Part shown: positions 1 through 64,000 of the stretch, in pieces
Layout of the letters: the number at the start of each line of letters is the position of its first letter
Position numbering within the stretch: the stretch's first letter is position 1
Source of the DNA: Barthelona sp. PCE
Taxonomy: Eukaryota
DNA: 64,000 bases
Assembly: GCA_040285745.1 (NCBI GenBank)
Contig: JAUFOR010000002.1
Location: 806,001 to 870,000 of the forward strand
Reading direction: 5' to 3'
Made by a program: the position numbers and the translations under genes
Notes under the pieces: model-generated
The model's input: the letters and a program-made list of their open reading frames with translations, nothing else
Databases searched by the model: none
Told to the model about the DNA's origin: nothing

Positions 1-17
1 ATGATTCGTTCTTAGTT

Positions 18-1694
18 ATGGATGGAAATAGTAGTATTCACAGATTCCCGTTTAAAAACACTGGCGAGCCACCTCAATCCGTACCACCAGGGTTACAAAG
101 CAAAGTGCAAGGTGTTTTTCTTGATTCTAGCTATTTTGTTGGGTTCACCAAAAGATACATATATCTTCAGTGCCTAAAGACCCAGGATGAGCACACTTTG
201 TACTCGTTAGATCAACAACCTCTGTACTCATCGTCGTTCCAAGACATATGGATGATGTCTGCCTTTCGCATGATTTTTGTTACACACAAACATGGCACTA
301 TTGTTATTACTTTCCCTGAAGGAGACCCCGTTATTAACGGAGAGGTAAGTGTCTCGATTGAAGAGAACGACTTCTTGTGCATGCCATGCGTAAATGTTAA
401 AAACGCTTATGTTGAGTCAGTACCACGAACATCAGATTTTTCGAAGAATGGCATTGTTATTCTTCGGGGGGATGATCGATTGCGCTTTTCGTTACATGTT
501 CCACCTAGGCAGACTGTTTTTGTTGATAATATGATGATAAGAAATGGTGAAGTGGAGAGTTGCTGTCTCCTCATTCAGTCACTAATTACTGGCCTTTTCA
601 TCTGGCGCAAGCCATCTGATGGCCCTGTGGAAAGTAAGCGTATTGATTTCCCTCCTGGACCACTTTTCAGTGTCGCACAAAGCGTGCTGGAAATTGGAAC
701 TCAGTTCACCAGTCGTTTTGTCTCTGTAGTGACTCCATATATGAGAATACACGATGTTATACCAGTGGACGGACGAGCTTTTCAATTTGAGCATCCAAAT
801 GGAATGGTCTGTGTTATGAACAACTACTTAAAAGGAGTGAGAGGCTTGCTTCCTCAGCAGCTTCTCTTTGACTTTGAGAATAACGTTCTGCTGATTGCAC
901 AGGATAAGATACAATACTTCCACACGCTCTCATACAACAACCATGTGCTTCAATGTGAAGATTACGTGGTTGACGTGAGTGTAGGTCTGGGTGTGACAAA
1001 ACGATGCTTTCCTGGTCATAAAAACTCATGTATCTGCGACGATATCCTCTTCACAACGAAGGAAGATACCGTATGGTCACATGGAAACGTTATTGGAAAC
1101 CTTTTCGATGAAGATGGCCCTGTGACGATTCGTAGCATGGCTGTTAACCGTAAGTACGTTGTTTGCTGCGCATTCGGCATGATATACGTCCTAGTACGTG
1201 ATCCTGAAAATCCTTTCAAAATCACAGGCATGTTTTTCGAAGAGTACGTCACTGGAGATTCTCCTGTTATAGGACCAAATCCTTTTGATGAAGATGTGTT
1301 TGTTCTTTACAACTACGCTTTCCGTATTGACCCTGTCGCCCAACGCATCCAACGTTTCAGATCGCGCTGTGATGGAGTGTTTGTTGCAGAAAATATGACT
1401 GTGTGTTTTGGGTTTGTACCTGCCATTTCATATTTACGTGATGACGATACTGGGTTGTATATAGAGCGCATTCCTATCAAATGTGATGGAGTGGGCAACG
1501 CTATTCCCTTCCGCAGAAAAGAAACACCCAAAAACAGCTTCCATTTACTCATGGCCGAAGGATACAACTTAATGCTGCATACTTTCACTGTTAATGAGGA
1601 TGAGAAATGCATGGATAGAGGGGAAGACGAGTATCTCTGTGATATCAGACAGTATTTGTCCGAACTACGTGAAATACGTTCTGTCTGTCAGTAA
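18..1694 (+). CDS. Hypothetical protein, 558 aa, beta-strand-rich (possibly beta-propeller); may extend 5' beyond the window
   Basis: Long ORF whose frame stays open to the window start. The stop TAA lies inside AGTAAA. No recognisable family motif. Confidence 0.75.
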   Translation: MDGNSSIHRFPFKNTGEPPQSVPPGLQSKVQGVFLDSSYFVGFTKRYIYLQCLKTQDEHTLYSLDQQPLYSSSFQDIWMMSAFRMIFVTHKHGTIVITFPEGDPVINGEVSVSIEENDFLCMPCVNVKNAYVESVPRTSDFSKNGIVILRGDDRLRFSLHVPPRQTVFVDNMMIRNGEVESCCLLIQSLITGLFIWRKPSDGPVESKRIDFPPGPLFSVAQSVLEIGTQFTSRFVSVVTPYMRIHDVIPVDGRAFQFEHPNGMVCVMNNYLKGVRGLLPQQLLFDFENNVLLIAQDKIQYFHTLSYNNHVLQCEDYVVDVSVGLGVTKRCFPGHKNSCICDDILFTTKEDTVWSHGNVIGNLFDEDGPVTIRSMAVNRKYVVCCAFGMIYVLVRDPENPFKITGMFFEEYVTGDSPVIGPNPFDEDVFVLYNYAFRIDPVAQRIQRFRSRCDGVFVAENMTVCFGFVPAISYLRDDDTGLYIERIPIKCDGVGNAIPFRRKETPKNSFHLLMAEGYNLMLHTFTVNEDEKCMDRGEDEYLCDIRQYLSELREIRSVCQ

Positions 1695-1710
1695 AAATGC
1701 CTTTAACAAT

Positions 1711-2175
1711 TTATTGTTCGTATTTTGTTGAGATCTCTTCTATATGAGTGGTAGACACGTCTGGGTGCAGTGTGGCGACCTTTAAGGGGCCCAAAGTATC
1801 TTTAAACGCGAGATTAAGATTCTTTAAAAACGCAATGAACTCTGTTGGATAATTTTCCTGCTTTTTCCTATTATGGATCTTCATCAAGTCAAAACGTATT
1901 CTTGAGATCGAATTTTCGTTTGCCCAGTCCATAATATGTTCCCAATTCTCGCTACTGTGCAAAGTTGAACGAGATTCAAGCGGCTGTATGGATTGGGGAA
2001 TGTTTGCTTCTGGATAGGCGTGGTTAATAAGTTCAATAAGGTCATCGCCGAGCTTTAAATCTGCAGATAGAGCACCAGCATTAACGTAAGTACGAATGTA
2101 TCTGAGAGTTTCAACCGGTGTGTAGATGTTATCTTGACGCTTATGCTTCCTGATTTGGCTCTGAATCTCGGACAT
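1711..2175 (-). CDS. Hypothetical protein (~154 aa)
   Basis: ORF with first ATG at 2175 (MSEIQ) after a T-rich leader. The stop lies inside AATAAA. It converges on the upstream gene with a 16 bp gap. Confidence 0.6.
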   Translation of the reverse strand: MSEIQSQIRKHKRQDNIYTPVETLRYIRTYVNAGALSADLKLGDDLIELINHAYPEANIPQSIQPLESRSTLHSSENWEHIMDWANENSISRIRFDLMKIHNRKKQENYPTEFIAFLKNLNLAFKDTLGPLKVATLHPDVSTTHIEEISTKYEQ

Positions 2176-2365
2176 CTCTTGAATAACTCTGAAAAAATAA
2201 AAACACAAGAAAAAATGGTTCGTAACCCATTTTTATAGTCTTTTCTAATCTGAAACGGGCAATAAATCACCATAATCAGATGTACACGGTCATAAAAACA
2301 CCATTACAGAAAAGAAAAAAAGGTATTCATTAAAAACCTCGTTTTCCTTTAAACCCACTTTTCCA

Positions 2366-3700
2366 ATGACAAACGTACATGAATCCGCCTATAGACACGA
2401 CGAGAGTATCAATCTCACGTCATTCGAGTCCTCTGACAATAACAACTACTACTGTGTTCTAACAATCGAATGCATTGCCTACTTTCTTTTGTTCCATTTT
2501 GTTAACGTTTTTCCTGCATATATATACCGTTACGGTATATTATATCCAAATTTCAGAGTGCTGTACTATTTTCCAGTCCTAATTAGTGCATTCTGCATGC
2601 CATATGTCGTGCAACTCGTCCGTGGTTTCACCAGCAACGGGAAGGTGTACGCTCTACAGAAAGCATTCAGCGCAGCATTCACCTTTATAATCCTTAGTTT
2701 TATACCAGAACCGTACATTGCAACATTGTGCTCTGGTACTGGAATGGGTGTCACTCTACTTGTAATCCCAATGTGCACAACGATGTTCGACGAGGTATAT
2801 GGTCAGACAATCACCAGAGCTGCATACCTCAACACCTTCTTCAGTACCATAGCTATGGGGCTGGGAATGTTTGTTCATTTTGTATGGACCATCCCTACAG
2901 GTGGAGTGCTCACATATGGTAACTACACGCTAACTGGGTGCACAGTTATAATTCTTGGGTTCATCGCTCTGTACCAATCAACAAAAAAACTAAAAATTGC
3001 AAGCTCCATCAACTACGGTTTTCCGTCACGGAATCCGTGCTTTGGATGCGTTCAGTCGTGGGTAAAGGGGGCGCGTGGTGTGTGGAGAGATGCAAAGTGG
3101 TTGAGTATACAATCACTCACGTCCACAATCATTGAATACTTTTGTCTTTTCTTCTACTCAACAATTATGACTTACTCCTTTTCAGACCTGGGACCGACCG
3201 CATCGAGCTTCTCAGGAAGCATAGTGTTCACACCACTGTACGGCACATGGATATTCGTTAGCATTGAGCAGTGTATATATAATCTGAATTCGCTGAATAT
3301 GGCAGCTAGTCTCATGTTCCTTGTTCCTTGGCTCATCATTTGCGTTTCAAAGACAGGCCAGAATGACCCTTTCATCATCTCTATGCTGTCACAGATATTC
3401 CTGATGTCACCAACACGAATGAAGGCGTATGCAAGACAGGGACAATGCTCTAAAACAACAAATTTTGAGATGGGTATACGACACTCATCAGCCATGGACT
3501 CCATCACGTTCATTGTTCTCGCAGCGATGGTTATCGCTGCCAACACTACTGTTATTATATGGGTAATTCTAGTGGTATCAGTGCTGAACTTAATCAGTGC
3601 CAACCGGGCTCGATCCACTGGAGAGGTCTTCGAGAAGGAGAGAGACGCGCTGGTCAAATACCCAGTTAGCAATAGATACCTCACATCAATGGGTAGATGA
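2366..3700 (+). CDS. Multi-pass membrane protein, possibly a transporter
   Basis: 444 aa ORF with about 10-12 hydrophobic segments. Family not recognised. Confidence 0.7.
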   Translation: MTNVHESAYRHDESINLTSFESSDNNNYYCVLTIECIAYFLLFHFVNVFPAYIYRYGILYPNFRVLYYFPVLISAFCMPYVVQLVRGFTSNGKVYALQKAFSAAFTFIILSFIPEPYIATLCSGTGMGVTLLVIPMCTTMFDEVYGQTITRAAYLNTFFSTIAMGLGMFVHFVWTIPTGGVLTYGNYTLTGCTVIILGFIALYQSTKKLKIASSINYGFPSRNPCFGCVQSWVKGARGVWRDAKWLSIQSLTSTIIEYFCLFFYSTIMTYSFSDLGPTASSFSGSIVFTPLYGTWIFVSIEQCIYNLNSLNMAASLMFLVPWLIICVSKTGQNDPFIISMLSQIFLMSPTRMKAYARQGQCSKTTNFEMGIRHSSAMDSITFIVLAAMVIAANTTVIIWVILVVSVLNLISANRARSTGEVFEKERDALVKYPVSNRYLTSMGR

Positions 3701-3713
3701 AAATAAAAATATT

Positions 3714-5309
3714 CTACAATTTGTTACGGAAATACTGCTTGAGTTTATCAATGGGTCTAGTTAGGATAGAGTGCGAAATGCGACGGATGAGATTACCTGA
3801 CAGTGAAAGAGATCGTAACGATTCCATGTGGCCCAATTCAAACAATGGAGTACTAATGCTGTTGTTGGAAAAGTCAAGAACGGTCAATGGAAGATCAAGA
3901 AGCCAGCGTGGCATCTCTGATATCTGGTTATCACTCACTATAAGCTCAGAGAGAGCTTCACATTGGCTGATCCAATGGGGTAGTTCAGTCAATCGCAAAC
4001 CGCTCAGGTTAAGATGGGTGATGCGACCAGCGAACTCTGGTGCACGTGAGAAGAATAGAGAGGCGCCGCAGGGATTAAACCCACAATCCAAAAACTTAAT
4101 GCTTGGTAAATGCTGGAGTACACCAACATTCTCGACTCTGTTTGAACTTATGCGCAATGTTTCGAGTCTTGGACATTGTTCTAACTCGGCAACAGAACGG
4201 ATCATATTCCGGGAAGCTTCAAGTGTAACAAGATTAGCAGACACTGGTGGAAGTTCAGTCAACTTCCTACCTTCAATGTTAATGATCGACTGATCATTGT
4301 TACAAACACCAATATCCTCCTGAATAGTCTGCTGCTCAACTGCCGGAAGCTGTCTCTCCAATCTTTTGAGAATATTAACTGTTGATACGTTCATCAGATT
4401 ACCGAGCCCACGTAACATATTTCCCTCGACCTTCAGTACTCTTAGTTTCTTCAACAAACAAAGTTCCGCCGGGAGCGTGCGTAAATCATTCCTGGCAATA
4501 TTCAACCTTTCTAGCTGTAACAAAGTAACAACTGTATCAGGGATCGATCTCAGGTTATTTGATTCTAGAATAAGAACTTGTAGCGTCTCAATCCTCTCAA
4601 AACCTTCGAATGAGGAGATGCGGTTGTTAGACGCGTTGATTTGGATGATATTTGGAGGTAATTCCCTCATGTCCGATAGTGCATTAAATGAGACATCAAG
4701 CTCTGTTAGCATTTCCTGATCACCCAACACTAAATCTGTTAACCGATTATGGGACGCATCCAGCTTCTGTAAGGAGCTGCGTTGAAGGACGAGCTCGTCA
4801 AGATGGCAATTATTAACCGTTAGATGACGTAAATTTGGACAGTTTATGTTTAACGAACTGAGATAGTTATCACTTAGATCGATAACTTGAAGTGTATGTG
4901 ATGTTAATTCTCGAAGGTTAAGGCGGTTAGCTTTGGCAAATAACTGACTAGCGGTAAAAAAACCTGCACTAAGCTGTTTCAGTCGGTTATTCGACACATC
5001 CACAAGAACGACGCTTGATGGAATTACATCGTCTGAAATATGCTCCAATTCATTATTGCGCACAACAAAAACCTTGAGTTCAGGAAAGCGTGCAAAAGAA
5101 CCATCGATCTTCTGAATATTGCAGTTAATAATCTCAATGCGCTTGAGTGGTTCTATCTCCCAGAACGGCACGTCCATACGCAGTTCATCAAGAATATAAC
5201 AATTCTGAGGTAATTTCCCATCGGAAAATTCCATGCCTTGTATTTTGAGGTTTCCCGACCTCTGTGCGGTTGAAAAGACATTATTTAGACCGTTTGATGC
5301 TGATTGCAT
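3714..5309 (-). CDS. Leucine-rich repeat protein, LRRC40-like
   Basis: Many LxxLxLxxNxL repeats. The N-terminal AQRSGNLKI..PFWEIEPL and the C-terminal ELGHMESLRSLSLSGN..LKQYFRNKL resemble the LRRC40 caps. First ATG at 5309. Confidence 0.8.
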   Translation of the reverse strand: MQSASNGLNNVFSTAQRSGNLKIQGMEFSDGKLPQNCYILDELRMDVPFWEIEPLKRIEIINCNIQKIDGSFARFPELKVFVVRNNELEHISDDVIPSSVVLVDVSNNRLKQLSAGFFTASQLFAKANRLNLRELTSHTLQVIDLSDNYLSSLNINCPNLRHLTVNNCHLDELVLQRSSLQKLDASHNRLTDLVLGDQEMLTELDVSFNALSDMRELPPNIIQINASNNRISSFEGFERIETLQVLILESNNLRSIPDTVVTLLQLERLNIARNDLRTLPAELCLLKKLRVLKVEGNMLRGLGNLMNVSTVNILKRLERQLPAVEQQTIQEDIGVCNNDQSIINIEGRKLTELPPVSANLVTLEASRNMIRSVAELEQCPRLETLRISSNRVENVGVLQHLPSIKFLDCGFNPCGASLFFSRAPEFAGRITHLNLSGLRLTELPHWISQCEALSELIVSDNQISEMPRWLLDLPLTVLDFSNNSISTPLFELGHMESLRSLSLSGNLIRRISHSILTRPIDKLKQYFRNKL

Positions 5310-5750
5310 ATTCAAAACAATTTGGGAAAAGATTAAAAAAGTAGAAACAACAAAAAATGATCAGATACAGAATTTATTGTGAAGTATTAAAGTCGATTAT
5401 TGATATAGAAATGGTCACATTCATTACTCATTAAAAAAACAAAAACTACAATGAGCCAAATATAATTATCTCCACTACAACATTTATATGACTAATTAAG
5501 AATACTATGATTCGTCAATTTGCATATTTATTATATTTATCAATGATAAATCCTGGAAAAGAGAGGCAATTCTCAAAATACAAGTGGTGGTCTTTAGTAT
5601 TGATCATACATCCATTTTTATGTGGATGAATATGTAAAATAACACCGCATTTGTTCTACTAACACTGCAATATTCTGGAATTCATCACCCAAACATAAAA
5701 GAAGGATTCATGACCATTCCTTTTAAATACCCTTTTCATAATAGTTACAC

Positions 5751-6257
5751 ATGATCGGTTTTGCGTTATCCCGTGCTATCCAGCACCTCCTTACACTTAT
5801 TGCTGTTTATAAGTCCTTTAAAGCACTTCAAACACCCGAAACAAGTGATGACAGTCGTTTACTGACATTCTGGATCGTTTTTGGACTGTTTTCTGTTATT
5901 GAAAATATCGCAAGTATCGTTATTGCTTGGCTTCCACTTTATTATGAACTTAAGATTGCTTTTACCGCTTATCTTATGCTGCGCAACTTCAAAGGCTCTT
6001 TAAAGATGTACACTGAGTACGTACACCCTTGGTTATGCCTTAACGAGGATCAGTTTGATGCGTGGATTGACTCCAGCAATGGTTTTATCAAGAAGAAGTT
6101 CAGCATCATGATGCGCAACAACATCAACCGTATCATCAACATCATCGCCAAGTTCAAGGGTGCTTCAAAGAACGTTGTTGAAGCTGCTGCTAAAGGTGCT
6201 GTTGAAGCTGACAAAGCCCCTATCCGCGAACAAGAACAAGAAGAGAAAGACGAGTAG
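5751..6257 (+). CDS. TB2/DP1/HVA22 (REEP/Yop1) family ER-shaping protein
   Basis: Family motif YKSFKAL..DDSRLLTFWIVFG..WLPLYYELKIAF..GSLKMY..YVHP. Confidence 0.9.
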   Translation: MIGFALSRAIQHLLTLIAVYKSFKALQTPETSDDSRLLTFWIVFGLFSVIENIASIVIAWLPLYYELKIAFTAYLMLRNFKGSLKMYTEYVHPWLCLNEDQFDAWIDSSNGFIKKKFSIMMRNNINRIINIIAKFKGASKNVVEAAAKGAVEADKAPIREQEQEEKDE

Positions 6258-6418
6258 GCAAACATGCCCTGTTGTGGGCTGACAATCATGTGTGTCAGTG
6301 AATAGTAAAAACGTTTCAGCTATTGTATTTATTGTTTGTAATTGAACTACCCTTTGTTCTTCATAAACAACGAAGTGGTCCTTCCATTAACCATTATCTA
6401 TCGAGTGCTACGAAAATA

Positions 6419-7444
6419 TTAAAGTGTATCAAAATATGCAAGTGCAAGGGGTAGGGCCTCTTCAGTACGAATTGTACGTGAACCCTGTGTGGGAAGGAAG
6501 TTCCACCAGAAGTTGAACAGATCTTCAACTTTTTCAATGCCACGCTTGTTCTTACAGAAGCTGAATGCGTGCTCAAGACCTGCAAGACCACCTAGGACCA
6601 GTAAAACATGGTTAGATTTCTTTTTGGCCTCGCCTATAGGACCTGTGTCATTTGATCCACGTTCACTCAGTCCAATCACAGTATCATACGCAGGGATGCC
6701 GAGTACGGAGTTGTCAAACACCTCAAGGAGATCTCCTGCCATACGCACTTGATATCCCCAATAGTACCCCTTCATCATCGGTTCCTCAGGATCAACAACC
6801 GTACCGGGTAACTTACGACTTGTGTAGTCCATGCGGACAGTAACTCTGCTACGATCTGGAATGGACCCGCGTACCTTAATTGGCTTCTCAAGGCCAACGT
6901 TGACTGTTGTAGACACGTCATCGCTGAACATCGTTACTCCCTCACGATACTCACTCTTCTCAGTGATACGAACATGATGCGGTGCATCAAGAGGATTTAA
7001 AGCACCACAGTACTTCAGCACGTGGTCGTGTTGAAACAAAGCCTTACGCAAATACTGAGGAGTTTCAAGATACTGTAAGATTTTTGCCATATGTACATTA
7101 TAATCAACATGTTCATCCTTAACTTCGCTTTCCTTGTAAATAACAATCTCGTGGACACAGAAGATTGCACAAAAACGTGCAATATTACCCACAAGAACAG
7201 TTCTCAATTTCTCAGATTGTACGTTTTCGAGGATACTTCCCGGTAATGCAATGGTAAGGGTTTGGTCTGTTGAGGCCTGGCCCTTGAATGCTGAACTCAC
7301 AAGATGCGCTGTTGGTTCGTATTCGCGATCAAAATGATTCTTAAACCTTCTTCTGTACTGTTGCCCTTCTTCATCTTTTGCTGTGCTTTGTGTGCCAGGG
7401 TGCTTGTTGTTGGCAGTGCGCTGTTGCTTCTTAGGTAATGCCAT
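6419..7444 (-). CDS. SPOUT1: SPOUT methyltransferase, C9orf114/SPOUT1 family
   Basis: Motifs LTIALPGSIL, ILQYLETPQYLRK, LNPLDAPHH, YREG, GYYWGYQVR and QGSRTIRTEEA. Confidence 0.92.
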   Translation of the reverse strand: MALPKKQQRTANNKHPGTQSTAKDEEGQQYRRRFKNHFDREYEPTAHLVSSAFKGQASTDQTLTIALPGSILENVQSEKLRTVLVGNIARFCAIFCVHEIVIYKESEVKDEHVDYNVHMAKILQYLETPQYLRKALFQHDHVLKYCGALNPLDAPHHVRITEKSEYREGVTMFSDDVSTTVNVGLEKPIKVRGSIPDRSRVTVRMDYTSRKLPGTVVDPEEPMMKGYYWGYQVRMAGDLLEVFDNSVLGIPAYDTVIGLSERGSNDTGPIGEAKKKSNHVLLVLGGLAGLEHAFSFCKNKRGIEKVEDLFNFWWNFLPTQGSRTIRTEEALPLALAYFDTL

Positions 7445-8042
7445 TATATTGAATTATGAAATAAATATCAATACAGCTTTTCCTTCTTTTTTTTATTTCT
7501 CAACAGGTGTTTAATTGCTCTTTAACTCAAAAAAACTATATATCATCCACTAAATATTTTGATTTACAAATATACACTAATATATACTAGTTATAAAGAG
7601 TTAAGCATCAGATCAAATCATTTATACTTCAAATACATTACAGTAATCTTCAAATGTATAATAAAAAAGAAGTTTAATGCTTCTTGTGATATCAAAATTG
7701 CGCAGGCTAGCTGTTTATTGCTTTACGATTAGAAATGCTGGTTTTCACTTGTAAATCAACCTGAAATTAACAATAAACACATACAAAGCATGATAGATCG
7801 AAATGGTAAAAGAACAAATTTCTAAAAAAGAGATGAAATTATTCAATAATATGGGTTTTCCATGGTTTTAAATCAATAACAATACTTTGAATATATATAT
7901 TACATTCATATTCATACAATTATTACCACAAAAACATAAAAATGATCTACTCATAAAAGTCTCTTAACTTACTTTTTGTAAACATGATTATTGACTTCAC
8001 AGTACTGCTAAGAGAAAGTTTTAGGCGTACTTGATAATGGTC

Positions 8043-8544
8043 CTGATCAGGATGATCCTTCGTAGGAGGTTGTAAATTTACTTCGGAGTTAGACACTTGT
8101 ACGGGAGTTGCGAGCTCCCTCGAGTGCTGTGCTTGCACTGAGAATTGTTCTAGAGCCCTTTTTTTTTTTTTTAAAATAAAAGGGGAGAAAGAAATGATGT
8201 AAGTACTCACAGAGTACAAGAGGGAAGACCGCGTGTCTACTCCTCAGTAGATTTACTCCTACGAAATAGCGTGTTATTCACAAGCGTGCCGTAATTGATT
8301 TTGAACAGAGAATGGAATAGAACGTATGCGGGTGTATTTCAATTTCTCACCATTTTAAGGTTTCCTATTTATTTTATTGTATTATTTAGTAATTGAAATA
8401 CTACTATTTTTCAGTTGTATGGACTTCCAAACTCTGAAGAAGGTAGCCCGTATGCGGCACCATATCCGAACTTAGATCTCTGGAAAGAATCTGTTTACTC
8501 CCCTTACTACCCGTTAACATGGATGAGACTCTGGAAGAAAATCA
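8043..8544 (+). repeat. Element B, copy 1 (8043-8059 plus 8291-8544), interrupted by element A
   Basis: Reverse complement of 44972-45240. By eye, the 254-bp main part differs by 6 substitutions and one 2-bp indel. Confidence 0.9.
8060..8290 (+). mobile_element. Element A, copy 1: non-coding foldback/structured repeat (MITE-like or structured RNA)
   Basis: Begins TCGTAGGAG, which pairs with CTCCTACGA (8256-8264). Nested arms fold around a central T/A tract. Homologous to 29563-29767. Absent from the otherwise co-linear element B copy at 45 kb. Confidence 0.75.
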
Positions 8545-8549
8545 TTATT

Positions 8550-8719
8550 CGCTATTTCGTAGAAGTAAATCTACCGGAGGAGTAAGCACGCGATCCTTCT
8601 TTGAGTACTATGCGGTACTCATTTCATTTCTTTCTACCCTTCACTCGAATATTTTTTTATAGTAGTTAATTTGGTATTTTCAAAAAAATTCAATATCAAG
8701 GTCGAGGCAGCTAGTAACT
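8550..8719 (-). repeat. Element A, copy 3: inverted and partly degenerate
   Basis: 8550-8641 is the reverse complement of the right arm of A. 8702-8719 (TCGAGGCAGCTAGTAACT) matches the reverse complement of the copy-2 left arm at 16/18 positions. Confidence 0.8.
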
Positions 8720-9060
8720 ACTCCATCGGTTTGTATTTGTGGAAATGCTTGGTATCCACATTTAATAAAAATTTAAGTCTGGCAAACTAAGAATATGTGT
8801 AATGCTGAGGCGTGTTGTATTTACAGGTTTACTATGGAATAACCAGGTCATTGATACATTTTATATACATCTAATGCTCAAATGTGAATGAAAAGCAATT
8901 TCAGCTTTTCTGAAGAGTATAGAAGCATAAGATACATGTTTGGTTCCTGTCAGCACCCAAGTGTCTTAACCAAGCGCATGTAATAAGCTGGAGTATTAAA
9001 ACAGCGAATTCAAATTGAATTACCTTTTTTCCACTTTATATTGTGTATGAAACTGTAGAA

Positions 9061-9120
9061 AAGATCCGCAAAGTACATGCTCAGCGCTATGACAGCGTTG
9101 TGCGCATTTTTGCGGAGCTT
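9061..9120. promoter_or_regulatory. GC-rich imperfect inverted repeat just upstream of beta-tubulin
   Basis: Nested pairs TCCGCAAA/TTTGCGGA, ATGC/GCAT and CAGCGCT/AGCGTTG. Ends ~40 bp before the ATG. Confidence 0.35.
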
Positions 9121-9161
9121 TGTGCCCAAAAGGTTTTCTAACTTTTAGATACATTTTTTAA

Positions 9162-10499
9162 ATGCGTGAAATCGTCCACATTCAAGCAGGCCAGTGCGGT
9201 AACCAGATCGGTAGCAAGTTCTGGGAGACCATTGCTGATGAGCACGGTGTTGATCCCACTGGTTCTTACCAGGGTCAATCCGACCTCCAATTGGAGCGTA
9301 TCAACGTTTACTTCAACGAAGCTGCCGGTGGCAAGTATGTCCCCCGTGCCGTTTTAGTTGATCTTGAGCCTGGTACTATGGATTCCATTCGTGGTAACGC
9401 TTATGGCCATCTCTTCCGTCCTGATAACTTTATCTTCGGTCAGACCGGTGCCGGTAACAACTGGGCCAAGGGTCACTATACCGAGGGTGCTGAGCTCATT
9501 GACTCCGTCCTCGATATCGTCCGTAAGGAGGCTGAGTCTTGTGACTGCCTTCAGGGTTTCCAGATCTGTCACTCTCTCGGTGGTGGTACTGGTGCCGGTA
9601 TGGGTACTCTCCTCATTGCCAAGATCCGTGAGGAGTATCCCGATCGTCAGATGTGTACTTTCTCTGTCGTTCCTTCCCCCAAGGTTTCTGATACCGTCGT
9701 TGAGCCTTATAACTGTACTCTTTCTGTTCACCAGCTTACTGAGAACTCCGAAGAGACCATGTGTATCGATAACGAAGCTCTTTACGATATTTGTTTCCGT
9801 ACCCTTAAGCTCACCACCCCTACCTATGGTGACCTCAACCACCTCGTTTCCATCGTTATGTCCGGTGTTACTTGCTGTCTCCGTTTCCCCGGTCAGCTCA
9901 ACTCCGATCTCCGTAAGCTCGCTGTTAACTTGGTTCCTTATCCTCGTCTTCACTTCTTCATGGTTGGTTTCGCTCCCCTCACTTCTCGTGGTTCTTCTGC
10001 CTACCGTCAGATCACTGTTCCCGAGCTCACTTCTCAGATGTTCCACTCTGGTAACATGATGGCTGCCTCTGATCCTCGTCACGGTCGTTACTTGACCTGT
10101 TCCGCCCTCTTCCGTGGTCGTATGTCCTCCAAGGAGGTTGATGAGCAGATGCTTAACATCCAGAACAAGAACTCTTCTTACTTCGTTGAGTGGATTCCCA
10201 ACAACATCAAGTCTTCCATTTGTGACATTCCTCCTAAGGGTCTTAAGATGGGTGTTACCTTCATTGGTAACTCCACCTGTATCCAGGAGCTCTTCAAGCG
10301 TGTCCACGATCAGTTCACCAAGATGTTCCGTCGTAAGGCATTCCTTCACTGGTACACTGGTGAGGGTATGGACGAGATGGAGTTCACCGAGGCTGAGTCC
10401 AACATGAACGATCTTGTTGCTGAATACCAACAGTACCAGGATGCCGTTGCTGAGGAGGAAGGCGAGTACGAAGAGGAGGAAGATGATTTCGAATACTAA
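9162..10499 (+). CDS. TUBB: Beta-tubulin
   Basis: [17 protein letters not shown] start, GGGTGAG signature, acidic C-terminal tail and strong codon bias. Confidence 0.99.
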
Positions 10500-10940
10500 G
10501 GTGTTTGCTATGACAATTTCCCTCAATCTGTAAATTTAGTTTGACTTAAGACTTATTAAAAGCTTCATTTTCCTTTTGTCTGTTCAACATTGCACTGTGT
10601 TGAGGAGAACTCCGAATAAAACATTTTGGTTATTTTTTGGTTTTTATAGCAAACGCAAGATTGAGCGAATGTACGACTTTCAGATTTACAAGTTTTATTC
10701 GTATTTTACTGTACTTTGACACGAAATCCCCTTGCTAGACCACAAAAAATATACATGTTTATGTTTCTAATAAAGCTTGAAGCACAAGAAATTCTGACCA
10801 CAAAATTTTCTTTTGTATTAGACCATATTTCTCAGCCTTACATCACTCAATTGTGGAGTTTAGTCTACAATCCATAACAGAAAAGTGGTGATATAGTAGC
10901 ATAGTAGTTGCTTTTTACTTTTTCCACAAGTTCATAAAAA

Positions 10941-12680
10941 ATGCTTCCAATCATGTTGATAAAGAGCCTAATGGGAGGCAGAAGGGCAAACAACGGAGAG
11001 AAACCCTCAAAATTCAAAACATTCCTTATCTCATTTGTTGTCATTGTTGGATTCATGGGAGTGCGCATGTTCATGAGCCGTGGTAGCAACACGCCCTATG
11101 ACGGTGAGCACGTTGCTCCAATCGTTCGACTTGGTGACAGAATCCAGTTTAAGGTGTACACCAGTTTGTTCAAATCAATGGAAGGGCACTACTCTGAATC
11201 AAACCTGGTATACTCCTCCGACATTCTTCGCGCTGGCCATTATGGTCTTATTAACGAGACTGTGAACCTGCCAATTCCTCGTGAAGTTTTTCACAACAAT
11301 CAAACTCTTTACATGCACGCTGTCGTCCAACGAATCAATGCCCGTCGTGCTCAGAAGTACAGCAGCCTCCATTACTATGGAACCATGAGCAAGATGATGA
11401 ACAAATACCTGGTTGAGAACCGCACCAAATTGTTGGGAGAAGAAGAGCTTGAGGTTGTAACTAAGAAGAAGGAGAAGAAGATGGCTATTTACCCCGAGAT
11501 TCGCTTTGATCTGTCGTCCCGTTTCAAATTCTACAAGAAAATGCCGCAAATGGCAAGTCAACTTCACACAATGACTCCTAACGGTCTTTACTATTTCCCT
11601 CTATTTGAGTTCAATCAGTTTTGGATTCTCCCGGAGGACATGATCTTCCTGAACGAAACGACAGACTCTGTCCCTATTACTTTCCGTGCTGGAATGACAA
11701 AGTCATGGGTTGCCACTCTGATGGGTTTGTATAACCAACAAGATCAGATGAAGCAGGAAATGGGAATGGGAGATCTGAACAAGTTGCTCATGGACGATGA
11801 CGAGATGGAGTTAGGTATGTCTGAGCTCAAGCGAACTCTTCTCACTGCAAATCCCTATCTTCTTGCAATCACAACAATCACATCAATTCTTCACATGGTC
11901 TTTGAGATGTTGGCGTTCAAGGAGGATATTAAATTCTGGAAATCGAAGCGTACTGCGGGTATGAGTGTTCGCACACTTGTGCTTGAGGCGTTCATGCAGC
12001 TCGTTATCTTCTTATACCTGATGGACAATGAGACCTCATTCATGGTCATCCTTACTCAGGGTGGTAGTGTTCTTATTGGATTTTGGAAAATCACCAAGGC
12101 ATACAACTTCGGTCGATCAAAGTCTTTTCCATTCATTACAATGTGTCGTAAGAAGGCTGAGACCGAAGAGCAAGAAAGGGTTGCTCGCTTGGCCGAGGAA
12201 GCTGACAAGGTGGCGCACAAATACGTTGGTTTTGTTTTGTATCCACTCATTCTAGCTTACGCTGTTTACTCATTACTCACAAAGGCACACCCTTCATACT
12301 ATTCTTGGATTCTTCAGGCTCTAGTCTCCAGTGTTTATGCCTTTGGGTTCATTAGCTTGGTACCCCAGCTGATAATCAATCACAAACTCAAGACAACTGC
12401 ACATCTTCCCATGAAGGCAATGGTTTATAAGACCCTTGGTACATTTGTTGATGATATGTTTGCCTGGACAGTGAAGATGCCACTGCTGCATCGTCTTGCT
12501 ACTTTGAGAGATGACGTTGTTTTCTTTGTTTTCCTTTATCAGAAGTGGAAGTATCCGACAGACTTTTCCCGAATTAACGAGTATGGTCAGACTTTCGATG
12601 ATAAAAAGGAAGATGCTGTTGTGGATGAAAGCTCTGCTAATGCTCAAGTTGAGCAGATTCAAGATGTTGATACCGAATAA
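10941..12680 (+). CDS. CLPTM1: CLPTM1 family membrane protein (lipid scramblase-like)
   Basis: Motifs NPYLLAIT..LHMVFEMLAFKEDIKFWK, PQLIINHKL, YKTLGTFVDDMFAW..MPLLHRLATLRDD and RINEYG. Confidence 0.92.
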   Translation: MLPIMLIKSLMGGRRANNGEKPSKFKTFLISFVVIVGFMGVRMFMSRGSNTPYDGEHVAPIVRLGDRIQFKVYTSLFKSMEGHYSESNLVYSSDILRAGHYGLINETVNLPIPREVFHNNQTLYMHAVVQRINARRAQKYSSLHYYGTMSKMMNKYLVENRTKLLGEEELEVVTKKKEKKMAIYPEIRFDLSSRFKFYKKMPQMASQLHTMTPNGLYYFPLFEFNQFWILPEDMIFLNETTDSVPITFRAGMTKSWVATLMGLYNQQDQMKQEMGMGDLNKLLMDDDEMELGMSELKRTLLTANPYLLAITTITSILHMVFEMLAFKEDIKFWKSKRTAGMSVRTLVLEAFMQLVIFLYLMDNETSFMVILTQGGSVLIGFWKITKAYNFGRSKSFPFITMCRKKAETEEQERVARLAEEADKVAHKYVGFVLYPLILAYAVYSLLTKAHPSYYSWILQALVSSVYAFGFISLVPQLIINHKLKTTAHLPMKAMVYKTLGTFVDDMFAWTVKMPLLHRLATLRDDVVFFVFLYQKWKYPTDFSRINEYGQTFDDKKEDAVVDESSANAQVEQIQDVDTE

Positions 12681-12693
12681 AGTTAGAAATATT

Positions 12694-15600
12694 TTAGATA
12701 GATGGTATGGCCAGAGAGTTCTTTAACTTCTTGACATAATCAACTGCATCAGTAAACGGAGTGGGAGCCTGATTTCTTGCCTCTTCTAACAATTTTTCAT
12801 CAACACTATCAGCTGAAAGCTCACGATCAATTTTATCCTCATCCTCATCTTCATGTAAAATATTAAGCAGCTCATCGTTCTTGAACACATTCTCTTTGCC
12901 GGTTGTTTCCTGCCCTTCCATTACCATACGCTGTATTTTATGCTTGAGCTGGGCCCTTTTAACAATGCGTTCTTCAATAGTCTTCTTTGTGACAAGGCGG
13001 AACACTGATACCTGTTTTGTCTGGCCCAAACGATGAGCACGATCCATTGCCTGCGAGTCCCACGTTGGATTCCAATCAGACTCAAAGAAAATGACAACAT
13101 TCGCAGCAACAAGGTTAATACCTACACCACCAGCACGGGTTGTGAGTAAGAAGCACAGAATGGAATCATCGGCGTAGAATCTATCAACGAGGTCACGTCG
13201 CTCATCGACCTTTGTTGAGCCGTCAAAGCGAACAAATCTCATATTCATTGCAACCAAGAACTGTTCCAGAATGTCAACAATCGCATGGTACTGACAGTAC
13301 ACCAGGCAGCGGTCACCTCTCTTCTGACACTCAATTAGGATGCGCCTTAATGCAACAAGCTTGCCTGATCCGTTAAGGAACGATGAAACATCAGGTGTTG
13401 CGAGTTGTGGTGGAATACGAGCAGAGAATGGATCTATTTGTGCGAGTCTCACCCCATAGAAGTCGTTATCCGTGTTTGATAGCTCACTGGCTCTGGTTTG
13501 CTGACGTAAGAACATGTTCAAAAACCAGTCTACACAGTGCATTCGCATGGGTGGCGATATCACTTTCTGACACACCGTGTAGTACGGTTCCATTGTCTTC
13601 ATGACAGATTCAAGGCGTGCAATGTTTGTGAGCCGAGAAGAAGCAAAATTTTTGATAAGTGGTGCTAAAAGCATAAAACCACTGACAAAGTTCATGATGG
13701 GGGCATAATTAAAAACTTCGGGGCATACCTCAAGCGCATCAGCAGCCAGACTCCACTGGTTGTACTGTAAAACAAAGCTTTCTATCATGGATACGATATC
13801 GTTCATGTTGATTCTTAATGCAGATAACAATTTGTCACGGTGGCTGTGCATCATTAGTCGCATGCGATCGTGTGATACAGTTGTGTCATAGACCATCTGT
13901 GCGATACAAATGGGAATGTCTAAATCGAAAAGGCTCTGTGGCATAGCAGTTACCTCGAAACCAACTTTTGTCTTGCGACGGCCATTGGCAATCGGGTCAA
14001 GACATACAGCATCAGGAGACACCTCATTTGCGAATGCGAACGGGCTCATTGTCTCGATAGGGTTGACCGTGGCAATGTGATTACAAATCTGACGTAGTCT
14101 AATGACCATATCCAGTGCAGTACCGACAGACGCCTGTTTCTTGGCGAATTCAAGCTCTTCATCGTACATTAGCTGCTGTTTCTGGGTCATCTGACACTTA
14201 ATCAGATATTCGATCTTCTCTCCTAGTTGATTCTCTACTTCCGATTTAGTACGGCGCAGCATGAACGGCTTGAGCACCTGCTGGAGACGCATCACAGATA
14301 CATCTGTACTCTTCATTGTCTTAAAGTCCTTATCGAACCAATCACTGAAATCTTTCAGATTATCAAAAAGACCGGGCATGATAAAGTGTAGGAGTGCCCA
14401 CAACTCAGTCATGTTATTCTGAATCGGCGTTCCAGTTAACAAAAAGCGGTTCTTACACGGAAACCGGAGTAAATTATTGAAAACTTGGCTCGTCTTTGAT
14501 TTAATAACTTGAGCTTCATCTAAAATCATAATGTCAAAGTCCAACCGCGAAAGTTCAGCTGTGTCTGTTCGCGCAATTGAGTAGTTAGTGACACACACAT
14601 GGAAATCTCCATCGCGTTTTCCCAGACTATCATGATCTATACTCTTCAGTAAAACCTTCCTCTCATTATGATTACTCCAATAAGGGAGAACCTTGAGCTG
14701 AGGGGCGAAGCGATTGATCTCCTCAACCCAGTTGTGCAAAGTACTGTTGGGTGCAATGATTAGAAATGTTCCCCACATGTGACGCTTCTCAGCAAGATAT
14801 AACAGAAACGCGATTGTCTGTATGGTTTTGCCGAGACCCATATCATCAGCAAGGATTCCATTGATTCCGCTCTCAAATAACGAAACCAACCAATTGAAAC
14901 CATCAAGTTGATAAGGTTTGAGCGTTCCTTGCAGGAGATCAGGCTGGTCATGGCTCTCAAACTCCACCTGGGGCCTGTTTGACGGTGCTTGAGTTTTCTC
15001 AAGAACCATTAGAGCTGATGTAGTTGCATTTTCCAACATCGTTTCACCCGTCACGTCACTGTTTAAATCAAATGCCTTGACTTTTTCTTTTTTATCAGCC
15101 GTGAGAGTGAGATCCCCCTTTCCATGCTTGATGAAATGCGAATATATCTCTGTCTGACTCAACAAGAAATCCAATTTTTTCTGATTCCTCTGACTTTCCA
15201 GTTCCTGTTTTTGTAGCTGCTTCTGTCGACGCCTGCTGACTATTTCATCGTTATCGTCCGTTCCTCGGTGATATTCATTCATGGATTTGATAATGGACTT
15301 CAGCAAGAATTGCGATTTTTTTTTAATTATTGATCTTCGTTTCATTACTTCTTTCTTAACCTTCTGACTTTCATCCTTTGCCTTCTCCCGCTGTTGTTCC
15401 ATCCTCTTACTCAGGGATGTTGCTACTTGTGGTATTTTCTGCAAAATCTTTGCATAAATGTGTTTGGCAAACTGAGGTATCTCTTCCTTTGCAACCACAC
15501 CGTGTGAAAATTGATTAAGTTTTGTAGCTTCTAGCAGCCAATCATCTGTCAGGCCCAGTGCCTCATAATTGTATTTCTTATTGTGCTTATTATGGTTCTT

Positions 15601-15942
15601 AAGGAGAGTTTCTAAATCTCTTGTTTTGACTTTTCGACTACCTGAATCAATAGAACTTGTGGCAATCATGTGAAATTCAACGTCATAATCCTCTAATTTT
15701 TGTAATTCACGAAAATATGAGTTGTCTTTGAGTTTAATCGCAATACCTAATAAATCGTTCTTTTTTGGCTTTGAAACAAGCCTAACAAGCCCCTCTTTAG
15801 TCCTCTCAGTGTAGAAATTCTTTGAATCAGACTTCTTTGAAGTGAGAATTGGATCATTAGGTACAAATGGAGATACATGTTTATAGTATGTACTGTCACC
15901 CCATGGGTACAGCGAAGTGCCGTACTTAATCAATGGATCCAT
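12694..15942 (-). CDS. INO80: INO80 chromatin-remodelling ATPase (SNF2 family)
   Basis: DBINO-like KKLDFLLSQTEIYSHF, NGILADDMGLGKT, DEAQ box, split helicase with long insert, and ESDWNPTWDSQAMDRAHRLGQTKQV. First ATG at 15942. Confidence 0.9.
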   Translation of the reverse strand: MDPLIKYGTSLYPWGDSTYYKHVSPFVPNDPILTSKKSDSKNFYTERTKEGLVRLVSKPKKNDLLGIAIKLKDNSYFRELQKLEDYDVEFHMIATSSIDSGSRKVKTRDLETLLKNHNKHNKKYNYEALGLTDDWLLEATKLNQFSHGVVAKEEIPQFAKHIYAKILQKIPQVATSLSKRMEQQREKAKDESQKVKKEVMKRRSIIKKKSQFLLKSIIKSMNEYHRGTDDNDEIVSRRRQKQLQKQELESQRNQKKLDFLLSQTEIYSHFIKHGKGDLTLTADKKEKVKAFDLNSDVTGETMLENATTSALMVLEKTQAPSNRPQVEFESHDQPDLLQGTLKPYQLDGFNWLVSLFESGINGILADDMGLGKTIQTIAFLLYLAEKRHMWGTFLIIAPNSTLHNWVEEINRFAPQLKVLPYWSNHNERKVLLKSIDHDSLGKRDGDFHVCVTNYSIARTDTAELSRLDFDIMILDEAQVIKSKTSQVFNNLLRFPCKNRFLLTGTPIQNNMTELWALLHFIMPGLFDNLKDFSDWFDKDFKTMKSTDVSVMRLQQVLKPFMLRRTKSEVENQLGEKIEYLIKCQMTQKQQLMYDEELEFAKKQASVGTALDMVIRLRQICNHIATVNPIETMSPFAFANEVSPDAVCLDPIANGRRKTKVGFEVTAMPQSLFDLDIPICIAQMVYDTTVSHDRMRLMMHSHRDKLLSALRINMNDIVSMIESFVLQYNQWSLAADALEVCPEVFNYAPIMNFVSGFMLLAPLIKNFASSRLTNIARLESVMKTMEPYYTVCQKVISPPMRMHCVDWFLNMFLRQQTRASELSNTDNDFYGVRLAQIDPFSARIPPQLATPDVSSFLNGSGKLVALRRILIECQKRGDRCLVYCQYHAIVDILEQFLVAMNMRFVRFDGSTKVDERRDLVDRFYADDSILCFLLTTRAGGVGINLVAANVVIFFESDWNPTWDSQAMDRAHRLGQTKQVSVFRLVTKKTIEERIVKRAQLKHKIQRMVMEGQETTGKENVFKNDELLNILHEDEDEDKIDRELSADSVDEKLLEEARNQAPTPFTDAVDYVKKLKNSLAIPSI

Positions 15943-16034
15943 GAGAATCTCTGTAAAGGGTGAGCATAAAACAAACAATCGTTTTACAAAAAGTTACTTT
16001 GTGATATAAAATGGGGTGAGACTGCAGGTGTATA

Positions 16035-16709
16035 TCACACCATGATGCGGTGGTCGAGATTAGAAACTCTTGAATCACCTGAGAAATGGAATTTGAGCAC
16101 ATCTCTTTGTTCATCAACTTCAACAATCAAATGAATATCAACATTAACAATGTTATCACTGAGAGTTGGGTGTTGGACCTCAGCAGTAATGGAGATCTTG
16201 TGATTGTAAGGATTGCGAATTTTGATTGGAGTGATTGTGATATCTCTCAGATAGTAGCCTGTTCCACAGTTACCTGACATTTCAAAGTGATTGATAAACT
16301 CAAGGCTTGCCACTTCTCTACCAATTTCATCGCGAACTGATATAACATGTCTATGTGGTAGGGATTGTTTCCAACCCTGAAGAGCTTCTGATGTTGTATC
16401 AAGGGGAAGTGTGTCGAATACAAATGTATCTCCCAAAATTCCATCTTCCAAAATTGAAAACTGCATCTTTGGACCAACAAAATGAACGTTGAGCTGTTCC
16501 TCCATTAATTGACAGAAAGAAATTGGGTGCATGCCGTGGTGCTCATGGCTTGCCTTGGATGGTGTTTTCTTATGTGTGGGAACCGCAAATGTGTTGATGT
16601 TAAAACGCTTTTCATCGGATGCTTCAGTTTCGTTGATATCTCCCTTGGCAAGAACGCCCAATATGAGCAAAGCCAAAGAAAGTGATGCAAAAAATCTTAA
16701 ATTAACCAT
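16035..16709 (-). CDS. Secreted hypothetical protein (224 aa)
   Basis: ORF with an N-terminal signal-peptide-like segment. No family recognised. Confidence 0.7.
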   Translation of the reverse strand: MVNLRFFASLSLALLILGVLAKGDINETEASDEKRFNINTFAVPTHKKTPSKASHEHHGMHPISFCQLMEEQLNVHFVGPKMQFSILEDGILGDTFVFDTLPLDTTSEALQGWKQSLPHRHVISVRDEIGREVASLEFINHFEMSGNCGTGYYLRDITITPIKIRNPYNHKISITAEVQHPTLSDNIVNVDIHLIVEVDEQRDVLKFHFSGDSRVSNLDHRIMV

Positions 16710-17096
16710 TGAAGAAGTGAGAAGAAGGAAAACGGTTTTGTTGAAATAATATTATGCTTTCCTGTATCGCGTGTGCTGGAATATGAGTAAAAGTGTGTTT
16801 AATACCATGAAAAATCCAGATAGATAGTTTTTCCGATTCTCCACAAGCAGCAAGACAAACTGCTGTTCATACTTGTCAACGAGTCAATAATGGATGTGAA
16901 TTGAAAGTACGTTCTCAAAAGGACAAAATCAAGAATTAGACTATTAGGCAGGCAATTTATGAAGCAACTTTAAAATAGCAACTATTGTAAACGTTTATGG
17001 CACTCTGACCGGTATAAATAACCCACCGCGGAATAAGCTACCGCAGAGTAAGAATAAAAGTGCTGTTATCTTTGTTTTCCTCCTTCACAAGCACAA

Positions 17097-18962
17097 ATGC
17101 GCTTTTTAATCCTGATAGTTTGCGTTTTAGCGATCGTAGCATCCGAAGAATATGTTATGGATCTGTCATTTGTTCACACAACCGATGACCACGGTTGGCT
17201 GGACGGGCATCGTCACAACTCATTCGCACCCAGCGGATTTGGTGCTGCAGTATCATTTGCTGATCACTTACGAACCTCTCGCCATGAAAACGATAAAGAT
17301 TTTCTTCTTGTAGATACTGGCGATTTTGTTCAAGGCACTGGGCTTAGTGATATCACTGATCCGATCGGAAAGTTGATCTTGGAGGCAGCAGACATGGCAG
17401 ACTATGATCTGATGACTATTGGAAACCATGAATTGGGCACCGATTCAACTATGGAGTACATTCGTGATAAGTGGAGCTTTCCTGCAACAGGCAAGTACGT
17501 CACTACGAATGCGTTCTTCACCAACGGTCGGGTACGTCACATTGGCTCACCATACCGAGAGTTCACACTTCCCAAGTCGGGGAAAAAAGTCTTGGCTCTT
17601 GGATTCCTCAATCCTGTAAGTCATATGGCCTCTTATCTACGCACAGATGATGTCATCGAGACACTCATGAACAACAACGAGGTTAAGTCACGTGTGCAAG
17701 CCAAAGATTTCGATTTGCTCATTCTATTGTGTCACATTGGCTCAAGTTCTTCAACAATCCATAACTTGGAGATGAAGATCCGCGAGTGGTGGCGAGAGAC
17801 AGATGCGGCCGACAATTCACCAATGGTTATCTTCACAGGTCACACTCATCGTACAAATTTCACTCACTTTGATGATCGCAACACCGTTGTTTTAGAGTCA
17901 GGATGCTATCTTTACTCTGTCGGATATCTAAACATTAAGCTGACTGCAGATGGAACATTGAAAACTTACCACACTTTCTTCTCAAGCGATCAGAAGCGTT
18001 TCGAAGACTTTTTGGCACATGAAGGCGTTAGGTACCAGAACTTTACCACAGAACGTGGTAAGGAGATTAACGCGTTTGTAACTCGCTGGACAAAGTACTA
18101 TGATCTTGATAAAGTACTGGCGTGTTCGGATAAAAGATACTATAGAAGACATTATATCACAGAGGAGGACTCTCTCTTTAACTTAGTGATGAACAAGATA
18201 TTCCCCAGTACAGTATTAAACGTCCCCATTGACTACCAAGATCTCAACAATTATCCTGTATATTTTATGAATACAGGCAGTCTTCGCTCCGATATTTTCC
18301 CAGGAACAGTTGATTTAGACGATTTATTCACACTTGACCCTTTTAATACAAGTATTCATTATATTCCAGGCTTGACAGAGGAAGAAATTAGAGCAACATT
18401 CGATCGCATGAACAACTACAGAAATGGTGTTTGGGAAACTCTTGACTCTATCATTGAGAAGAGGCAGGGACATAATACCTTGCCTAATTCAAATATTCCT
18501 CACTTCTATCGCTCCAGTATTGTTAAAGGAAAGCCAATGTATGCAATTGTTGGCAGTGATTATGATACCACTCGAGCATTGGATATTTTAAGAGATGATT
18601 ATTCGGATAGAACTTGGAATCAATTTAGATTAGTTGAAAAATCCATCCGAAATATAGTAGCTGATTACTTTGCATCATCATCGTCTTTCCAGTGTGAAGA
18701 TCCCAACCCCACACATCCGTATCACCGTTCACCCATAATAATCGTTTTAGTATGTATTGTGGTAGTGGGTGCTCTTGTAGGTGTTGTTATGATCTTCTTC
18801 CGTCGCCGTCCCACGCGCATCAGTCGTCACAGTATGTCATACGGTGTAGGTCTGGGGAATGTTGAAACTCTACGCCCCACAATGAGCCCCCCAGTTGATA
18901 CACAGAATCTACTTTCTAACAACGTGTATGATGCATACGACGATGAATCATACTCTGTTTAG
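17097..18962 (+). CDS. Type I membrane metallophosphoesterase / 5'-nucleotidase (yeast YHR202W-like)
   Basis: Signal peptide. Motifs HTTDDHGW, VDTGD..QGTGLSD, GNHEL, GHTH and ESG. C-terminal TM helix followed by RRR. Confidence 0.85.
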   Translation: MRFLILIVCVLAIVASEEYVMDLSFVHTTDDHGWLDGHRHNSFAPSGFGAAVSFADHLRTSRHENDKDFLLVDTGDFVQGTGLSDITDPIGKLILEAADMADYDLMTIGNHELGTDSTMEYIRDKWSFPATGKYVTTNAFFTNGRVRHIGSPYREFTLPKSGKKVLALGFLNPVSHMASYLRTDDVIETLMNNNEVKSRVQAKDFDLLILLCHIGSSSSTIHNLEMKIREWWRETDAADNSPMVIFTGHTHRTNFTHFDDRNTVVLESGCYLYSVGYLNIKLTADGTLKTYHTFFSSDQKRFEDFLAHEGVRYQNFTTERGKEINAFVTRWTKYYDLDKVLACSDKRYYRRHYITEEDSLFNLVMNKIFPSTVLNVPIDYQDLNNYPVYFMNTGSLRSDIFPGTVDLDDLFTLDPFNTSIHYIPGLTEEEIRATFDRMNNYRNGVWETLDSIIEKRQGHNTLPNSNIPHFYRSSIVKGKPMYAIVGSDYDTTRALDILRDDYSDRTWNQFRLVEKSIRNIVADYFASSSSFQCEDPNPTHPYHRSPIIIVLVCIVVVGALVGVVMIFFRRRPTRISRHSMSYGVGLGNVETLRPTMSPPVDTQNLLSNNVYDAYDDESYSV

Positions 18963-19006
18963 TCCATTTCATTTATTGCTAGTAAAAATTAATATTTTTT
19001 TTTATT

Positions 19007-22000
19007 TTATCTTACATTGAGACGTGATTTTGTGGCGTTGAATCCTGTCATACGGGCTTCTGATTCATTTAGAGCAGCAGCCAGAGGATGTATACCCTTG
19101 GAGAAGTCGGCATCAAAATACACAAGAGCATTTTCTACAGCAAGGATAACCTCATCACGCTCTTTGGATTGTGAAAGGTTCCAAACATAGTCGAACATAT
19201 AACCGGCATCACGGGAGGTCTGTAGTTCAACGGTAGCCTGGAGAATTACGGAATCTTTCTTCATTTTCGTCCTACCCTTAGTTCTTTCTAATTCAGCTTC
19301 ATACACATCATCAGGAATGACGAATGGATCAGTGAGATTGGGGATGAACCACTTCTTGAAATCAACCAGCTTATTGAGCTGCTTGACAAAAGCTTCGCTA
19401 CCGTCATAAATTGCAATATGCAAAAAGAGGTTAATGAAGGGGCTAACAGCAAACCCGATGTCAACATTGTTCATACACGCAGCAGCATACATGTACCACT
19501 CGCGGACACAATTCTCCAGATAATAACCGTGATTGTTAACATCGTGGATAATGAGTAGAGATTCGCAGAGACCACGTGTGGCCAAAGATGCTCTTTCTTG
19601 ATCCGTTGTTAGTTGGTAGAGTGAGCCCATGCAAGAGTTTTGAACATAAGGCAATGATGCAATCGTGAGTGACGGAAGAGTGTGATTATAACGAAGCTTA
19701 CTGACGCTGTCTGCCCAGATGTTCAAAACAACACCGAGTTTGAGCTGGACGTCAATTACCGAGGCCTGATTCGGGAAGACAGATGCGTCTAGAGTTGGAG
19801 CTTCAACAATATCCTTTTTGGCGACAAGCTCACTGTTGTAAATACTCTGTGGTTTAACAAAGACTTTGCTATTCACTACTTTAGAAAACGTATTGTATAA
19901 AGCGTAATCCTTCATGACCGCGGGACCAAGAACATCATTGATAGGAGAAACTGAAAGATGGTTCATCGACATTGCGATAAAATCTCCAAGGATAATACGA
20001 ACATCCTTGTTCATGAAGAACTGTTCGTCGATTTCTAGTCCATTTGCGTCTACATTCGGTAAAATAGAAACATACGAAGATGGAGAATTAATGACACTGA
20101 GATAGCCAATGTATCCTGTGGTATGGATTACACTCATTGGAACACGATAGGTTAGACCCAAAATACGCACAAGAGCCAGTACAGTGGGGAGAGAGACACC
20201 AGCTTGTTCGGAAAGGGCAATATAATAGTCAGTAAAGGTGTTCTTTATGTCTTCGTATTGGGGTTTGTTGCCAGCCAAGAAATACTGAACAAGACGATCA
20301 CCTTCGACGTGAGAGACGATTCCCACCTTCTTCTGGTACTTTTTGCGCATATCTTGTGGAAGACTAAAAAATTTGCGAAGATCGTCCTCGAGGTACACCT
20401 TATGCTTTGATTTGAGGTGGTTCTTTCCGTTAAGCTCAGTGACTGTGCGGATGCATGCTGCTGCGATTTCATCATGTAACAGGTTGTCATCCACAATAGG
20501 AGCTTGTAATATCAAATTCTGATCAGCAAAAAGATGAGCGTACTTGTTGTAGAAGTTCAGATCATACTGCTTCTCAACGTCGTCAATGGCCTCAGACACA
20601 TACTGTCTGTACTGAGGAGCAAGTCTCTTCGTCATGGAACGACGTTGAGCAGAGTCCATAAGCAAACCAAGCTTTAATCTTGATTTGTTATTGAAAAAGG
20701 CAAATCGTGAAATGAATAAAAACGCAGTGAATATACCCATTGTTGACAGCTTCATGTTATCAGGATCCTGCAGAACAAAGAAGAGAATGTAAACAAGACA
20801 ACTCATGAATCCCATAAACCAGGAGAAGGGACTTCTTTGTACACCCACCAGTGGAGCAGATGATCGAATCTGGAACGGAGGTGTGCTCAACCACCTTGTA
20901 GTGAGGGCAATGATGTTACCACCAGGTAAAGCAGCCCAAATCAAAGCTCTTGTTGTAGTTTCGACTTCAAGCATCTCCGATTCTTGGTCGACATTGGACG
21001 CAAGTGCAGCCCAACTTGTTACCGTGGGAGAAACACCCAATTTTTTCATGGAGAGATCACTGACCATTCTAACAAAGAAAAACGTGAAGAAGACAATGAA
21101 CAAAATGTATGGAATTACAAGGTAGATGATACCACTGCCCAGGCCTGCCGCAAGGACGATGAAACTCAGTAAAAGAGTAATACCCCAAGCCTTTGAAATC
21201 GCAGTGGTGGCGGTCTGAGAGTTTGCCTTCTGCTCTTCCTTCTCTTCCTGTTCTCTTGCATGCTCAATCTGAATGTTCGTCATATTCCGGTATTGTCGGA
21301 CACCCATGGCTTTCCTAAGCTCCTTTTCAATTTTCCTAATATGCCTTCCTAATCCATCAGATCGTTCCAGAAGAGAGACTTTACGATTCTTAACTGTCCA
21401 GACACCAAAGATGAGCGGGATAGACTTGAACGCAGCCCAAAGAATAAGGGTGACACCAGAGAACAAATACAAGACTAGAAGATTGATAAAGATTAGTGCA
21501 AAAGCTAATAAATTTGTAGCTCTACTTAAAATCCACATAATACAACCGCTGCGCTTTTCTCTAATCATAAAACCAAAAGCACTTCTCAAAAGTCTGTATA
21601 CACTTCCAAATCCAGCAAATATTTGAGTTAAGAACGTGAAAGATGACTTGGCAAACTTATGGGAGGGAAATGATGTGATTGCAATCATCGAGGGACCCAA
21701 AAGGAACAAAGTAAGCAAAAGTGATACAAGATTGATAACACGTGTGATATTTGCAACCTCACCATTTTCAAGCTCTGTGAAACCTGCTGTCCAGGTGGAA
21801 GACAGGATAGAAAGAAGGAAAAGAGTGCCGTAATAAAGAACACGGAACCATATCCAGTGCCAAAAATACTTGCTCTTTTTCGTGATCAAAGCAATAGAAC
21901 AACCATACTTAATTAAAAATTGAAACCAAATCGAAACCCAGAAGGTGAGGGACATCAGGAAAAGGGCAACAACAGCGCTGGCCCAAATTGGATCAATAGC

Positions 22001-22480
22001 TTTGATGGGAACCTTGACGATATCCATAATTTTGACAGCATAATTGTAGATGGGTACGATGACTCGGGCAAGAAAGTCGTTGACATCTGTGAGGTCAATA
22101 CCTATACTACCCATTAATAATGGCAGTTGAATAGCAAAACCAACAAACCATTGAGAGATAGTAGACATGATGGAATTAAGGATGGGAAGCGCCTTAGTGA
22201 TGCTGCTTGTGGCACCACCTCCCTTGAAACCTGCAAGAGCACGCAGACCAACGGTTTGAAGAGCATCTCCAAAACCGTTTTCACGTGACTGTATTCCACC
22301 TACATCTTTCTCTGCCTCAATGAGAGTTTCTGCAAATGTTACATTGTCTCCTTCGATGGACTTCGGGGTGCTCTTTATATTTGTCTCAATAATTGAAGTG
22401 TGTGGTGAATCAATGATGTTAAGCTGATTAGAGTTGCGATTAAAGTCATCTATAGCAATTGGATCAACAGGACTGCTCAT
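19007..22480 (-). CDS. Large multi-pass membrane protein with soluble C-terminal half, function unknown
   Basis: ~1157 aa ORF from ATG 22480 (MSSPVDP). Many TM segments in the first ~600 aa. Confidence 0.75.
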   Translation of the reverse strand: MSSPVDPIAIDDFNRNSNQLNIIDSPHTSIIETNIKSTPKSIEGDNVTFAETLIEAEKDVGGIQSRENGFGDALQTVGLRALAGFKGGGATSSITKALPILNSIMSTISQWFVGFAIQLPLLMGSIGIDLTDVNDFLARVIVPIYNYAVKIMDIVKVPIKAIDPIWASAVVALFLMSLTFWVSIWFQFLIKYGCSIALITKKSKYFWHWIWFRVLYYGTLFLLSILSSTWTAGFTELENGEVANITRVINLVSLLLTLFLLGPSMIAITSFPSHKFAKSSFTFLTQIFAGFGSVYRLLRSAFGFMIREKRSGCIMWILSRATNLLAFALIFINLLVLYLFSGVTLILWAAFKSIPLIFGVWTVKNRKVSLLERSDGLGRHIRKIEKELRKAMGVRQYRNMTNIQIEHAREQEEKEEQKANSQTATTAISKAWGITLLLSFIVLAAGLGSGIIYLVIPYILFIVFFTFFFVRMVSDLSMKKLGVSPTVTSWAALASNVDQESEMLEVETTTRALIWAALPGGNIIALTTRWLSTPPFQIRSSAPLVGVQRSPFSWFMGFMSCLVYILFFVLQDPDNMKLSTMGIFTAFLFISRFAFFNNKSRLKLGLLMDSAQRRSMTKRLAPQYRQYVSEAIDDVEKQYDLNFYNKYAHLFADQNLILQAPIVDDNLLHDEIAAACIRTVTELNGKNHLKSKHKVYLEDDLRKFFSLPQDMRKKYQKKVGIVSHVEGDRLVQYFLAGNKPQYEDIKNTFTDYYIALSEQAGVSLPTVLALVRILGLTYRVPMSVIHTTGYIGYLSVINSPSSYVSILPNVDANGLEIDEQFFMNKDVRIILGDFIAMSMNHLSVSPINDVLGPAVMKDYALYNTFSKVVNSKVFVKPQSIYNSELVAKKDIVEAPTLDASVFPNQASVIDVQLKLGVVLNIWADSVSKLRYNHTLPSLTIASLPYVQNSCMGSLYQLTTDQERASLATRGLCESLLIIHDVNNHGYYLENCVREWYMYAAACMNNVDIGFAVSPFINLFLHIAIYDGSEAFVKQLNKLVDFKKWFIPNLTDPFVIPDDVYEAELERTKGRTKMKKDSVILQATVELQTSRDAGYMFDYVWNLSQSKERDEVILAVENALVYFDADFSKGIHPLAAALNESEARMTGFNATKSRLNVR

Positions 22481-22908
22481 AATAGAATATAAGACTAAAA
22501 AAAAAAGAGATAAAAAAAGAAAACAGATATTTTGTGCGATTGTAGCTATATTCATCAACTTTACGGAAGATATTTTCTTTTTGGTGGATATAGTATGATG
22601 TAAATATATTTTAACAGAACTGTTGAGAACCTGTTAAACTATGTGGATTTTATCTCTTTATTTCCTGATAATTTTGCTGTGCAGCTTATATTTACTTCAA
22701 TTGCAGCTATTTTTTACTATAAAAAATCAATTAAAGAGATCATTGGTAGTTTTTCTCGTAATATGTTCAATACTTATAATATAGTAATATTTACTGTTGT
22801 TAAGATTTGATATAGATCACAGTAAGCTTTTTTAAAGATATAAAAAGACAACATACGTTACTTCTTTTTTGTTTTCTCAATTCTTTCTTTGTACACTTTT
22901 TTGGGCTT

Positions 22909-24249
22909 ATGGATCTTTCTTTCGATCAAAATCACCTGGAATACAACGAGTTTGAGACAGATATTTTGCACATACCCGTTGAGAAACCTCCAAATGTTCA
23001 TAATGATGAAATTCTCTTTAGTGATCCCGGGCAGGATATCCATTTGGCAGGATACTTACGGTTGGAGAGTTTCTGGGGCAGTGATAAGGAGCGCTACATT
23101 GTAGTACAGGGTACAAAATTGAAAATTTTTATAGATAGTTCGGATGAAGTTCCAAAACATTCATTTTCTCTTGAAAACTGCAACATACGTCTTGAGGCAA
23201 ACGATAAACTTAAGCTAATTTTTGGAGACAGCAATTTTACATTCACAAGTGAGGAGAAAAATCTATTCCAATGGCTGGTACGTCTTAATAATTGTATAAA
23301 AGCAGCACAGTATCTGATGAAGAGCTACCTTGATAACCAGACACCTAGCCGTCTCATATTAACTTTATTAAGGGATGATGAAATATGTTTTCGTGAACGC
23401 ATTTCACTATGCAACCAAGAACTAACGAAATCAGCGCAGTTTTTCTTATTCTCAGCGTTTGAGTACTGGAACTTTAATGAACTGGAGCTTTGTAATATAG
23501 GTCTAACATGTGAAACACTGTCACATCTCAGCAATTGTATGAACAAAAATCTAACCAAACTTAGCGTGGTTGGTAATAATTTAACGGTTGATGCGGGCGC
23601 GATACTGAGCTCAATGTTAAAGAACAGCTCAATAGTATCTCTTGATTTGAGTGATAATCCTGCCATTACTGATGTTGGTTTTGAAGATATTATAGACATC
23701 CTTTCAACTAATAATAGGCCAATGAGCCTGTTGAATGTATCCAATTGCGGTATCACGTCTAAATGTATGCAGACACTTCTTGATTCAGCATTAGAGGCTC
23801 AGTCATGGGATCACAATATTGTGATTACGACACTGAATCTTTCGCATGCTTCATTTGATACCAAGGCAATGCAGTCATTGCACTATTTTCTGAGGAACCA
23901 GGCTGTGCATGTAAGCGACCTCATCATGACACATTCATTGACAAATAAGGAGGTCAGTGAAGCCTTTATTAGCAGACTGTCCCGAACGCTGAAATTGTTC
24001 AGGTTGGATATCAGGAATAGCGAATTGAGTGTTTCTGCTGTTAATTCATTGGGGGAGGTTGTGCAAAGTCATCCAAATCTCAAGGAGGTTATGTTTAATC
24101 CAGGAGATAAGGATCCTGTTGCAGCTGAGGCGTTAGTTTCATATATAAGCCCCGATAGCTATGAGTTCGAACTTATATTTCAGAATGATCGAATGAAAAG
24201 CACTATTTCGGATAAAACAAAGGAGATAATCAACCAATATTGTGAATAA
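22909..24249 (+). CDS. PH domain plus RNI-type LRR protein
   Basis: PH-like AGYLRL..WGSDKERYIVVQG..FQWLVRLNNCI, followed by LDLSDNPAITDVG-type repeats. Confidence 0.8.
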   Translation: MDLSFDQNHLEYNEFETDILHIPVEKPPNVHNDEILFSDPGQDIHLAGYLRLESFWGSDKERYIVVQGTKLKIFIDSSDEVPKHSFSLENCNIRLEANDKLKLIFGDSNFTFTSEEKNLFQWLVRLNNCIKAAQYLMKSYLDNQTPSRLILTLLRDDEICFRERISLCNQELTKSAQFFLFSAFEYWNFNELELCNIGLTCETLSHLSNCMNKNLTKLSVVGNNLTVDAGAILSSMLKNSSIVSLDLSDNPAITDVGFEDIIDILSTNNRPMSLLNVSNCGITSKCMQTLLDSALEAQSWDHNIVITTLNLSHASFDTKAMQSLHYFLRNQAVHVSDLIMTHSLTNKEVSEAFISRLSRTLKLFRLDIRNSELSVSAVNSLGEVVQSHPNLKEVMFNPGDKDPVAAEALVSYISPDSYEFELIFQNDRMKSTISDKTKEIINQYCE

Positions 24250-24647
24250 ATGTGAAGGATGGTTTTTGTGGATTTCCTTACGGGAGTGCTCGTACACTAC
24301 TTATTTAACACCATCACTAGGATATAATAGAAAATTAAAGGTTCATTGAATAGTAAAACATGATATTCTCCAAATAACGGCATACTACATGTTCCAACAT
24401 GTGTCTCCGGTCAGTTTGGATAGAATTTGGGGTCAACAATCATGATTTACCCAAAGTCATAGCATGGGAAAACCACAACAATCTTACAATATAAACGTAG
24501 AATTAACAAAAAACTGACTGTATAAGCAATGCCCTTCTGTACCATTGGCAGGCCAATGCTCTGTAGAAGTATAGAAGCAAAATTCATTGCATTTGCTATT
24601 CTAACTGTTTTCATTTTTTCTTTTGTTTCGTTTGTACGTTAATTAAT

Positions 24648-26324
24648 ATGTCACTTGCTTATTCTGCCATAGAAGAGCCCAGAAAGAACAAAGGTTCAAA
24701 GACTAACACTATTTTGTTGTTATTGACTGTAGTATTGGTTGTTTTCAACTTAGTTCTCATCATCTCTCGAGTGATGCCATTCAACGATCAGTTGAAGAAT
24801 ATCGATGATAATGTTCATGTTTTAGAGAAGAAGCATAATATCTTACCTGAGAAGGTTATTCTCAAGCCTTCAGCCATTCACCCCGTTTCAAACCAGGCTC
24901 ACCGTGGTACTTGTTGGTCCTTTGCTACTATTGGCGCTTTTGAGAGTGCTTACAAGCATCAAGCTATTCAACAAGGTTTCCTTGATCCCGATCAATATGT
25001 TAAGTTCTCTGAGCAGGCCCACGCCATCTCTGTCGTTGAGGAATGCAACACCGATATCAAGAAGTGCCCTATTGCTAACATGTGGTACTACAACCAAGCT
25101 TCAGATGGTTATGCAGTCTGGCTTTATACCTTCCAACAAGCTCTGTCCAAGCAGATCCTCCCTAACTCTGTCTGTCCCTACGTCACCGTTGAGGATACCC
25201 TTCCCGATAGCTGGACTCCCCACACTTTCGGTGAAGGTACTCTCAAGTGTGATGGTCAGAAGGCCGCTGAGGAGACTAACCCCGTCGAGTACGAGATCAA
25301 CAACATGAAGCATCTCTACACCAAGGACGAGATTAAAATGGCCCTTTTGGAGCGCGAGTATGTTCTCCCAATCTCCACAGCCCTCTTTGGTCCTGGTGAC
25401 TACGTCAAGTGTTCCACCCCCGGTTGGGCTGAGATGTGTCTCATCCGCAACGTCAGCTGTCCCGCTAAGATCGCCTACGGCGAGAAGTGTTACTTCATGC
25501 AAGGTAAGTCCGGTACCTCAGATGGTGCTTTCGTTTACGAAGAGGATGATAAGATGATTGGTGGTCACGGTATGGGTGTCGTTGGTATTCGCGAGAGCGG
25601 TATCATTGATCCCTTCCTCGGTCGTGAATTCGAACAGGGCTACTACATTCTCCGTAACAGTTGGGATTATACCAGCGGTCACTCCATTCAGTACCTCTCC
25701 GGCGAGATCAGTTTTTGGGATGAGCTCGAGCTCTGCCCTATGTGGTCTTCCCCTCGTAACTGGATCAAGTGTACTCGTGGTGCTGAGCATCATGAGGGCT
25801 TTGAGACTATTGCCGGTGCTTCATACCCCTGGTACTGGAACGCCACCGATATGCACCCCGCTATGATCAAGGCTAAGTCTGGTGGTAACGTCACTGCTCT
25901 TGGCTTCAACCCCGATATCAACTACTGTGTCGAATCTGCTGAGAAGGACAGCCCCAAGCGTTTTGAGGTTTGTTTCGCTGAGTCCGAGGATGGTTCCAAG
26001 AAGGAGGGCGGTGAGAAGCTTTGTCTCAGATCCGTTAACGTTGATTACCTCAACCGTCTCCTTGACCGTGTCGATGAATACCCCGAGAACGATCATGATA
26101 ACTGTGGTTACTGGGCATTCCCTCTTAGGTACGCTGATGAGGCCGCTGCTGCCGGTGCATTCTGGGTCCTCGACTTCGACATTGAGTTCTCCAAGTGTTC
26201 TTTCGCTAAGAACGCCAATTTGCCTGAGTGCCGTAAATTCGATTACACCCTTCTGAACCAGTCCACACACCGTGCACAGTACGCAACGTTCGAAACCCCT
26301 TTGCCTTGGCAGAAGAAATGGTAG
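24648..26324 (+). CDS. Papain-family (C1A) cysteine peptidase with N-terminal signal anchor and C-terminal extension
   Basis: Catalytic motifs QAHRGTCWSF, GGHGM and LRNSW. Type II TM near the N-terminus. Strong codon bias. Confidence 0.9.
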   Translation: MSLAYSAIEEPRKNKGSKTNTILLLLTVVLVVFNLVLIISRVMPFNDQLKNIDDNVHVLEKKHNILPEKVILKPSAIHPVSNQAHRGTCWSFATIGAFESAYKHQAIQQGFLDPDQYVKFSEQAHAISVVEECNTDIKKCPIANMWYYNQASDGYAVWLYTFQQALSKQILPNSVCPYVTVEDTLPDSWTPHTFGEGTLKCDGQKAAEETNPVEYEINNMKHLYTKDEIKMALLEREYVLPISTALFGPGDYVKCSTPGWAEMCLIRNVSCPAKIAYGEKCYFMQGKSGTSDGAFVYEEDDKMIGGHGMGVVGIRESGIIDPFLGREFEQGYYILRNSWDYTSGHSIQYLSGEISFWDELELCPMWSSPRNWIKCTRGAEHHEGFETIAGASYPWYWNATDMHPAMIKAKSGGNVTALGFNPDINYCVESAEKDSPKRFEVCFAESEDGSKKEGGEKLCLRSVNVDYLNRLLDRVDEYPENDHDNCGYWAFPLRYADEAAAAGAFWVLDFDIEFSKCSFAKNANLPECRKFDYTLLNQSTHRAQYATFETPLPWQKKW

Positions 26325-26501
26325 TAACCGATGGTAGCTCAACCCTAGTAAATTTTTAGTATATCCAACAATTTTTTTCCTAATGATACTGCAGGCTAAT
26401 ATGTAACAAAACAATGTAATATAGCCATTCGTTGATTCAAACAAGGTACCAACTGGTCCTTTGAGACGTATCTTTGATCTTTTCGATTTATTACTCTTAT
26501 C

Positions 26502-27875
26502 ATGAAGAGAATTTTATTTTTCATAGTTGCTGTGTTTCTGCTTGGTCTAGTTAGCGCCAACAACGACTTCGTATTCACCGATTGGTTCGAGCAAAAGCTT
26601 GATCACTTCGATTACACTAATGATGCTACATGGAAGCAGCGCTATCATATCAACCAGAAATACTGGGAGGGAGAAGGCCCTCTTATATTCTACATCGGTG
26701 GCGAGGGCCCCTGCACAAGTCGTTCTGTTGAAAGTGGTTTTGTTGTTGAAATTGCTGAGGAGCTTAAGGGACTTGTTATTGCTTTGGAACACCGTTTTTA
26801 TGGCGAATCCCAACCATTCCGCCACATGACTACTGAAAATTTAAAGTTCTTAAATTCTAAACAAGGTCTCACTGATCTCGCTCAATTTGTTTCCCATATT
26901 AAGAAGCAGATCGCTATTAACGGTTATACACCCAAGGTAATGGTTGTTGGTGGATCTTATCCTGGAGCTATGGCTTCTTGGTTCTGTTCTTGGTATGAGT
27001 CCAGTGGTCTCGTTGACTTCTGCTACTCTTCATCAGGTGTTATTAATGCCATTGAGAAGTTCACTACTTTTGATGACCTCATCATTTCCGTTACAGGTGA
27101 ACAATGCTCAACCGCCCTCCGTCGTATCTCTCGTCTGATTGATACCAAGCTCGAGGCGAAGGCCACCAACCGTGCCATCAAGAAGAGGCTCCTGGCTGAG
27201 AAGCTTATTGATGCTGACATCTACTACCTCGTTGCTGATGCTATGATTATGGGTCCTCAATACTCTCAGAAGTCTGCTCTTTGCAACCCCATCAACGATG
27301 CCATGTCCAAGCACGCCACCGATGAAGAGTTACTCACCGTTTTCATCCGTTATTTGACTGAGACATTCTATCCCAATATACTCCATTCTACATCTGCCGA
27401 ATATGATCGTAAGTATCTTTTAAAAACTGATACATCAAAATACGCTACTGCTTCTCGTGCCTGGTATTGGCAAAAATGTACTGACCTTGCTTACTTCCAG
27501 GTTTATTCTGAGGGAGATTTCCGTTCACCTCACCTCACTGTTGATTGGCATTTGGATAAGTGCAAGTCTGTATTTGGTATTGAGACTAGACCGAGAGTTG
27601 AAGAGACTAATGCTATTTTCGGCGGTGCAAACCCTAAGCACCAAAGAAATACCCTATATGTCAACGCACGTGACGATCCGTGGCAAGAAGCCAGTATTGA
27701 TAGATCTAAAGTAGCAGGAAATGCTAAGATTTCTTCAATTTTCATTACAGGTGATGAATCAGGTATGTACGGCCACTGTATTGACCTCCACGCATCTAAG
27801 AGTGATGACACCGAGGTTCTGAAGCAAGCTAGGAGAGATATCCTTGCCAAAGTCAAGTATTATTTGGGTATGTGA
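26502..27875 (+). CDS. Serine peptidase family S28 (PRCP/DPP7/thymus-specific serine protease-like)
   Basis: Signal peptide. Motifs FEQKLDHF, GGEG, LEHRFYGES, GGSYPG, DPW and HCIDL. Confidence 0.93.
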   Translation: MKRILFFIVAVFLLGLVSANNDFVFTDWFEQKLDHFDYTNDATWKQRYHINQKYWEGEGPLIFYIGGEGPCTSRSVESGFVVEIAEELKGLVIALEHRFYGESQPFRHMTTENLKFLNSKQGLTDLAQFVSHIKKQIAINGYTPKVMVVGGSYPGAMASWFCSWYESSGLVDFCYSSSGVINAIEKFTTFDDLIISVTGEQCSTALRRISRLIDTKLEAKATNRAIKKRLLAEKLIDADIYYLVADAMIMGPQYSQKSALCNPINDAMSKHATDEELLTVFIRYLTETFYPNILHSTSAEYDRKYLLKTDTSKYATASRAWYWQKCTDLAYFQVYSEGDFRSPHLTVDWHLDKCKSVFGIETRPRVEETNAIFGGANPKHQRNTLYVNARDDPWQEASIDRSKVAGNAKISSIFITGDESGMYGHCIDLHASKSDDTEVLKQARRDILAKVKYYLGM

Positions 27876-28263
27876 TTTTTTTAGTTTTATTCGCCTCGAC
27901 GAGTAAATAGTAAATTATTTTAATAACATAAATGATTTCATTATTCGTTATAAACACATTTGATAGATTTTGAAGAAATGAAACTTTCCTTTCTTCTTGC
28001 ATTTTCCATCAACTATTGCTTGTTTATCAGAGACTCGACGTCAAAAGTTTGATTAACAACAATTGTTATGTATTTATAGCGTGTTTAAACCTTATAGATA
28101 ATATTAGAATTCGTGCTCGGTAAACTGCCTATTCAATAGTCACAAAGTATACCGCGTGTAGAAAAGGACACGCCTGCACGATGCGCGCTCAGTTAACATG
28201 TTTTTACATTTTTATCCTCTTTCGGTTTCTCCTCTTTTCAGGAATTTAAGGCTTTAGGGCGAT

Positions 28264-29433
28264 ATGTTTAAATGTATTCTTATACTTTATATACTATTTT
28301 TGGCCACCGCTAATGCGGAAGCTTTTTATGATAAAAAATTTGATTTTCTGGGTGGTAAGTCGATTGTAGAATTGTATCATCATGTCAACAATTATTATAC
28401 GTTTAGGATGTTCTCCGTTGATGTAGAAAACGATCCTATTCCAGCAACACTCGATTACAGAACATCTTTTACAAGTAATGATCAGATCATTAAGACACAA
28501 GGAGCCTGTAATAGTTGTTTCGCAAATGCAGGAGTCACACTGGTTGAGGCAGTCGCTCAAGCCAAATACAATACAACCTTACCGTCACTAAGCGCCAAGC
28601 TCATCATGGATTGTACACCTAATTTTGCATGTGATAAATTCGGCTATCTGGAGGAGTGGTACATGTCCCATGATCGTGGTTATTTCGCAACAGAGTCTGA
28701 TTATCCATATGCTGCTGTGGTAGACACATGTCCAACGAATATTACAAAAGCAGAGCTTCCAGGAGAGCTTGGTTGGGGCTTAATCAGTTGGAATCCACGC
28801 CACGTGCCCACGGAAAAGGAGCTGAAGGCTGCCTTGGTGAAATACGGTCCTGTGTCAGCAGTGATTGATCAAGGTGCATCTATCCTATCGTGGGAGGCTG
28901 GTGACGCACCCGTTGGGAACTCACAGTGTTCGTTGGAAAACACAAACTCTCATTCAATTGTCATTGTTGGATACACAACGAATGCTTTCATATGTGCGAA
29001 TTCCTATGGTACAAGCGAGTTCGATGGTGGATATTTCTTGTTGGGATTCTCGACTTTAACTAACGCAGGATTTGGAACATGTGGCATGCTACAGGCAAAC
29101 CGCTTCGTGTGCTTTGGTGATGAGTGCCCACCGTTCAACTGGTTCAAAAAAATTTTTGACCCAGTCGATATCTGGGGGTTCGCACCAGGAGTAGGTATTT
29201 ATTTGTTTTTATTCTTCTTCCTTTGTTGCTGTTGTTGTTGCTACGACTGTTGTTGTTGTAATTGTTGTTGTTCAAAGAAGAAGCAACAGCGTGGTGTTGT
29301 AATCCCAACCACATTACTTCAGATGACAGTAAGGCCACCCATACAGCAGCCACCCATACAGCAGCCATCCTTTGGTATGACACAATCTCCCTCGAAAAGA
29401 GCGTTGCAAAAGGTATATGATGCTGATTACTAA
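28264..29433 (+). CDS. Membrane-anchored cathepsin-like C1A peptidase with poly-Cys tail
   Basis: Signal peptide, LDYR, QGACNSCFA, YGPVSA, HSIVIVGY and ANSYG..GGYF. TM helix then CCCCCCYDCCCCNCCC. Confidence 0.85.
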   Translation: MFKCILILYILFLATANAEAFYDKKFDFLGGKSIVELYHHVNNYYTFRMFSVDVENDPIPATLDYRTSFTSNDQIIKTQGACNSCFANAGVTLVEAVAQAKYNTTLPSLSAKLIMDCTPNFACDKFGYLEEWYMSHDRGYFATESDYPYAAVVDTCPTNITKAELPGELGWGLISWNPRHVPTEKELKAALVKYGPVSAVIDQGASILSWEAGDAPVGNSQCSLENTNSHSIVIVGYTTNAFICANSYGTSEFDGGYFLLGFSTLTNAGFGTCGMLQANRFVCFGDECPPFNWFKKIFDPVDIWGFAPGVGIYLFLFFFLCCCCCCYDCCCCNCCCSKKKQQRGVVIPTTLLQMTVRPPIQQPPIQQPSFGMTQSPSKRALQKVYDADY

Positions 29434-29562
29434 TTTTTATTTTTTATTTATTTTTTTAAAGTTCCGTGTGGTTGTAGGACATAAATGCCACGAGCGTGTG
29501 TTCCACCACGGTTACTGTGATGTGCTTAATAATTATATAGTAAAAATTTCTCATTAGTACAA

Positions 29563-29767
29563 TCGTAGAAGGTTGTAAATTTACTTCGGAGTAAGGCATT
29601 TGTCCGTGAGTTACGAGCTCCCTCGAGTGCTGTGCTTGTGCTGAGAATTGTTCTAAAGCCCTTTTTTTCCAGAAAAGGGGGAGAAAGAAATGAAGTGAGT
29701 ACTCACAGAGTACTCGAGGAAGGATCGCGTGCTTACTCCTCAGGTAGATTTACGAAACAAGTGAGGC
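29563..29767 (+). mobile_element. Element A, copy 2
   Basis: Co-linear with 8060-8290 and has the same left boundary (TCGTAG). Shorter T tract and small deletions at the right end. Confidence 0.8.
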
Positions 29768-29917
29768 AAATAAAAATATTTTGAAAAAGACGAAATTCCT
29801 TTTTTTTTGTATCCAATATTAGCATTATCGCGTGTATTGTGGCTATATGTTAATGTTGTACATGTTGATTATGATGTTTATGATGGAAATACTTGTTCTT
29901 ACTTTTATATCCCTATT

Positions 29918-31570
29918 ATGGAATTTCAACAAATCAAAACAACCCAACTGGATAATGTGCCCCAACATATACAGTGGTCTATCGCTGCAGGCTGTAAAGA
30001 TGCAGTCAGACATCGGGTAGGTGTACTACCCGTATTTATCTCAGAAGATGCAGAAGTCAACCAAAAGTTCAATGTTTACCTCTCCTTGGACGTGAGTAAC
30101 TCAATGAATAGGCCTGCCAAGGATGGAGACAAAAGCGCATTAGAGTATGCCAAAATAACTTTAAAGCATTGTATTAAGTATTTGTCATCGAAAACTGAGC
30201 TTGAGATCAAACTTACCCTCACAACATTCAATCAGGCCGTTGAAAAACTGTTTGAAGCTGTATTAACCCCTGAAATTGTACCATCCCTCATTGATATGGT
30301 TGATTCAATTGTTGCCTCTGGTCAGACAAACCTGTTCGAAGCAATGAACGCTGCAGCAGATGTTCATGACGCATCACGTAAGAATGTTATGCTTTTACTA
30401 ACTGATGGTGCTCCCACTACTGGTTTTGAAAAATTCAATGATATCATGGATAATCTTGATTCAAAAGTCAGCGATTTTGAATGTAATTTTATTGGTTTTG
30501 GGCTCTTTGCCGCTGAAAAACTATTATTTAGTTTAGCTCAACGTCTTCATGGTGAGTTTCATTACGTAAACGATATGGAGTTGGCAGGTTACATTTATGG
30601 TGAAATTTTCAACTCCATCCTTAATAGATGTTACGAAAAGATTCAGTATAGCTGTGAAGACCCGAACGTGCGCTTCATTAATTTACGTTCAGGACAAGCA
30701 GGTGAGCGCTATACTGAGCGTGGTTATTTCGTTGGTGAGTCAAACAGCGTATTGTTACGGATTCATGAGGATGTTGGTGCATTTACCATAACTGTTGATG
30801 CAATTGAGGTTACAACTGGTGAAAAGGTAACGCAGCTCATCAATGTTGAACCAGTTGAACCCGAGACTAACATTAACATGACTTTACAGTGCTGGAGAAT
30901 TGCAATCACCTACATGATGGCGCATTATATCAAGCGTATCATTCGTTCCAGCCTTCAAGTCGACTGGGGAAAAATCAAGCACAAGAATTTCCACGATAGA
31001 CCATTGATGCCTATAGCAGTGAAGGATTTTGTCAAGGGTGAGCAACGTAAGGTTGAAGATATGTTTATTATGTACAGTGGATGGATGAAGGAAAACAATG
31101 TTGTGGATGTTGATCTAGCAACCGATTTACTCATCGATATCAACTGTTTGCGTTATGAAGTATATAATTTTTGTTCGCCCTTCTTAACTTCAGCTCGACA
31201 TAACTCCTTCACTAGTGTATTTATCCTCTCGCGCTTTCTCAGCCAATCCCGTAACAGGGCAGTATCAATTATGATGGACTATTCGGACATTGTTATGGGT
31301 TCGGTTTACTGTGGCACAACGATTCACACTGGTCATGTAAGAAGAAGAAGCGCCAGATCTAAGAAGAGAAAGTCAAAACATCGAGCTGTTTCCCATTCAT
31401 CAGCCCAAATAGAAGTAGTTACTGAAGATGATGAAAATATGAGCAGTGAGGAAGAACAGGAAATTGATGTAGTTGCAGCTCTTGGTATTCCCACATCAGG
31501 AATTCGTTTGAAATTCCACAGTAGCAAGCAACAGGCTGTGATGGAGCAGATCCAAATGGGTGACTTTTAA
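29918..31570 (+). CDS. von Willebrand factor A domain protein
   Basis: Intact MIDAS motif: LDVSNSM, GQTNL, LLTDG. Basic and acidic low-complexity tail. ATG at 29918 (MEFQQ). Confidence 0.85.
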   Translation: MEFQQIKTTQLDNVPQHIQWSIAAGCKDAVRHRVGVLPVFISEDAEVNQKFNVYLSLDVSNSMNRPAKDGDKSALEYAKITLKHCIKYLSSKTELEIKLTLTTFNQAVEKLFEAVLTPEIVPSLIDMVDSIVASGQTNLFEAMNAAADVHDASRKNVMLLLTDGAPTTGFEKFNDIMDNLDSKVSDFECNFIGFGLFAAEKLLFSLAQRLHGEFHYVNDMELAGYIYGEIFNSILNRCYEKIQYSCEDPNVRFINLRSGQAGERYTERGYFVGESNSVLLRIHEDVGAFTITVDAIEVTTGEKVTQLINVEPVEPETNINMTLQCWRIAITYMMAHYIKRIIRSSLQVDWGKIKHKNFHDRPLMPIAVKDFVKGEQRKVEDMFIMYSGWMKENNVVDVDLATDLLIDINCLRYEVYNFCSPFLTSARHNSFTSVFILSRFLSQSRNRAVSIMMDYSDIVMGSVYCGTTIHTGHVRRRSARSKKRKSKHRAVSHSSAQIEVVTEDDENMSSEEEQEIDVVAALGIPTSGIRLKFHSSKQQAVMEQIQMGDF

Positions 31571-31884
31571 TATTATATGCTTTTGACATTTAAATAAATT
31601 TTTGTTTTGGACTGAATACATAATTCTCCTTTGAATATTGCTTTAATATCTTTTATTTCCTAAGAATCATGTGCTCCCTTTCTATACAAACTGCTTTACA
31701 GATGCGACAAGAAATAGTAGAGGAGTGCAAATGCGTATCAAAAGATTCTATAACTTGAATCTTTCCTCACTGAATTACGCACAGTAAAAGACGCTAGATC
31801 GCCAGTAACAAGTGAACAGTGCACTAGATTTACATATCGAACGTTTTCTTGACCCTATTCCTCATTTATCACCCTCTCTACAAT

Positions 31885-33108
31885 ATGGATATCCCTCGTT
31901 TATTTATTGACGACTACGACTTCGCTGGTAAGCGTGTCTTTGTCAGATTAGACCTTAACCTCCCTATCAAGCGTGGTATCGTTTCTGATCCTTCCCGTGC
32001 TGTTATGGCAGTTCCTACCATTAAGCACATCATTGAGCAGAGCCCCAAGTCCGTTGTTCTTGCTTCTCACCTCGGTAGACCCAAGGGTAAGGTTAACGCC
32101 GAGTTCTCCCTTTCCCAGATTTGTGGTTTGCTCTCCAAGCTCCTTGGTCACCCCATCCAGATGCTCCCCGACTGTGTTGGTGAGGAAGTTGAAGCTATTG
32201 TCAACGGTTGTGCCCCCGGCACTGTTTTCCTTGCTGAGAACCTTCGTTTCCACGCTGAGGAAACTGGCAAAAAGGCTGAAGCCGAGGCCATCACTGAGTT
32301 CCGTCGTGGCCTCCGTGCCCTTGCTGACGTCTTTGTCAATGATGCTTTTGGCACCTCTCACCGTGCTCACTCTTCCATGGTTGGTGAGTTCTTCGATACC
32401 AGAATGGGTGGTTTCCTCTTAAAGAAGGAGATTGATTCATTTGGTCAGGTTCTTAACAACCCCGCCAAGCCTTACCTCGCTATCGTAGGTGGTGCCAAGG
32501 TTTCTGATAAGATCTTGCTCATTAAGTCACTTTCAAAGATGGTTGATAAGATCATCATTGGTGGTGGTATGGCTTACACATTCCTCAAGGTTATCAACGG
32601 TATGGAGATTGGTAAGTCCCTCTTTGATGCCAAGGGTGCTGAGATTGTTCCCGAGATTATGGCTACATGTGAGGAGAACGGTACTGAGGTCATTTTCCCA
32701 GTCGATTTCCTTGCTGCGGATGACTTCTCCAACGATGCTAACACAAAGGTGTGCACTGTTGAGGAAGGTATTCCTGAGAACTGGGAGGGTCTTGATATGG
32801 GTCCCGCTTCACGTGAGCTCGTTAACGAAATCATTACTAGCTGTAAGACTGTTGTCAACAACGGCCCTATGGGTGTTGCTGAATTCTCCACATTTGCTGA
32901 AGGTACTCGTACTGTTCTTCGCGCTATGGCTACCGTTACTAAGAACGGTGGTTTCACAGTTATTGGCGGTGGTGATTCTGCCTCCATCTGTCGTGATCTT
33001 GGTCTTGCCCCCGAGATCTCTTTCATCTCTACTGGTGGAGGTGCTTCCCTTGAGCTTCTTCAGGGTGTTGACTTGCCTGGTATTGTCTCCCTTTCTACCA
33101 AGAACTAA
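31885..33108 (+). CDS. PGK: Phosphoglycerate kinase
   Basis: Motifs GKRVFVRLDLN, SHLGRP, ENLRF, VNDAFGTSHRAHSS, GGAKVSDKI, GGGD and STGGGASLELLQG. Confidence 0.98.
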   Translation: MDIPRLFIDDYDFAGKRVFVRLDLNLPIKRGIVSDPSRAVMAVPTIKHIIEQSPKSVVLASHLGRPKGKVNAEFSLSQICGLLSKLLGHPIQMLPDCVGEEVEAIVNGCAPGTVFLAENLRFHAEETGKKAEAEAITEFRRGLRALADVFVNDAFGTSHRAHSSMVGEFFDTRMGGFLLKKEIDSFGQVLNNPAKPYLAIVGGAKVSDKILLIKSLSKMVDKIIIGGGMAYTFLKVINGMEIGKSLFDAKGAEIVPEIMATCEENGTEVIFPVDFLAADDFSNDANTKVCTVEEGIPENWEGLDMGPASRELVNEIITSCKTVVNNGPMGVAEFSTFAEGTRTVLRAMATVTKNGGFTVIGGGDSASICRDLGLAPEISFISTGGGASLELLQGVDLPGIVSLSTKN

Positions 33109-33129
33109 ATCGAATAAAACGTGTAGCTT

Positions 33130-35229
33130 TTACTCACTGCTATCAATTAAATTAGCAAATGTATTATATAGAAAGTGTTTTTTAGGAATCTTATCAAAAA
33201 TTTCCTTATAACCAACAAGGTTAGGAATGAAAAATGGTTTTTCTAACAAATCTCTTAACTTTCTCAATATTTCATCATTGCTTAAATCACAAAAAAATAA
33301 TAACTCTGAAAAAAGCGACAGATTAGTTTTAAAAAAAATATCCATATGTGTAGTAGTGATGGTTTCTACATCAGCTAGGCGTATGTAACCTAATAAACAA
33401 TAAATTGACTCCCTAATTACGTTCAGACGCATGCTCACTGTTTGATTTTCAGCATTTGACTTATTCGACTGTAATATCTCGCTTAATAACTTATAATTGA
33501 AATAACTTTTAAACTTGGCAACAAAACTGATAAACAAAGACAAATCTGAATCATCATCAGTCAATGTATTGAAGAAGATGAATACAAGACTTGGGACGAA
33601 GTACAACATATCATCCGGTAGTTTTTCATTAAGAAGCAGATGGCTGAAAAGGTCAACGAAAATTGAATGGTACTCATCGCTTCTATTAATCAACTCTTGC
33701 AAAAACTTTGTCAAAATCGCATCTCCTGTCTCCATGTTCCTCGTTACCACGGTTAAAAAGCATACTAAAAGAGACGAATTGCCTGCAAAAACGTCCATCA
33801 GTGTAACGGCATTTGCTGATCTTTTTCGTTTTGAAAGCTTTAACATCTTACCCAGTTTTGCAAAGAAAACCTCGCTCACCACATTACGCGGTGCCTTTGC
33901 GAGAAGAGACAGTAATGCTTGAAGAACATGCAGCTCACCAGTTAAAAAAGTAGTTAGCTTCCTACTAAGGCATTCGTACATCAGCTCAATCTCTATGTCA
34001 CCAATCGGTAGTCTCAGTAGGGATTCCGAGAACTCGATTGCGACCGACAGATCAGGAATAGAATCGATGATGAGTTCGGCAACGTGGTCAATTGCGTCGT
34101 CCTGTTTGATTGTGATGAATGCGTTCAAAAAATCAGGCAGTAGAACTAGGAAGATCGAATCGGAGGGCCATTGTGGAATAGAACTTAAAAGTATGGTGTG
34201 AGTTTGTTCGAATCTCTCGGGGAAGAAACTCAAAAAAAGACACAACAATCCGTTACCAAGGTTGAGCAGCTCTTTGTTGTCGCCAGATGCCAGTCTCAGG
34301 GGGGCGTTATGTACTGCCCTAAAGACAGTATCCCAATTTGCAGTGATGATCACTTCAGGGTATGTCTTAACCATACCGATAAGACACTTCAAAACGGTTA
34401 TAACAAAGCCGAAGTGGAACTCGTCCTCGCAGTTCGTTGGACAGTTTTCGTAAAGATAATTGCCCAATGCCTCGATTACACTTGACCCATTGCTGTCTGT
34501 TGCGCTTAACGCGGCCTCTTTTGTGGGATCCGAGCCGATGAACAGACGAAGTGCTGCAACCCTGTGTGTGATCGGCTGGGTGAACAGCAGCTTGTGAATT
34601 GATTGGAGCACAATCGAAACAACGGATAACGGAGCCTCGACGTTCGCCCGCGCCACCGATAGGATGTGGAAAATTGCGTGCAACAGAGCCTCTCTCTGGT
34701 CGGAAGTGATGCCTATGTCGATCACAACAGGTAGAACCCGTAAGCAACAGTCTGCAAAACAATTTTTCTTGAGCTCAGTGTCTTTGGTTAGACCTGCTCT
34801 CATTAAAAGCACTAAAGAACGCCCGATCTGGTGCTTGAGCTCCCTGCTGATAGCTGCTCCCTTCGAGTGCAACACCTTTATCAGTGCCACTGTTATTTTA
34901 CGTACCTGATAGCTATTGTCCAGTAATCCGTTCAACAGTTTTAGAATTGATCTTGCTCGTGATAGGAAAATACTGTGATTTTCAATGAGGCTGCAGCAAC
35001 CCTTGAATGCATCTAGACGCACCTTATCGTTATAATGTGTGAGTTTGGTATTAAGTTGTTCAAAAGTTTGCCCCTTTGAGGTTGTAGGCTCTGAATTCTC
35101 GTTAACAATGGACTGCTCAGTTATTTTAATGTTCCTGATGGATGTATCAATCTCAGTCTCATTACTACCCTTTGTTCTTTGTTTTTTGCGTGCTTTCTGT
35201 GCTTTCCTTGCCCTCTGTTTGTGCCCCAT
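33130..35229 (-). CDS. TEX10/Ipi1-like pre-rRNA processing protein (HEAT repeats)
   Basis: Basic N-terminus, then SNET..IKITEQSI and LTHYNDKVRLDA..LLDNSYQVRK, matching the Ipi1/TEX10 N-terminal pattern. Confidence 0.65.
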   Translation of the reverse strand: MGHKQRARKAQKARKKQRTKGSNETEIDTSIRNIKITEQSIVNENSEPTTSKGQTFEQLNTKLTHYNDKVRLDAFKGCCSLIENHSIFLSRARSILKLLNGLLDNSYQVRKITVALIKVLHSKGAAISRELKHQIGRSLVLLMRAGLTKDTELKKNCFADCCLRVLPVVIDIGITSDQREALLHAIFHILSVARANVEAPLSVVSIVLQSIHKLLFTQPITHRVAALRLFIGSDPTKEAALSATDSNGSSVIEALGNYLYENCPTNCEDEFHFGFVITVLKCLIGMVKTYPEVIITANWDTVFRAVHNAPLRLASGDNKELLNLGNGLLCLFLSFFPERFEQTHTILLSSIPQWPSDSIFLVLLPDFLNAFITIKQDDAIDHVAELIIDSIPDLSVAIEFSESLLRLPIGDIEIELMYECLSRKLTTFLTGELHVLQALLSLLAKAPRNVVSEVFFAKLGKMLKLSKRKRSANAVTLMDVFAGNSSLLVCFLTVVTRNMETGDAILTKFLQELINRSDEYHSIFVDLFSHLLLNEKLPDDMLYFVPSLVFIFFNTLTDDDSDLSLFISFVAKFKSYFNYKLLSEILQSNKSNAENQTVSMRLNVIRESIYCLLGYIRLADVETITTTHMDIFFKTNLSLFSELLFFCDLSNDEILRKLRDLLEKPFFIPNLVGYKEIFDKIPKKHFLYNTFANLIDSSE

Positions 35230-35417
35230 TTATATGTGTGCAAAAAGCGCTTCCTTAAGTGCTTTAAATGGAATGAAAAGGAATGAAGGTGGCAAAGCAA
35301 ATAGGATTGTTTCATCTAACACATTAATCTTGCTTGTTTACATATCCACACAGTTTATTTCAAAGAATGACCACATAGCAGTTGAAAGTTACCACAAAAA
35401 AGAGAGTGACCTGAATG

Positions 35418-35669
35418 TCAGCTATTAAACATATTTGATTCTTCTTTGGTGGTCTCCCTAGACACACAGCGTTCACACACAAATGTTTGACGTGAATATG
35501 TAATACCGGCTTTGAGAATGCAGTTTAAATGTGCTGGCTTATTGCAATAGCGACAATATAAAAAAGGACATTCTGTGGAGCTACAAAATATGCAGGTGGA
35601 CAGATTCTCATGATGAAAATCAATTTCTGGAGAGAACTTTGGAACGGTGGCAATAACGAAATGACTCAT
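35418..35669 (-). CDS. Small PHD-finger protein (83 aa)
   Basis: C4HC3 pattern CxxC..CxxC-x4-HxxC..FVCxxC. Confidence 0.7.
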   Translation of the reverse strand: MSHFVIATVPKFSPEIDFHHENLSTCIFCSSTECPFLYCRYCNKPAHLNCILKAGITYSRQTFVCERCVSRETTKEESNMFNS

Positions 35670-35908
35670 ATTATGTGTTTCTTGTTATAAAACGATGCAA
35701 AATGAAAGGTCAACAGTGTTGCACAGAATTAAAAGGTTATAAAGGAGTTAAATAACCTAAAACATTGAGTGAGACTTTCAATTTTTATACACTGTGCAGG
35801 GCCCTGTAAAAAGAATAAACAAGGCGTCTGAGCCTGGTCAAACTTCTTTGATTCAACACTGTTTTGTAAAAATATTTTCTCCTCCTTTTCTTTTTTTAAT
35901 CTTTGAAT

Positions 35909-36949
35909 ATGACAAATTTGAAGCTACTCATTGTTTACTTAGCTTTATTTGCAACGGCTTTTTCTCTGACACGTGAGGAATGTGTTACTGTACTTACTCT
36001 CAAGCATGACGTCTCTGAGCTTCAAACTAAGATTGCAGGTAAGCTTTGTACCTCTATTTCTTATAGAACCCAAGTTCAAAATCGAATGACCGCTTTTTGT
36101 GAACAACATGATGTTGCAATTACTCCATTTGAAAAGTGCTATAAGTTCATCACTAAGTCTAATGTTGCAAATTTCGTTCCAAACATCGCCCACCGTGTTC
36201 AAAACTCTAGGTTTGCCTTCCACGGAGTTGATTTTATTCGTGAGCTCATTTCTGAGCAAATCGATATTCCTTCAACGTTACCAGGTGTTGACCCCAGCCA
36301 GTGGCCATCAACCCCTCACGAAGGTGCTTGCGATTGTCATGACAATGATCGTATCGATGTATCTTTCAGTTTCGGCGTTATGCACGCTGATGGTGTTCCA
36401 TATGAAAAAGAAAGTGTCCGCGGTGCTCTCTGCCCCAGACTCGGCTGCGTCCTTTCTGAGCTCATCATGAAACCTGCCCCTCTGCGTTATAATATCCCAA
36501 TCAAACTTACTGATCTTGCTCCTTCTCCCCACTCTCATCGCCACTGCAGACGCCGTGGTTTGTTCAGAAAGAAGAGGTGCAGCACTACTGTTTACCCTTC
36601 AATCACATATTCAGGAAGCAACACTATCGATGTTTACTTTACCAAGCTTCACTCATTCAACTCGATTCGCAATGGCGAACAAATTTATGTTAACCTAAAG
36701 GCTTCCGATCAACCTCTTAGAACTGCTGGGAGCGGATGGCTTGAAAGCTTTAACGCTGTTAAGACAAAGGGAAGTGTTGTTGATCATGGAACTCACTTTG
36801 AAGATACTCGTCGTCAAACCTCTGCTCTGTACAAGGTCAGTGGATCCCCTGATCCTGAACGTATCATCTCTGGTGATATTGTGTGCTTTGGTCACCCTAC
36901 ATGTGCCGGTATGAAGACCTTTGCAATCAGCTTTGTTCACGAACTATAG
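35909..36949 (+). CDS. Secreted Cys-containing hypothetical protein
   Basis: Signal peptide, 346 aa ORF, biased codon usage (CGT, GGT, TCT). Confidence 0.75.
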   Translation: MTNLKLLIVYLALFATAFSLTREECVTVLTLKHDVSELQTKIAGKLCTSISYRTQVQNRMTAFCEQHDVAITPFEKCYKFITKSNVANFVPNIAHRVQNSRFAFHGVDFIRELISEQIDIPSTLPGVDPSQWPSTPHEGACDCHDNDRIDVSFSFGVMHADGVPYEKESVRGALCPRLGCVLSELIMKPAPLRYNIPIKLTDLAPSPHSHRHCRRRGLFRKKRCSTTVYPSITYSGSNTIDVYFTKLHSFNSIRNGEQIYVNLKASDQPLRTAGSGWLESFNAVKTKGSVVDHGTHFEDTRRQTSALYKVSGSPDPERIISGDIVCFGHPTCAGMKTFAISFVHEL

Positions 36950-37082
36950 TTTGATATATTTTTTGTAAAGTGTTTTTTTGATTATATGCATGGTCTGTAA
37001 AGATATTGTGATAGTTTTGAACATAGGAATTGGAAATAATGCCTAGAATTAATTGTTTTATTTTTATCACCCATTTCTCAAA

Positions 37083-37700
37083 ATGCATCTTGTTTGTCTA
37101 ACCATGTTCTATCGTTCGGGGAATGATGCCCATTTCTTGGGTAGTTCAAAGTCTCTCAACCACATAGGATTCTTTCAACGTCGTGCTGTTGCTCAATTTG
37201 CTAATTTTGGACTAAGAACCATTGCACAACGTGCAGAAATAGGCCGATTCACTGCAGTAAGAGACGAAGCTGTTGGTCACTACTCTTGCGTATATATTAA
37301 TGCTCAAGGACTTGGTGTGGGTCTAATTTGTGATGATGAATACTATAATTACTCAGAAAATGGTCAGGCGACCATGACAATCTGCCACAAGGTGCTCAGA
37401 ACATATCAGAAGGAGAGTAATTTTGATTTCCGCGTAAACGAAGATTGTGAGTCTGGTTTTACTGATCGTCTTAGCGGATTTTTATCTGAATTTGCTGAGC
37501 CTGGAAGCGCAGATAAACTCGGAGCTTTGCGCAAACAACTGGATACAACCACGGGTATTGTGCATGATAATCTTAGCAAGATGATGCGTATTGGAGAAGA
37601 CTTGGATCGTCTTGTTGCAGATACAGATGATTTAAATGCAGTTTCAAGAGGTTTCTATACTCAGGCTCGCCGTGCTAATCGATGCAATTGTCGTCGTTAA
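37083..37700 (+). CDS. YKT6: Ykt6-like longin SNARE
   Basis: Longin domain with GFFQRRAVAQF, ADKL linker and SNARE coil GEDLDRLV..SRGFYTQARRAN. Cys-containing C-terminus and no TM helix. Confidence 0.8.
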   Translation: MHLVCLTMFYRSGNDAHFLGSSKSLNHIGFFQRRAVAQFANFGLRTIAQRAEIGRFTAVRDEAVGHYSCVYINAQGLGVGLICDDEYYNYSENGQATMTICHKVLRTYQKESNFDFRVNEDCESGFTDRLSGFLSEFAEPGSADKLGALRKQLDTTTGIVHDNLSKMMRIGEDLDRLVADTDDLNAVSRGFYTQARRANRCNCRR

Positions 37701-37737
37701 TATGTTAATAAAAATAATAGAAATGAAAAATTTCCAT

Positions 37738-38484
37738 TTACTCACTCAAGAACATCTCCCTGAGAATACGCTTCGTATCTGCGGGGGTCTCAACTGCATG
37801 TCCAATGACATCTGGATGTGTATAAATCTCATGATCGTTACCACCCTTGTAGACTTTATCGCCAAAAAAGTGTATCTCTTCGTAGTGTTCTTTAACGAAT
37901 TGAAGACAATAAGTCTTGTCCCAACCATTAGGGAACACGTCTATGGATATTTGGCCACCAATGGAGAATGTGAGACCGAAACGCTCACCAAAACGTTCAC
38001 GTAGTTCTCCAACAATTGCCTCCCTGATGTTATGCTCCATATCATATTCATAGAACTCATTACGCTCAGCTCTTGAAACTGCACGGCCACACGGGCTAAT
38101 GTTGAGCATTCCTGTCCTGAACTCAATAAAAGTACCACGTTTCTTTGGGAGTGTTACCTGTGCAAATCTATGAAGAACAAAATTGATCAATTCCTGAAGA
38201 TTATCATCGCCAAGCACCTGAACGATGGAGTTAGAGTGGATTTTTTCACCATTCTTGTATCCAACAACACCATTTTCACTAAAATTGTAATCAAAGTGTT
38301 CACGACAGTTTTGCCCCAATTGCTCAAGTTGTTTGGCCGCATCGCTACCTCCCACAACACCAACATCGACATCTGGAAGCGAACGAAGCTGACTGATGAT
38401 ATCCTTCATTTCATCATCGATAAGACCACGTGCAGGCGTGAGTGTACCATCGACATCAAACAATACAATCTTCTTAGGACACAT
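37738..38484 (-). CDS. PMM: Eukaryotic phosphomannomutase (HAD family)
   Basis: Motifs LFDVDGTLT, VGGSD, FSENG, KRGTFIEFRTGMLN, GGQISIDVFP.GWDK and FFGDK..GGND.EI. Confidence 0.97.
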   Translation of the reverse strand: MCPKKIVLFDVDGTLTPARGLIDDEMKDIISQLRSLPDVDVGVVGGSDAAKQLEQLGQNCREHFDYNFSENGVVGYKNGEKIHSNSIVQVLGDDNLQELINFVLHRFAQVTLPKKRGTFIEFRTGMLNISPCGRAVSRAERNEFYEYDMEHNIREAIVGELRERFGERFGLTFSIGGQISIDVFPNGWDKTYCLQFVKEHYEEIHFFGDKVYKGGNDHEIYTHPDVIGHAVETPADTKRILREMFLSE

Positions 38485-38627
38485 TGAAACTATTGAATAT
38501 CCACAAAAAGGTAATCAAAAGGTATAACGAGTTAGTTGACCCGTTTTGATTTTTTTGTCCTATTTCTACAATGCAGGCCTGTGTCAAGACATCAAAGTTC
38601 ATAGTGTACTGTCAAGCAAGAGCTAAT

Positions 38628-40679
38628 ATGCCAGACCGCATAAAAATCGAATTGAAAACCCACAGATCATCATCCCATTCCATTGATTCTGTTCAAACTG
38701 AAATCAAAAGCATCTCTTATACTGAAAAGGAGGTGTCATTTGATGATTATCCCGATGTATTCACTTATACTGTTTTATACGCTGTTTCAGCTAAAGACGT
38801 TGCAGTTTATGTTCTCCCTCTTGTATCAAATGATCGAGTAATCACAGCCAATAAGGTCCCTTACTCATTTGGCCCTTTTATGAAGATTCCTATGCCAAAG
38901 TTAATTGACATTGTTCCTTTGAATGCCAAAGATTTGGACGGTTGGGAACCATCCCAGTCTAACAGGTGCTTTGTGCTCCTCCGTGGAGGTAAGTTAGGTA
39001 TGGTTGAGCTGGGGAGCATCTTTGAAGAGAGCTTCATTTTCCCTCAGTTCAACTTTGATTACAAAGAGTTCGAAAAAGAAGACGCCAAGAGATGCTTCAA
39101 AAAGGTCCCCGTTCGCAACGTCCACCTGCTTCAGGCATTTGGTGATGAGATCTATTGCATCAACAGCGGGGAAGGCGGATTTGACATCATTAATTTGCAG
39201 ACTGCAAAAACCGAATTTTCGTTCCAGCACAAGGATGCATTACCCGTTACACTGAAGAAAGAACAAGGACTCTGGTTTGTTGGATTGAACAATGCAGAAA
39301 TCATAGTTCTCAATGAGGAATTCGAGCTCATCAATTCATTTAACGAATGTGTTGAGCCCAACGGAAATTTCCGATTTGCCATTGAGAATCACTCCTCCAA
39401 AGAGCTGGTGCACATTGTTATCCACAATGATGAGCACATATATCACGTGATGTTCAATGCCAATGACGGCACGTTCAGGATTGTCGATGACGTATTTGTG
39501 ATGCCGTCTTTCATCGTGACAGGTGTGCTGATCCTCAGTGACGAACTGTTTGTCTACCAAAACAGACACACACTCGTTAACAGAAGATCTATGGGAGTTC
39601 AATTCCCTGATGGCTATGAGTGCAAGACACCAAAGCCGGAACCCATCATTGTGGCTGAGCCTGAAAAGATCCCAGAGGAGCCAAAGGAGGCCGTTGAGAT
39701 TGACTTACAGAAGGATGATGAAGATGAGGATGAAGATACAGCTGCTGCTACTCATGAGCGTCAGATGAGTAACCTACTTGAGACCATAGCCTCTGTCTCC
39801 ACACCACGCACGTCAATATCCAAGAAATCACGAACACCCTCGGTTGAACTGGAAGAAGAGCCGCATTTTGATATGTCAGCAGTCACTGCTTTGATAGAGG
39901 CCGCAGTTGATCCACTACAGGAACGCCTCGTTACTCTTGAGGAACAAAATGATACATTAGCATCTCAGCTTGCAGATAAGGAGAGAGAGTTTAAGGGTGT
40001 TTTTGATAAGATTCATGGTCGTCAAGAAAAATTGAGTTCTGCTGTCAAAACTTACAGCAAGAGTATTAAGGAGGTTATTGAGCGTACCTCACACTCGTTC
40101 AGAGAACACACCCGTGTTTTAGAGCAATTAACGACAGATCAACAGAAGTCTCATAAGAAAATCAACAAGAATTTAACCAGCATCAATCAGTTAAAGAAGA
40201 AACCCAAGGTCAGCGACCAGCAAGTTGTTGTCAGGGAATTGCAAAAGTCGTTTAACGGTCTGCGCAAGTCCTTACAGAAGCTGAAACAAGATTTCGATAA
40301 CAAGTTGGAAGATATCAGTACCGGTGGAGGAGTACCGGTCGCTGCTGGAGAGAATCAGACATTGGCGCTCATGCATCTTCACATGTTGCTTGAGGCCAGC
40401 ACCTTTGACACTTTTGATTTTGAGGCAAATAAGCCAGCTGATGTTTTACAAAATTTGAGCACTATGTTGACATCAGCAATGAGCTTTGTGAGGATCGAGG
40501 TTGTTCTCCCATGGATTAATTACATTCTCATTGAGTACACTGTTGACAATTCGACGTTTGACTACTTTTTAGAGTTGGCCAACAACCTTCTTGAACAGAT
40601 GGTCAGAGAGACTCCCGAGAACTGCGTCTTCATCGCTCCCATCATCAAAACATGTGTTAATGCAATCAGATCACAGTAA
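38628..40679 (+). CDS. Beta-propeller / coiled-coil / helical protein, possibly divergent EDC4 (Ge-1)
   Basis: Beta-rich N-terminal half, acidic/Ser linker, long coiled coil and helical C-terminal domain. Start could be 38571 or 38628. The EDC4 identity is tentative. Confidence 0.6.
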   Translation: MPDRIKIELKTHRSSSHSIDSVQTEIKSISYTEKEVSFDDYPDVFTYTVLYAVSAKDVAVYVLPLVSNDRVITANKVPYSFGPFMKIPMPKLIDIVPLNAKDLDGWEPSQSNRCFVLLRGGKLGMVELGSIFEESFIFPQFNFDYKEFEKEDAKRCFKKVPVRNVHLLQAFGDEIYCINSGEGGFDIINLQTAKTEFSFQHKDALPVTLKKEQGLWFVGLNNAEIIVLNEEFELINSFNECVEPNGNFRFAIENHSSKELVHIVIHNDEHIYHVMFNANDGTFRIVDDVFVMPSFIVTGVLILSDELFVYQNRHTLVNRRSMGVQFPDGYECKTPKPEPIIVAEPEKIPEEPKEAVEIDLQKDDEDEDEDTAAATHERQMSNLLETIASVSTPRTSISKKSRTPSVELEEEPHFDMSAVTALIEAAVDPLQERLVTLEEQNDTLASQLADKEREFKGVFDKIHGRQEKLSSAVKTYSKSIKEVIERTSHSFREHTRVLEQLTTDQQKSHKKINKNLTSINQLKKKPKVSDQQVVVRELQKSFNGLRKSLQKLKQDFDNKLEDISTGGGVPVAAGENQTLALMHLHMLLEASTFDTFDFEANKPADVLQNLSTMLTSAMSFVRIEVVLPWINYILIEYTVDNSTFDYFLELANNLLEQMVRETPENCVFIAPIIKTCVNAIRSQ

Positions 40680-40703
40680 ACTGAAAAGATTTTTATTGAA
40701 TGG

Positions 40704-42251
40704 TTAGAAAGTAGTGCTACGCAGCATACCATAAGAACGTTGTTTCCTCTTATTAGCCTCGACCTTATCAGCCATTGCCTCATCAGTTTCAGTTTGTTCG
40801 CCAAACGTTGCTGAAACAATATCCTGAAGCTTAACATCCTTAAACTGTTCGTCATTCTGTAATGCGTGTAAGAAACGCTCATCGATCTGTGTGTTCTCCA
40901 GAAGTTCCTTATCCTCTTCCTCTTCATTGATAGGAAGATCCAGTTTGAGCTCCTCTTCCTTCTTCTTCCGCATATATTCCTCCATAAACGAAAGACGAGT
41001 CTTGCTGTTAAGCTTGTTGAAGAGCTTGACATCCATATAGAAACCGTTCATGTATGGTCTTAGCAGTTTTGTTCCCAATAAACTCTCTGCACCCAATTCA
41101 ATAATACGTTCATGACTCACAAACTTGAAATTGTCATACACAACCGTCTGCTGTGAGAGTTCCTCAACAATGAGGTCAATGGACTGGATCCACGTGGGTG
41201 CGATACCGAGTTCTGGCATGTAATAACCCAAAACAGCAGTATCTTGACTTGAGCAGAACACAAGACCATCTTTCCCCGTCATGCATATGTTGTTGATTGG
41301 TTTCACTGGTTTGAATGATGTACGCATTTTAAAATCGTTATCATCGGTGATATCAAAGACTTTAATGTTCCTAGAGTCTGTGCAAAATAACGAGTCACTA
41401 TCTTCATGAAATTGCACATCAATAACAGGTAGATCGCTGAAGAACTCAACTATTGAAAGTGGCTTTTTGCTTCTTAAATCAAAATAGCCAAGCTTATCAC
41501 CACAGCCAATTGCAATTTTCATACCTGAAGGATGGAACTTAGCGCAGAGTGATTCAATACCGCATTCAACACTGGGCTCTAGGACACTGACGAGGTTGAG
41601 TGTGTTTACGATCTCAAAAGAACGTGGATCAACAAAGTGTGCAAGTCCACTGTTTGTTGTTACACAGATGAGCTTATGCTCAGGTGCGACATCAACACAA
41701 AGCGACTCGGTGCAGTTTGGCAGCTCTAAAGGAGCATAGAATCGGCCCTCCTCGAGCGATAATCGTAGAAGCTGAGGTGCTGCCAAGGTGAACAACAGAT
41801 CAGCTGAGTAATCAAGGTATGCCATGTCCCTGCCGTATGTGGGTAGGCGGAACCTGAAGTGGCCTTTTCCCTTGTCGTGGAAGCTTATATATCGGTCATA
41901 ATGCATGAGAACCATTTTGCCATAGTCATCATCAAGGTTAAGAATTTTTTTTGCTTCAGAATCCATGTTTCTCTGTAGTAACATTGAAAGTTCATCCAGC
42001 TCCCAAATCCTCATCTGTGGAGGGTAGTTTCCAACACCTATAATGAGTCTTTGATCATTTGAATAAGTAATATAGCTGCTAGATCCCGGAAATTCGAAAT
42101 CCTGCACTACAGAACTCACTCCTGTCTTCTTTTGAGCTCCTTTCCTTCGTTTAACGAATGATGGAGCAACTGTGCTGGAAGTTAAGCTATAAATCTTAAA
42201 ATCGCTTGCAGTTGGTATTTCGCGTATGCTGCTGCCCCTGATTGCGGTCAT
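40704..42251 (-). CDS. NOL10: Nucleolar protein 10 / Enp2
   Basis: Motifs VQDFEFP, GNYPPQMR, DDDYGKMV, YGRDM, RLSLEEGRF, LGIAPTW, VYDNFKFV and LRPYMNGFY. Confidence 0.92.
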   Translation of the reverse strand: MTAIRGSSIREIPTASDFKIYSLTSSTVAPSFVKRRKGAQKKTGVSSVVQDFEFPGSSSYITYSNDQRLIIGVGNYPPQMRIWELDELSMLLQRNMDSEAKKILNLDDDYGKMVLMHYDRYISFHDKGKGHFRFRLPTYGRDMAYLDYSADLLFTLAAPQLLRLSLEEGRFYAPLELPNCTESLCVDVAPEHKLICVTTNSGLAHFVDPRSFEIVNTLNLVSVLEPSVECGIESLCAKFHPSGMKIAIGCGDKLGYFDLRSKKPLSIVEFFSDLPVIDVQFHEDSDSLFCTDSRNIKVFDITDDNDFKMRTSFKPVKPINNICMTGKDGLVFCSSQDTAVLGYYMPELGIAPTWIQSIDLIVEELSQQTVVYDNFKFVSHERIIELGAESLLGTKLLRPYMNGFYMDVKLFNKLNSKTRLSFMEEYMRKKKEEELKLDLPINEEEEDKELLENTQIDERFLHALQNDEQFKDVKLQDIVSATFGEQTETDEAMADKVEANKRKQRSYGMLRSTTF

Positions 42252-42351
42252 TTCGTAGTAGTTTGTGTGAAATTGGTAGTAAAACGAATAACAAGTAAAT
42301 TGTTAGTGTTTTATAACTCCAGTTCTAACACCGTTTTTAACTAGACGGTGC

Positions 42352-43899
42352 ATGAAATCGCTGCTCTTGAGGATCCACCTCCTTTTGCTTGGGCTAATTC
42401 TTTGTACATGCGGGATTCACAAATTCTTTGAGGCTCCTTATCCTGTGAATAGGACAGCACTTTTTTTTGAGACTAAAGAGATGTTTTACCACGCTTTCGA
42501 TCACTACAAATCAATGTATGATCCCAAATCTAACACATTTCCGGACGAAATAGCACCACTTTCTTGTGAGCCTCGAAAAAGTCGATTTGTTGATAAAAAA
42601 GACAGTGGAGGCATCTCTGCTAGCGCATATGACGTGCTTGATACACTTTTTGTGCTTGGAGATTTCGAAAATATTGAGTTTATGACAGAGAAATTGTGTG
42701 CAAGATCATTACATTTTAAAGGACACGTGTCACTATTTGAGACAAACATCCGTGTTCTCGGCGGAATGCTTAGTGCACATTTACTTATGCAAGAGTTCTC
42801 AAACATAACAAACAGTTTTTATAATGATTGTTACCTATTTCAGGCAAACGAATTGGGTCACCGTCTGCTTCCTGCGTTTGACACCCCAACAGGCATGCCA
42901 TACGGTGCCATAGATCTTAATAAGGGGGTTAGGAAGAAAGAGACACCTGTTACAAACACTGCTAGCATTGGTACGCTTATCGTCGAATTTGGTGTCCTGT
43001 CGCACCTGACGGGCAACCCGATATTTTATGAGAAGGCAAAGAAAGCGGTGACAGAGTTGCACTCAAGGAGAACAAGGGTAGGCTTAGTGTGCTCACATAT
43101 GAACATCAGAACGGGAGAGTGGGAGTATCATGATACGTCACTGGGTGCCACGGTTGACTCATACTATGAATACCTACTAAAAGGATATATGTTGTTTGGT
43201 GATTTGGATCTTCTTGACATGTTTGAACAGAGCAAGAAGGTCATCGATAAATACCTAGTATTCAAAGGTTTCAATGTCCGTGTCGATTGCCGCACCGGAT
43301 ATATACAAAACATGGCGTATGATTCACTAAGTAACTTCTACCCTGCTGTGTTGTCTCTATATGGAAGCAACATCACACATGTGTACGAACAACTGCATGC
43401 TATTCATCTGATCCAGAGGCGTTTGCCCTACTTCCCTGAAAGGTTTAGTTGGAGCGCGGGTACGGCTGAAAACGGTGGCACAACGTGGCCGCTGCGACCA
43501 GAAATCGTAGAGAGTGTGTGGTATGCAAGCCAAGTGATTAATGATGACTACTTCGATGCAATAGCGGTTGATGTTCTTGAATCTTTGAAGAGAACTCGGT
43601 GCCCCTGTGGTTTCTGTGAGGTGCGTGACGCTCGCAGAGCTGTGTCGAAGAAAGACAGACAAGAATCTTTCTTGCTCTCTGAAACCTTCAAATACTTACT
43701 ACTAATGTTCTCTGACGACCTCACTCAGCGTTTTGGCACACATAAATACCTGTATAGTACAGAAGCGCACATGTTTCCGTTAGATGGTCGCTTCAATACG
43801 AAGCATCCTGACTTTCGCGGGACAAACGCCATATGTGCTCGTATAAACCGGTTCTATCGGCTCTTCAACAGGCCCCCAGTGCTGTATCCGAATGGATAG
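42352..43899 (+). CDS. GH47 alpha-1,2-mannosidase (EDEM-like)
   Basis: Motifs EMFYHAFDHY, FETNIRVLGGMLSAH, LLPAFDTPTGMPYG, DSYYEYLLK, LRPE, ESFLLSETFKYL and STEAH. Confidence 0.95.
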   Translation: MKSLLLRIHLLLLGLILCTCGIHKFFEAPYPVNRTALFFETKEMFYHAFDHYKSMYDPKSNTFPDEIAPLSCEPRKSRFVDKKDSGGISASAYDVLDTLFVLGDFENIEFMTEKLCARSLHFKGHVSLFETNIRVLGGMLSAHLLMQEFSNITNSFYNDCYLFQANELGHRLLPAFDTPTGMPYGAIDLNKGVRKKETPVTNTASIGTLIVEFGVLSHLTGNPIFYEKAKKAVTELHSRRTRVGLVCSHMNIRTGEWEYHDTSLGATVDSYYEYLLKGYMLFGDLDLLDMFEQSKKVIDKYLVFKGFNVRVDCRTGYIQNMAYDSLSNFYPAVLSLYGSNITHVYEQLHAIHLIQRRLPYFPERFSWSAGTAENGGTTWPLRPEIVESVWYASQVINDDYFDAIAVDVLESLKRTRCPCGFCEVRDARRAVSKKDRQESFLLSETFKYLLLMFSDDLTQRFGTHKYLYSTEAHMFPLDGRFNTKHPDFRGTNAICARINRFYRLFNRPPVLYPNG

Positions 43900-43900
43900 T

Positions 43901-44794
43901 TTACAACTCAGCCATGACAATGCTGGGAAAGAAGTGATAAGATGGTGTTGTCGTTTTTGCAATATATATATCACCCATTATCGTGCGCACGTTGACATTC
44001 ATCGCTGTTTCGGCTTCGTTGTGCATTGTTGCGCCAACCTGACTGCTCATTGAGAATCCTTTGTTTTCAACAACTCCCTTCTTACTGAGAATATCATACG
44101 TGAACTCAACATCTGTGTGTAGCTTAACAACGATGTTTCCTGTTGCTGTAGACGCGCTGAGGTCTGACCCGGTCATGTGGAGCGCATTAATTGTACCAAA
44201 TGTGGAGTGTACGTCAGCCATGTTGTTTGCTGTCGACTCGCGGACCTCGATGTTGCCGCTTAGCGTGCGCACGAGCAAGTCATCAACATCAGCACCCTTT
44301 ACGGTGATTTTTGTTTTCTGACCAACAATATTTGCAGTCTTAGCATGTACTCCCTTACGCAGAACAACAGAGCCCTTGTCTACAACAATTTTCAGCAAAT
44401 CTAGTACTTTGTGTCGAGGAACATAAAGTTCAACAGAGCTATGCTTATGTGTCTTTCCCTGTGAAACGTATAGTGTTGAAATACTCTTACGTTTATGTGT
44501 CTTGTGCACAAGCATGAGCTTGCTGACACCAACAACAACATCGTTTGTGTCGTGAGGGATAACCACTACCCTTGCGAATCCAGCCTGTACTACAATTCGA
44601 TCTATTTCTTCAGATGTGAATGTTTTTTGAGAGGATATGGTATCGTATCTTGTCTTGAATATGAATGAAATAACACCAACTGATAAAAAAAGAAAAAATA
44701 CGAGTGCAATTAGAGATACTGTGCTAATTATACGTCGTTTGGTTTTTGGAAGCTGGTAAAGATCGTATACGCTCACTGGTAACACTGATCGCAT
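43901..44794 (-). CDS. DUF4097 (putative adhesin) beta-strand repeat protein with N-terminal TM helix
   Basis: Repeats of x-V-x-T/S-x-x-G-x-I: VRTLSGNI, VHSTFGTI, ASTATGNI and VRTIMGDI. Confidence 0.7.
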   Translation of the reverse strand: MRSVLPVSVYDLYQLPKTKRRIISTVSLIALVFFLFLSVGVISFIFKTRYDTISSQKTFTSEEIDRIVVQAGFARVVVIPHDTNDVVVGVSKLMLVHKTHKRKSISTLYVSQGKTHKHSSVELYVPRHKVLDLLKIVVDKGSVVLRKGVHAKTANIVGQKTKITVKGADVDDLLVRTLSGNIEVRESTANNMADVHSTFGTINALHMTGSDLSASTATGNIVVKLHTDVEFTYDILSKKGVVENKGFSMSSQVGATMHNEAETAMNVNVRTIMGDIYIAKTTTPSYHFFPSIVMAEL

Positions 44795-44971
44795 GTTTAT
44801 GGTCTCGAGAACGTGAAATAAGAGATTTAAACAATACTTAGTATTTTCACTTAGTTTGTAGGTTCGTAGTTTTTTTTTAATCAGCCTTTTTGGACATGAA
44901 TCCTCATATGCGGCTGGTAAATGGTTAAAAACATACCCAACACATCACTTTTACTTTTACAACTCATAAGT

Positions 44972-45240
44972 TGATTTTCTTCCAGAGTCTCATCCATGTT
45001 AACGGGTAGTAAGGGGAGTAAACAGATTCTTTCCAGAGATCTAAGTTCGGATATGGTGCCACATACGCTACCTTCTTCAGAGTTTGGAAATCCATACATC
45101 TGAAAAATGGTAGTATTTCAATTACTAAATAATACAATAAAATAAATAGGAAACCCTAAAATGGTGAGAAATTGAAATACACCCGCATACGTTCTATTCC
45201 ATTCTATGTTCAAAATCAATTACAGGATCGTCCTGATCAG
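44972..45240 (-). repeat. Element B, copy 2 (uninterrupted, empty-site form)
   Basis: Reverse complement of 8043-8059 joined directly to 8291-8544. Contains an internal inverted repeat GTATTTCAATT..AATTGAAATAC. Confidence 0.9.
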
Positions 45241-45767
45241 AGCTAAAACCCAAATATTTGATTCTACACAGTATTGTGATACAGCAAAAAAGCCATAATA
45301 ACCTTTAAATATCTGAAATTGTGCTACAAAGAAGAAAAAATATTCAACAAAAAATAAAAAAGAGCAGGTTTTTTTCATTACATAGAAAGCAAAGGTTTTT
45401 CACTAAAGGGAAGTTTAATCCGATATTTATGTTAATTTTCATAAATAAAGAAAGAATGAAATTGAACAGTTTCAACAAACTTATATTTCTCTATCGCAAG
45501 CCAATCGTACATAGATTTACATTACACACTCATGTACACTGAACATATTGCAAGTTCAATACAGTCTGAGCTTTGCCTGAGATCAAAGGATCAGGTTTGG
45601 CAGTTTGGGTCCTGCAAAGAAATTTAGTTATAGTCTGCTTAATTTAATCATACAGGGGGAGTCACACCCATGGTAAAGCATCACAGAAGCTATAAAATAA
45701 GGAAATTAAACATTAGTATTGAAAACTTTTTTCTTACCTTTATTACTTAACTTACTCGTTATCTGTA

Positions 45768-46250
45768 ATGTCCGACTTCGAAGTTCAAACCATTGAAAAC
45801 ACTGGCTCTTCCTGTTCGTTTAAACACGCCACGGAGATCAAAAAGGGCGAGGTAATTAAGATACAAGACTGCCCCTGCAGTGTCAAGTCGTTCCGTCATG
45901 TCCGCAATGGAAAACATGGTCACGTCCGCGTTGTCTTTAACGCGTACCATGTTTTCTCCGGTCGTAAATACGAATGGATGGTTTCTGGTGATAGTATTGT
46001 CTCTGTTGTTGATGTCGAGCGTGTCAACATGGTCGTTCAGGCCATGAATAATGGTGCCTGCGACCTCATGGACCTTGAGACTTTCGAGCTTTTCGAGGGT
46101 GTTCCGATTAAACCGGATCAAGTTGCTACTGTCGAAAAAGCATATAACAAGATCGATCCCAATGGTTCAAAGGAGATGATTGCTATGGTCTCGCGTGCTT
46201 TAGACCTAGAGTACGTTGCTGCATACAAGCTCCAGGAAATGGAGTACTAA
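45768..46250 (+). CDS. eIF5A: Translation factor eIF5A-like protein with divergent hypusine loop
   Basis: IKKGEVIKIQDCPC..GKHGH..FSGRKYE pattern, 160 aa. Confidence 0.85.
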   Translation: MSDFEVQTIENTGSSCSFKHATEIKKGEVIKIQDCPCSVKSFRHVRNGKHGHVRVVFNAYHVFSGRKYEWMVSGDSIVSVVDVERVNMVVQAMNNGACDLMDLETFELFEGVPIKPDQVATVEKAYNKIDPNGSKEMIAMVSRALDLEYVAAYKLQEMEY

Positions 46251-46289
46251 TTCTTCGCTGAAGGCCTTTAAATTCTAATAAATCTTTTC

Positions 46290-47945
46290 CTACTCATTAC
46301 TCAATTCTAAAAGCAATTTTAGTACAGTTTCAATGTAATCTTCATGAATATAATTCAAAAATTGATTATTATCCAACAAGAAGAATGACGCCATTATATT
46401 CAAGTTCAAATTCAAGTGTTTAGACTGCATCAACTTGAATTCCGCCTCAGAAAGTGGGTAGTCGTATTCAGCAGAGAAACGAAATAAAAGAAAAAGAGTA
46501 ACACTATAAAGCACCAGAATTCTTTTCTCAACTGCACTTTGCGAATAAAAATCCCGAATTTTTTCAATCAAAACAGAGCAAACATTAATGTCGGTGCCTC
46601 CATGAGTTTGAAGAAGTTCACAAAACGCAACAGTCAACAAAAGACCATGATAAAAGTCGTTATACAAGTGTATTGACAGAATACGCCTCATTGAAGCATG
46701 TAAAACATTGTGATTTGTGAACATACCGAGTTCTCTGCCCCTAAAAGCCAGAAATAAAAACTGTTTCGAGGTTAAAAAAGGGGCATACTCTAAAAATGTT
46801 CCAAAAATGTTAAGTAATCTTCTATTCATACCGTACTCCACGATAAACGCTGCAAGTTGCGGAGTGACATCAACACTACATTCGTGTAAAATGGAAGTTA
46901 TGTCATCTATAGTAATATTTTCTCCACAGTGAACACTTATCTCCACGTATCTACATATCAAATCCGCCCTATCATCTTTCTTTAGGCTTTCTGCGTTGCT
47001 GAGTAGATGTAAATAAAACTCTTTCACAATTTCTTTCTTCTTCATATCAAAACTTAACACAATTGAGTTGATGTGTTTAACCAATACAATCATTCTAGGA
47101 CTTGCCTTATTAACTCTGTTGAGGCTCTTTAGGTTGTACTCCTGCACTGCTGTGATGGGGACATCGTTAAATTCAAAGAATTTGAAAAAATTACACAATG
47201 ATGAAAAACTACGAGTTGAAACAAATGATTGAAAGCAATTTAGGAAATCAAAGTTTTGATTAACAAACGAATAGTAACTTCTTGCGGCCCTGCTACAGTG
47301 AGGAATATGTATTTTGAGCTTTCTGAAGCTCTGAAAATCCGAAAGAGACTTATTAATAAGCTGAACAATCTCTCCATCATCCCACAATATAACATCACCC
47401 TTCGCCGCTGTCTCAATATCAATATCCAACTCAAGTCCAAACACTTCAAGTTGATACTTGAACACCAGTTTCACATCATGTGAGAAACCTGCTTCAAAAA
47501 CTTGCGTAAAGAACTTATGATGCTCTGAAACTACTAAGATACGCTGCACGACCGGGATAATAAACCTAAGCATCTTTTCGTGCAATAATGTATCACTAGC
47601 TTCAACAAATGGAATGAGGAGCGAAAACGGTTCATACACTGATGCAAAGTGCTTGAACGTCTCTAAAAAGTCATTAAGAGCGTTTCTGACAAAGCGCATG
47701 GTATACTTTCCTGATTTAATAACCTCCAAATTGAAATTTAACAAGGAAATGTGGAAATCGTAACACTGCGGATATTTTGAAACACAAAACCTTAAGAAAG
47801 ATGATGTATACCCAGCAGTAAACTTGCCCTCGTTGTAGGTATCTTTAAAAACCCTTAAATATTGCATTAAAGTGCTTTGATCCGTGCTCTGTGTTAAAGC
47901 AAGGAATTTGGGCACATCTTCAATCCCAAGCCCCTTTGACAACAT
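46290..47945 (-). CDS. Hypothetical alpha-helical protein (551 aa)
   Basis: Long Leu/Phe-rich ORF with no recognisable motif. Confidence 0.7.
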   Translation of the reverse strand: MLSKGLGIEDVPKFLALTQSTDQSTLMQYLRVFKDTYNEGKFTAGYTSSFLRFCVSKYPQCYDFHISLLNFNLEVIKSGKYTMRFVRNALNDFLETFKHFASVYEPFSLLIPFVEASDTLLHEKMLRFIIPVVQRILVVSEHHKFFTQVFEAGFSHDVKLVFKYQLEVFGLELDIDIETAAKGDVILWDDGEIVQLINKSLSDFQSFRKLKIHIPHCSRAARSYYSFVNQNFDFLNCFQSFVSTRSFSSLCNFFKFFEFNDVPITAVQEYNLKSLNRVNKASPRMIVLVKHINSIVLSFDMKKKEIVKEFYLHLLSNAESLKKDDRADLICRYVEISVHCGENITIDDITSILHECSVDVTPQLAAFIVEYGMNRRLLNIFGTFLEYAPFLTSKQFLFLAFRGRELGMFTNHNVLHASMRRILSIHLYNDFYHGLLLTVAFCELLQTHGGTDINVCSVLIEKIRDFYSQSAVEKRILVLYSVTLFLLFRFSAEYDYPLSEAEFKLMQSKHLNLNLNIMASFFLLDNNQFLNYIHEDYIETVLKLLLELSNE

Positions 47946-48026
47946 ATATCAAATGTTGAAAAAGTATTTAAAAGCCTTACAATCCTAGTTCCCGTTTATC
48001 TACTCATTTCTTGTTTGTTTTCTATT

Positions 48027-49886
48027 ATGGACATTCAAAAGCTCAGATATTCTTTAGAAGCTAAATTGAATGTGCTTTATCCCTTAAGCACTGATGTGTA
48101 TGAAAAGACTTTGGGAATTGTGGATCGTTATATTGAAAACGAATCAACACCCACAAAAAAGAGTGCTATATCTGCAGCAGACAATCTTCTCATCACTTAT
48201 GGAGACTCTTTGATAGACGATTCAGATGAAAATCAGAAAACTCCACTTGCCTATTTACAACAGTTTCTGGATGAAAGAGCTCCAGAAATCACAGGTGTCC
48301 ACCTGCTGCCATTTTGTCCATACACATCTGACGATGGATTTTCAGTCGTTGATTATAGAAAAATTAATCCAGAGTTAGGATCTTGGGATGACGTTAAAAA
48401 TCTGGCAAAAGAGAGGTCGCTTATGTTCGACCTTGTACTTAACCACTGTAGTCAGAAGAGCGAGTACTTCGAACAAGCTAAAAAAGAATTTTTCGAGGGT
48501 AACCTTGACAACATGGTGAAGTTCTTCCACATTTTTGAGAAAGATCCGAGTGAACTTGGTATTGATTACTCTGGCGTAACGCGCCCTCGTCCCTGGCCCC
48601 TTTTCAGTAAGTACGATGATGAAAATAGCGAAAAGAGCCTTTATGCCTGGACAACTTTTTCCGATGATCAGGTTGATCTAAACTTCAACGAACCACAGGT
48701 CTTCCTTGAGTTCCTGGACGTGTATCTCAGCTACCTTGCCAATGGTGCAACATATGTAAGACTCGATGCAGTAGGTTTTCTGTGGAAGGTGTTTGGAACT
48801 ACTTGCATGCATCTGAACGAGACTCATGAGGTAATAAGATGTCTGAGAATCGCCACGTTGCTTGCTTTTGGTTCAAAGGGTGACTGTAGATACGTAATTA
48901 CTGAGACAAACGTACCTCATAAAGAGAATGTCAGTTATTTCGGTTTAACCGAAGAAATTGCTGTTGGTGGTTTCGAGCAGGAGGCCCAGTTAGTCTACAA
49001 CTTCACATTGCCTCCGCTGTTGCTTACAACTCTCGCTACTGGTAACGTTAGCGTTCTTGCTAAATGGGCCAACTCACTCGCTGAATCAACTGATGAGTGC
49101 GCTCGTCGCTTCGCTGAAGACGGAGCGTCAACTGTCAGTACAATGTTTAACTTCACTGCATCTCACGACGGTGTGGGTCTGCGTCCTCTTGAGGGTATCG
49201 TTCCTCAAGAAGCTGTTGACACGCTTACTGATCGCATGGAAAGGCTGGGTTCAAAGTTCAACATGCGCACAAAACCTGACGGTTCCAAGTCGGTGTACGA
49301 GATGAACGTTACTTACTTCGATGCCTGTGGTCTGATCGACGGTGAAAATGATGCACCATCCACAGTTCAGCATATCAAAACACTGCTCGGAAAGGAATGT
49401 TCAACGATGCTGGCAACAAAGATCCAGAGGTTCATGCTGACTCAATCGTTCGCTCTCTCGCTGATTGGTCTGCCTGGTATATACATTCACTCTCTGTTGG
49501 GCAGCAGTAACTGGACTGAAGGAATTGAAGAACATGGTCACAACAGAGCTATCAACAGAAAGAAGTACACCCGTACTGAGATCGAAGCTATGTTCTCTAA
49601 TGAGACATCACAGCACTCGATAGTTTTTGCATACTATAAGAAGATGTTACGCGTTCGTGCGGGTCATTCCGATTTATTCTGTCTAGATGCTCCTATGATT
49701 GTAGATAAGGAGAATGATAGTGTCATCTGTGTGCGTCGTGTAGCTGAGAATAGAGAAATTGAGTGTATATTCAACTTTAGTGCTGAGACTGTTATTGTAG
49801 AACGTAGCAACAGGATAGATGCAATCTCTAACAATTCTTTCAACGGAGAACTCCCTCCTTTTGGCTTTGTTTGGCTTCTTGAATAA
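48027..49886 (+). CDS. GH13_18 sugar phosphorylase, glucosylglycerate phosphorylase (YcjM) type
   Basis: Motifs LITYGDS, HLLPF.PYTSDDGFSVVDY, TRPR, WTTFSDDQVDLNF, RLDAVGFLWK, ITETNVPHKENVSYFG, ASHDGVGLRP and YEMNVTYFDA. Confidence 0.9.
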   Translation: MDIQKLRYSLEAKLNVLYPLSTDVYEKTLGIVDRYIENESTPTKKSAISAADNLLITYGDSLIDDSDENQKTPLAYLQQFLDERAPEITGVHLLPFCPYTSDDGFSVVDYRKINPELGSWDDVKNLAKERSLMFDLVLNHCSQKSEYFEQAKKEFFEGNLDNMVKFFHIFEKDPSELGIDYSGVTRPRPWPLFSKYDDENSEKSLYAWTTFSDDQVDLNFNEPQVFLEFLDVYLSYLANGATYVRLDAVGFLWKVFGTTCMHLNETHEVIRCLRIATLLAFGSKGDCRYVITETNVPHKENVSYFGLTEEIAVGGFEQEAQLVYNFTLPPLLLTTLATGNVSVLAKWANSLAESTDECARRFAEDGASTVSTMFNFTASHDGVGLRPLEGIVPQEAVDTLTDRMERLGSKFNMRTKPDGSKSVYEMNVTYFDACGLIDGENDAPSTVQHIKTLLGKECSTMLATKIQRFMLTQSFALSLIGLPGIYIHSLLGSSNWTEGIEEHGHNRAINRKKYTRTEIEAMFSNETSQHSIVFAYYKKMLRVRAGHSDLFCLDAPMIVDKENDSVICVRRVAENREIECIFNFSAETVIVERSNRIDAISNNSFNGELPPFGFVWLLE

Positions 49887-50063
49887 ACATCAATTCTACC
49901 TGCATTGTGAAAATATTCCATTCACAATCATTTGTTAAATTCACAGAGTTGACTTATTGAATTCGTAATTGTATACAATTTGAAGGTATGTAAAAGTGTG
50001 TTTACAGTGGATAACTTGTTTTAACTAATCTCTCTTTTTCCTAACATTTATCTTTATTAAAGT

Positions 50064-53000
50064 ATGAAAAGGGAACTTTCAGAGGAAGAAATCCAAGACA
50101 GAGAGCCATTCAAATTCGGATCTATGGAAAAGAGCAAGAACATTGATCTTTTTGCTTCTAGAACACGTGTATCACGAAAGGATGCATCAAAACTCATCAA
50201 GAATATTAAGAATCTCACAGGAGGAGATGAGGGGCCTATTATTGAGCGCATTTCAGGACAAGACTATATGCTTTTTATGCCTGAGATTCTCTCTGCACTT
50301 TTTACTTCGCCTTTACGCACTAACGATGACATTGTTGCTGCTGCAAAGATCATTAGCGTTGTTACACAAAAGTATGGAGTTGAAGAACTCCATTCCCAAT
50401 TAGATAGTATTCTTGCACCCGTTATGCCCAATAGAAAGGAGGCTCTCGGCCAGAAGCCAAGCAACGACCGAATCACACGCCTCAAGCTTCGTCGTGCATA
50501 TTTAAAGTTGGTTAGTGAGCTGCATTATTTGGGTGTAGTAGATTCTCTTTTCCATTTCATTAAACAACAATTACGCGATTTCGAGTTCATCACAACGGTA
50601 GATTCTGTCCCAGCTCTTCCTGTACTTATGGGATTCCTTCAATCTCATCTATGGGTAATTTACAATGATACCGATATAATGCCATTCTTGAAGAAGTATT
50701 CAAAAGGTTTATGCAAGGTTTATGAATCGATCAATCAACGTGGTATTGAACTGAGATCGAAACAGATGCACACAATTTCCAAAGGTTCTCTGCATGACTT
50801 CACCAGCGAGATCGAGCAGCTTGATTCCTTTGAAAAGAAGTTGAGATTATCACTAGAAGGCCTGTGCACACTCTTTGAGCTTGAAAAGCCTTGGGAGAAA
50901 ATTGATCTTGTTGTTGAGGCTGAGGTTGAAGTGGCGGACATCACAACCACTGCGAAAGAGGATGAGTACTTCCCCTTTGACGATAAAACCGACTATGGTT
51001 TCTACAGAACCATCCCCGATCTCACAGACTATATGCAATGTGTTGCTGAGGAGGAAAATGAGAAGGAGGAAGAAGAGGAAGAATATGAACCTGAGGAGAT
51101 TAGTGGCGAAATGGAAAGTGAGGAACGAGAGTTAAGTCCGATTCAGTGCTGGCTTAACAATTATGTTAGAAATCCAGACATTGTTTTGCACAAAACGAAT
51201 TTTATGGAGATGTTCAAGGAGTTCGCTCGCATACATACAAGAAATTATGTTAAGAAATTGATTCCACGTGTAATTTTGCTACATTCAAACAATAATATGT
51301 TCAATATTAGTTACTATGCAAAATTCTTAAAGGCTGTGAGCATGCTGTATCCAAACATCATACAGGTTGTGAGGAATATAATGATCAAGTTCCTCGATTT
51401 CACTGTCAAAGGTGGACACGATATCAAGCACATTCGTGAGAGTGTTAAGCAGCAAAAGATGCTGCACTTCCTTGTTGAGCTTTTCAAATTCTCATTCTTT
51501 GAAGGAAGCACACTTGAGGAGATGAAGGAAATGAGCGGCGAGTCGCCGCTCAACGACGACGACAAATTCATTTTCCGCTACATTGTTTTGTTGATGGAAG
51601 AACTTGTGGGCAACAACATTGACCACATTTGTTTCTTGTTGCAGGCAGTTGGACGTACTATTCTCCGTAAAAGCGCCACCCGTAACGAGATGCTGAGCCG
51701 TTTGGGCGAGCTCAACGAGAGGCTGAAGCTGGGTGTTTTTAAGCGTAAAACCATTGCAGTTAAGCATGCCCTGAGTCTGTGCTTCTTGAGCTCTGGTCAG
51801 CAAATGCTGCAGAGCTATTCGGAGGCATATATTGAGCACATTTTTGATGAGATTTTTGATTCAACTCCTGTTGAAACCCTCTTGGAAGTACTCAACACGC
51901 TTCCTCTGGGTGAGCTGGCCAATTTCGGGGGATATCCCGCCCTCGAGCACGAAGATGGTGAAGAAGTCATCATGATCGACACTGGTCTAACTGTACAAGA
52001 GTTTGTTATTATATGCCTGGTTAAGCAGGCAATGAAGAGTGAACAGTGCTCACATCACCTTGCGTTATTTCTTCAAGGTTCAATGAACGCATATCCTAGT
52101 TTGGTACTTGAGGTTCTCGTTACAACATTTGGCTTGTTACACCAGTTTTATGAGAGAGAGATTGAGTTATTCAATGACACAATTGAGTTTGATGTGAATG
52201 ATCCTGTTCTCAAATTGTATGCTCGACGTAATCTTCTTCTGTTCTGTGTCATTGTTGTTTTTACTCCAAAACTTACGACATCACAATTCCGCAAGATTGA
52301 TATCCTCAATATTGTACAGCGACTGCTTGTTCTCCCTGTTTCAAAGGAGTTTTTGTTTGAGTTGACAGAGAAGACCAGCACTCGCCACGAGTCTATGCGT
52401 GCTCTCATCAACTTCCGTATCATTGGGCTCGCAACAGTGTTTGGATATCACCATGTCCACAGCGGATTGGGAAAAGATATTCACGCGTTCTGGCAACCGT
52501 TCTGTGATTTAATGAACGGTCTTGCTCAGTTTGACCTTGTACGATACAATGCGCTTTGTTTGTTTGATAGGGTCATGAAGAAGTATCAAGAGGACAAGAA
52601 GAAGGAGATTGTAGAAATTGAGTTTGCCGAGTTCTCCGACGTTGAAGAATCCGAAGAGGAGGAAGAGGACGAAGAGACGCAGCGCCTTGCTGATGAAGAA
52701 TTTGACAAGGAGTACAGTAGCATGCTCGAGGAGGCATCAAGAACTGCGCACGGACAACAGACCAGCGACCGTCTGGACAGATTAAAAGTGAGTACGGTTA
52801 TCCAGTCTGACATGAGAGAGCGCACGACGCGCCGCTATGGCCTTCTCACATCAAAGGGTGGAAAACCAATTATCAAGCAGACCAGTCTAACTGTTAGTGC
52901 TGATCGCGAAAGGATGGTGACTGTGGAACGCAGCCGAAGGCAAGAGAGGGATGTTTCTCTCCATCAGAAGTTCATTGACAGGTTCGACTCGGACAGTGAG

Positions 53001-53123
53001 GATGAAATAACTATGGAAATGAGTATGAACAAGAGCAGGAGAAGCAGAAGTAATGCACAACGCGTACGTGGACCAGTTCTTTCTTTAGAACAAGCAACGC
53101 TACAAGCATTTGATACAAATTAA
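50064..53123 (+). CDS. UPF2: Nonsense-mediated decay factor UPF2 (MIF4G repeats)
   Basis: N-terminal KLIKNIKNL..LFMPEILSAL, PFDDKTDYGFY..IPDL, NNIDHIC.LL..VGR.ILR, an acidic tract, DEEFDKEY and YGLLTSKGGK. Confidence 0.75.
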   Translation: MKRELSEEEIQDREPFKFGSMEKSKNIDLFASRTRVSRKDASKLIKNIKNLTGGDEGPIIERISGQDYMLFMPEILSALFTSPLRTNDDIVAAAKIISVVTQKYGVEELHSQLDSILAPVMPNRKEALGQKPSNDRITRLKLRRAYLKLVSELHYLGVVDSLFHFIKQQLRDFEFITTVDSVPALPVLMGFLQSHLWVIYNDTDIMPFLKKYSKGLCKVYESINQRGIELRSKQMHTISKGSLHDFTSEIEQLDSFEKKLRLSLEGLCTLFELEKPWEKIDLVVEAEVEVADITTTAKEDEYFPFDDKTDYGFYRTIPDLTDYMQCVAEEENEKEEEEEEYEPEEISGEMESEERELSPIQCWLNNYVRNPDIVLHKTNFMEMFKEFARIHTRNYVKKLIPRVILLHSNNNMFNISYYAKFLKAVSMLYPNIIQVVRNIMIKFLDFTVKGGHDIKHIRESVKQQKMLHFLVELFKFSFFEGSTLEEMKEMSGESPLNDDDKFIFRYIVLLMEELVGNNIDHICFLLQAVGRTILRKSATRNEMLSRLGELNERLKLGVFKRKTIAVKHALSLCFLSSGQQMLQSYSEAYIEHIFDEIFDSTPVETLLEVLNTLPLGELANFGGYPALEHEDGEEVIMIDTGLTVQEFVIICLVKQAMKSEQCSHHLALFLQGSMNAYPSLVLEVLVTTFGLLHQFYEREIELFNDTIEFDVNDPVLKLYARRNLLLFCVIVVFTPKLTTSQFRKIDILNIVQRLLVLPVSKEFLFELTEKTSTRHESMRALINFRIIGLATVFGYHHVHSGLGKDIHAFWQPFCDLMNGLAQFDLVRYNALCLFDRVMKKYQEDKKKEIVEIEFAEFSDVEESEEEEEDEETQRLADEEFDKEYSSMLEEASRTAHGQQTSDRLDRLKVSTVIQSDMRERTTRRYGLLTSKGGKPIIKQTSLTVSADRERMVTVERSRRQERDVSLHQKFIDRFDSDSEDEITMEMSMNKSRRSRSNAQRVRGPVLSLEQATLQAFDTN

Positions 53124-53132
53124 TGTAAAGAT

Positions 53133-53819
53133 TTACACTATTACTTTAGGACTATCAGACACAAACTCCTTATAGCAAATACGCGCAGCGAAAAGACTTA
53201 AAAAAGCAGTGTGTTGTGAGAGGCTCCGACTTGTGTCACATTCACTTCTTTCAGCACATCCTTGCTGTGATAGATAGAGGAGGGAAGCACCCAGAGAGAG
53301 AATGAAAAGGGCACAGACGAGAGTAAGAAGGAGGAGGGAAATTTCACTCCGGATCGGTACCTGTTCAGATAATGATTTTATCTTGAATCGCTCAAAAAAC
53401 CCTACAAAGAGCACACAAGCAAGCTCAAGTAGTCCAAAAATCATCAAAAAGCTTGCGCAGTGTGAATGAAAAAAGTGGAAATTCACAACATCGAATGAAA
53501 CCATGAGAGCAAGATATATTGCGCTTATAGATGAGCAAAATGAAAATCCTGACAGAAAAGCAGTGTGAATCCAGCTGGTTGGTTCATAAAATAGATAGTT
53601 CTTTAAGCTTACGGAAAACAACACTTGCAGAACAGTAAAGGGCCCTAAAAAAATAAGACATATAGTGTACTCTGGCTGGCGTACTATGCCCCAAGATATG
53701 TTAATAATCCACTTTCCCTTCTCCCAATGACCTAAAAGAAATGAAATGAACATTGATGCATAGATAGAAAAAAGTATACCCGTTGGGATAACCCATGCAT
53801 ACGTTTTTATGCGAGCCAT
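53133..53819 (-). CDS. Frag1/DRAM/Sfk1-like membrane protein
   Basis: About 6 TM segments, ISWG..PE motif and SFDV..FH..A motif. ATG at 53819. Confidence 0.6.
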   Translation of the reverse strand: MARIKTYAWVIPTGILFSIYASMFISFLLGHWEKGKWIINISWGIVRQPEYTICLIFLGPFTVLQVLFSVSLKNYLFYEPTSWIHTAFLSGFSFCSSISAIYLALMVSFDVVNFHFFHSHCASFLMIFGLLELACVLFVGFFERFKIKSLSEQVPIRSEISLLLLTLVCALFILSLGASLLYLSQQGCAERSECDTSRSLSQHTAFLSLFAARICYKEFVSDSPKVIV

Positions 53820-53899
53820 AATATTGTAAAAGAAAAAAAAAAGACCTAAAAAAGTGCAAAAAAACAAAAACAAATATGTTCACAATAATTTACACACTA

Positions 53900-54922
53900 T
53901 TATATGTTTAAGGGTACCACCTCGACACACCCAGTCTTTGTCGCTGCAATACAGAAAGATCCCACAATCATACACCGGGATAATTCTTCAACTGGCAATT
54001 CCAAATCTACTCGTCCAACAAGAGACTGAGCCAATGGATCAATCAGACAGCCACGAGCTTGTCCGTTGCATTTAGTAACTACACAAGCGAGATTCTCACC
54101 CAGCCATTGTCTTTGAACAGCCACTATATGCTCATTATCCTCCAACACTATCGTTGTGTTATTTGACCGACCATATAACTTAAAAGTGATAGTATCGCCG
54201 ATCACCGGGGGCCTTCCGCGGTTCTTGGACTTCTTCCTCTTGCCTTCTTTCAATAACTTCCTTGAATAACTTACTAAGCATCCTTTCGATACAGCTTTTG
54301 GTGTGTACTTCGTCTGACTGAACGAATCATCAATATTACAGTTATAGAACATGTTTTCATCCCAGTCGATGTCCATGTAGTACTCATTAGTTTCAAGAGC
54401 CTGATACAAGAACGGCTCTGACCAATCATACAGTGAATCACTTCGAATACCCTCATGTCCTTCGTGGAAGTACACATATATGTAATTTTTTTTGTTTTTC
54501 ATTCTCCCCTCCGTGACCTTGTGGATACCTTGTGTTACGAATGTTACTGGAAATTCTTCACGTCCATATTTCGTTGCTGGCACACATCCCAAATAATTAT
54601 ATCCGGTTAGTTCTCTGTAGAAGCGAAGTTCTGGAACCTCAGTAACAACGATTTCAAAAACAAGAAGATTCCTGTCACGCTTCAAAATGACATACTTACT
54701 GAACGAAGTGTATATGAACTTTTTTTGCAAGTCTGTATCTTCAGCAATGGATTCAGTCAGGCCCCTCAAATCAATGTCTTGAATTTTGGCAATTGTCATA
54801 TCACTGTTTATACGAAAAAGCGACAACATAAAAATATCCTCCAATTTTACCAAGTACAGTTCTTTTGCAACAGAAATAAACCCAAAACACCCAAAACACC
54901 CATTAAGCTCCAAAATACCCAT
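53900..54922 (-). CDS. Hypothetical protein (340 aa, beta-rich)
   Basis: Long ORF followed by TGTAAA. Family not recognised. Confidence 0.65.
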   Translation of the reverse strand: MGILELNGCFGCFGFISVAKELYLVKLEDIFMLSLFRINSDMTIAKIQDIDLRGLTESIAEDTDLQKKFIYTSFSKYVILKRDRNLLVFEIVVTEVPELRFYRELTGYNYLGCVPATKYGREEFPVTFVTQGIHKVTEGRMKNKKNYIYVYFHEGHEGIRSDSLYDWSEPFLYQALETNEYYMDIDWDENMFYNCNIDDSFSQTKYTPKAVSKGCLVSYSRKLLKEGKRKKSKNRGRPPVIGDTITFKLYGRSNNTTIVLEDNEHIVAVQRQWLGENLACVVTKCNGQARGCLIDPLAQSLVGRVDLELPVEELSRCMIVGSFCIAATKTGCVEVVPLNI

Positions 54923-55575
54923 AATAATGAGAAAACCAATAAAAGAAAGGGATTTAAAAAATTTTCAATAAGTTTAAGGAAAATTTATTGAATATGACAT
55001 TGTTAATAGTGTTTTTCCAATATTTTAAGCTCCTATTCATCATCAAAAACAATGTACAAGCAAATATATAGATAGCTCAAAAAAACATTACCCTTTAACC
55101 TTGAGTATTCATCTAAAAGTTGGTTATGTGAAGATATTAGTTAAATATGATCCTTTGACAACTAAAATCCTCTCTATAATCTTAAAAATTCTCAATAATC
55201 AGGATTCTCAAAATAACCTAAAAAACAGCCCTTGCCCGGTTCCAAAAATCAGTCTCTTTAGGTAAAAGGGTAATAAAATAGGAGATACGTCACTTTTCTG
55301 TATCTCTACGTATATTCACAATACACACTCTTTGGAGTTCCATAGGGAATAATCCCTACTGTGAGACTCCTATACGGAGTATTGATCCTGAAGCACGATT
55401 TTGATTTGACTTGATTGAAAAGACCAGTCTCCGAACCAGCATTCTTTTTTCTGTGAAGGATGGATTCGAAAAAATGTACCAGAAAACACAAGCTAAATGT
55501 CCCAAAAAAAGTCATGAATGTAGATTTACAGCTGCATTTTTGTAAACTTTTTTCTCACCCGTTACAAAACCAACG

Positions 55576-56907
55576 ATGAAGAAGATCTTACTCTTAGCAC
55601 TTTTTGCGTGCCTTATAGCTGCCACGGCCCACGAATGGGAAGTCTCCGAAGAGCAAGGATGGTTCGAAGAATATGACAAGATTAAAGTTGATTTGAAAGC
55701 CCTTCGCTACGGAAGACGCCATTATGAGGAAGACTGGTGGGTGGATGAAGACGGCAATAAGCTCGATCACCATCCCTGGACTGAAAAAAAACGTTGCGGA
55801 AAATATTGGTATCAAAAATGTGATGAAGACGATGAGGACTATGATGCATACAGATGGCATCATATTTTCGGAATGCTGGACAAGTTCAAGCGCTTCGTTG
55901 AGGAACACAAGGACCTGATCGAATGTGACGAAGGTTGCGTTTTTTATAACACAACTACTGACCGTTTCGAGTGTCAGACTGAGGTAATAGACGTGTGCTA
56001 CGAACACGAAAACACCACTATTTGCGAACAGGAGTGTGATTTTGACAACTTCTGGAAGTTCAATTGCGAAACGCACGAGTGGGAGTGTGGCGAAAATGAG
56101 ACATGTACAGATGGTTACTGGAAGGATCCTGAGGAGGAATGCACGCCGCACAGACCCGAGCCTGAGTGCCATGAGGAGTGCCGTTACTTCAACAAGGCAA
56201 ACCATCGCTTTGAATGCTTCAAGGATTGTGATGAGCATGGTTGCTCTGGTAAGCACTGTGGATACAAGGATTGCTGGAAGTGGGATGCTAGCGAGTGTGA
56301 GTGGGCGTGTGATGATGGTGAAAAGTGCAAGAACTGCTACAAAATCACCGAAGGTCATCCCCATGGTTGTAAGCACTGTGAACTCAAGAAACATAAGCCT
56401 GAGAAGTTCAGTTGCGATGGCATGAGCAATACTGAGGCTCTATTCCGTATCTGGAAGAAAGCTGGTGGTAAAAAGCTCAACAAGAAGAAGTGGAAAGTTT
56501 TCTTCAAGCATCTCAAACATGACAAGCCTCTCCCTAACGTGTGTGCGCCCTCTGGCGAAGCTTATGAGGATTCTGCCATTCCTGGCATCACGTGCAAGAG
56601 CGACCGTGTTGTTGAACTTGATTGGTCGAAAATGGGTTTCAAAGGTAAGCTCTCTGAAGCCGTAAAGTGTCTCCAACAGGCTAAGGTCATTAATATGAGC
56701 GATAATAAGCTCAGAGGTAAAATTCCTGCACTTCCCGCCAATGTCCAGTACGTCGATCTGAGCGACAACAAGTTTGAGAAGTTGAGCAAGAAGATTTGTG
56801 GTCTCAAACACTGTCATCACATGAACATTGCTGACAACGACTTTTATGACATTCTTGAATGCATTCAAGACAAAAAGATATGCAAAAAGTATGGCGTTGA
56901 ATACTAA
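55576..56907 (+). CDS. Secreted Cys-rich repeat protein with C-terminal cyst-wall-protein-like LRR domain
   Basis: Signal peptide and two Cys/Trp/Glu-rich repeats. LRR region EALFRIW..GG, GITC..RVVELD...MGFKG.L....CL, SDNKLRGKIP. Confidence 0.8.
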   Translation: MKKILLLALFACLIAATAHEWEVSEEQGWFEEYDKIKVDLKALRYGRRHYEEDWWVDEDGNKLDHHPWTEKKRCGKYWYQKCDEDDEDYDAYRWHHIFGMLDKFKRFVEEHKDLIECDEGCVFYNTTTDRFECQTEVIDVCYEHENTTICEQECDFDNFWKFNCETHEWECGENETCTDGYWKDPEEECTPHRPEPECHEECRYFNKANHRFECFKDCDEHGCSGKHCGYKDCWKWDASECEWACDDGEKCKNCYKITEGHPHGCKHCELKKHKPEKFSCDGMSNTEALFRIWKKAGGKKLNKKKWKVFFKHLKHDKPLPNVCAPSGEAYEDSAIPGITCKSDRVVELDWSKMGFKGKLSEAVKCLQQAKVINMSDNKLRGKIPALPANVQYVDLSDNKFEKLSKKICGLKHCHHMNIADNDFYDILECIQDKKICKKYGVEY

Positions 56908-56929
56908 ATGCAATAAACTGTTTTTGTGT

Positions 56930-57595
56930 CTAAAGTTCCACTGCCTGAAGCTTAATGTGATTGGCTTCACTTCCTTTTGGACTCACACAAGGCTCTGTCT
57001 TATTTAACGATATGTATTCTTTATAGTCCTCATAACTCATAACGTTAATACCCATATTGCGCAGCTGCAAACTGCATTCATCCGCAATATTCAGACATTG
57101 TGTTGTGAAGTCAGCAATTTTTTCCTTGAAAAATACAAGGTAGTGCTCAGTACCCGTACATAATTTCATTATGTCCTGCTCAACCTTTGATGTCGAGTTT
57201 TGCAGATGATAACGCAGACGATCATTGCTCTTTTGAATCTGAGATGCATAGTCAATTAAATCAGCCTGCTTCTCGCATATAGTGTTGCAACGGTCAATAG
57301 CAACTGTGGAAAAGTTAGAAATCGGAGTGCTAAGCCCACTGTGCTCAATAATAGGAGATTTTGGCAGACTAGGTTCATCACTGTTTCCCAAAGACCACTG
57401 AGGAAGCAGTGGAGCACGAATCGTCATCAAAGACAATGTCTCGAGCATTGGATCAGGAGCTCTTGTTGTTGGACTGGATACAACTCGACTCTTCTTCTTA
57501 ACATGCAATAAACTATCAAAATCTTCCTTTTCTTTTTCCTTATGATCTGGCTGGACATCGTCCTGGGTTTTTAAGTCGCTGGGATTCGGGCCCAT
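56930..57595 (-). CDS. Hypothetical protein (221 aa) with Ser/Pro-rich N-terminus and coiled coil
   Basis: ORF filling the gap between neighbouring genes. Confidence 0.65.
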   Translation of the reverse strand: MGPNPSDLKTQDDVQPDHKEKEKEDFDSLLHVKKKSRVVSSPTTRAPDPMLETLSLMTIRAPLLPQWSLGNSDEPSLPKSPIIEHSGLSTPISNFSTVAIDRCNTICEKQADLIDYASQIQKSNDRLRYHLQNSTSKVEQDIMKLCTGTEHYLVFFKEKIADFTTQCLNIADECSLQLRNMGINVMSYEDYKEYISLNKTEPCVSPKGSEANHIKLQAVEL

Positions 57596-57654
57596 TGTTT
57601 GTTAAGGTGAAAAAATGTTTTACAAAAAAAAACCCTTTTCTATATAATATAGGG

Positions 57655-58284
57655 ATGACAGATATGACAGAGGGCCATCCAACGGTGGATACAGAAGTGT
57701 GGTCTGATTTATTTTTTCGAGTCATAGCGGAAACAGATGAAGGACCTGTTTCAATCAGGTTGACGTTTCAATTCGATTTAATGAAGATTTCAGGCGTTGT
57801 AGATAAGGAATCAGGCATTTCAGCCAATGAGATTGCTAAGCAAAAACTCGCATCCAGCTTTTTTACATTTTTAACTGCTTTTTTGGGCAAATGTAACAGG
57901 GTTAGACACGTTAATGAGGATGTAGGTTGCACTTCCATATTCCATTGCTCTGATTTTCACATTTTAGCGGGTGATAACGGCTATATGAATGGAGTATTTG
58001 ATGGTGAAGTAGTTACAGACAAGCAGAAGTTTATAGAAAGCTTTAATGTGGACGCAGATCCCATTCCGATGAAGAAGGGGACTATTTTCGCACTAAATTT
58101 GGGGAACAATCGATTTTCTAACCTTTTTGGCATTGCCTTGAAAGATATTCCTTATTCTATTAATATTCCCATTTATGGTAGAGTAGCTCCTGATTCTATG
58201 GGAGATTTAGACCGTGTTTTTAATCTTATAGGAACAACATTAGGAACACCTAAGTGGCCCACAATTCTTCGAAATGATGAATAA
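57655..58284 (+). CDS. Hypothetical protein (~209 aa)
   Basis: First ATG at 57655. The stop lies inside AATAAA. Confidence 0.65.
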   Translation: MTDMTEGHPTVDTEVWSDLFFRVIAETDEGPVSIRLTFQFDLMKISGVVDKESGISANEIAKQKLASSFFTFLTAFLGKCNRVRHVNEDVGCTSIFHCSDFHILAGDNGYMNGVFDGEVVTDKQKFIESFNVDADPIPMKKGTIFALNLGNNRFSNLFGIALKDIPYSINIPIYGRVAPDSMGDLDRVFNLIGTTLGTPKWPTILRNDE

Positions 58285-58412
58285 ATGATTTGCGTTTTTT
58301 TTTCACAAAAGTAATGTTTATGGTCCAAAAGTTTCCTAGAATCATTCATATGTGCGATGGTCAGGCAGAAACAAACATAAAGTGTTTTAATAATTTTTTA
58401 TCCTTTCATCAA

Positions 58413-61187
58413 ATGGCCTTCGAAAGAGGATCCATTAAGTTCGTACAACCTGTGTACTGGGAAAACTTCTTCCCTGTACTGACTGGTGGGCTACAACTAA
58501 AACGTAACGTTCTTTCTCATTTTTTAATATGGGTTACAATGTACTTTGTTCTATTTTTCACAGACAGTGCACCTCTAATAGTTACAGCATTCTTATTTCC
58601 AAGTGTTAGCTTTGTTTTTTTGCGCTTTGTAACTGTAACGATAAAAAAAATGAAGGATATGGATGTTGAACAGTTTTTTAATGTTGAGATTGGATACACC
58701 GGCGGAATAATTCATATTGCACTGAGCGCTTTGTGTTCCTTTTGCTTTTTGGAGTACAAACACCACATCAAAGATACATCTTTCTGGTTTTACCACGTTT
58801 TTTGTTGGACTGGTGCCATGTTTTCCTTTCTAAGAACCTTCCGCAGCACATTTGCTTCAACTCATGTTAATCATTGGAGTAGTCCCAGTCAAAGAGCATC
58901 ATATCTTTGCACAACCATCCTCATTTCTCTTTACAAAACAGATTTTTTAAGCTTTATTGGTGTCTCAGCAACATTTAATGAACAAAAATGGTGGTTTTGG
59001 ACTAATCAGTTCATCTCATATACACCCGTTCTCATGCTTATTGGGTTTCTGGGAGGATTCCATTATTTTGTCTTTTTTTTATTGGAGACAGCCAACATGT
59101 TTTTGTTAGGCGGATCGACTTTCCTTGATAATTTCAGAGCACCTATCATTTTCATCACAACATCATTCGTTATTGCAAGTTGTAGTCTTTTGGATAGTGT
59201 GTCCGTTAAGGTTGGAGCTGTTGTAGTTCTTGCTGTCTACCTGTCAGGGCTTTCAGCCAATTTCCACAAGCAGACTAAAACGCATCATCTTCAAATGCTG
59301 GTCAGAGCTATTATTTCCGGTTTTTGTGCGTTTGCTGCAGAGTATTGGCAGATTTCCAGTGATAAGCGTAGGACATGTATCATTATTGCAGTTTGTATAC
59401 ACTGCCTTATACACTGTATACTTCCTCGAATTTTGAAATATTTCCAGTTTATCACCGATGAACTGTACAATATGCCTCCTGCTAAAGAAGATGTTCGCTT
59501 ACACCGGTTAATTGCTGTCACGAAAGTCTTGAACGAAATTGTTCTGTTCCTTCTGCTTCCTACCGCTATTTCATATGTTGAACCTGACAGAAGTGGTCGC
59601 ATATATAGCTTATGGGCTGCAGTGCGTCTGTTTGCTAGTGTTAGAACACCGATTCAGCACTCGCATCACTATGGATACGGTACAATGCTGTACACTTTGT
59701 TGTGGCACTTTGATGCACGAACATGGGGCATTCCACCAGTCACTGAACTACTTGTTACATGGCCAACCTTCACATTATACTTATCCCGCGTCTGGGTAAG
59801 CTTTATTAACGCTATGCGTCTCACAGCTCTATCAGTGACACTCATACCTCTTTTACCGGACATACCGATGTCAGCTTTCAGAAAAGCAACATGGGTTGGA
59901 TACATTGGTCTATCATTTGTGTGTACATTCCTGCAAATCCCACCCATGCATTTCTATACATCAAACTGGCCAACGCTGCGGCCTCGAAGGGGACATGATG
60001 CTCAGTTTACAAAGGAGGATCTTGCTGAGTCACTGAACTCTCTGTCAGTGTTGGAAGTCATGAAAGAGTTCACCAGAGACCCAATTTCAACAGCAGGATA
60101 TGCACTTGATTATGATACGTCATTCATTGTTATATTCAGTGGTTCTCAACCTGTTATTATTGACGTTAAGGAATCTGGCTTTGGGTTCTGCTCTTATCAA
60201 TACAGGGTCCTCGATTCACATGCTACTTCCTGCCAGAATGCAGAACAGACCACAATATTGAGTGGAACAGGCTTCGATGATTACAATCAAGATGATATTT
60301 CAACTCTCATAGTTTGCTTTAAGGAGATATTTACAGATTATAACATGGTGAGAAAGGCTACATTGTCTTACAGAGCTCTCATACGCAATCAGTTCGACAA
60401 ATATGTGTGCTTACCTCATGCGTTCTCCCGTCAAATCAACGCAGGTGTGCAATTCTTAGCAGCTATAAAGAATGGTATGATACAAAAGAGCGAAAGTATT
60501 AGTTACGAGTCTCTTTTACGATTATTTCAGATACGATTCGGTGAACAGTTCAACACCTTCGATACGCTTCCAATTGTGAGTGAAATGAATGCCATATATG
60601 ATGAGCTCAGAGAAGTCCTTTCAGGGTTCAATGATACAATTGATGGTTATGACTCTTTCAGCAGTGCAACAAATTTAGAAGTACCATTCAAAGATACTGC
60701 GGATTATTTTAAGCTTAAAGAAGATGCAAAGTGGGTTATTCGCCATGCCATCATCAACTTTACTGAAGGACTGATAGACTTTATTAAACTGGATAGCGTT
60801 GAGAACTTTAGATACTTTCCCACTGCTGACAAATACTTCTTTGATAATCTTGAGAGTGCCCGTGATGTGCAGAAAAACTACAAAAATAGTGGTAAAACTC
60901 GCGATATTAATGTTCCAGTCGCTTCAATTGGTATAAGCAATAATGAAATTTTAAGCTTTTCAGAATCTAGGAGTGAATGCGTGATAACAAGATTTAACGC
61001 AGAAACATTGCGCTCATTTTGGATCGCCCAAGTTTCAGAGCATGTTGTATTTGCATTCACAGAAAGCGAAAGATACCTGAATCAAATGAGCTTTATTTGG
61101 CTTCGCAACTTTTCCACACAAACAGTAGACAGCGTACACGGCCACGCAAGTGTCGTCTCCTCTGTTAATGTTTGTGGGTGTTATTAA
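58413..61187 (+). CDS. Pecanex-like multi-pass membrane protein
   Basis: N-terminal LTGG, many TM helices, GFGFCSYQYRVLD..TSCQNAE, and FNAETLRSFWIAQ..E..ER..Q..LRN..D..GH resembling Pecanex_C. Likely ATG at 58413. Confidence 0.75.
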   Translation: MAFERGSIKFVQPVYWENFFPVLTGGLQLKRNVLSHFLIWVTMYFVLFFTDSAPLIVTAFLFPSVSFVFLRFVTVTIKKMKDMDVEQFFNVEIGYTGGIIHIALSALCSFCFLEYKHHIKDTSFWFYHVFCWTGAMFSFLRTFRSTFASTHVNHWSSPSQRASYLCTTILISLYKTDFLSFIGVSATFNEQKWWFWTNQFISYTPVLMLIGFLGGFHYFVFFLLETANMFLLGGSTFLDNFRAPIIFITTSFVIASCSLLDSVSVKVGAVVVLAVYLSGLSANFHKQTKTHHLQMLVRAIISGFCAFAAEYWQISSDKRRTCIIIAVCIHCLIHCILPRILKYFQFITDELYNMPPAKEDVRLHRLIAVTKVLNEIVLFLLLPTAISYVEPDRSGRIYSLWAAVRLFASVRTPIQHSHHYGYGTMLYTLLWHFDARTWGIPPVTELLVTWPTFTLYLSRVWVSFINAMRLTALSVTLIPLLPDIPMSAFRKATWVGYIGLSFVCTFLQIPPMHFYTSNWPTLRPRRGHDAQFTKEDLAESLNSLSVLEVMKEFTRDPISTAGYALDYDTSFIVIFSGSQPVIIDVKESGFGFCSYQYRVLDSHATSCQNAEQTTILSGTGFDDYNQDDISTLIVCFKEIFTDYNMVRKATLSYRALIRNQFDKYVCLPHAFSRQINAGVQFLAAIKNGMIQKSESISYESLLRLFQIRFGEQFNTFDTLPIVSEMNAIYDELREVLSGFNDTIDGYDSFSSATNLEVPFKDTADYFKLKEDAKWVIRHAIINFTEGLIDFIKLDSVENFRYFPTADKYFFDNLESARDVQKNYKNSGKTRDINVPVASIGISNNEILSFSESRSECVITRFNAETLRSFWIAQVSEHVVFAFTESERYLNQMSFIWLRNFSTQTVDSVHGHASVVSSVNVCGCY

Positions 61188-61215
61188 AATAAATGGTATA
61201 GTTAGAATTGATTCA

Positions 61216-62280
61216 ATGAATTCACACCTTTTCATAGCGGAGCGATATAAAGACGTTCTGGGGCAGACAACGTTCCGGGCAGACATAGCTTTCAAACCTG
61301 TTGCAAAGCGTATCCAACTGTTTGATCTGGAAATGCACTCAAACTCTTCATTTCCTCTACTTCTATCCTGTTCGAAGACTGAGGTGTTCTGTAGCAACGT
61401 GCTGAACCCGAAATCAACGAACTTACTGGGCTCAATTGAATTCACACCAGATACAAAACTGCAAGTGGAGTTACAACGTTTAGCTTGGTTTCCAACGGAT
61501 GCAGGCGCATTCTTAGTTGGTCTTTCTGGACAGGGAATAGCCATGGTTGATACAGAATCATTTCAGACCGCGTGCTACCTGAAGGTATATCCTAAACGCT
61601 TCCACTTCATTGAATTTGCACCACGAAAACCGCTTTTCGCTGTTGGATCGAGCTCTTGGGGTACTCGACTTGTTGATCTCCGCACGATGGATACAAGCAT
61701 CGTTCTCCACAGCGGAGGTCCAGCAGAATGCGTTGATGGTCACTGGTTGTCAGATAATCTCTTTTTCCACACTACTCGACAGCGTTCTTTTGAACTGTGG
61801 GACATACGCAAGCATGAGCCGCTGTCGTCTGGTAGATTAGAAGACGCAGTGCTCAAGACATGTATAGGTGAGGATGGTGTTTTTGGAATTAATAATCAAG
61901 GAAACCTTGATCTGTACGATGTTTATGAGACTAAGAAACTGTCAGATGAACCCATCGACGTCGGATTGCTTCCACTTATGCTGTACAAAAACAATGACTC
62001 ACTTATATACACAACAAAAGCCCGTAACGATCTGGTTGTCAGCAAATCGCTTCACACAGGGCTCATATGCAGGCAACCGGCGCACATGTTGCCTATTGTG
62101 GCTTCTGCTCATACAGATGGGATACTATTTACAGGGCAATTCAACGGAGTCGTTGCGAGATGGGACATGATCTCATTGCAGCACCAGAGCCGCGGCATCA
62201 CAACATTAACAAAAGTTGATGCCTCAAGATCAAATGCAGCGCATGTCTTTGCTGATGAAAGGGGCTTTACTGCTGATTGA
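61216..62280 (+). CDS. ERCC8: WD40 protein, CSA/ERCC8 (Rad28)-like
   Basis: WFPTDAGAF..VDTESFQTA, FAVG..RLVDLR and LWDIRK align by eye with the CSA WYPxDxGxF pattern. Confidence 0.7.
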   Translation: MNSHLFIAERYKDVLGQTTFRADIAFKPVAKRIQLFDLEMHSNSSFPLLLSCSKTEVFCSNVLNPKSTNLLGSIEFTPDTKLQVELQRLAWFPTDAGAFLVGLSGQGIAMVDTESFQTACYLKVYPKRFHFIEFAPRKPLFAVGSSSWGTRLVDLRTMDTSIVLHSGGPAECVDGHWLSDNLFFHTTRQRSFELWDIRKHEPLSSGRLEDAVLKTCIGEDGVFGINNQGNLDLYDVYETKKLSDEPIDVGLLPLMLYKNNDSLIYTTKARNDLVVSKSLHTGLICRQPAHMLPIVASAHTDGILFTGQFNGVVARWDMISLQHQSRGITTLTKVDASRSNAAHVFADERGFTAD

Positions 62281-63091
62281 TGAATTCTTCATACTGCGAC
62301 ACTAACAGCTCAATAGTTTCCGCATCACACTCACTCAGATCAATTCCCTGTTCCAACCAATACAAACCACACTCCTCTGTGTATGCTGCAGGTTCGGCGG
62401 CTGCAGGCTCGGAAACGTTGGCGGACTGCATGCTTTCCTCAAGTACCTGCTGCATCTGTTCTTCTTCAGTCATATTGGGAGGTACATAAGCCATCATGTT
62501 GTTTGCACCTCCGAAAAGAGAAGTTGCGCGCATGAGATCGGTCAGATTCCCCTGGCGACTAATGGTTATGAGCTCATTGGGGATAATCTCTTCATAGTAA
62601 AAATGATGGTAACTATCAACAATGTTCCTTAAAACAGCGGCGTTCTGTGTTGTTACGTCACGGCCGAAAGACACAACAACGAGCTTAATGCGTGCGTCCT
62701 TTAATGCATCTTGCACCTTCTGAAGACGTTCCTCATCCTCAATATCTATCGGATTACAAACTAACAACACAATGCTCTTACGAAAGTGATCCTCTGCACC
62801 TGCGTTCTGTAGAGTGAGAATGCCCAAACGGATAGCACGTACAATATCATAAGATGGATTAAATTTTGCTTTCTGAAAACTGTTCAAAATCTTTGTACGA
62901 TCCCTTGTACAAGGGCTGAGCACTCCACCCCCGCCCGTAACGAAGCCCACAGTATTTTCTCCGTTGGAACTTAAAAAGTAGTCTGTAAATGAACCGCTCG
63001 CAGTTAATTGTGCTTCTAGCCGGCTACTAATGTAATCATACGATCTCGCATAATCTGAATTGTCAATAACAACAACACAAGCCTCTGGCAT
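62267..63091 (-). CDS. RPN10: 26S proteasome regulatory subunit Rpn10/PSMD4
   Basis: EACVVVIDNSDYAR.DY..RLEAQ..ENTVG vWA domain and a UIM-like TEEEQMQQVLEESM. Confidence 0.88.
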   Translation of the reverse strand: MPEACVVVIDNSDYARSYDYISSRLEAQLTASGSFTDYFLSSNGENTVGFVTGGGGVLSPCTRDRTKILNSFQKAKFNPSYDIVRAIRLGILTLQNAGAEDHFRKSIVLLVCNPIDIEDEERLQKVQDALKDARIKLVVVSFGRDVTTQNAAVLRNIVDSYHHFYYEEIIPNELITISRQGNLTDLMRATSLFGGANNMMAYVPPNMTEEEQMQQVLEESMQSANVSEPAAAEPAAYTEECGLYWLEQGIDLSECDAETIELLVSQYEEFINQQ

Positions 63092-63332
63092 CCAATGAGA
63101 AGGAGAATAAAAGCTTTTTCAACAAAACAATGCTTTACTAATTGACTTAAGCTCGCAATACTAAACAACCTCCACATAAAGCGTTTTCACGCTGGGAAAA
63201 AGAAAAAATCACTAAACTTGGGCTTTTCATTTGTTCTGCTCAATATATGAATATTACCTGTATCAAATGTGGGAACATGGTTTAAATTGTGTAAGACCTA
63301 TACCTGCTTAACTACAATGATTTACAAAAGCT

Positions 63333-64000
63333 CTAACTATCTAAAAAGAGCCAACTAACAAACTCAGTTTCCTTTTTCGAATCCTTCCTCTTGTTACCAC
63401 CTGTGTTGCGCTCTTTTAGCTTTGTCACACGCCTCCATGTCTGTATCTCATCCACAAAACGGTTCATAAGCGATACATAATCCACGGGTATCAACTGCTC
63501 ATCCGTGTTGGCTTCCTCGCCAGGAGGGAGAGGAGTACCTGATATCAACCGAATGTACTCCTTGTACGGCTCACTCAATAACTCACAATTCAAAATCGGG
63601 AAAATCTGTTCCCTCAACGGTAGCGGGAAAAAACTCTTCTCTAACTTTTTTAATTTCTCTTTGCACACCTCATAGTACTCAAGTAGATTTTCTCTAGTTA
63701 TGACACCTGCAAGCTTTTTCTGCAAAAACATGCTGGAGTTCAACAAGCACTGTGATATAAAATAAAACTTCTCCTGTTCATCAATGATGTTCCTCGATTG
63801 ACTCAGGAACGTGATTGCGCGACATGAGTACAACTCTCTGGTGTTCTTATCCCTTCTCGCAACGCTCGCTGTCACTAGCTCCGGTCTGTAGTGAGCTGGA
63901 ACACCAAAAAGTCGTGTGATGCTAGTTTTCAGACTGTTTGGTATCGTGTGAAGAACTCCCTCCACGTAATGCGACTTATCTGTCTTTGTTATGGTTGGAA
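63333..64000 (-). CDS. 3' part of a hypothetical protein whose start lies beyond the window
   Basis: The reading frame stays open from 63965 to the window end. Confidence 0.7.
   Translation of the reverse strand, partial: PTITKTDKSHYVEGVLHTIPNSLKTSITRLFGVPAHYRPELVTASVARRDKNTRELYSCRAITFLSQSRNIIDEQEKFYFISQCLLNSSMFLQKKLAGVITRENLLEYYEVCKEKLKKLEKSFFPLPLREQIFPILNCELLSEPYKEYIRLISGTPLPPGEEANTDEQLIPVDYVSLMNRFVDEIQTWRRVTKLKERNTGGNKRKDSKKETEFVSWLFLDS

Follow-up and report, generated by a model that had tools for sequence, protein, structure and literature searches.

A probably mobile, non-coding hairpin element in a compact region of the Barthelona sp. PCE genome

MITEs and foldback elements are small, non-coding and dispersed in intergenic DNA, and they carry hairpin-forming inverted repeats flanked by a target-site duplication of fixed length, a fixed duplication being what staggered-cut DDE transposases leave behind. 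Helitrons start with TC and end with CTRR, carry a hairpin of 16-20 nt near the 3′ end and insert between A and T with no duplication. Elements derived from IS200/IS605 move by single-strand peel and paste, lie 3′ of a fixed tetra- or pentanucleotide and carry two different subterminal hairpins. Long terminal repeats (LTRs) start with TG and end with CA, a solo LTR being flanked by a duplication of 4-6 bp.

Element A, a dispersed repeat of Barthelona sp. PCE, is best explained, with a probability of about 0.6, as a mobile non-autonomous hairpin element, forming a small family of non-coding mobile DNA elements, each built of an imperfect palindrome of ~205 nt and a short tail on one side only. 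The evidence comprises three copies and a single insertion that can be tested for duplication, and in this one testable feature element A departs from the MITE scheme. The element is previously undescribed, in that literature searches on barthelonids, on metamonad MITEs, on hairpin elements without duplication and on Giardia palindromes found no account of such an element.

Genomic setting and copies of element A

According to the available text of its genome account, the genome of Barthelona sp. PCE comprises 10.2 Mb in eight contigs with a G+C content of 40.3%, contains 4.46% of repeats and is the smallest reported for a free-living eukaryote (PMC11316075). In the same available text, repeats are mentioned solely as the percentage masked and no transposable element is described (PMC11316075). 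The strain was named Microbarthelona vorax in a taxonomic paper of 2026 (PMC13087550).

The window, by which we mean the whole 64-kb stretch of DNA analysed here, has a G+C content of ~41% and is very compact and intron-poor, with 84% of its length lying under 37 ORFs of at least 150 amino acids and with intergenic spacers that are often only 1-100 bp long. Its stop codons are TAA in 25 cases, TAG in eight and TGA in four, and a tRNA scan of the window found no tRNA. A Pfam scan of 35 long ORFs of the window revealed no transposase, Rep/helicase, recombinase or reverse-transcriptase domain, and 14 of these 35 ORFs are without any Pfam family.

The initial annotation had placed three copies of element A in the window, all of them intergenic and without a convincing ORF. 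Repeat finding, BLASTN and nhmmer (with --max) recovered the same three copies at the same positions; all three lie between genes, and no ORF of at least 30 amino acids starting with ATG was found over A1. The copies, the parts of the first copy and the genes on either side of it are as follows.

8060-8290, + strand: A1, the complete inserted unit (231 nt), consisting of hairpin and 3′ tail (nhmmer E 5e-77); it interrupts a copy of a second repeat (B1) relative to another copy of that repeat (B2)
8060-8264, + strand: rod-like hairpin of A1 (TCGTAGGAG ... CTCCTACGA), 205 nt, from the RNA fold of 8060-8266
8265-8290, + strand: 3′ tail of A1, 26 nt, unpaired and outside the palindrome, missing from the empty site B2
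29563-29767, + strand: A2, the second copy, with its outer stem gone (nhmmer E 1.5e-67)
about 8546-8720, - strand: A3, an old decayed copy (nhmmer E 6.4e-45)
6419-7444, - strand: ORF of a SPOUT-type methyltransferase
9162-10499: beta-tubulin ORF

Beyond A1, A2 and A3, unfiltered nhmmer gave no element A match at E<1 in the 64 kb. A1 and A2 are 83.8% identical over 198 nt (BLASTN). A3 has kept its right arm, which is 89.5% identical to A2 over 76 nt and 79.6% identical to A1 over 93 nt, and has suffered deletions in its left arm, while the right end of A2 is short by 6 nt, with the consequent loss of the 8-bp outer stem. Pattern scans for element A returned nothing in viral contigs and nothing in prokaryote genome contigs; in metagenome contigs they returned two stretches, which show no resemblance beyond the 21-mer and are attributed to chance.

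A1 and A3 share a divergent spacer of 1717 bp between the gene for the SPOUT-type methyltransferase, the closest relative of which is 48% identical, and that for beta-tubulin, and A2 lies in a spacer of 484 bp. Intergenic spacers of greater length are few in the window and are promoter regions, and it is in these that element A lies. The beta-tubulin encoded at 9162-10499 is, over its full length, 100% identical to a protein listed at NCBI for Barthelona sp. PCE.

The A1 insertion and its empty site

Mobility, which had been proposed for the repeat, is borne out by an empty paralogous site for A1 in the same window. The site lies in repeat B, a sequence of 272 nt unrelated to A, of which an interrupted copy, B1, surrounds A1 and an uninterrupted copy, B2, ~97% identical to B1, lies on the opposite strand.

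8043-8059, + strand: left part of B1, 17 nt (CTGATCAGGATGATCCT), directly 5′ of A1; 16 of 17 nt identical to B2 at 45224-45240 (-)
8291-8544, + strand: right part of B1, directly 3′ of A1; 96.85% identical to 44972-45223 (-) over 254 nt
44972-45240, - strand: B2, the uninterrupted repeat B and hence the empty site; the place of the A1 insertion maps to the 45224/45223 bond

The junction in B2 reads ...GACGATCCT/GTAATTGATT... (...GATCCT/GTAATT...), while B1, with the insert in parentheses, reads ...GATGATCCT(TCGTAGG ... AAGCGTGCC)GTAATTGATT.... The two junctions between B1 and A1 (...CCT/TCG... and ...GCC/GTA...) contain zero duplicated bases, a result that concerns the one insertion that could be tested, and no base of the target has been duplicated, lost or added relative to B2. 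Since the insert starts with TCG and ends with GCC and its flanks are CCT and GTA, the 231-nt insert can be placed in one way only. A1 is a discrete 231-nt unit that is present in B1 and missing to the base from the paralogue B2. The 17-nt motif of the left part of B has three matches in the window, one of which is an overlapping match with three mismatches within the palindrome of B1 itself, and none of 100 shuffles reached three matches. An alignment register produced by MAFFT, in which the 17-nt left part of B2 was set against the A1 tail, is wrong, the 16/17 match at 8043-8059 being the correct one.

Either the insertion of A1 is younger than the split between B1 and B2, or the element left B2, or its ancestor, seamlessly; in both cases a discrete unit moved. 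B1 and B2 differ by ~3% and A1 and A2 by ~16%, which points to a recent insertion of A1 from a source copy that by then was divergent from both A2 and A3. A separate event, an insertion of B1 into the tail of A3 such that the flank at 7991-8043 would continue that tail, was considered and rejected: the alignment scores 10 against a shuffle mean of 11.4, and scores as high were obtained in 1710 of 2000 shuffles and in 2072 of 2414 window segments.

The 5′ end of element A is sharp, and its 3′ boundary is fixed only for A1. The same 5′ boundary, TCGTAG, is found in A1 and A2 between unrelated flanks, the upstream sequence being ..GATCCT for A1 and ..GTACAA for A2 at the two sites compared. These differing target ends (..TCCT and ..ACAA, respectively) count against a site-specific HUH or Y1 enzyme. 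The A1 tail contains the direct repeat AGCGTG at 8268-8273 and 8283-8288; its first 9 nt (AATAGCG..) are common to A1 and A3, and the complete tail occurs only once in the window when up to three mismatches are allowed. The lack of a target-site duplication at A1, together with its unpaired 26-nt 3′ tail, bears out the earlier judgement that element A is not an ordinary TIR MITE.

Three further candidates at the ends were examined and set aside. The end of A2 was compared with the A1 tail as a possible homologue, and only the shared ...TCCTCA(G)GTAGATTTAC aligns. An apparent 4-nt repeat, ACAA, at the flanks of A2 was attributed to chance, given that AATAGCG is common to A1 and A3 outside the palindrome. 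The only string shared by the junctions that might serve as a recombinase-type core, CC, fails by one base on inspection.

Fold, covariation and strand polarity

The hairpin of A1 and A2 is far beyond chance, and A3 has lost the fold. Folded as RNA, A1 (8060-8266) reaches -77.8 kcal/mol on the + strand (z -6.96) and -70.6 kcal/mol on the - strand (z -7.36), and none of 200 shuffles folded as well on either strand; as single-stranded DNA, the + strand of A1 (8060-8290) has a z-score of -5.6. The corresponding z-scores for A2 are -4.94 (+) and -2.99 (-) as RNA and -1.96 (+) and -1.65 (-) as single-stranded DNA, while the fold of A3 is weak, with a z-score of -1.9 on the element's own strand (the - strand of the window) and of -1.1 on the + strand of the window. 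All of the stems listed in the initial annotation occur in the sequence of A1 and in its minimum-energy fold; the rod-like hairpin that it ascribed to the repeat holds for A1 (z -7.0/-7.4) and A2 (z -4.9/-3.0) and is lost for A3, the fold of which is not significant. Repeat B is not structured (RNA z -0.54).

A search of the whole 64-kb window with Rfam 15 gave zero matches at the gathering score, and a search of 7900-8800 at E values of up to 10 gave seven sub-threshold matches at chance level and no ribozyme. Inspection of element A found no hammerhead-type motifs. The lack of a credible match in Rfam 15 agrees with the previous statement that the element was not recognised as any known RNA family.

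Covariation was evaluated by imposing the minimum-energy structure of A1 on an alignment of the three copies, with 500 shuffles for comparison. Under this structure 76.9% of the alignment cells pair, compared with 39-48% when the partners are slid, which indicates that the rod is real. For these three sequences, three pairs are changed on both sides, compared with 2.9 in shuffles (315 of the 500 had as many), the covariation score, again from three sequences only, is 0.145 against 0.134 in shuffles (160 of the 500 equalled it), and the covariation term of RNAalifold is unfavourable (+6.45). The individual changes that had been quoted as covariation are real, namely AGACAC/GTGTCT against AGGCAT/GTGCTT, and TAGAAG in A2 against CTTCTA in A3, but the score lies within that of the shuffles. 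At columns 44/197 an A-U pair is replaced by G-C and two neighbouring pairs become G-U in A2, and the 7-bp stem that holds these pairs has also acquired an A-A mismatch in that copy. Compensatory changes in the two arms do not discriminate between RNA and DNA, since the same changes would be expected of a DNA palindrome with arms that are both recognised, or that are mutually corrected.

The claim that the non-Watson-Crick positions are mostly G-U on the + strand proved to depend on how they are counted. In the minimum-energy folds, G-U pairs number five on the + strand versus two on the - strand in A1 and 11 versus two in A2, and the + strand of A2 is more stable than its - strand by 23.8 kcal/mol. 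When arm is aligned symmetrically against arm, however, the counts of G-T versus A-C are 2 v 3 in A1, 5 v 3 in A2 and 4 v 6 in A3, and the excess is not upheld. A null distribution for polarity was obtained from perfect palindromes built from the arms of A2 and given 25 or 35 random substitutions, in four settings. The simulated strand difference has a standard deviation of ~12 kcal/mol, and 8, 6, 6 and 3 per 100 runs reached 23.8 kcal/mol; the strand difference of A1 is well inside the simulated range. The G-U strand bias is marginal, since 3-8 of 100 decayed palindromes are as asymmetric as A2. Around A1 and A2 the + strand of the window is T-rich (AT skew -0.13 and -0.07, respectively), so that strand-biased C-to-T mutation could be a simple alternative explanation for the G-T excess on this strand. 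A3, which lies in the opposite orientation, has no G-U excess on the element's own strand.

A structured RNA of a single polarity, whether mobile (retrozyme- or viroid-like, or a small-RNA hairpin) or the product of a non-coding RNA gene family, would accommodate the 23.8 kcal/mol advantage of the A2 + strand and the G-U counts of 11 v 2 (A2) and 5 v 2 (A1), as well as the clean A-U to G-C double change at columns 44/197 and a second double change inferred across copies (TAGAAG in A2 and CTTCTA in A3). It would also fit the observation that A1, which must be near its source copy, is yet already an imperfect rod with G-U pairs. This explanation is nevertheless quite improbable, and the central proposal of the initial annotation, that selection acts on the fold of a single-stranded molecule with one polarity, is not sustained: covariation stays within the shuffles and the RNAalifold term is unfavourable, the G-U bias is marginal and an asymmetry of the size seen in A2 arises in 3-8 of 100 decayed palindromes, the symmetric count of G-T versus A-C over A1 and A2 is 7 v 6, and the two strands of A1 fold equally by z-score. 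Furthermore, A2 has lost its 8-bp outer stem and A3 its fold, Rfam offers no ribozyme or other credible match at E values of up to 10, and the + strand is locally T-rich, so that mutational bias could give rise to G-T. RNA polymerase III is stopped by T tracts such as T14, and the T14 tract at the apex of the rod would therefore stop it.

Two further explanations dispense with a family of independently mobile units. A1 may represent a one-off capture, in which a fragment carrying a copy of A and some of its flank was joined at a double-strand break in B1, or was introduced by gene conversion or template switching, and the family may no longer move. The lack of a target-site duplication suits such an event, as do the 26 nt outside the palindrome, of which another copy has no more than the first 9, but the 5′ end of the insert coincides with the 5′ end of the family as set by A2, which is unexpected for a random fragment, the target neither lost nor gained a base, and a search of the 64-kb window found no donor for the tail; a capture is unlikely. 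Element A may otherwise be a module, terminal or internal, of some larger element (an LTR, a DIRS/Ngaro-type element or a foldback terminus), the other parts of which, possibly including B, lie elsewhere, the window holding only its debris. Of the five copies of repeats in the window, three (A1, B1 and A3) do fall within 0.7 kb, and B starts with TG and ends with CA as LTRs do. On the other hand, A2 occurs alone without B and B2 alone without A, neither copy of B has a flanking duplication, and no ORF of the window encodes a reverse transcriptase, integrase or recombinase, all of which makes the module explanation rather improbable.

Possible mechanism and comparison with known systems

Understood as a mobile non-autonomous hairpin element, element A would depend for its movement on a trans-acting enzyme that is encoded at another place in the genome and recognises the hairpin or its foot. 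The seamless junction, the sharp 5′ end and the unconfirmed 3′ end point away from classical cut-and-paste transposition and towards a nick-and-join reaction, which may be HUH/rolling-circle-like or recombinase-like, with the hairpin forming on single-stranded DNA. Even granted mobility, this mechanism is tentative and is given clearly less than an even chance. The rod-like fold would result from the DNA palindrome as a by-product, or serve as its recognition feature, and is no evidence of an RNA function. A3 is an old copy that is decaying without constraint.

A more specific version of the mobile-element explanation holds that element A is a hairpin element of a eukaryotic nuclear genome that moves seamlessly via a single-stranded intermediate (HUH/Y1, rolling-circle or RNA-templated), the rod of one strand being the substrate. 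This version is unlikely. If true, it would account jointly for the lack of a duplication, for a tail on one side only and for the excess of G-U pairs on the + strand, and element A would be a eukaryotic counterpart of bacterial palindrome-associated elements that is active in the smallest genome reported for a free-living eukaryote.

A recently active seamless hairpin element in sequence that is 84% coding would imply that mobile DNA persists even there. Should the missing duplication hold genome-wide, element A could not be accommodated among DDE-derived MITEs, and its existence would point to a mobilising enzyme of metamonads that has so far gone unrecognised; should it fail genome-wide, element A would be a new MITE family of the ordinary kind, with no more than local interest.

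In common with MITEs and foldback elements, element A is short, intergenic and devoid of ORFs, its ends (TCGTAGGAG and CTCCTACGA) pair and its body is palindromic; it shows presence and absence between paralogous sites, and its old copy decays. Unlike MITEs, the A1 insertion has a target-site duplication of 0 bp, and a 26-nt unpaired tail is found on one side only. Element A is not filed as a DDE-derived MITE, since the defining target-site duplication is missing in the one testable insertion of one. As regards LTRs, the likeness concerns repeat B, which starts with TG and ends with CA (TGATCAGG...GAAAATCA), but, unlike a solo LTR, B is flanked by GGTCC/TTATT in B1 and by AGCTC/ACTTA in B2, with no duplication in either of the two copies. 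Element A also resembles hairpin-RNA and microRNA loci derived from inverted repeats, in that an imperfect hairpin of ~95 bp with G-U pairs would, if transcribed, be a plausible Dicer substrate; it differs from these loci in having no Rfam match and a covariation that is not above chance.

With Helitrons, element A shares the TC start (A1 and A2), the seamless insertion, a sharp 5′ end, a 3′ end that is less certain and a signal in the form of a hairpin. A1 nevertheless ends in ...AAGCGTGCC, that is in GCC and not CTRR, and lies between T and G and not between A and T, and the hairpin spans the whole element instead of forming a short 3′ subterminal structure. Elements derived from IS200/IS605 differ from element A in that the upstream flanks of the latter vary (TCCT versus ACAA), in its single long rod and in its residence in a eukaryotic nuclear genome, and no Y1 transposase was seen among the scanned ORFs of the window. 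Like these prokaryotic elements, however, element A is small, non-coding and hairpin-based and is inserted seamlessly without duplication, and the strand-specific nature of their mechanism is counted as a further likeness.

Gene density and content of the window

Compaction of the window is extreme: ORFs of at least 150 aa take up 84% of positions 1-64000, the gaps between convergent genes measure 1-44 bp and two pairs of ORFs overlap, at 61168-61187 and 62267-62280. Spacers longer than 900 bp occur only at 7445-9161 and 44795-45767, which between them contain copies of A, the hairpin repeat family, and B, a second repeat. The named genes include those for several LRR proteins and a run of consecutive peptidase genes at 24648-29433, encoding two papain-family peptidases and an S28 peptidase. 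A Pfam scan (E up to 0.001) assigned no family to 14 of the 35 long ORFs that it covered (for example 18-1694, 19007-22555, 33130-35229 and 50064-53123), among which are proteins of 1182 and 1019 aa.

Repeat B and its downstream genes

Repeat B is non-coding and 272 nt long, and its two copies, which are about 97% identical to each other, are both followed by a gene in the same orientation as the repeat (2/2 copies):

8043-8059 and 8291-8544, (+), copy B1, split by A1
9162-10499, orientation as B1, beta-tubulin gene downstream of B1
44972-45240, (-), copy B2
43901-44794, orientation as B2, DUF4097 ORF downstream of B2

The repeat starts with TG and ends with CA; despite these termini, a flanking duplication is absent. 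Its predicted RNA fold is unstructured (z -0.54). Repeat B could represent a second mobile family, or else a 5' leader that was duplicated. An intron-like stretch also lies within it, at approximately 8324-8415 (GTATGC ... TACTAC ... TTTTTCAG).

The tail and insertion point of A1

The unpaired 3' tail (8265-8290) of A1, the hairpin element copy splitting B1, carries AGCGTG twice (8268-8273 and 8283-8288), as a direct repeat with a 9-nt gap; the repeat may be the trace of a short stretch duplicated at the 3' end of the element. The 17 nt immediately 5' of the insertion point (8043-8059) consist of two small palindromes, CCTGATCAGG and AGGATGATCCT, thus placing A1 directly 3' of a potential hairpin, a single instance (n = 1) indistinguishable from chance.

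Copies of the beta-tubulin gene

The protein encoded by the beta-tubulin gene has the same sequence as a named NCBI record, whose cluster comprises three member sequences. The longest contig for this record is 1.33 Mb, whereas that carrying the window is 2.13 Mb; identical copies of beta-tubulin thus appear to be present on separate contigs of the genome.
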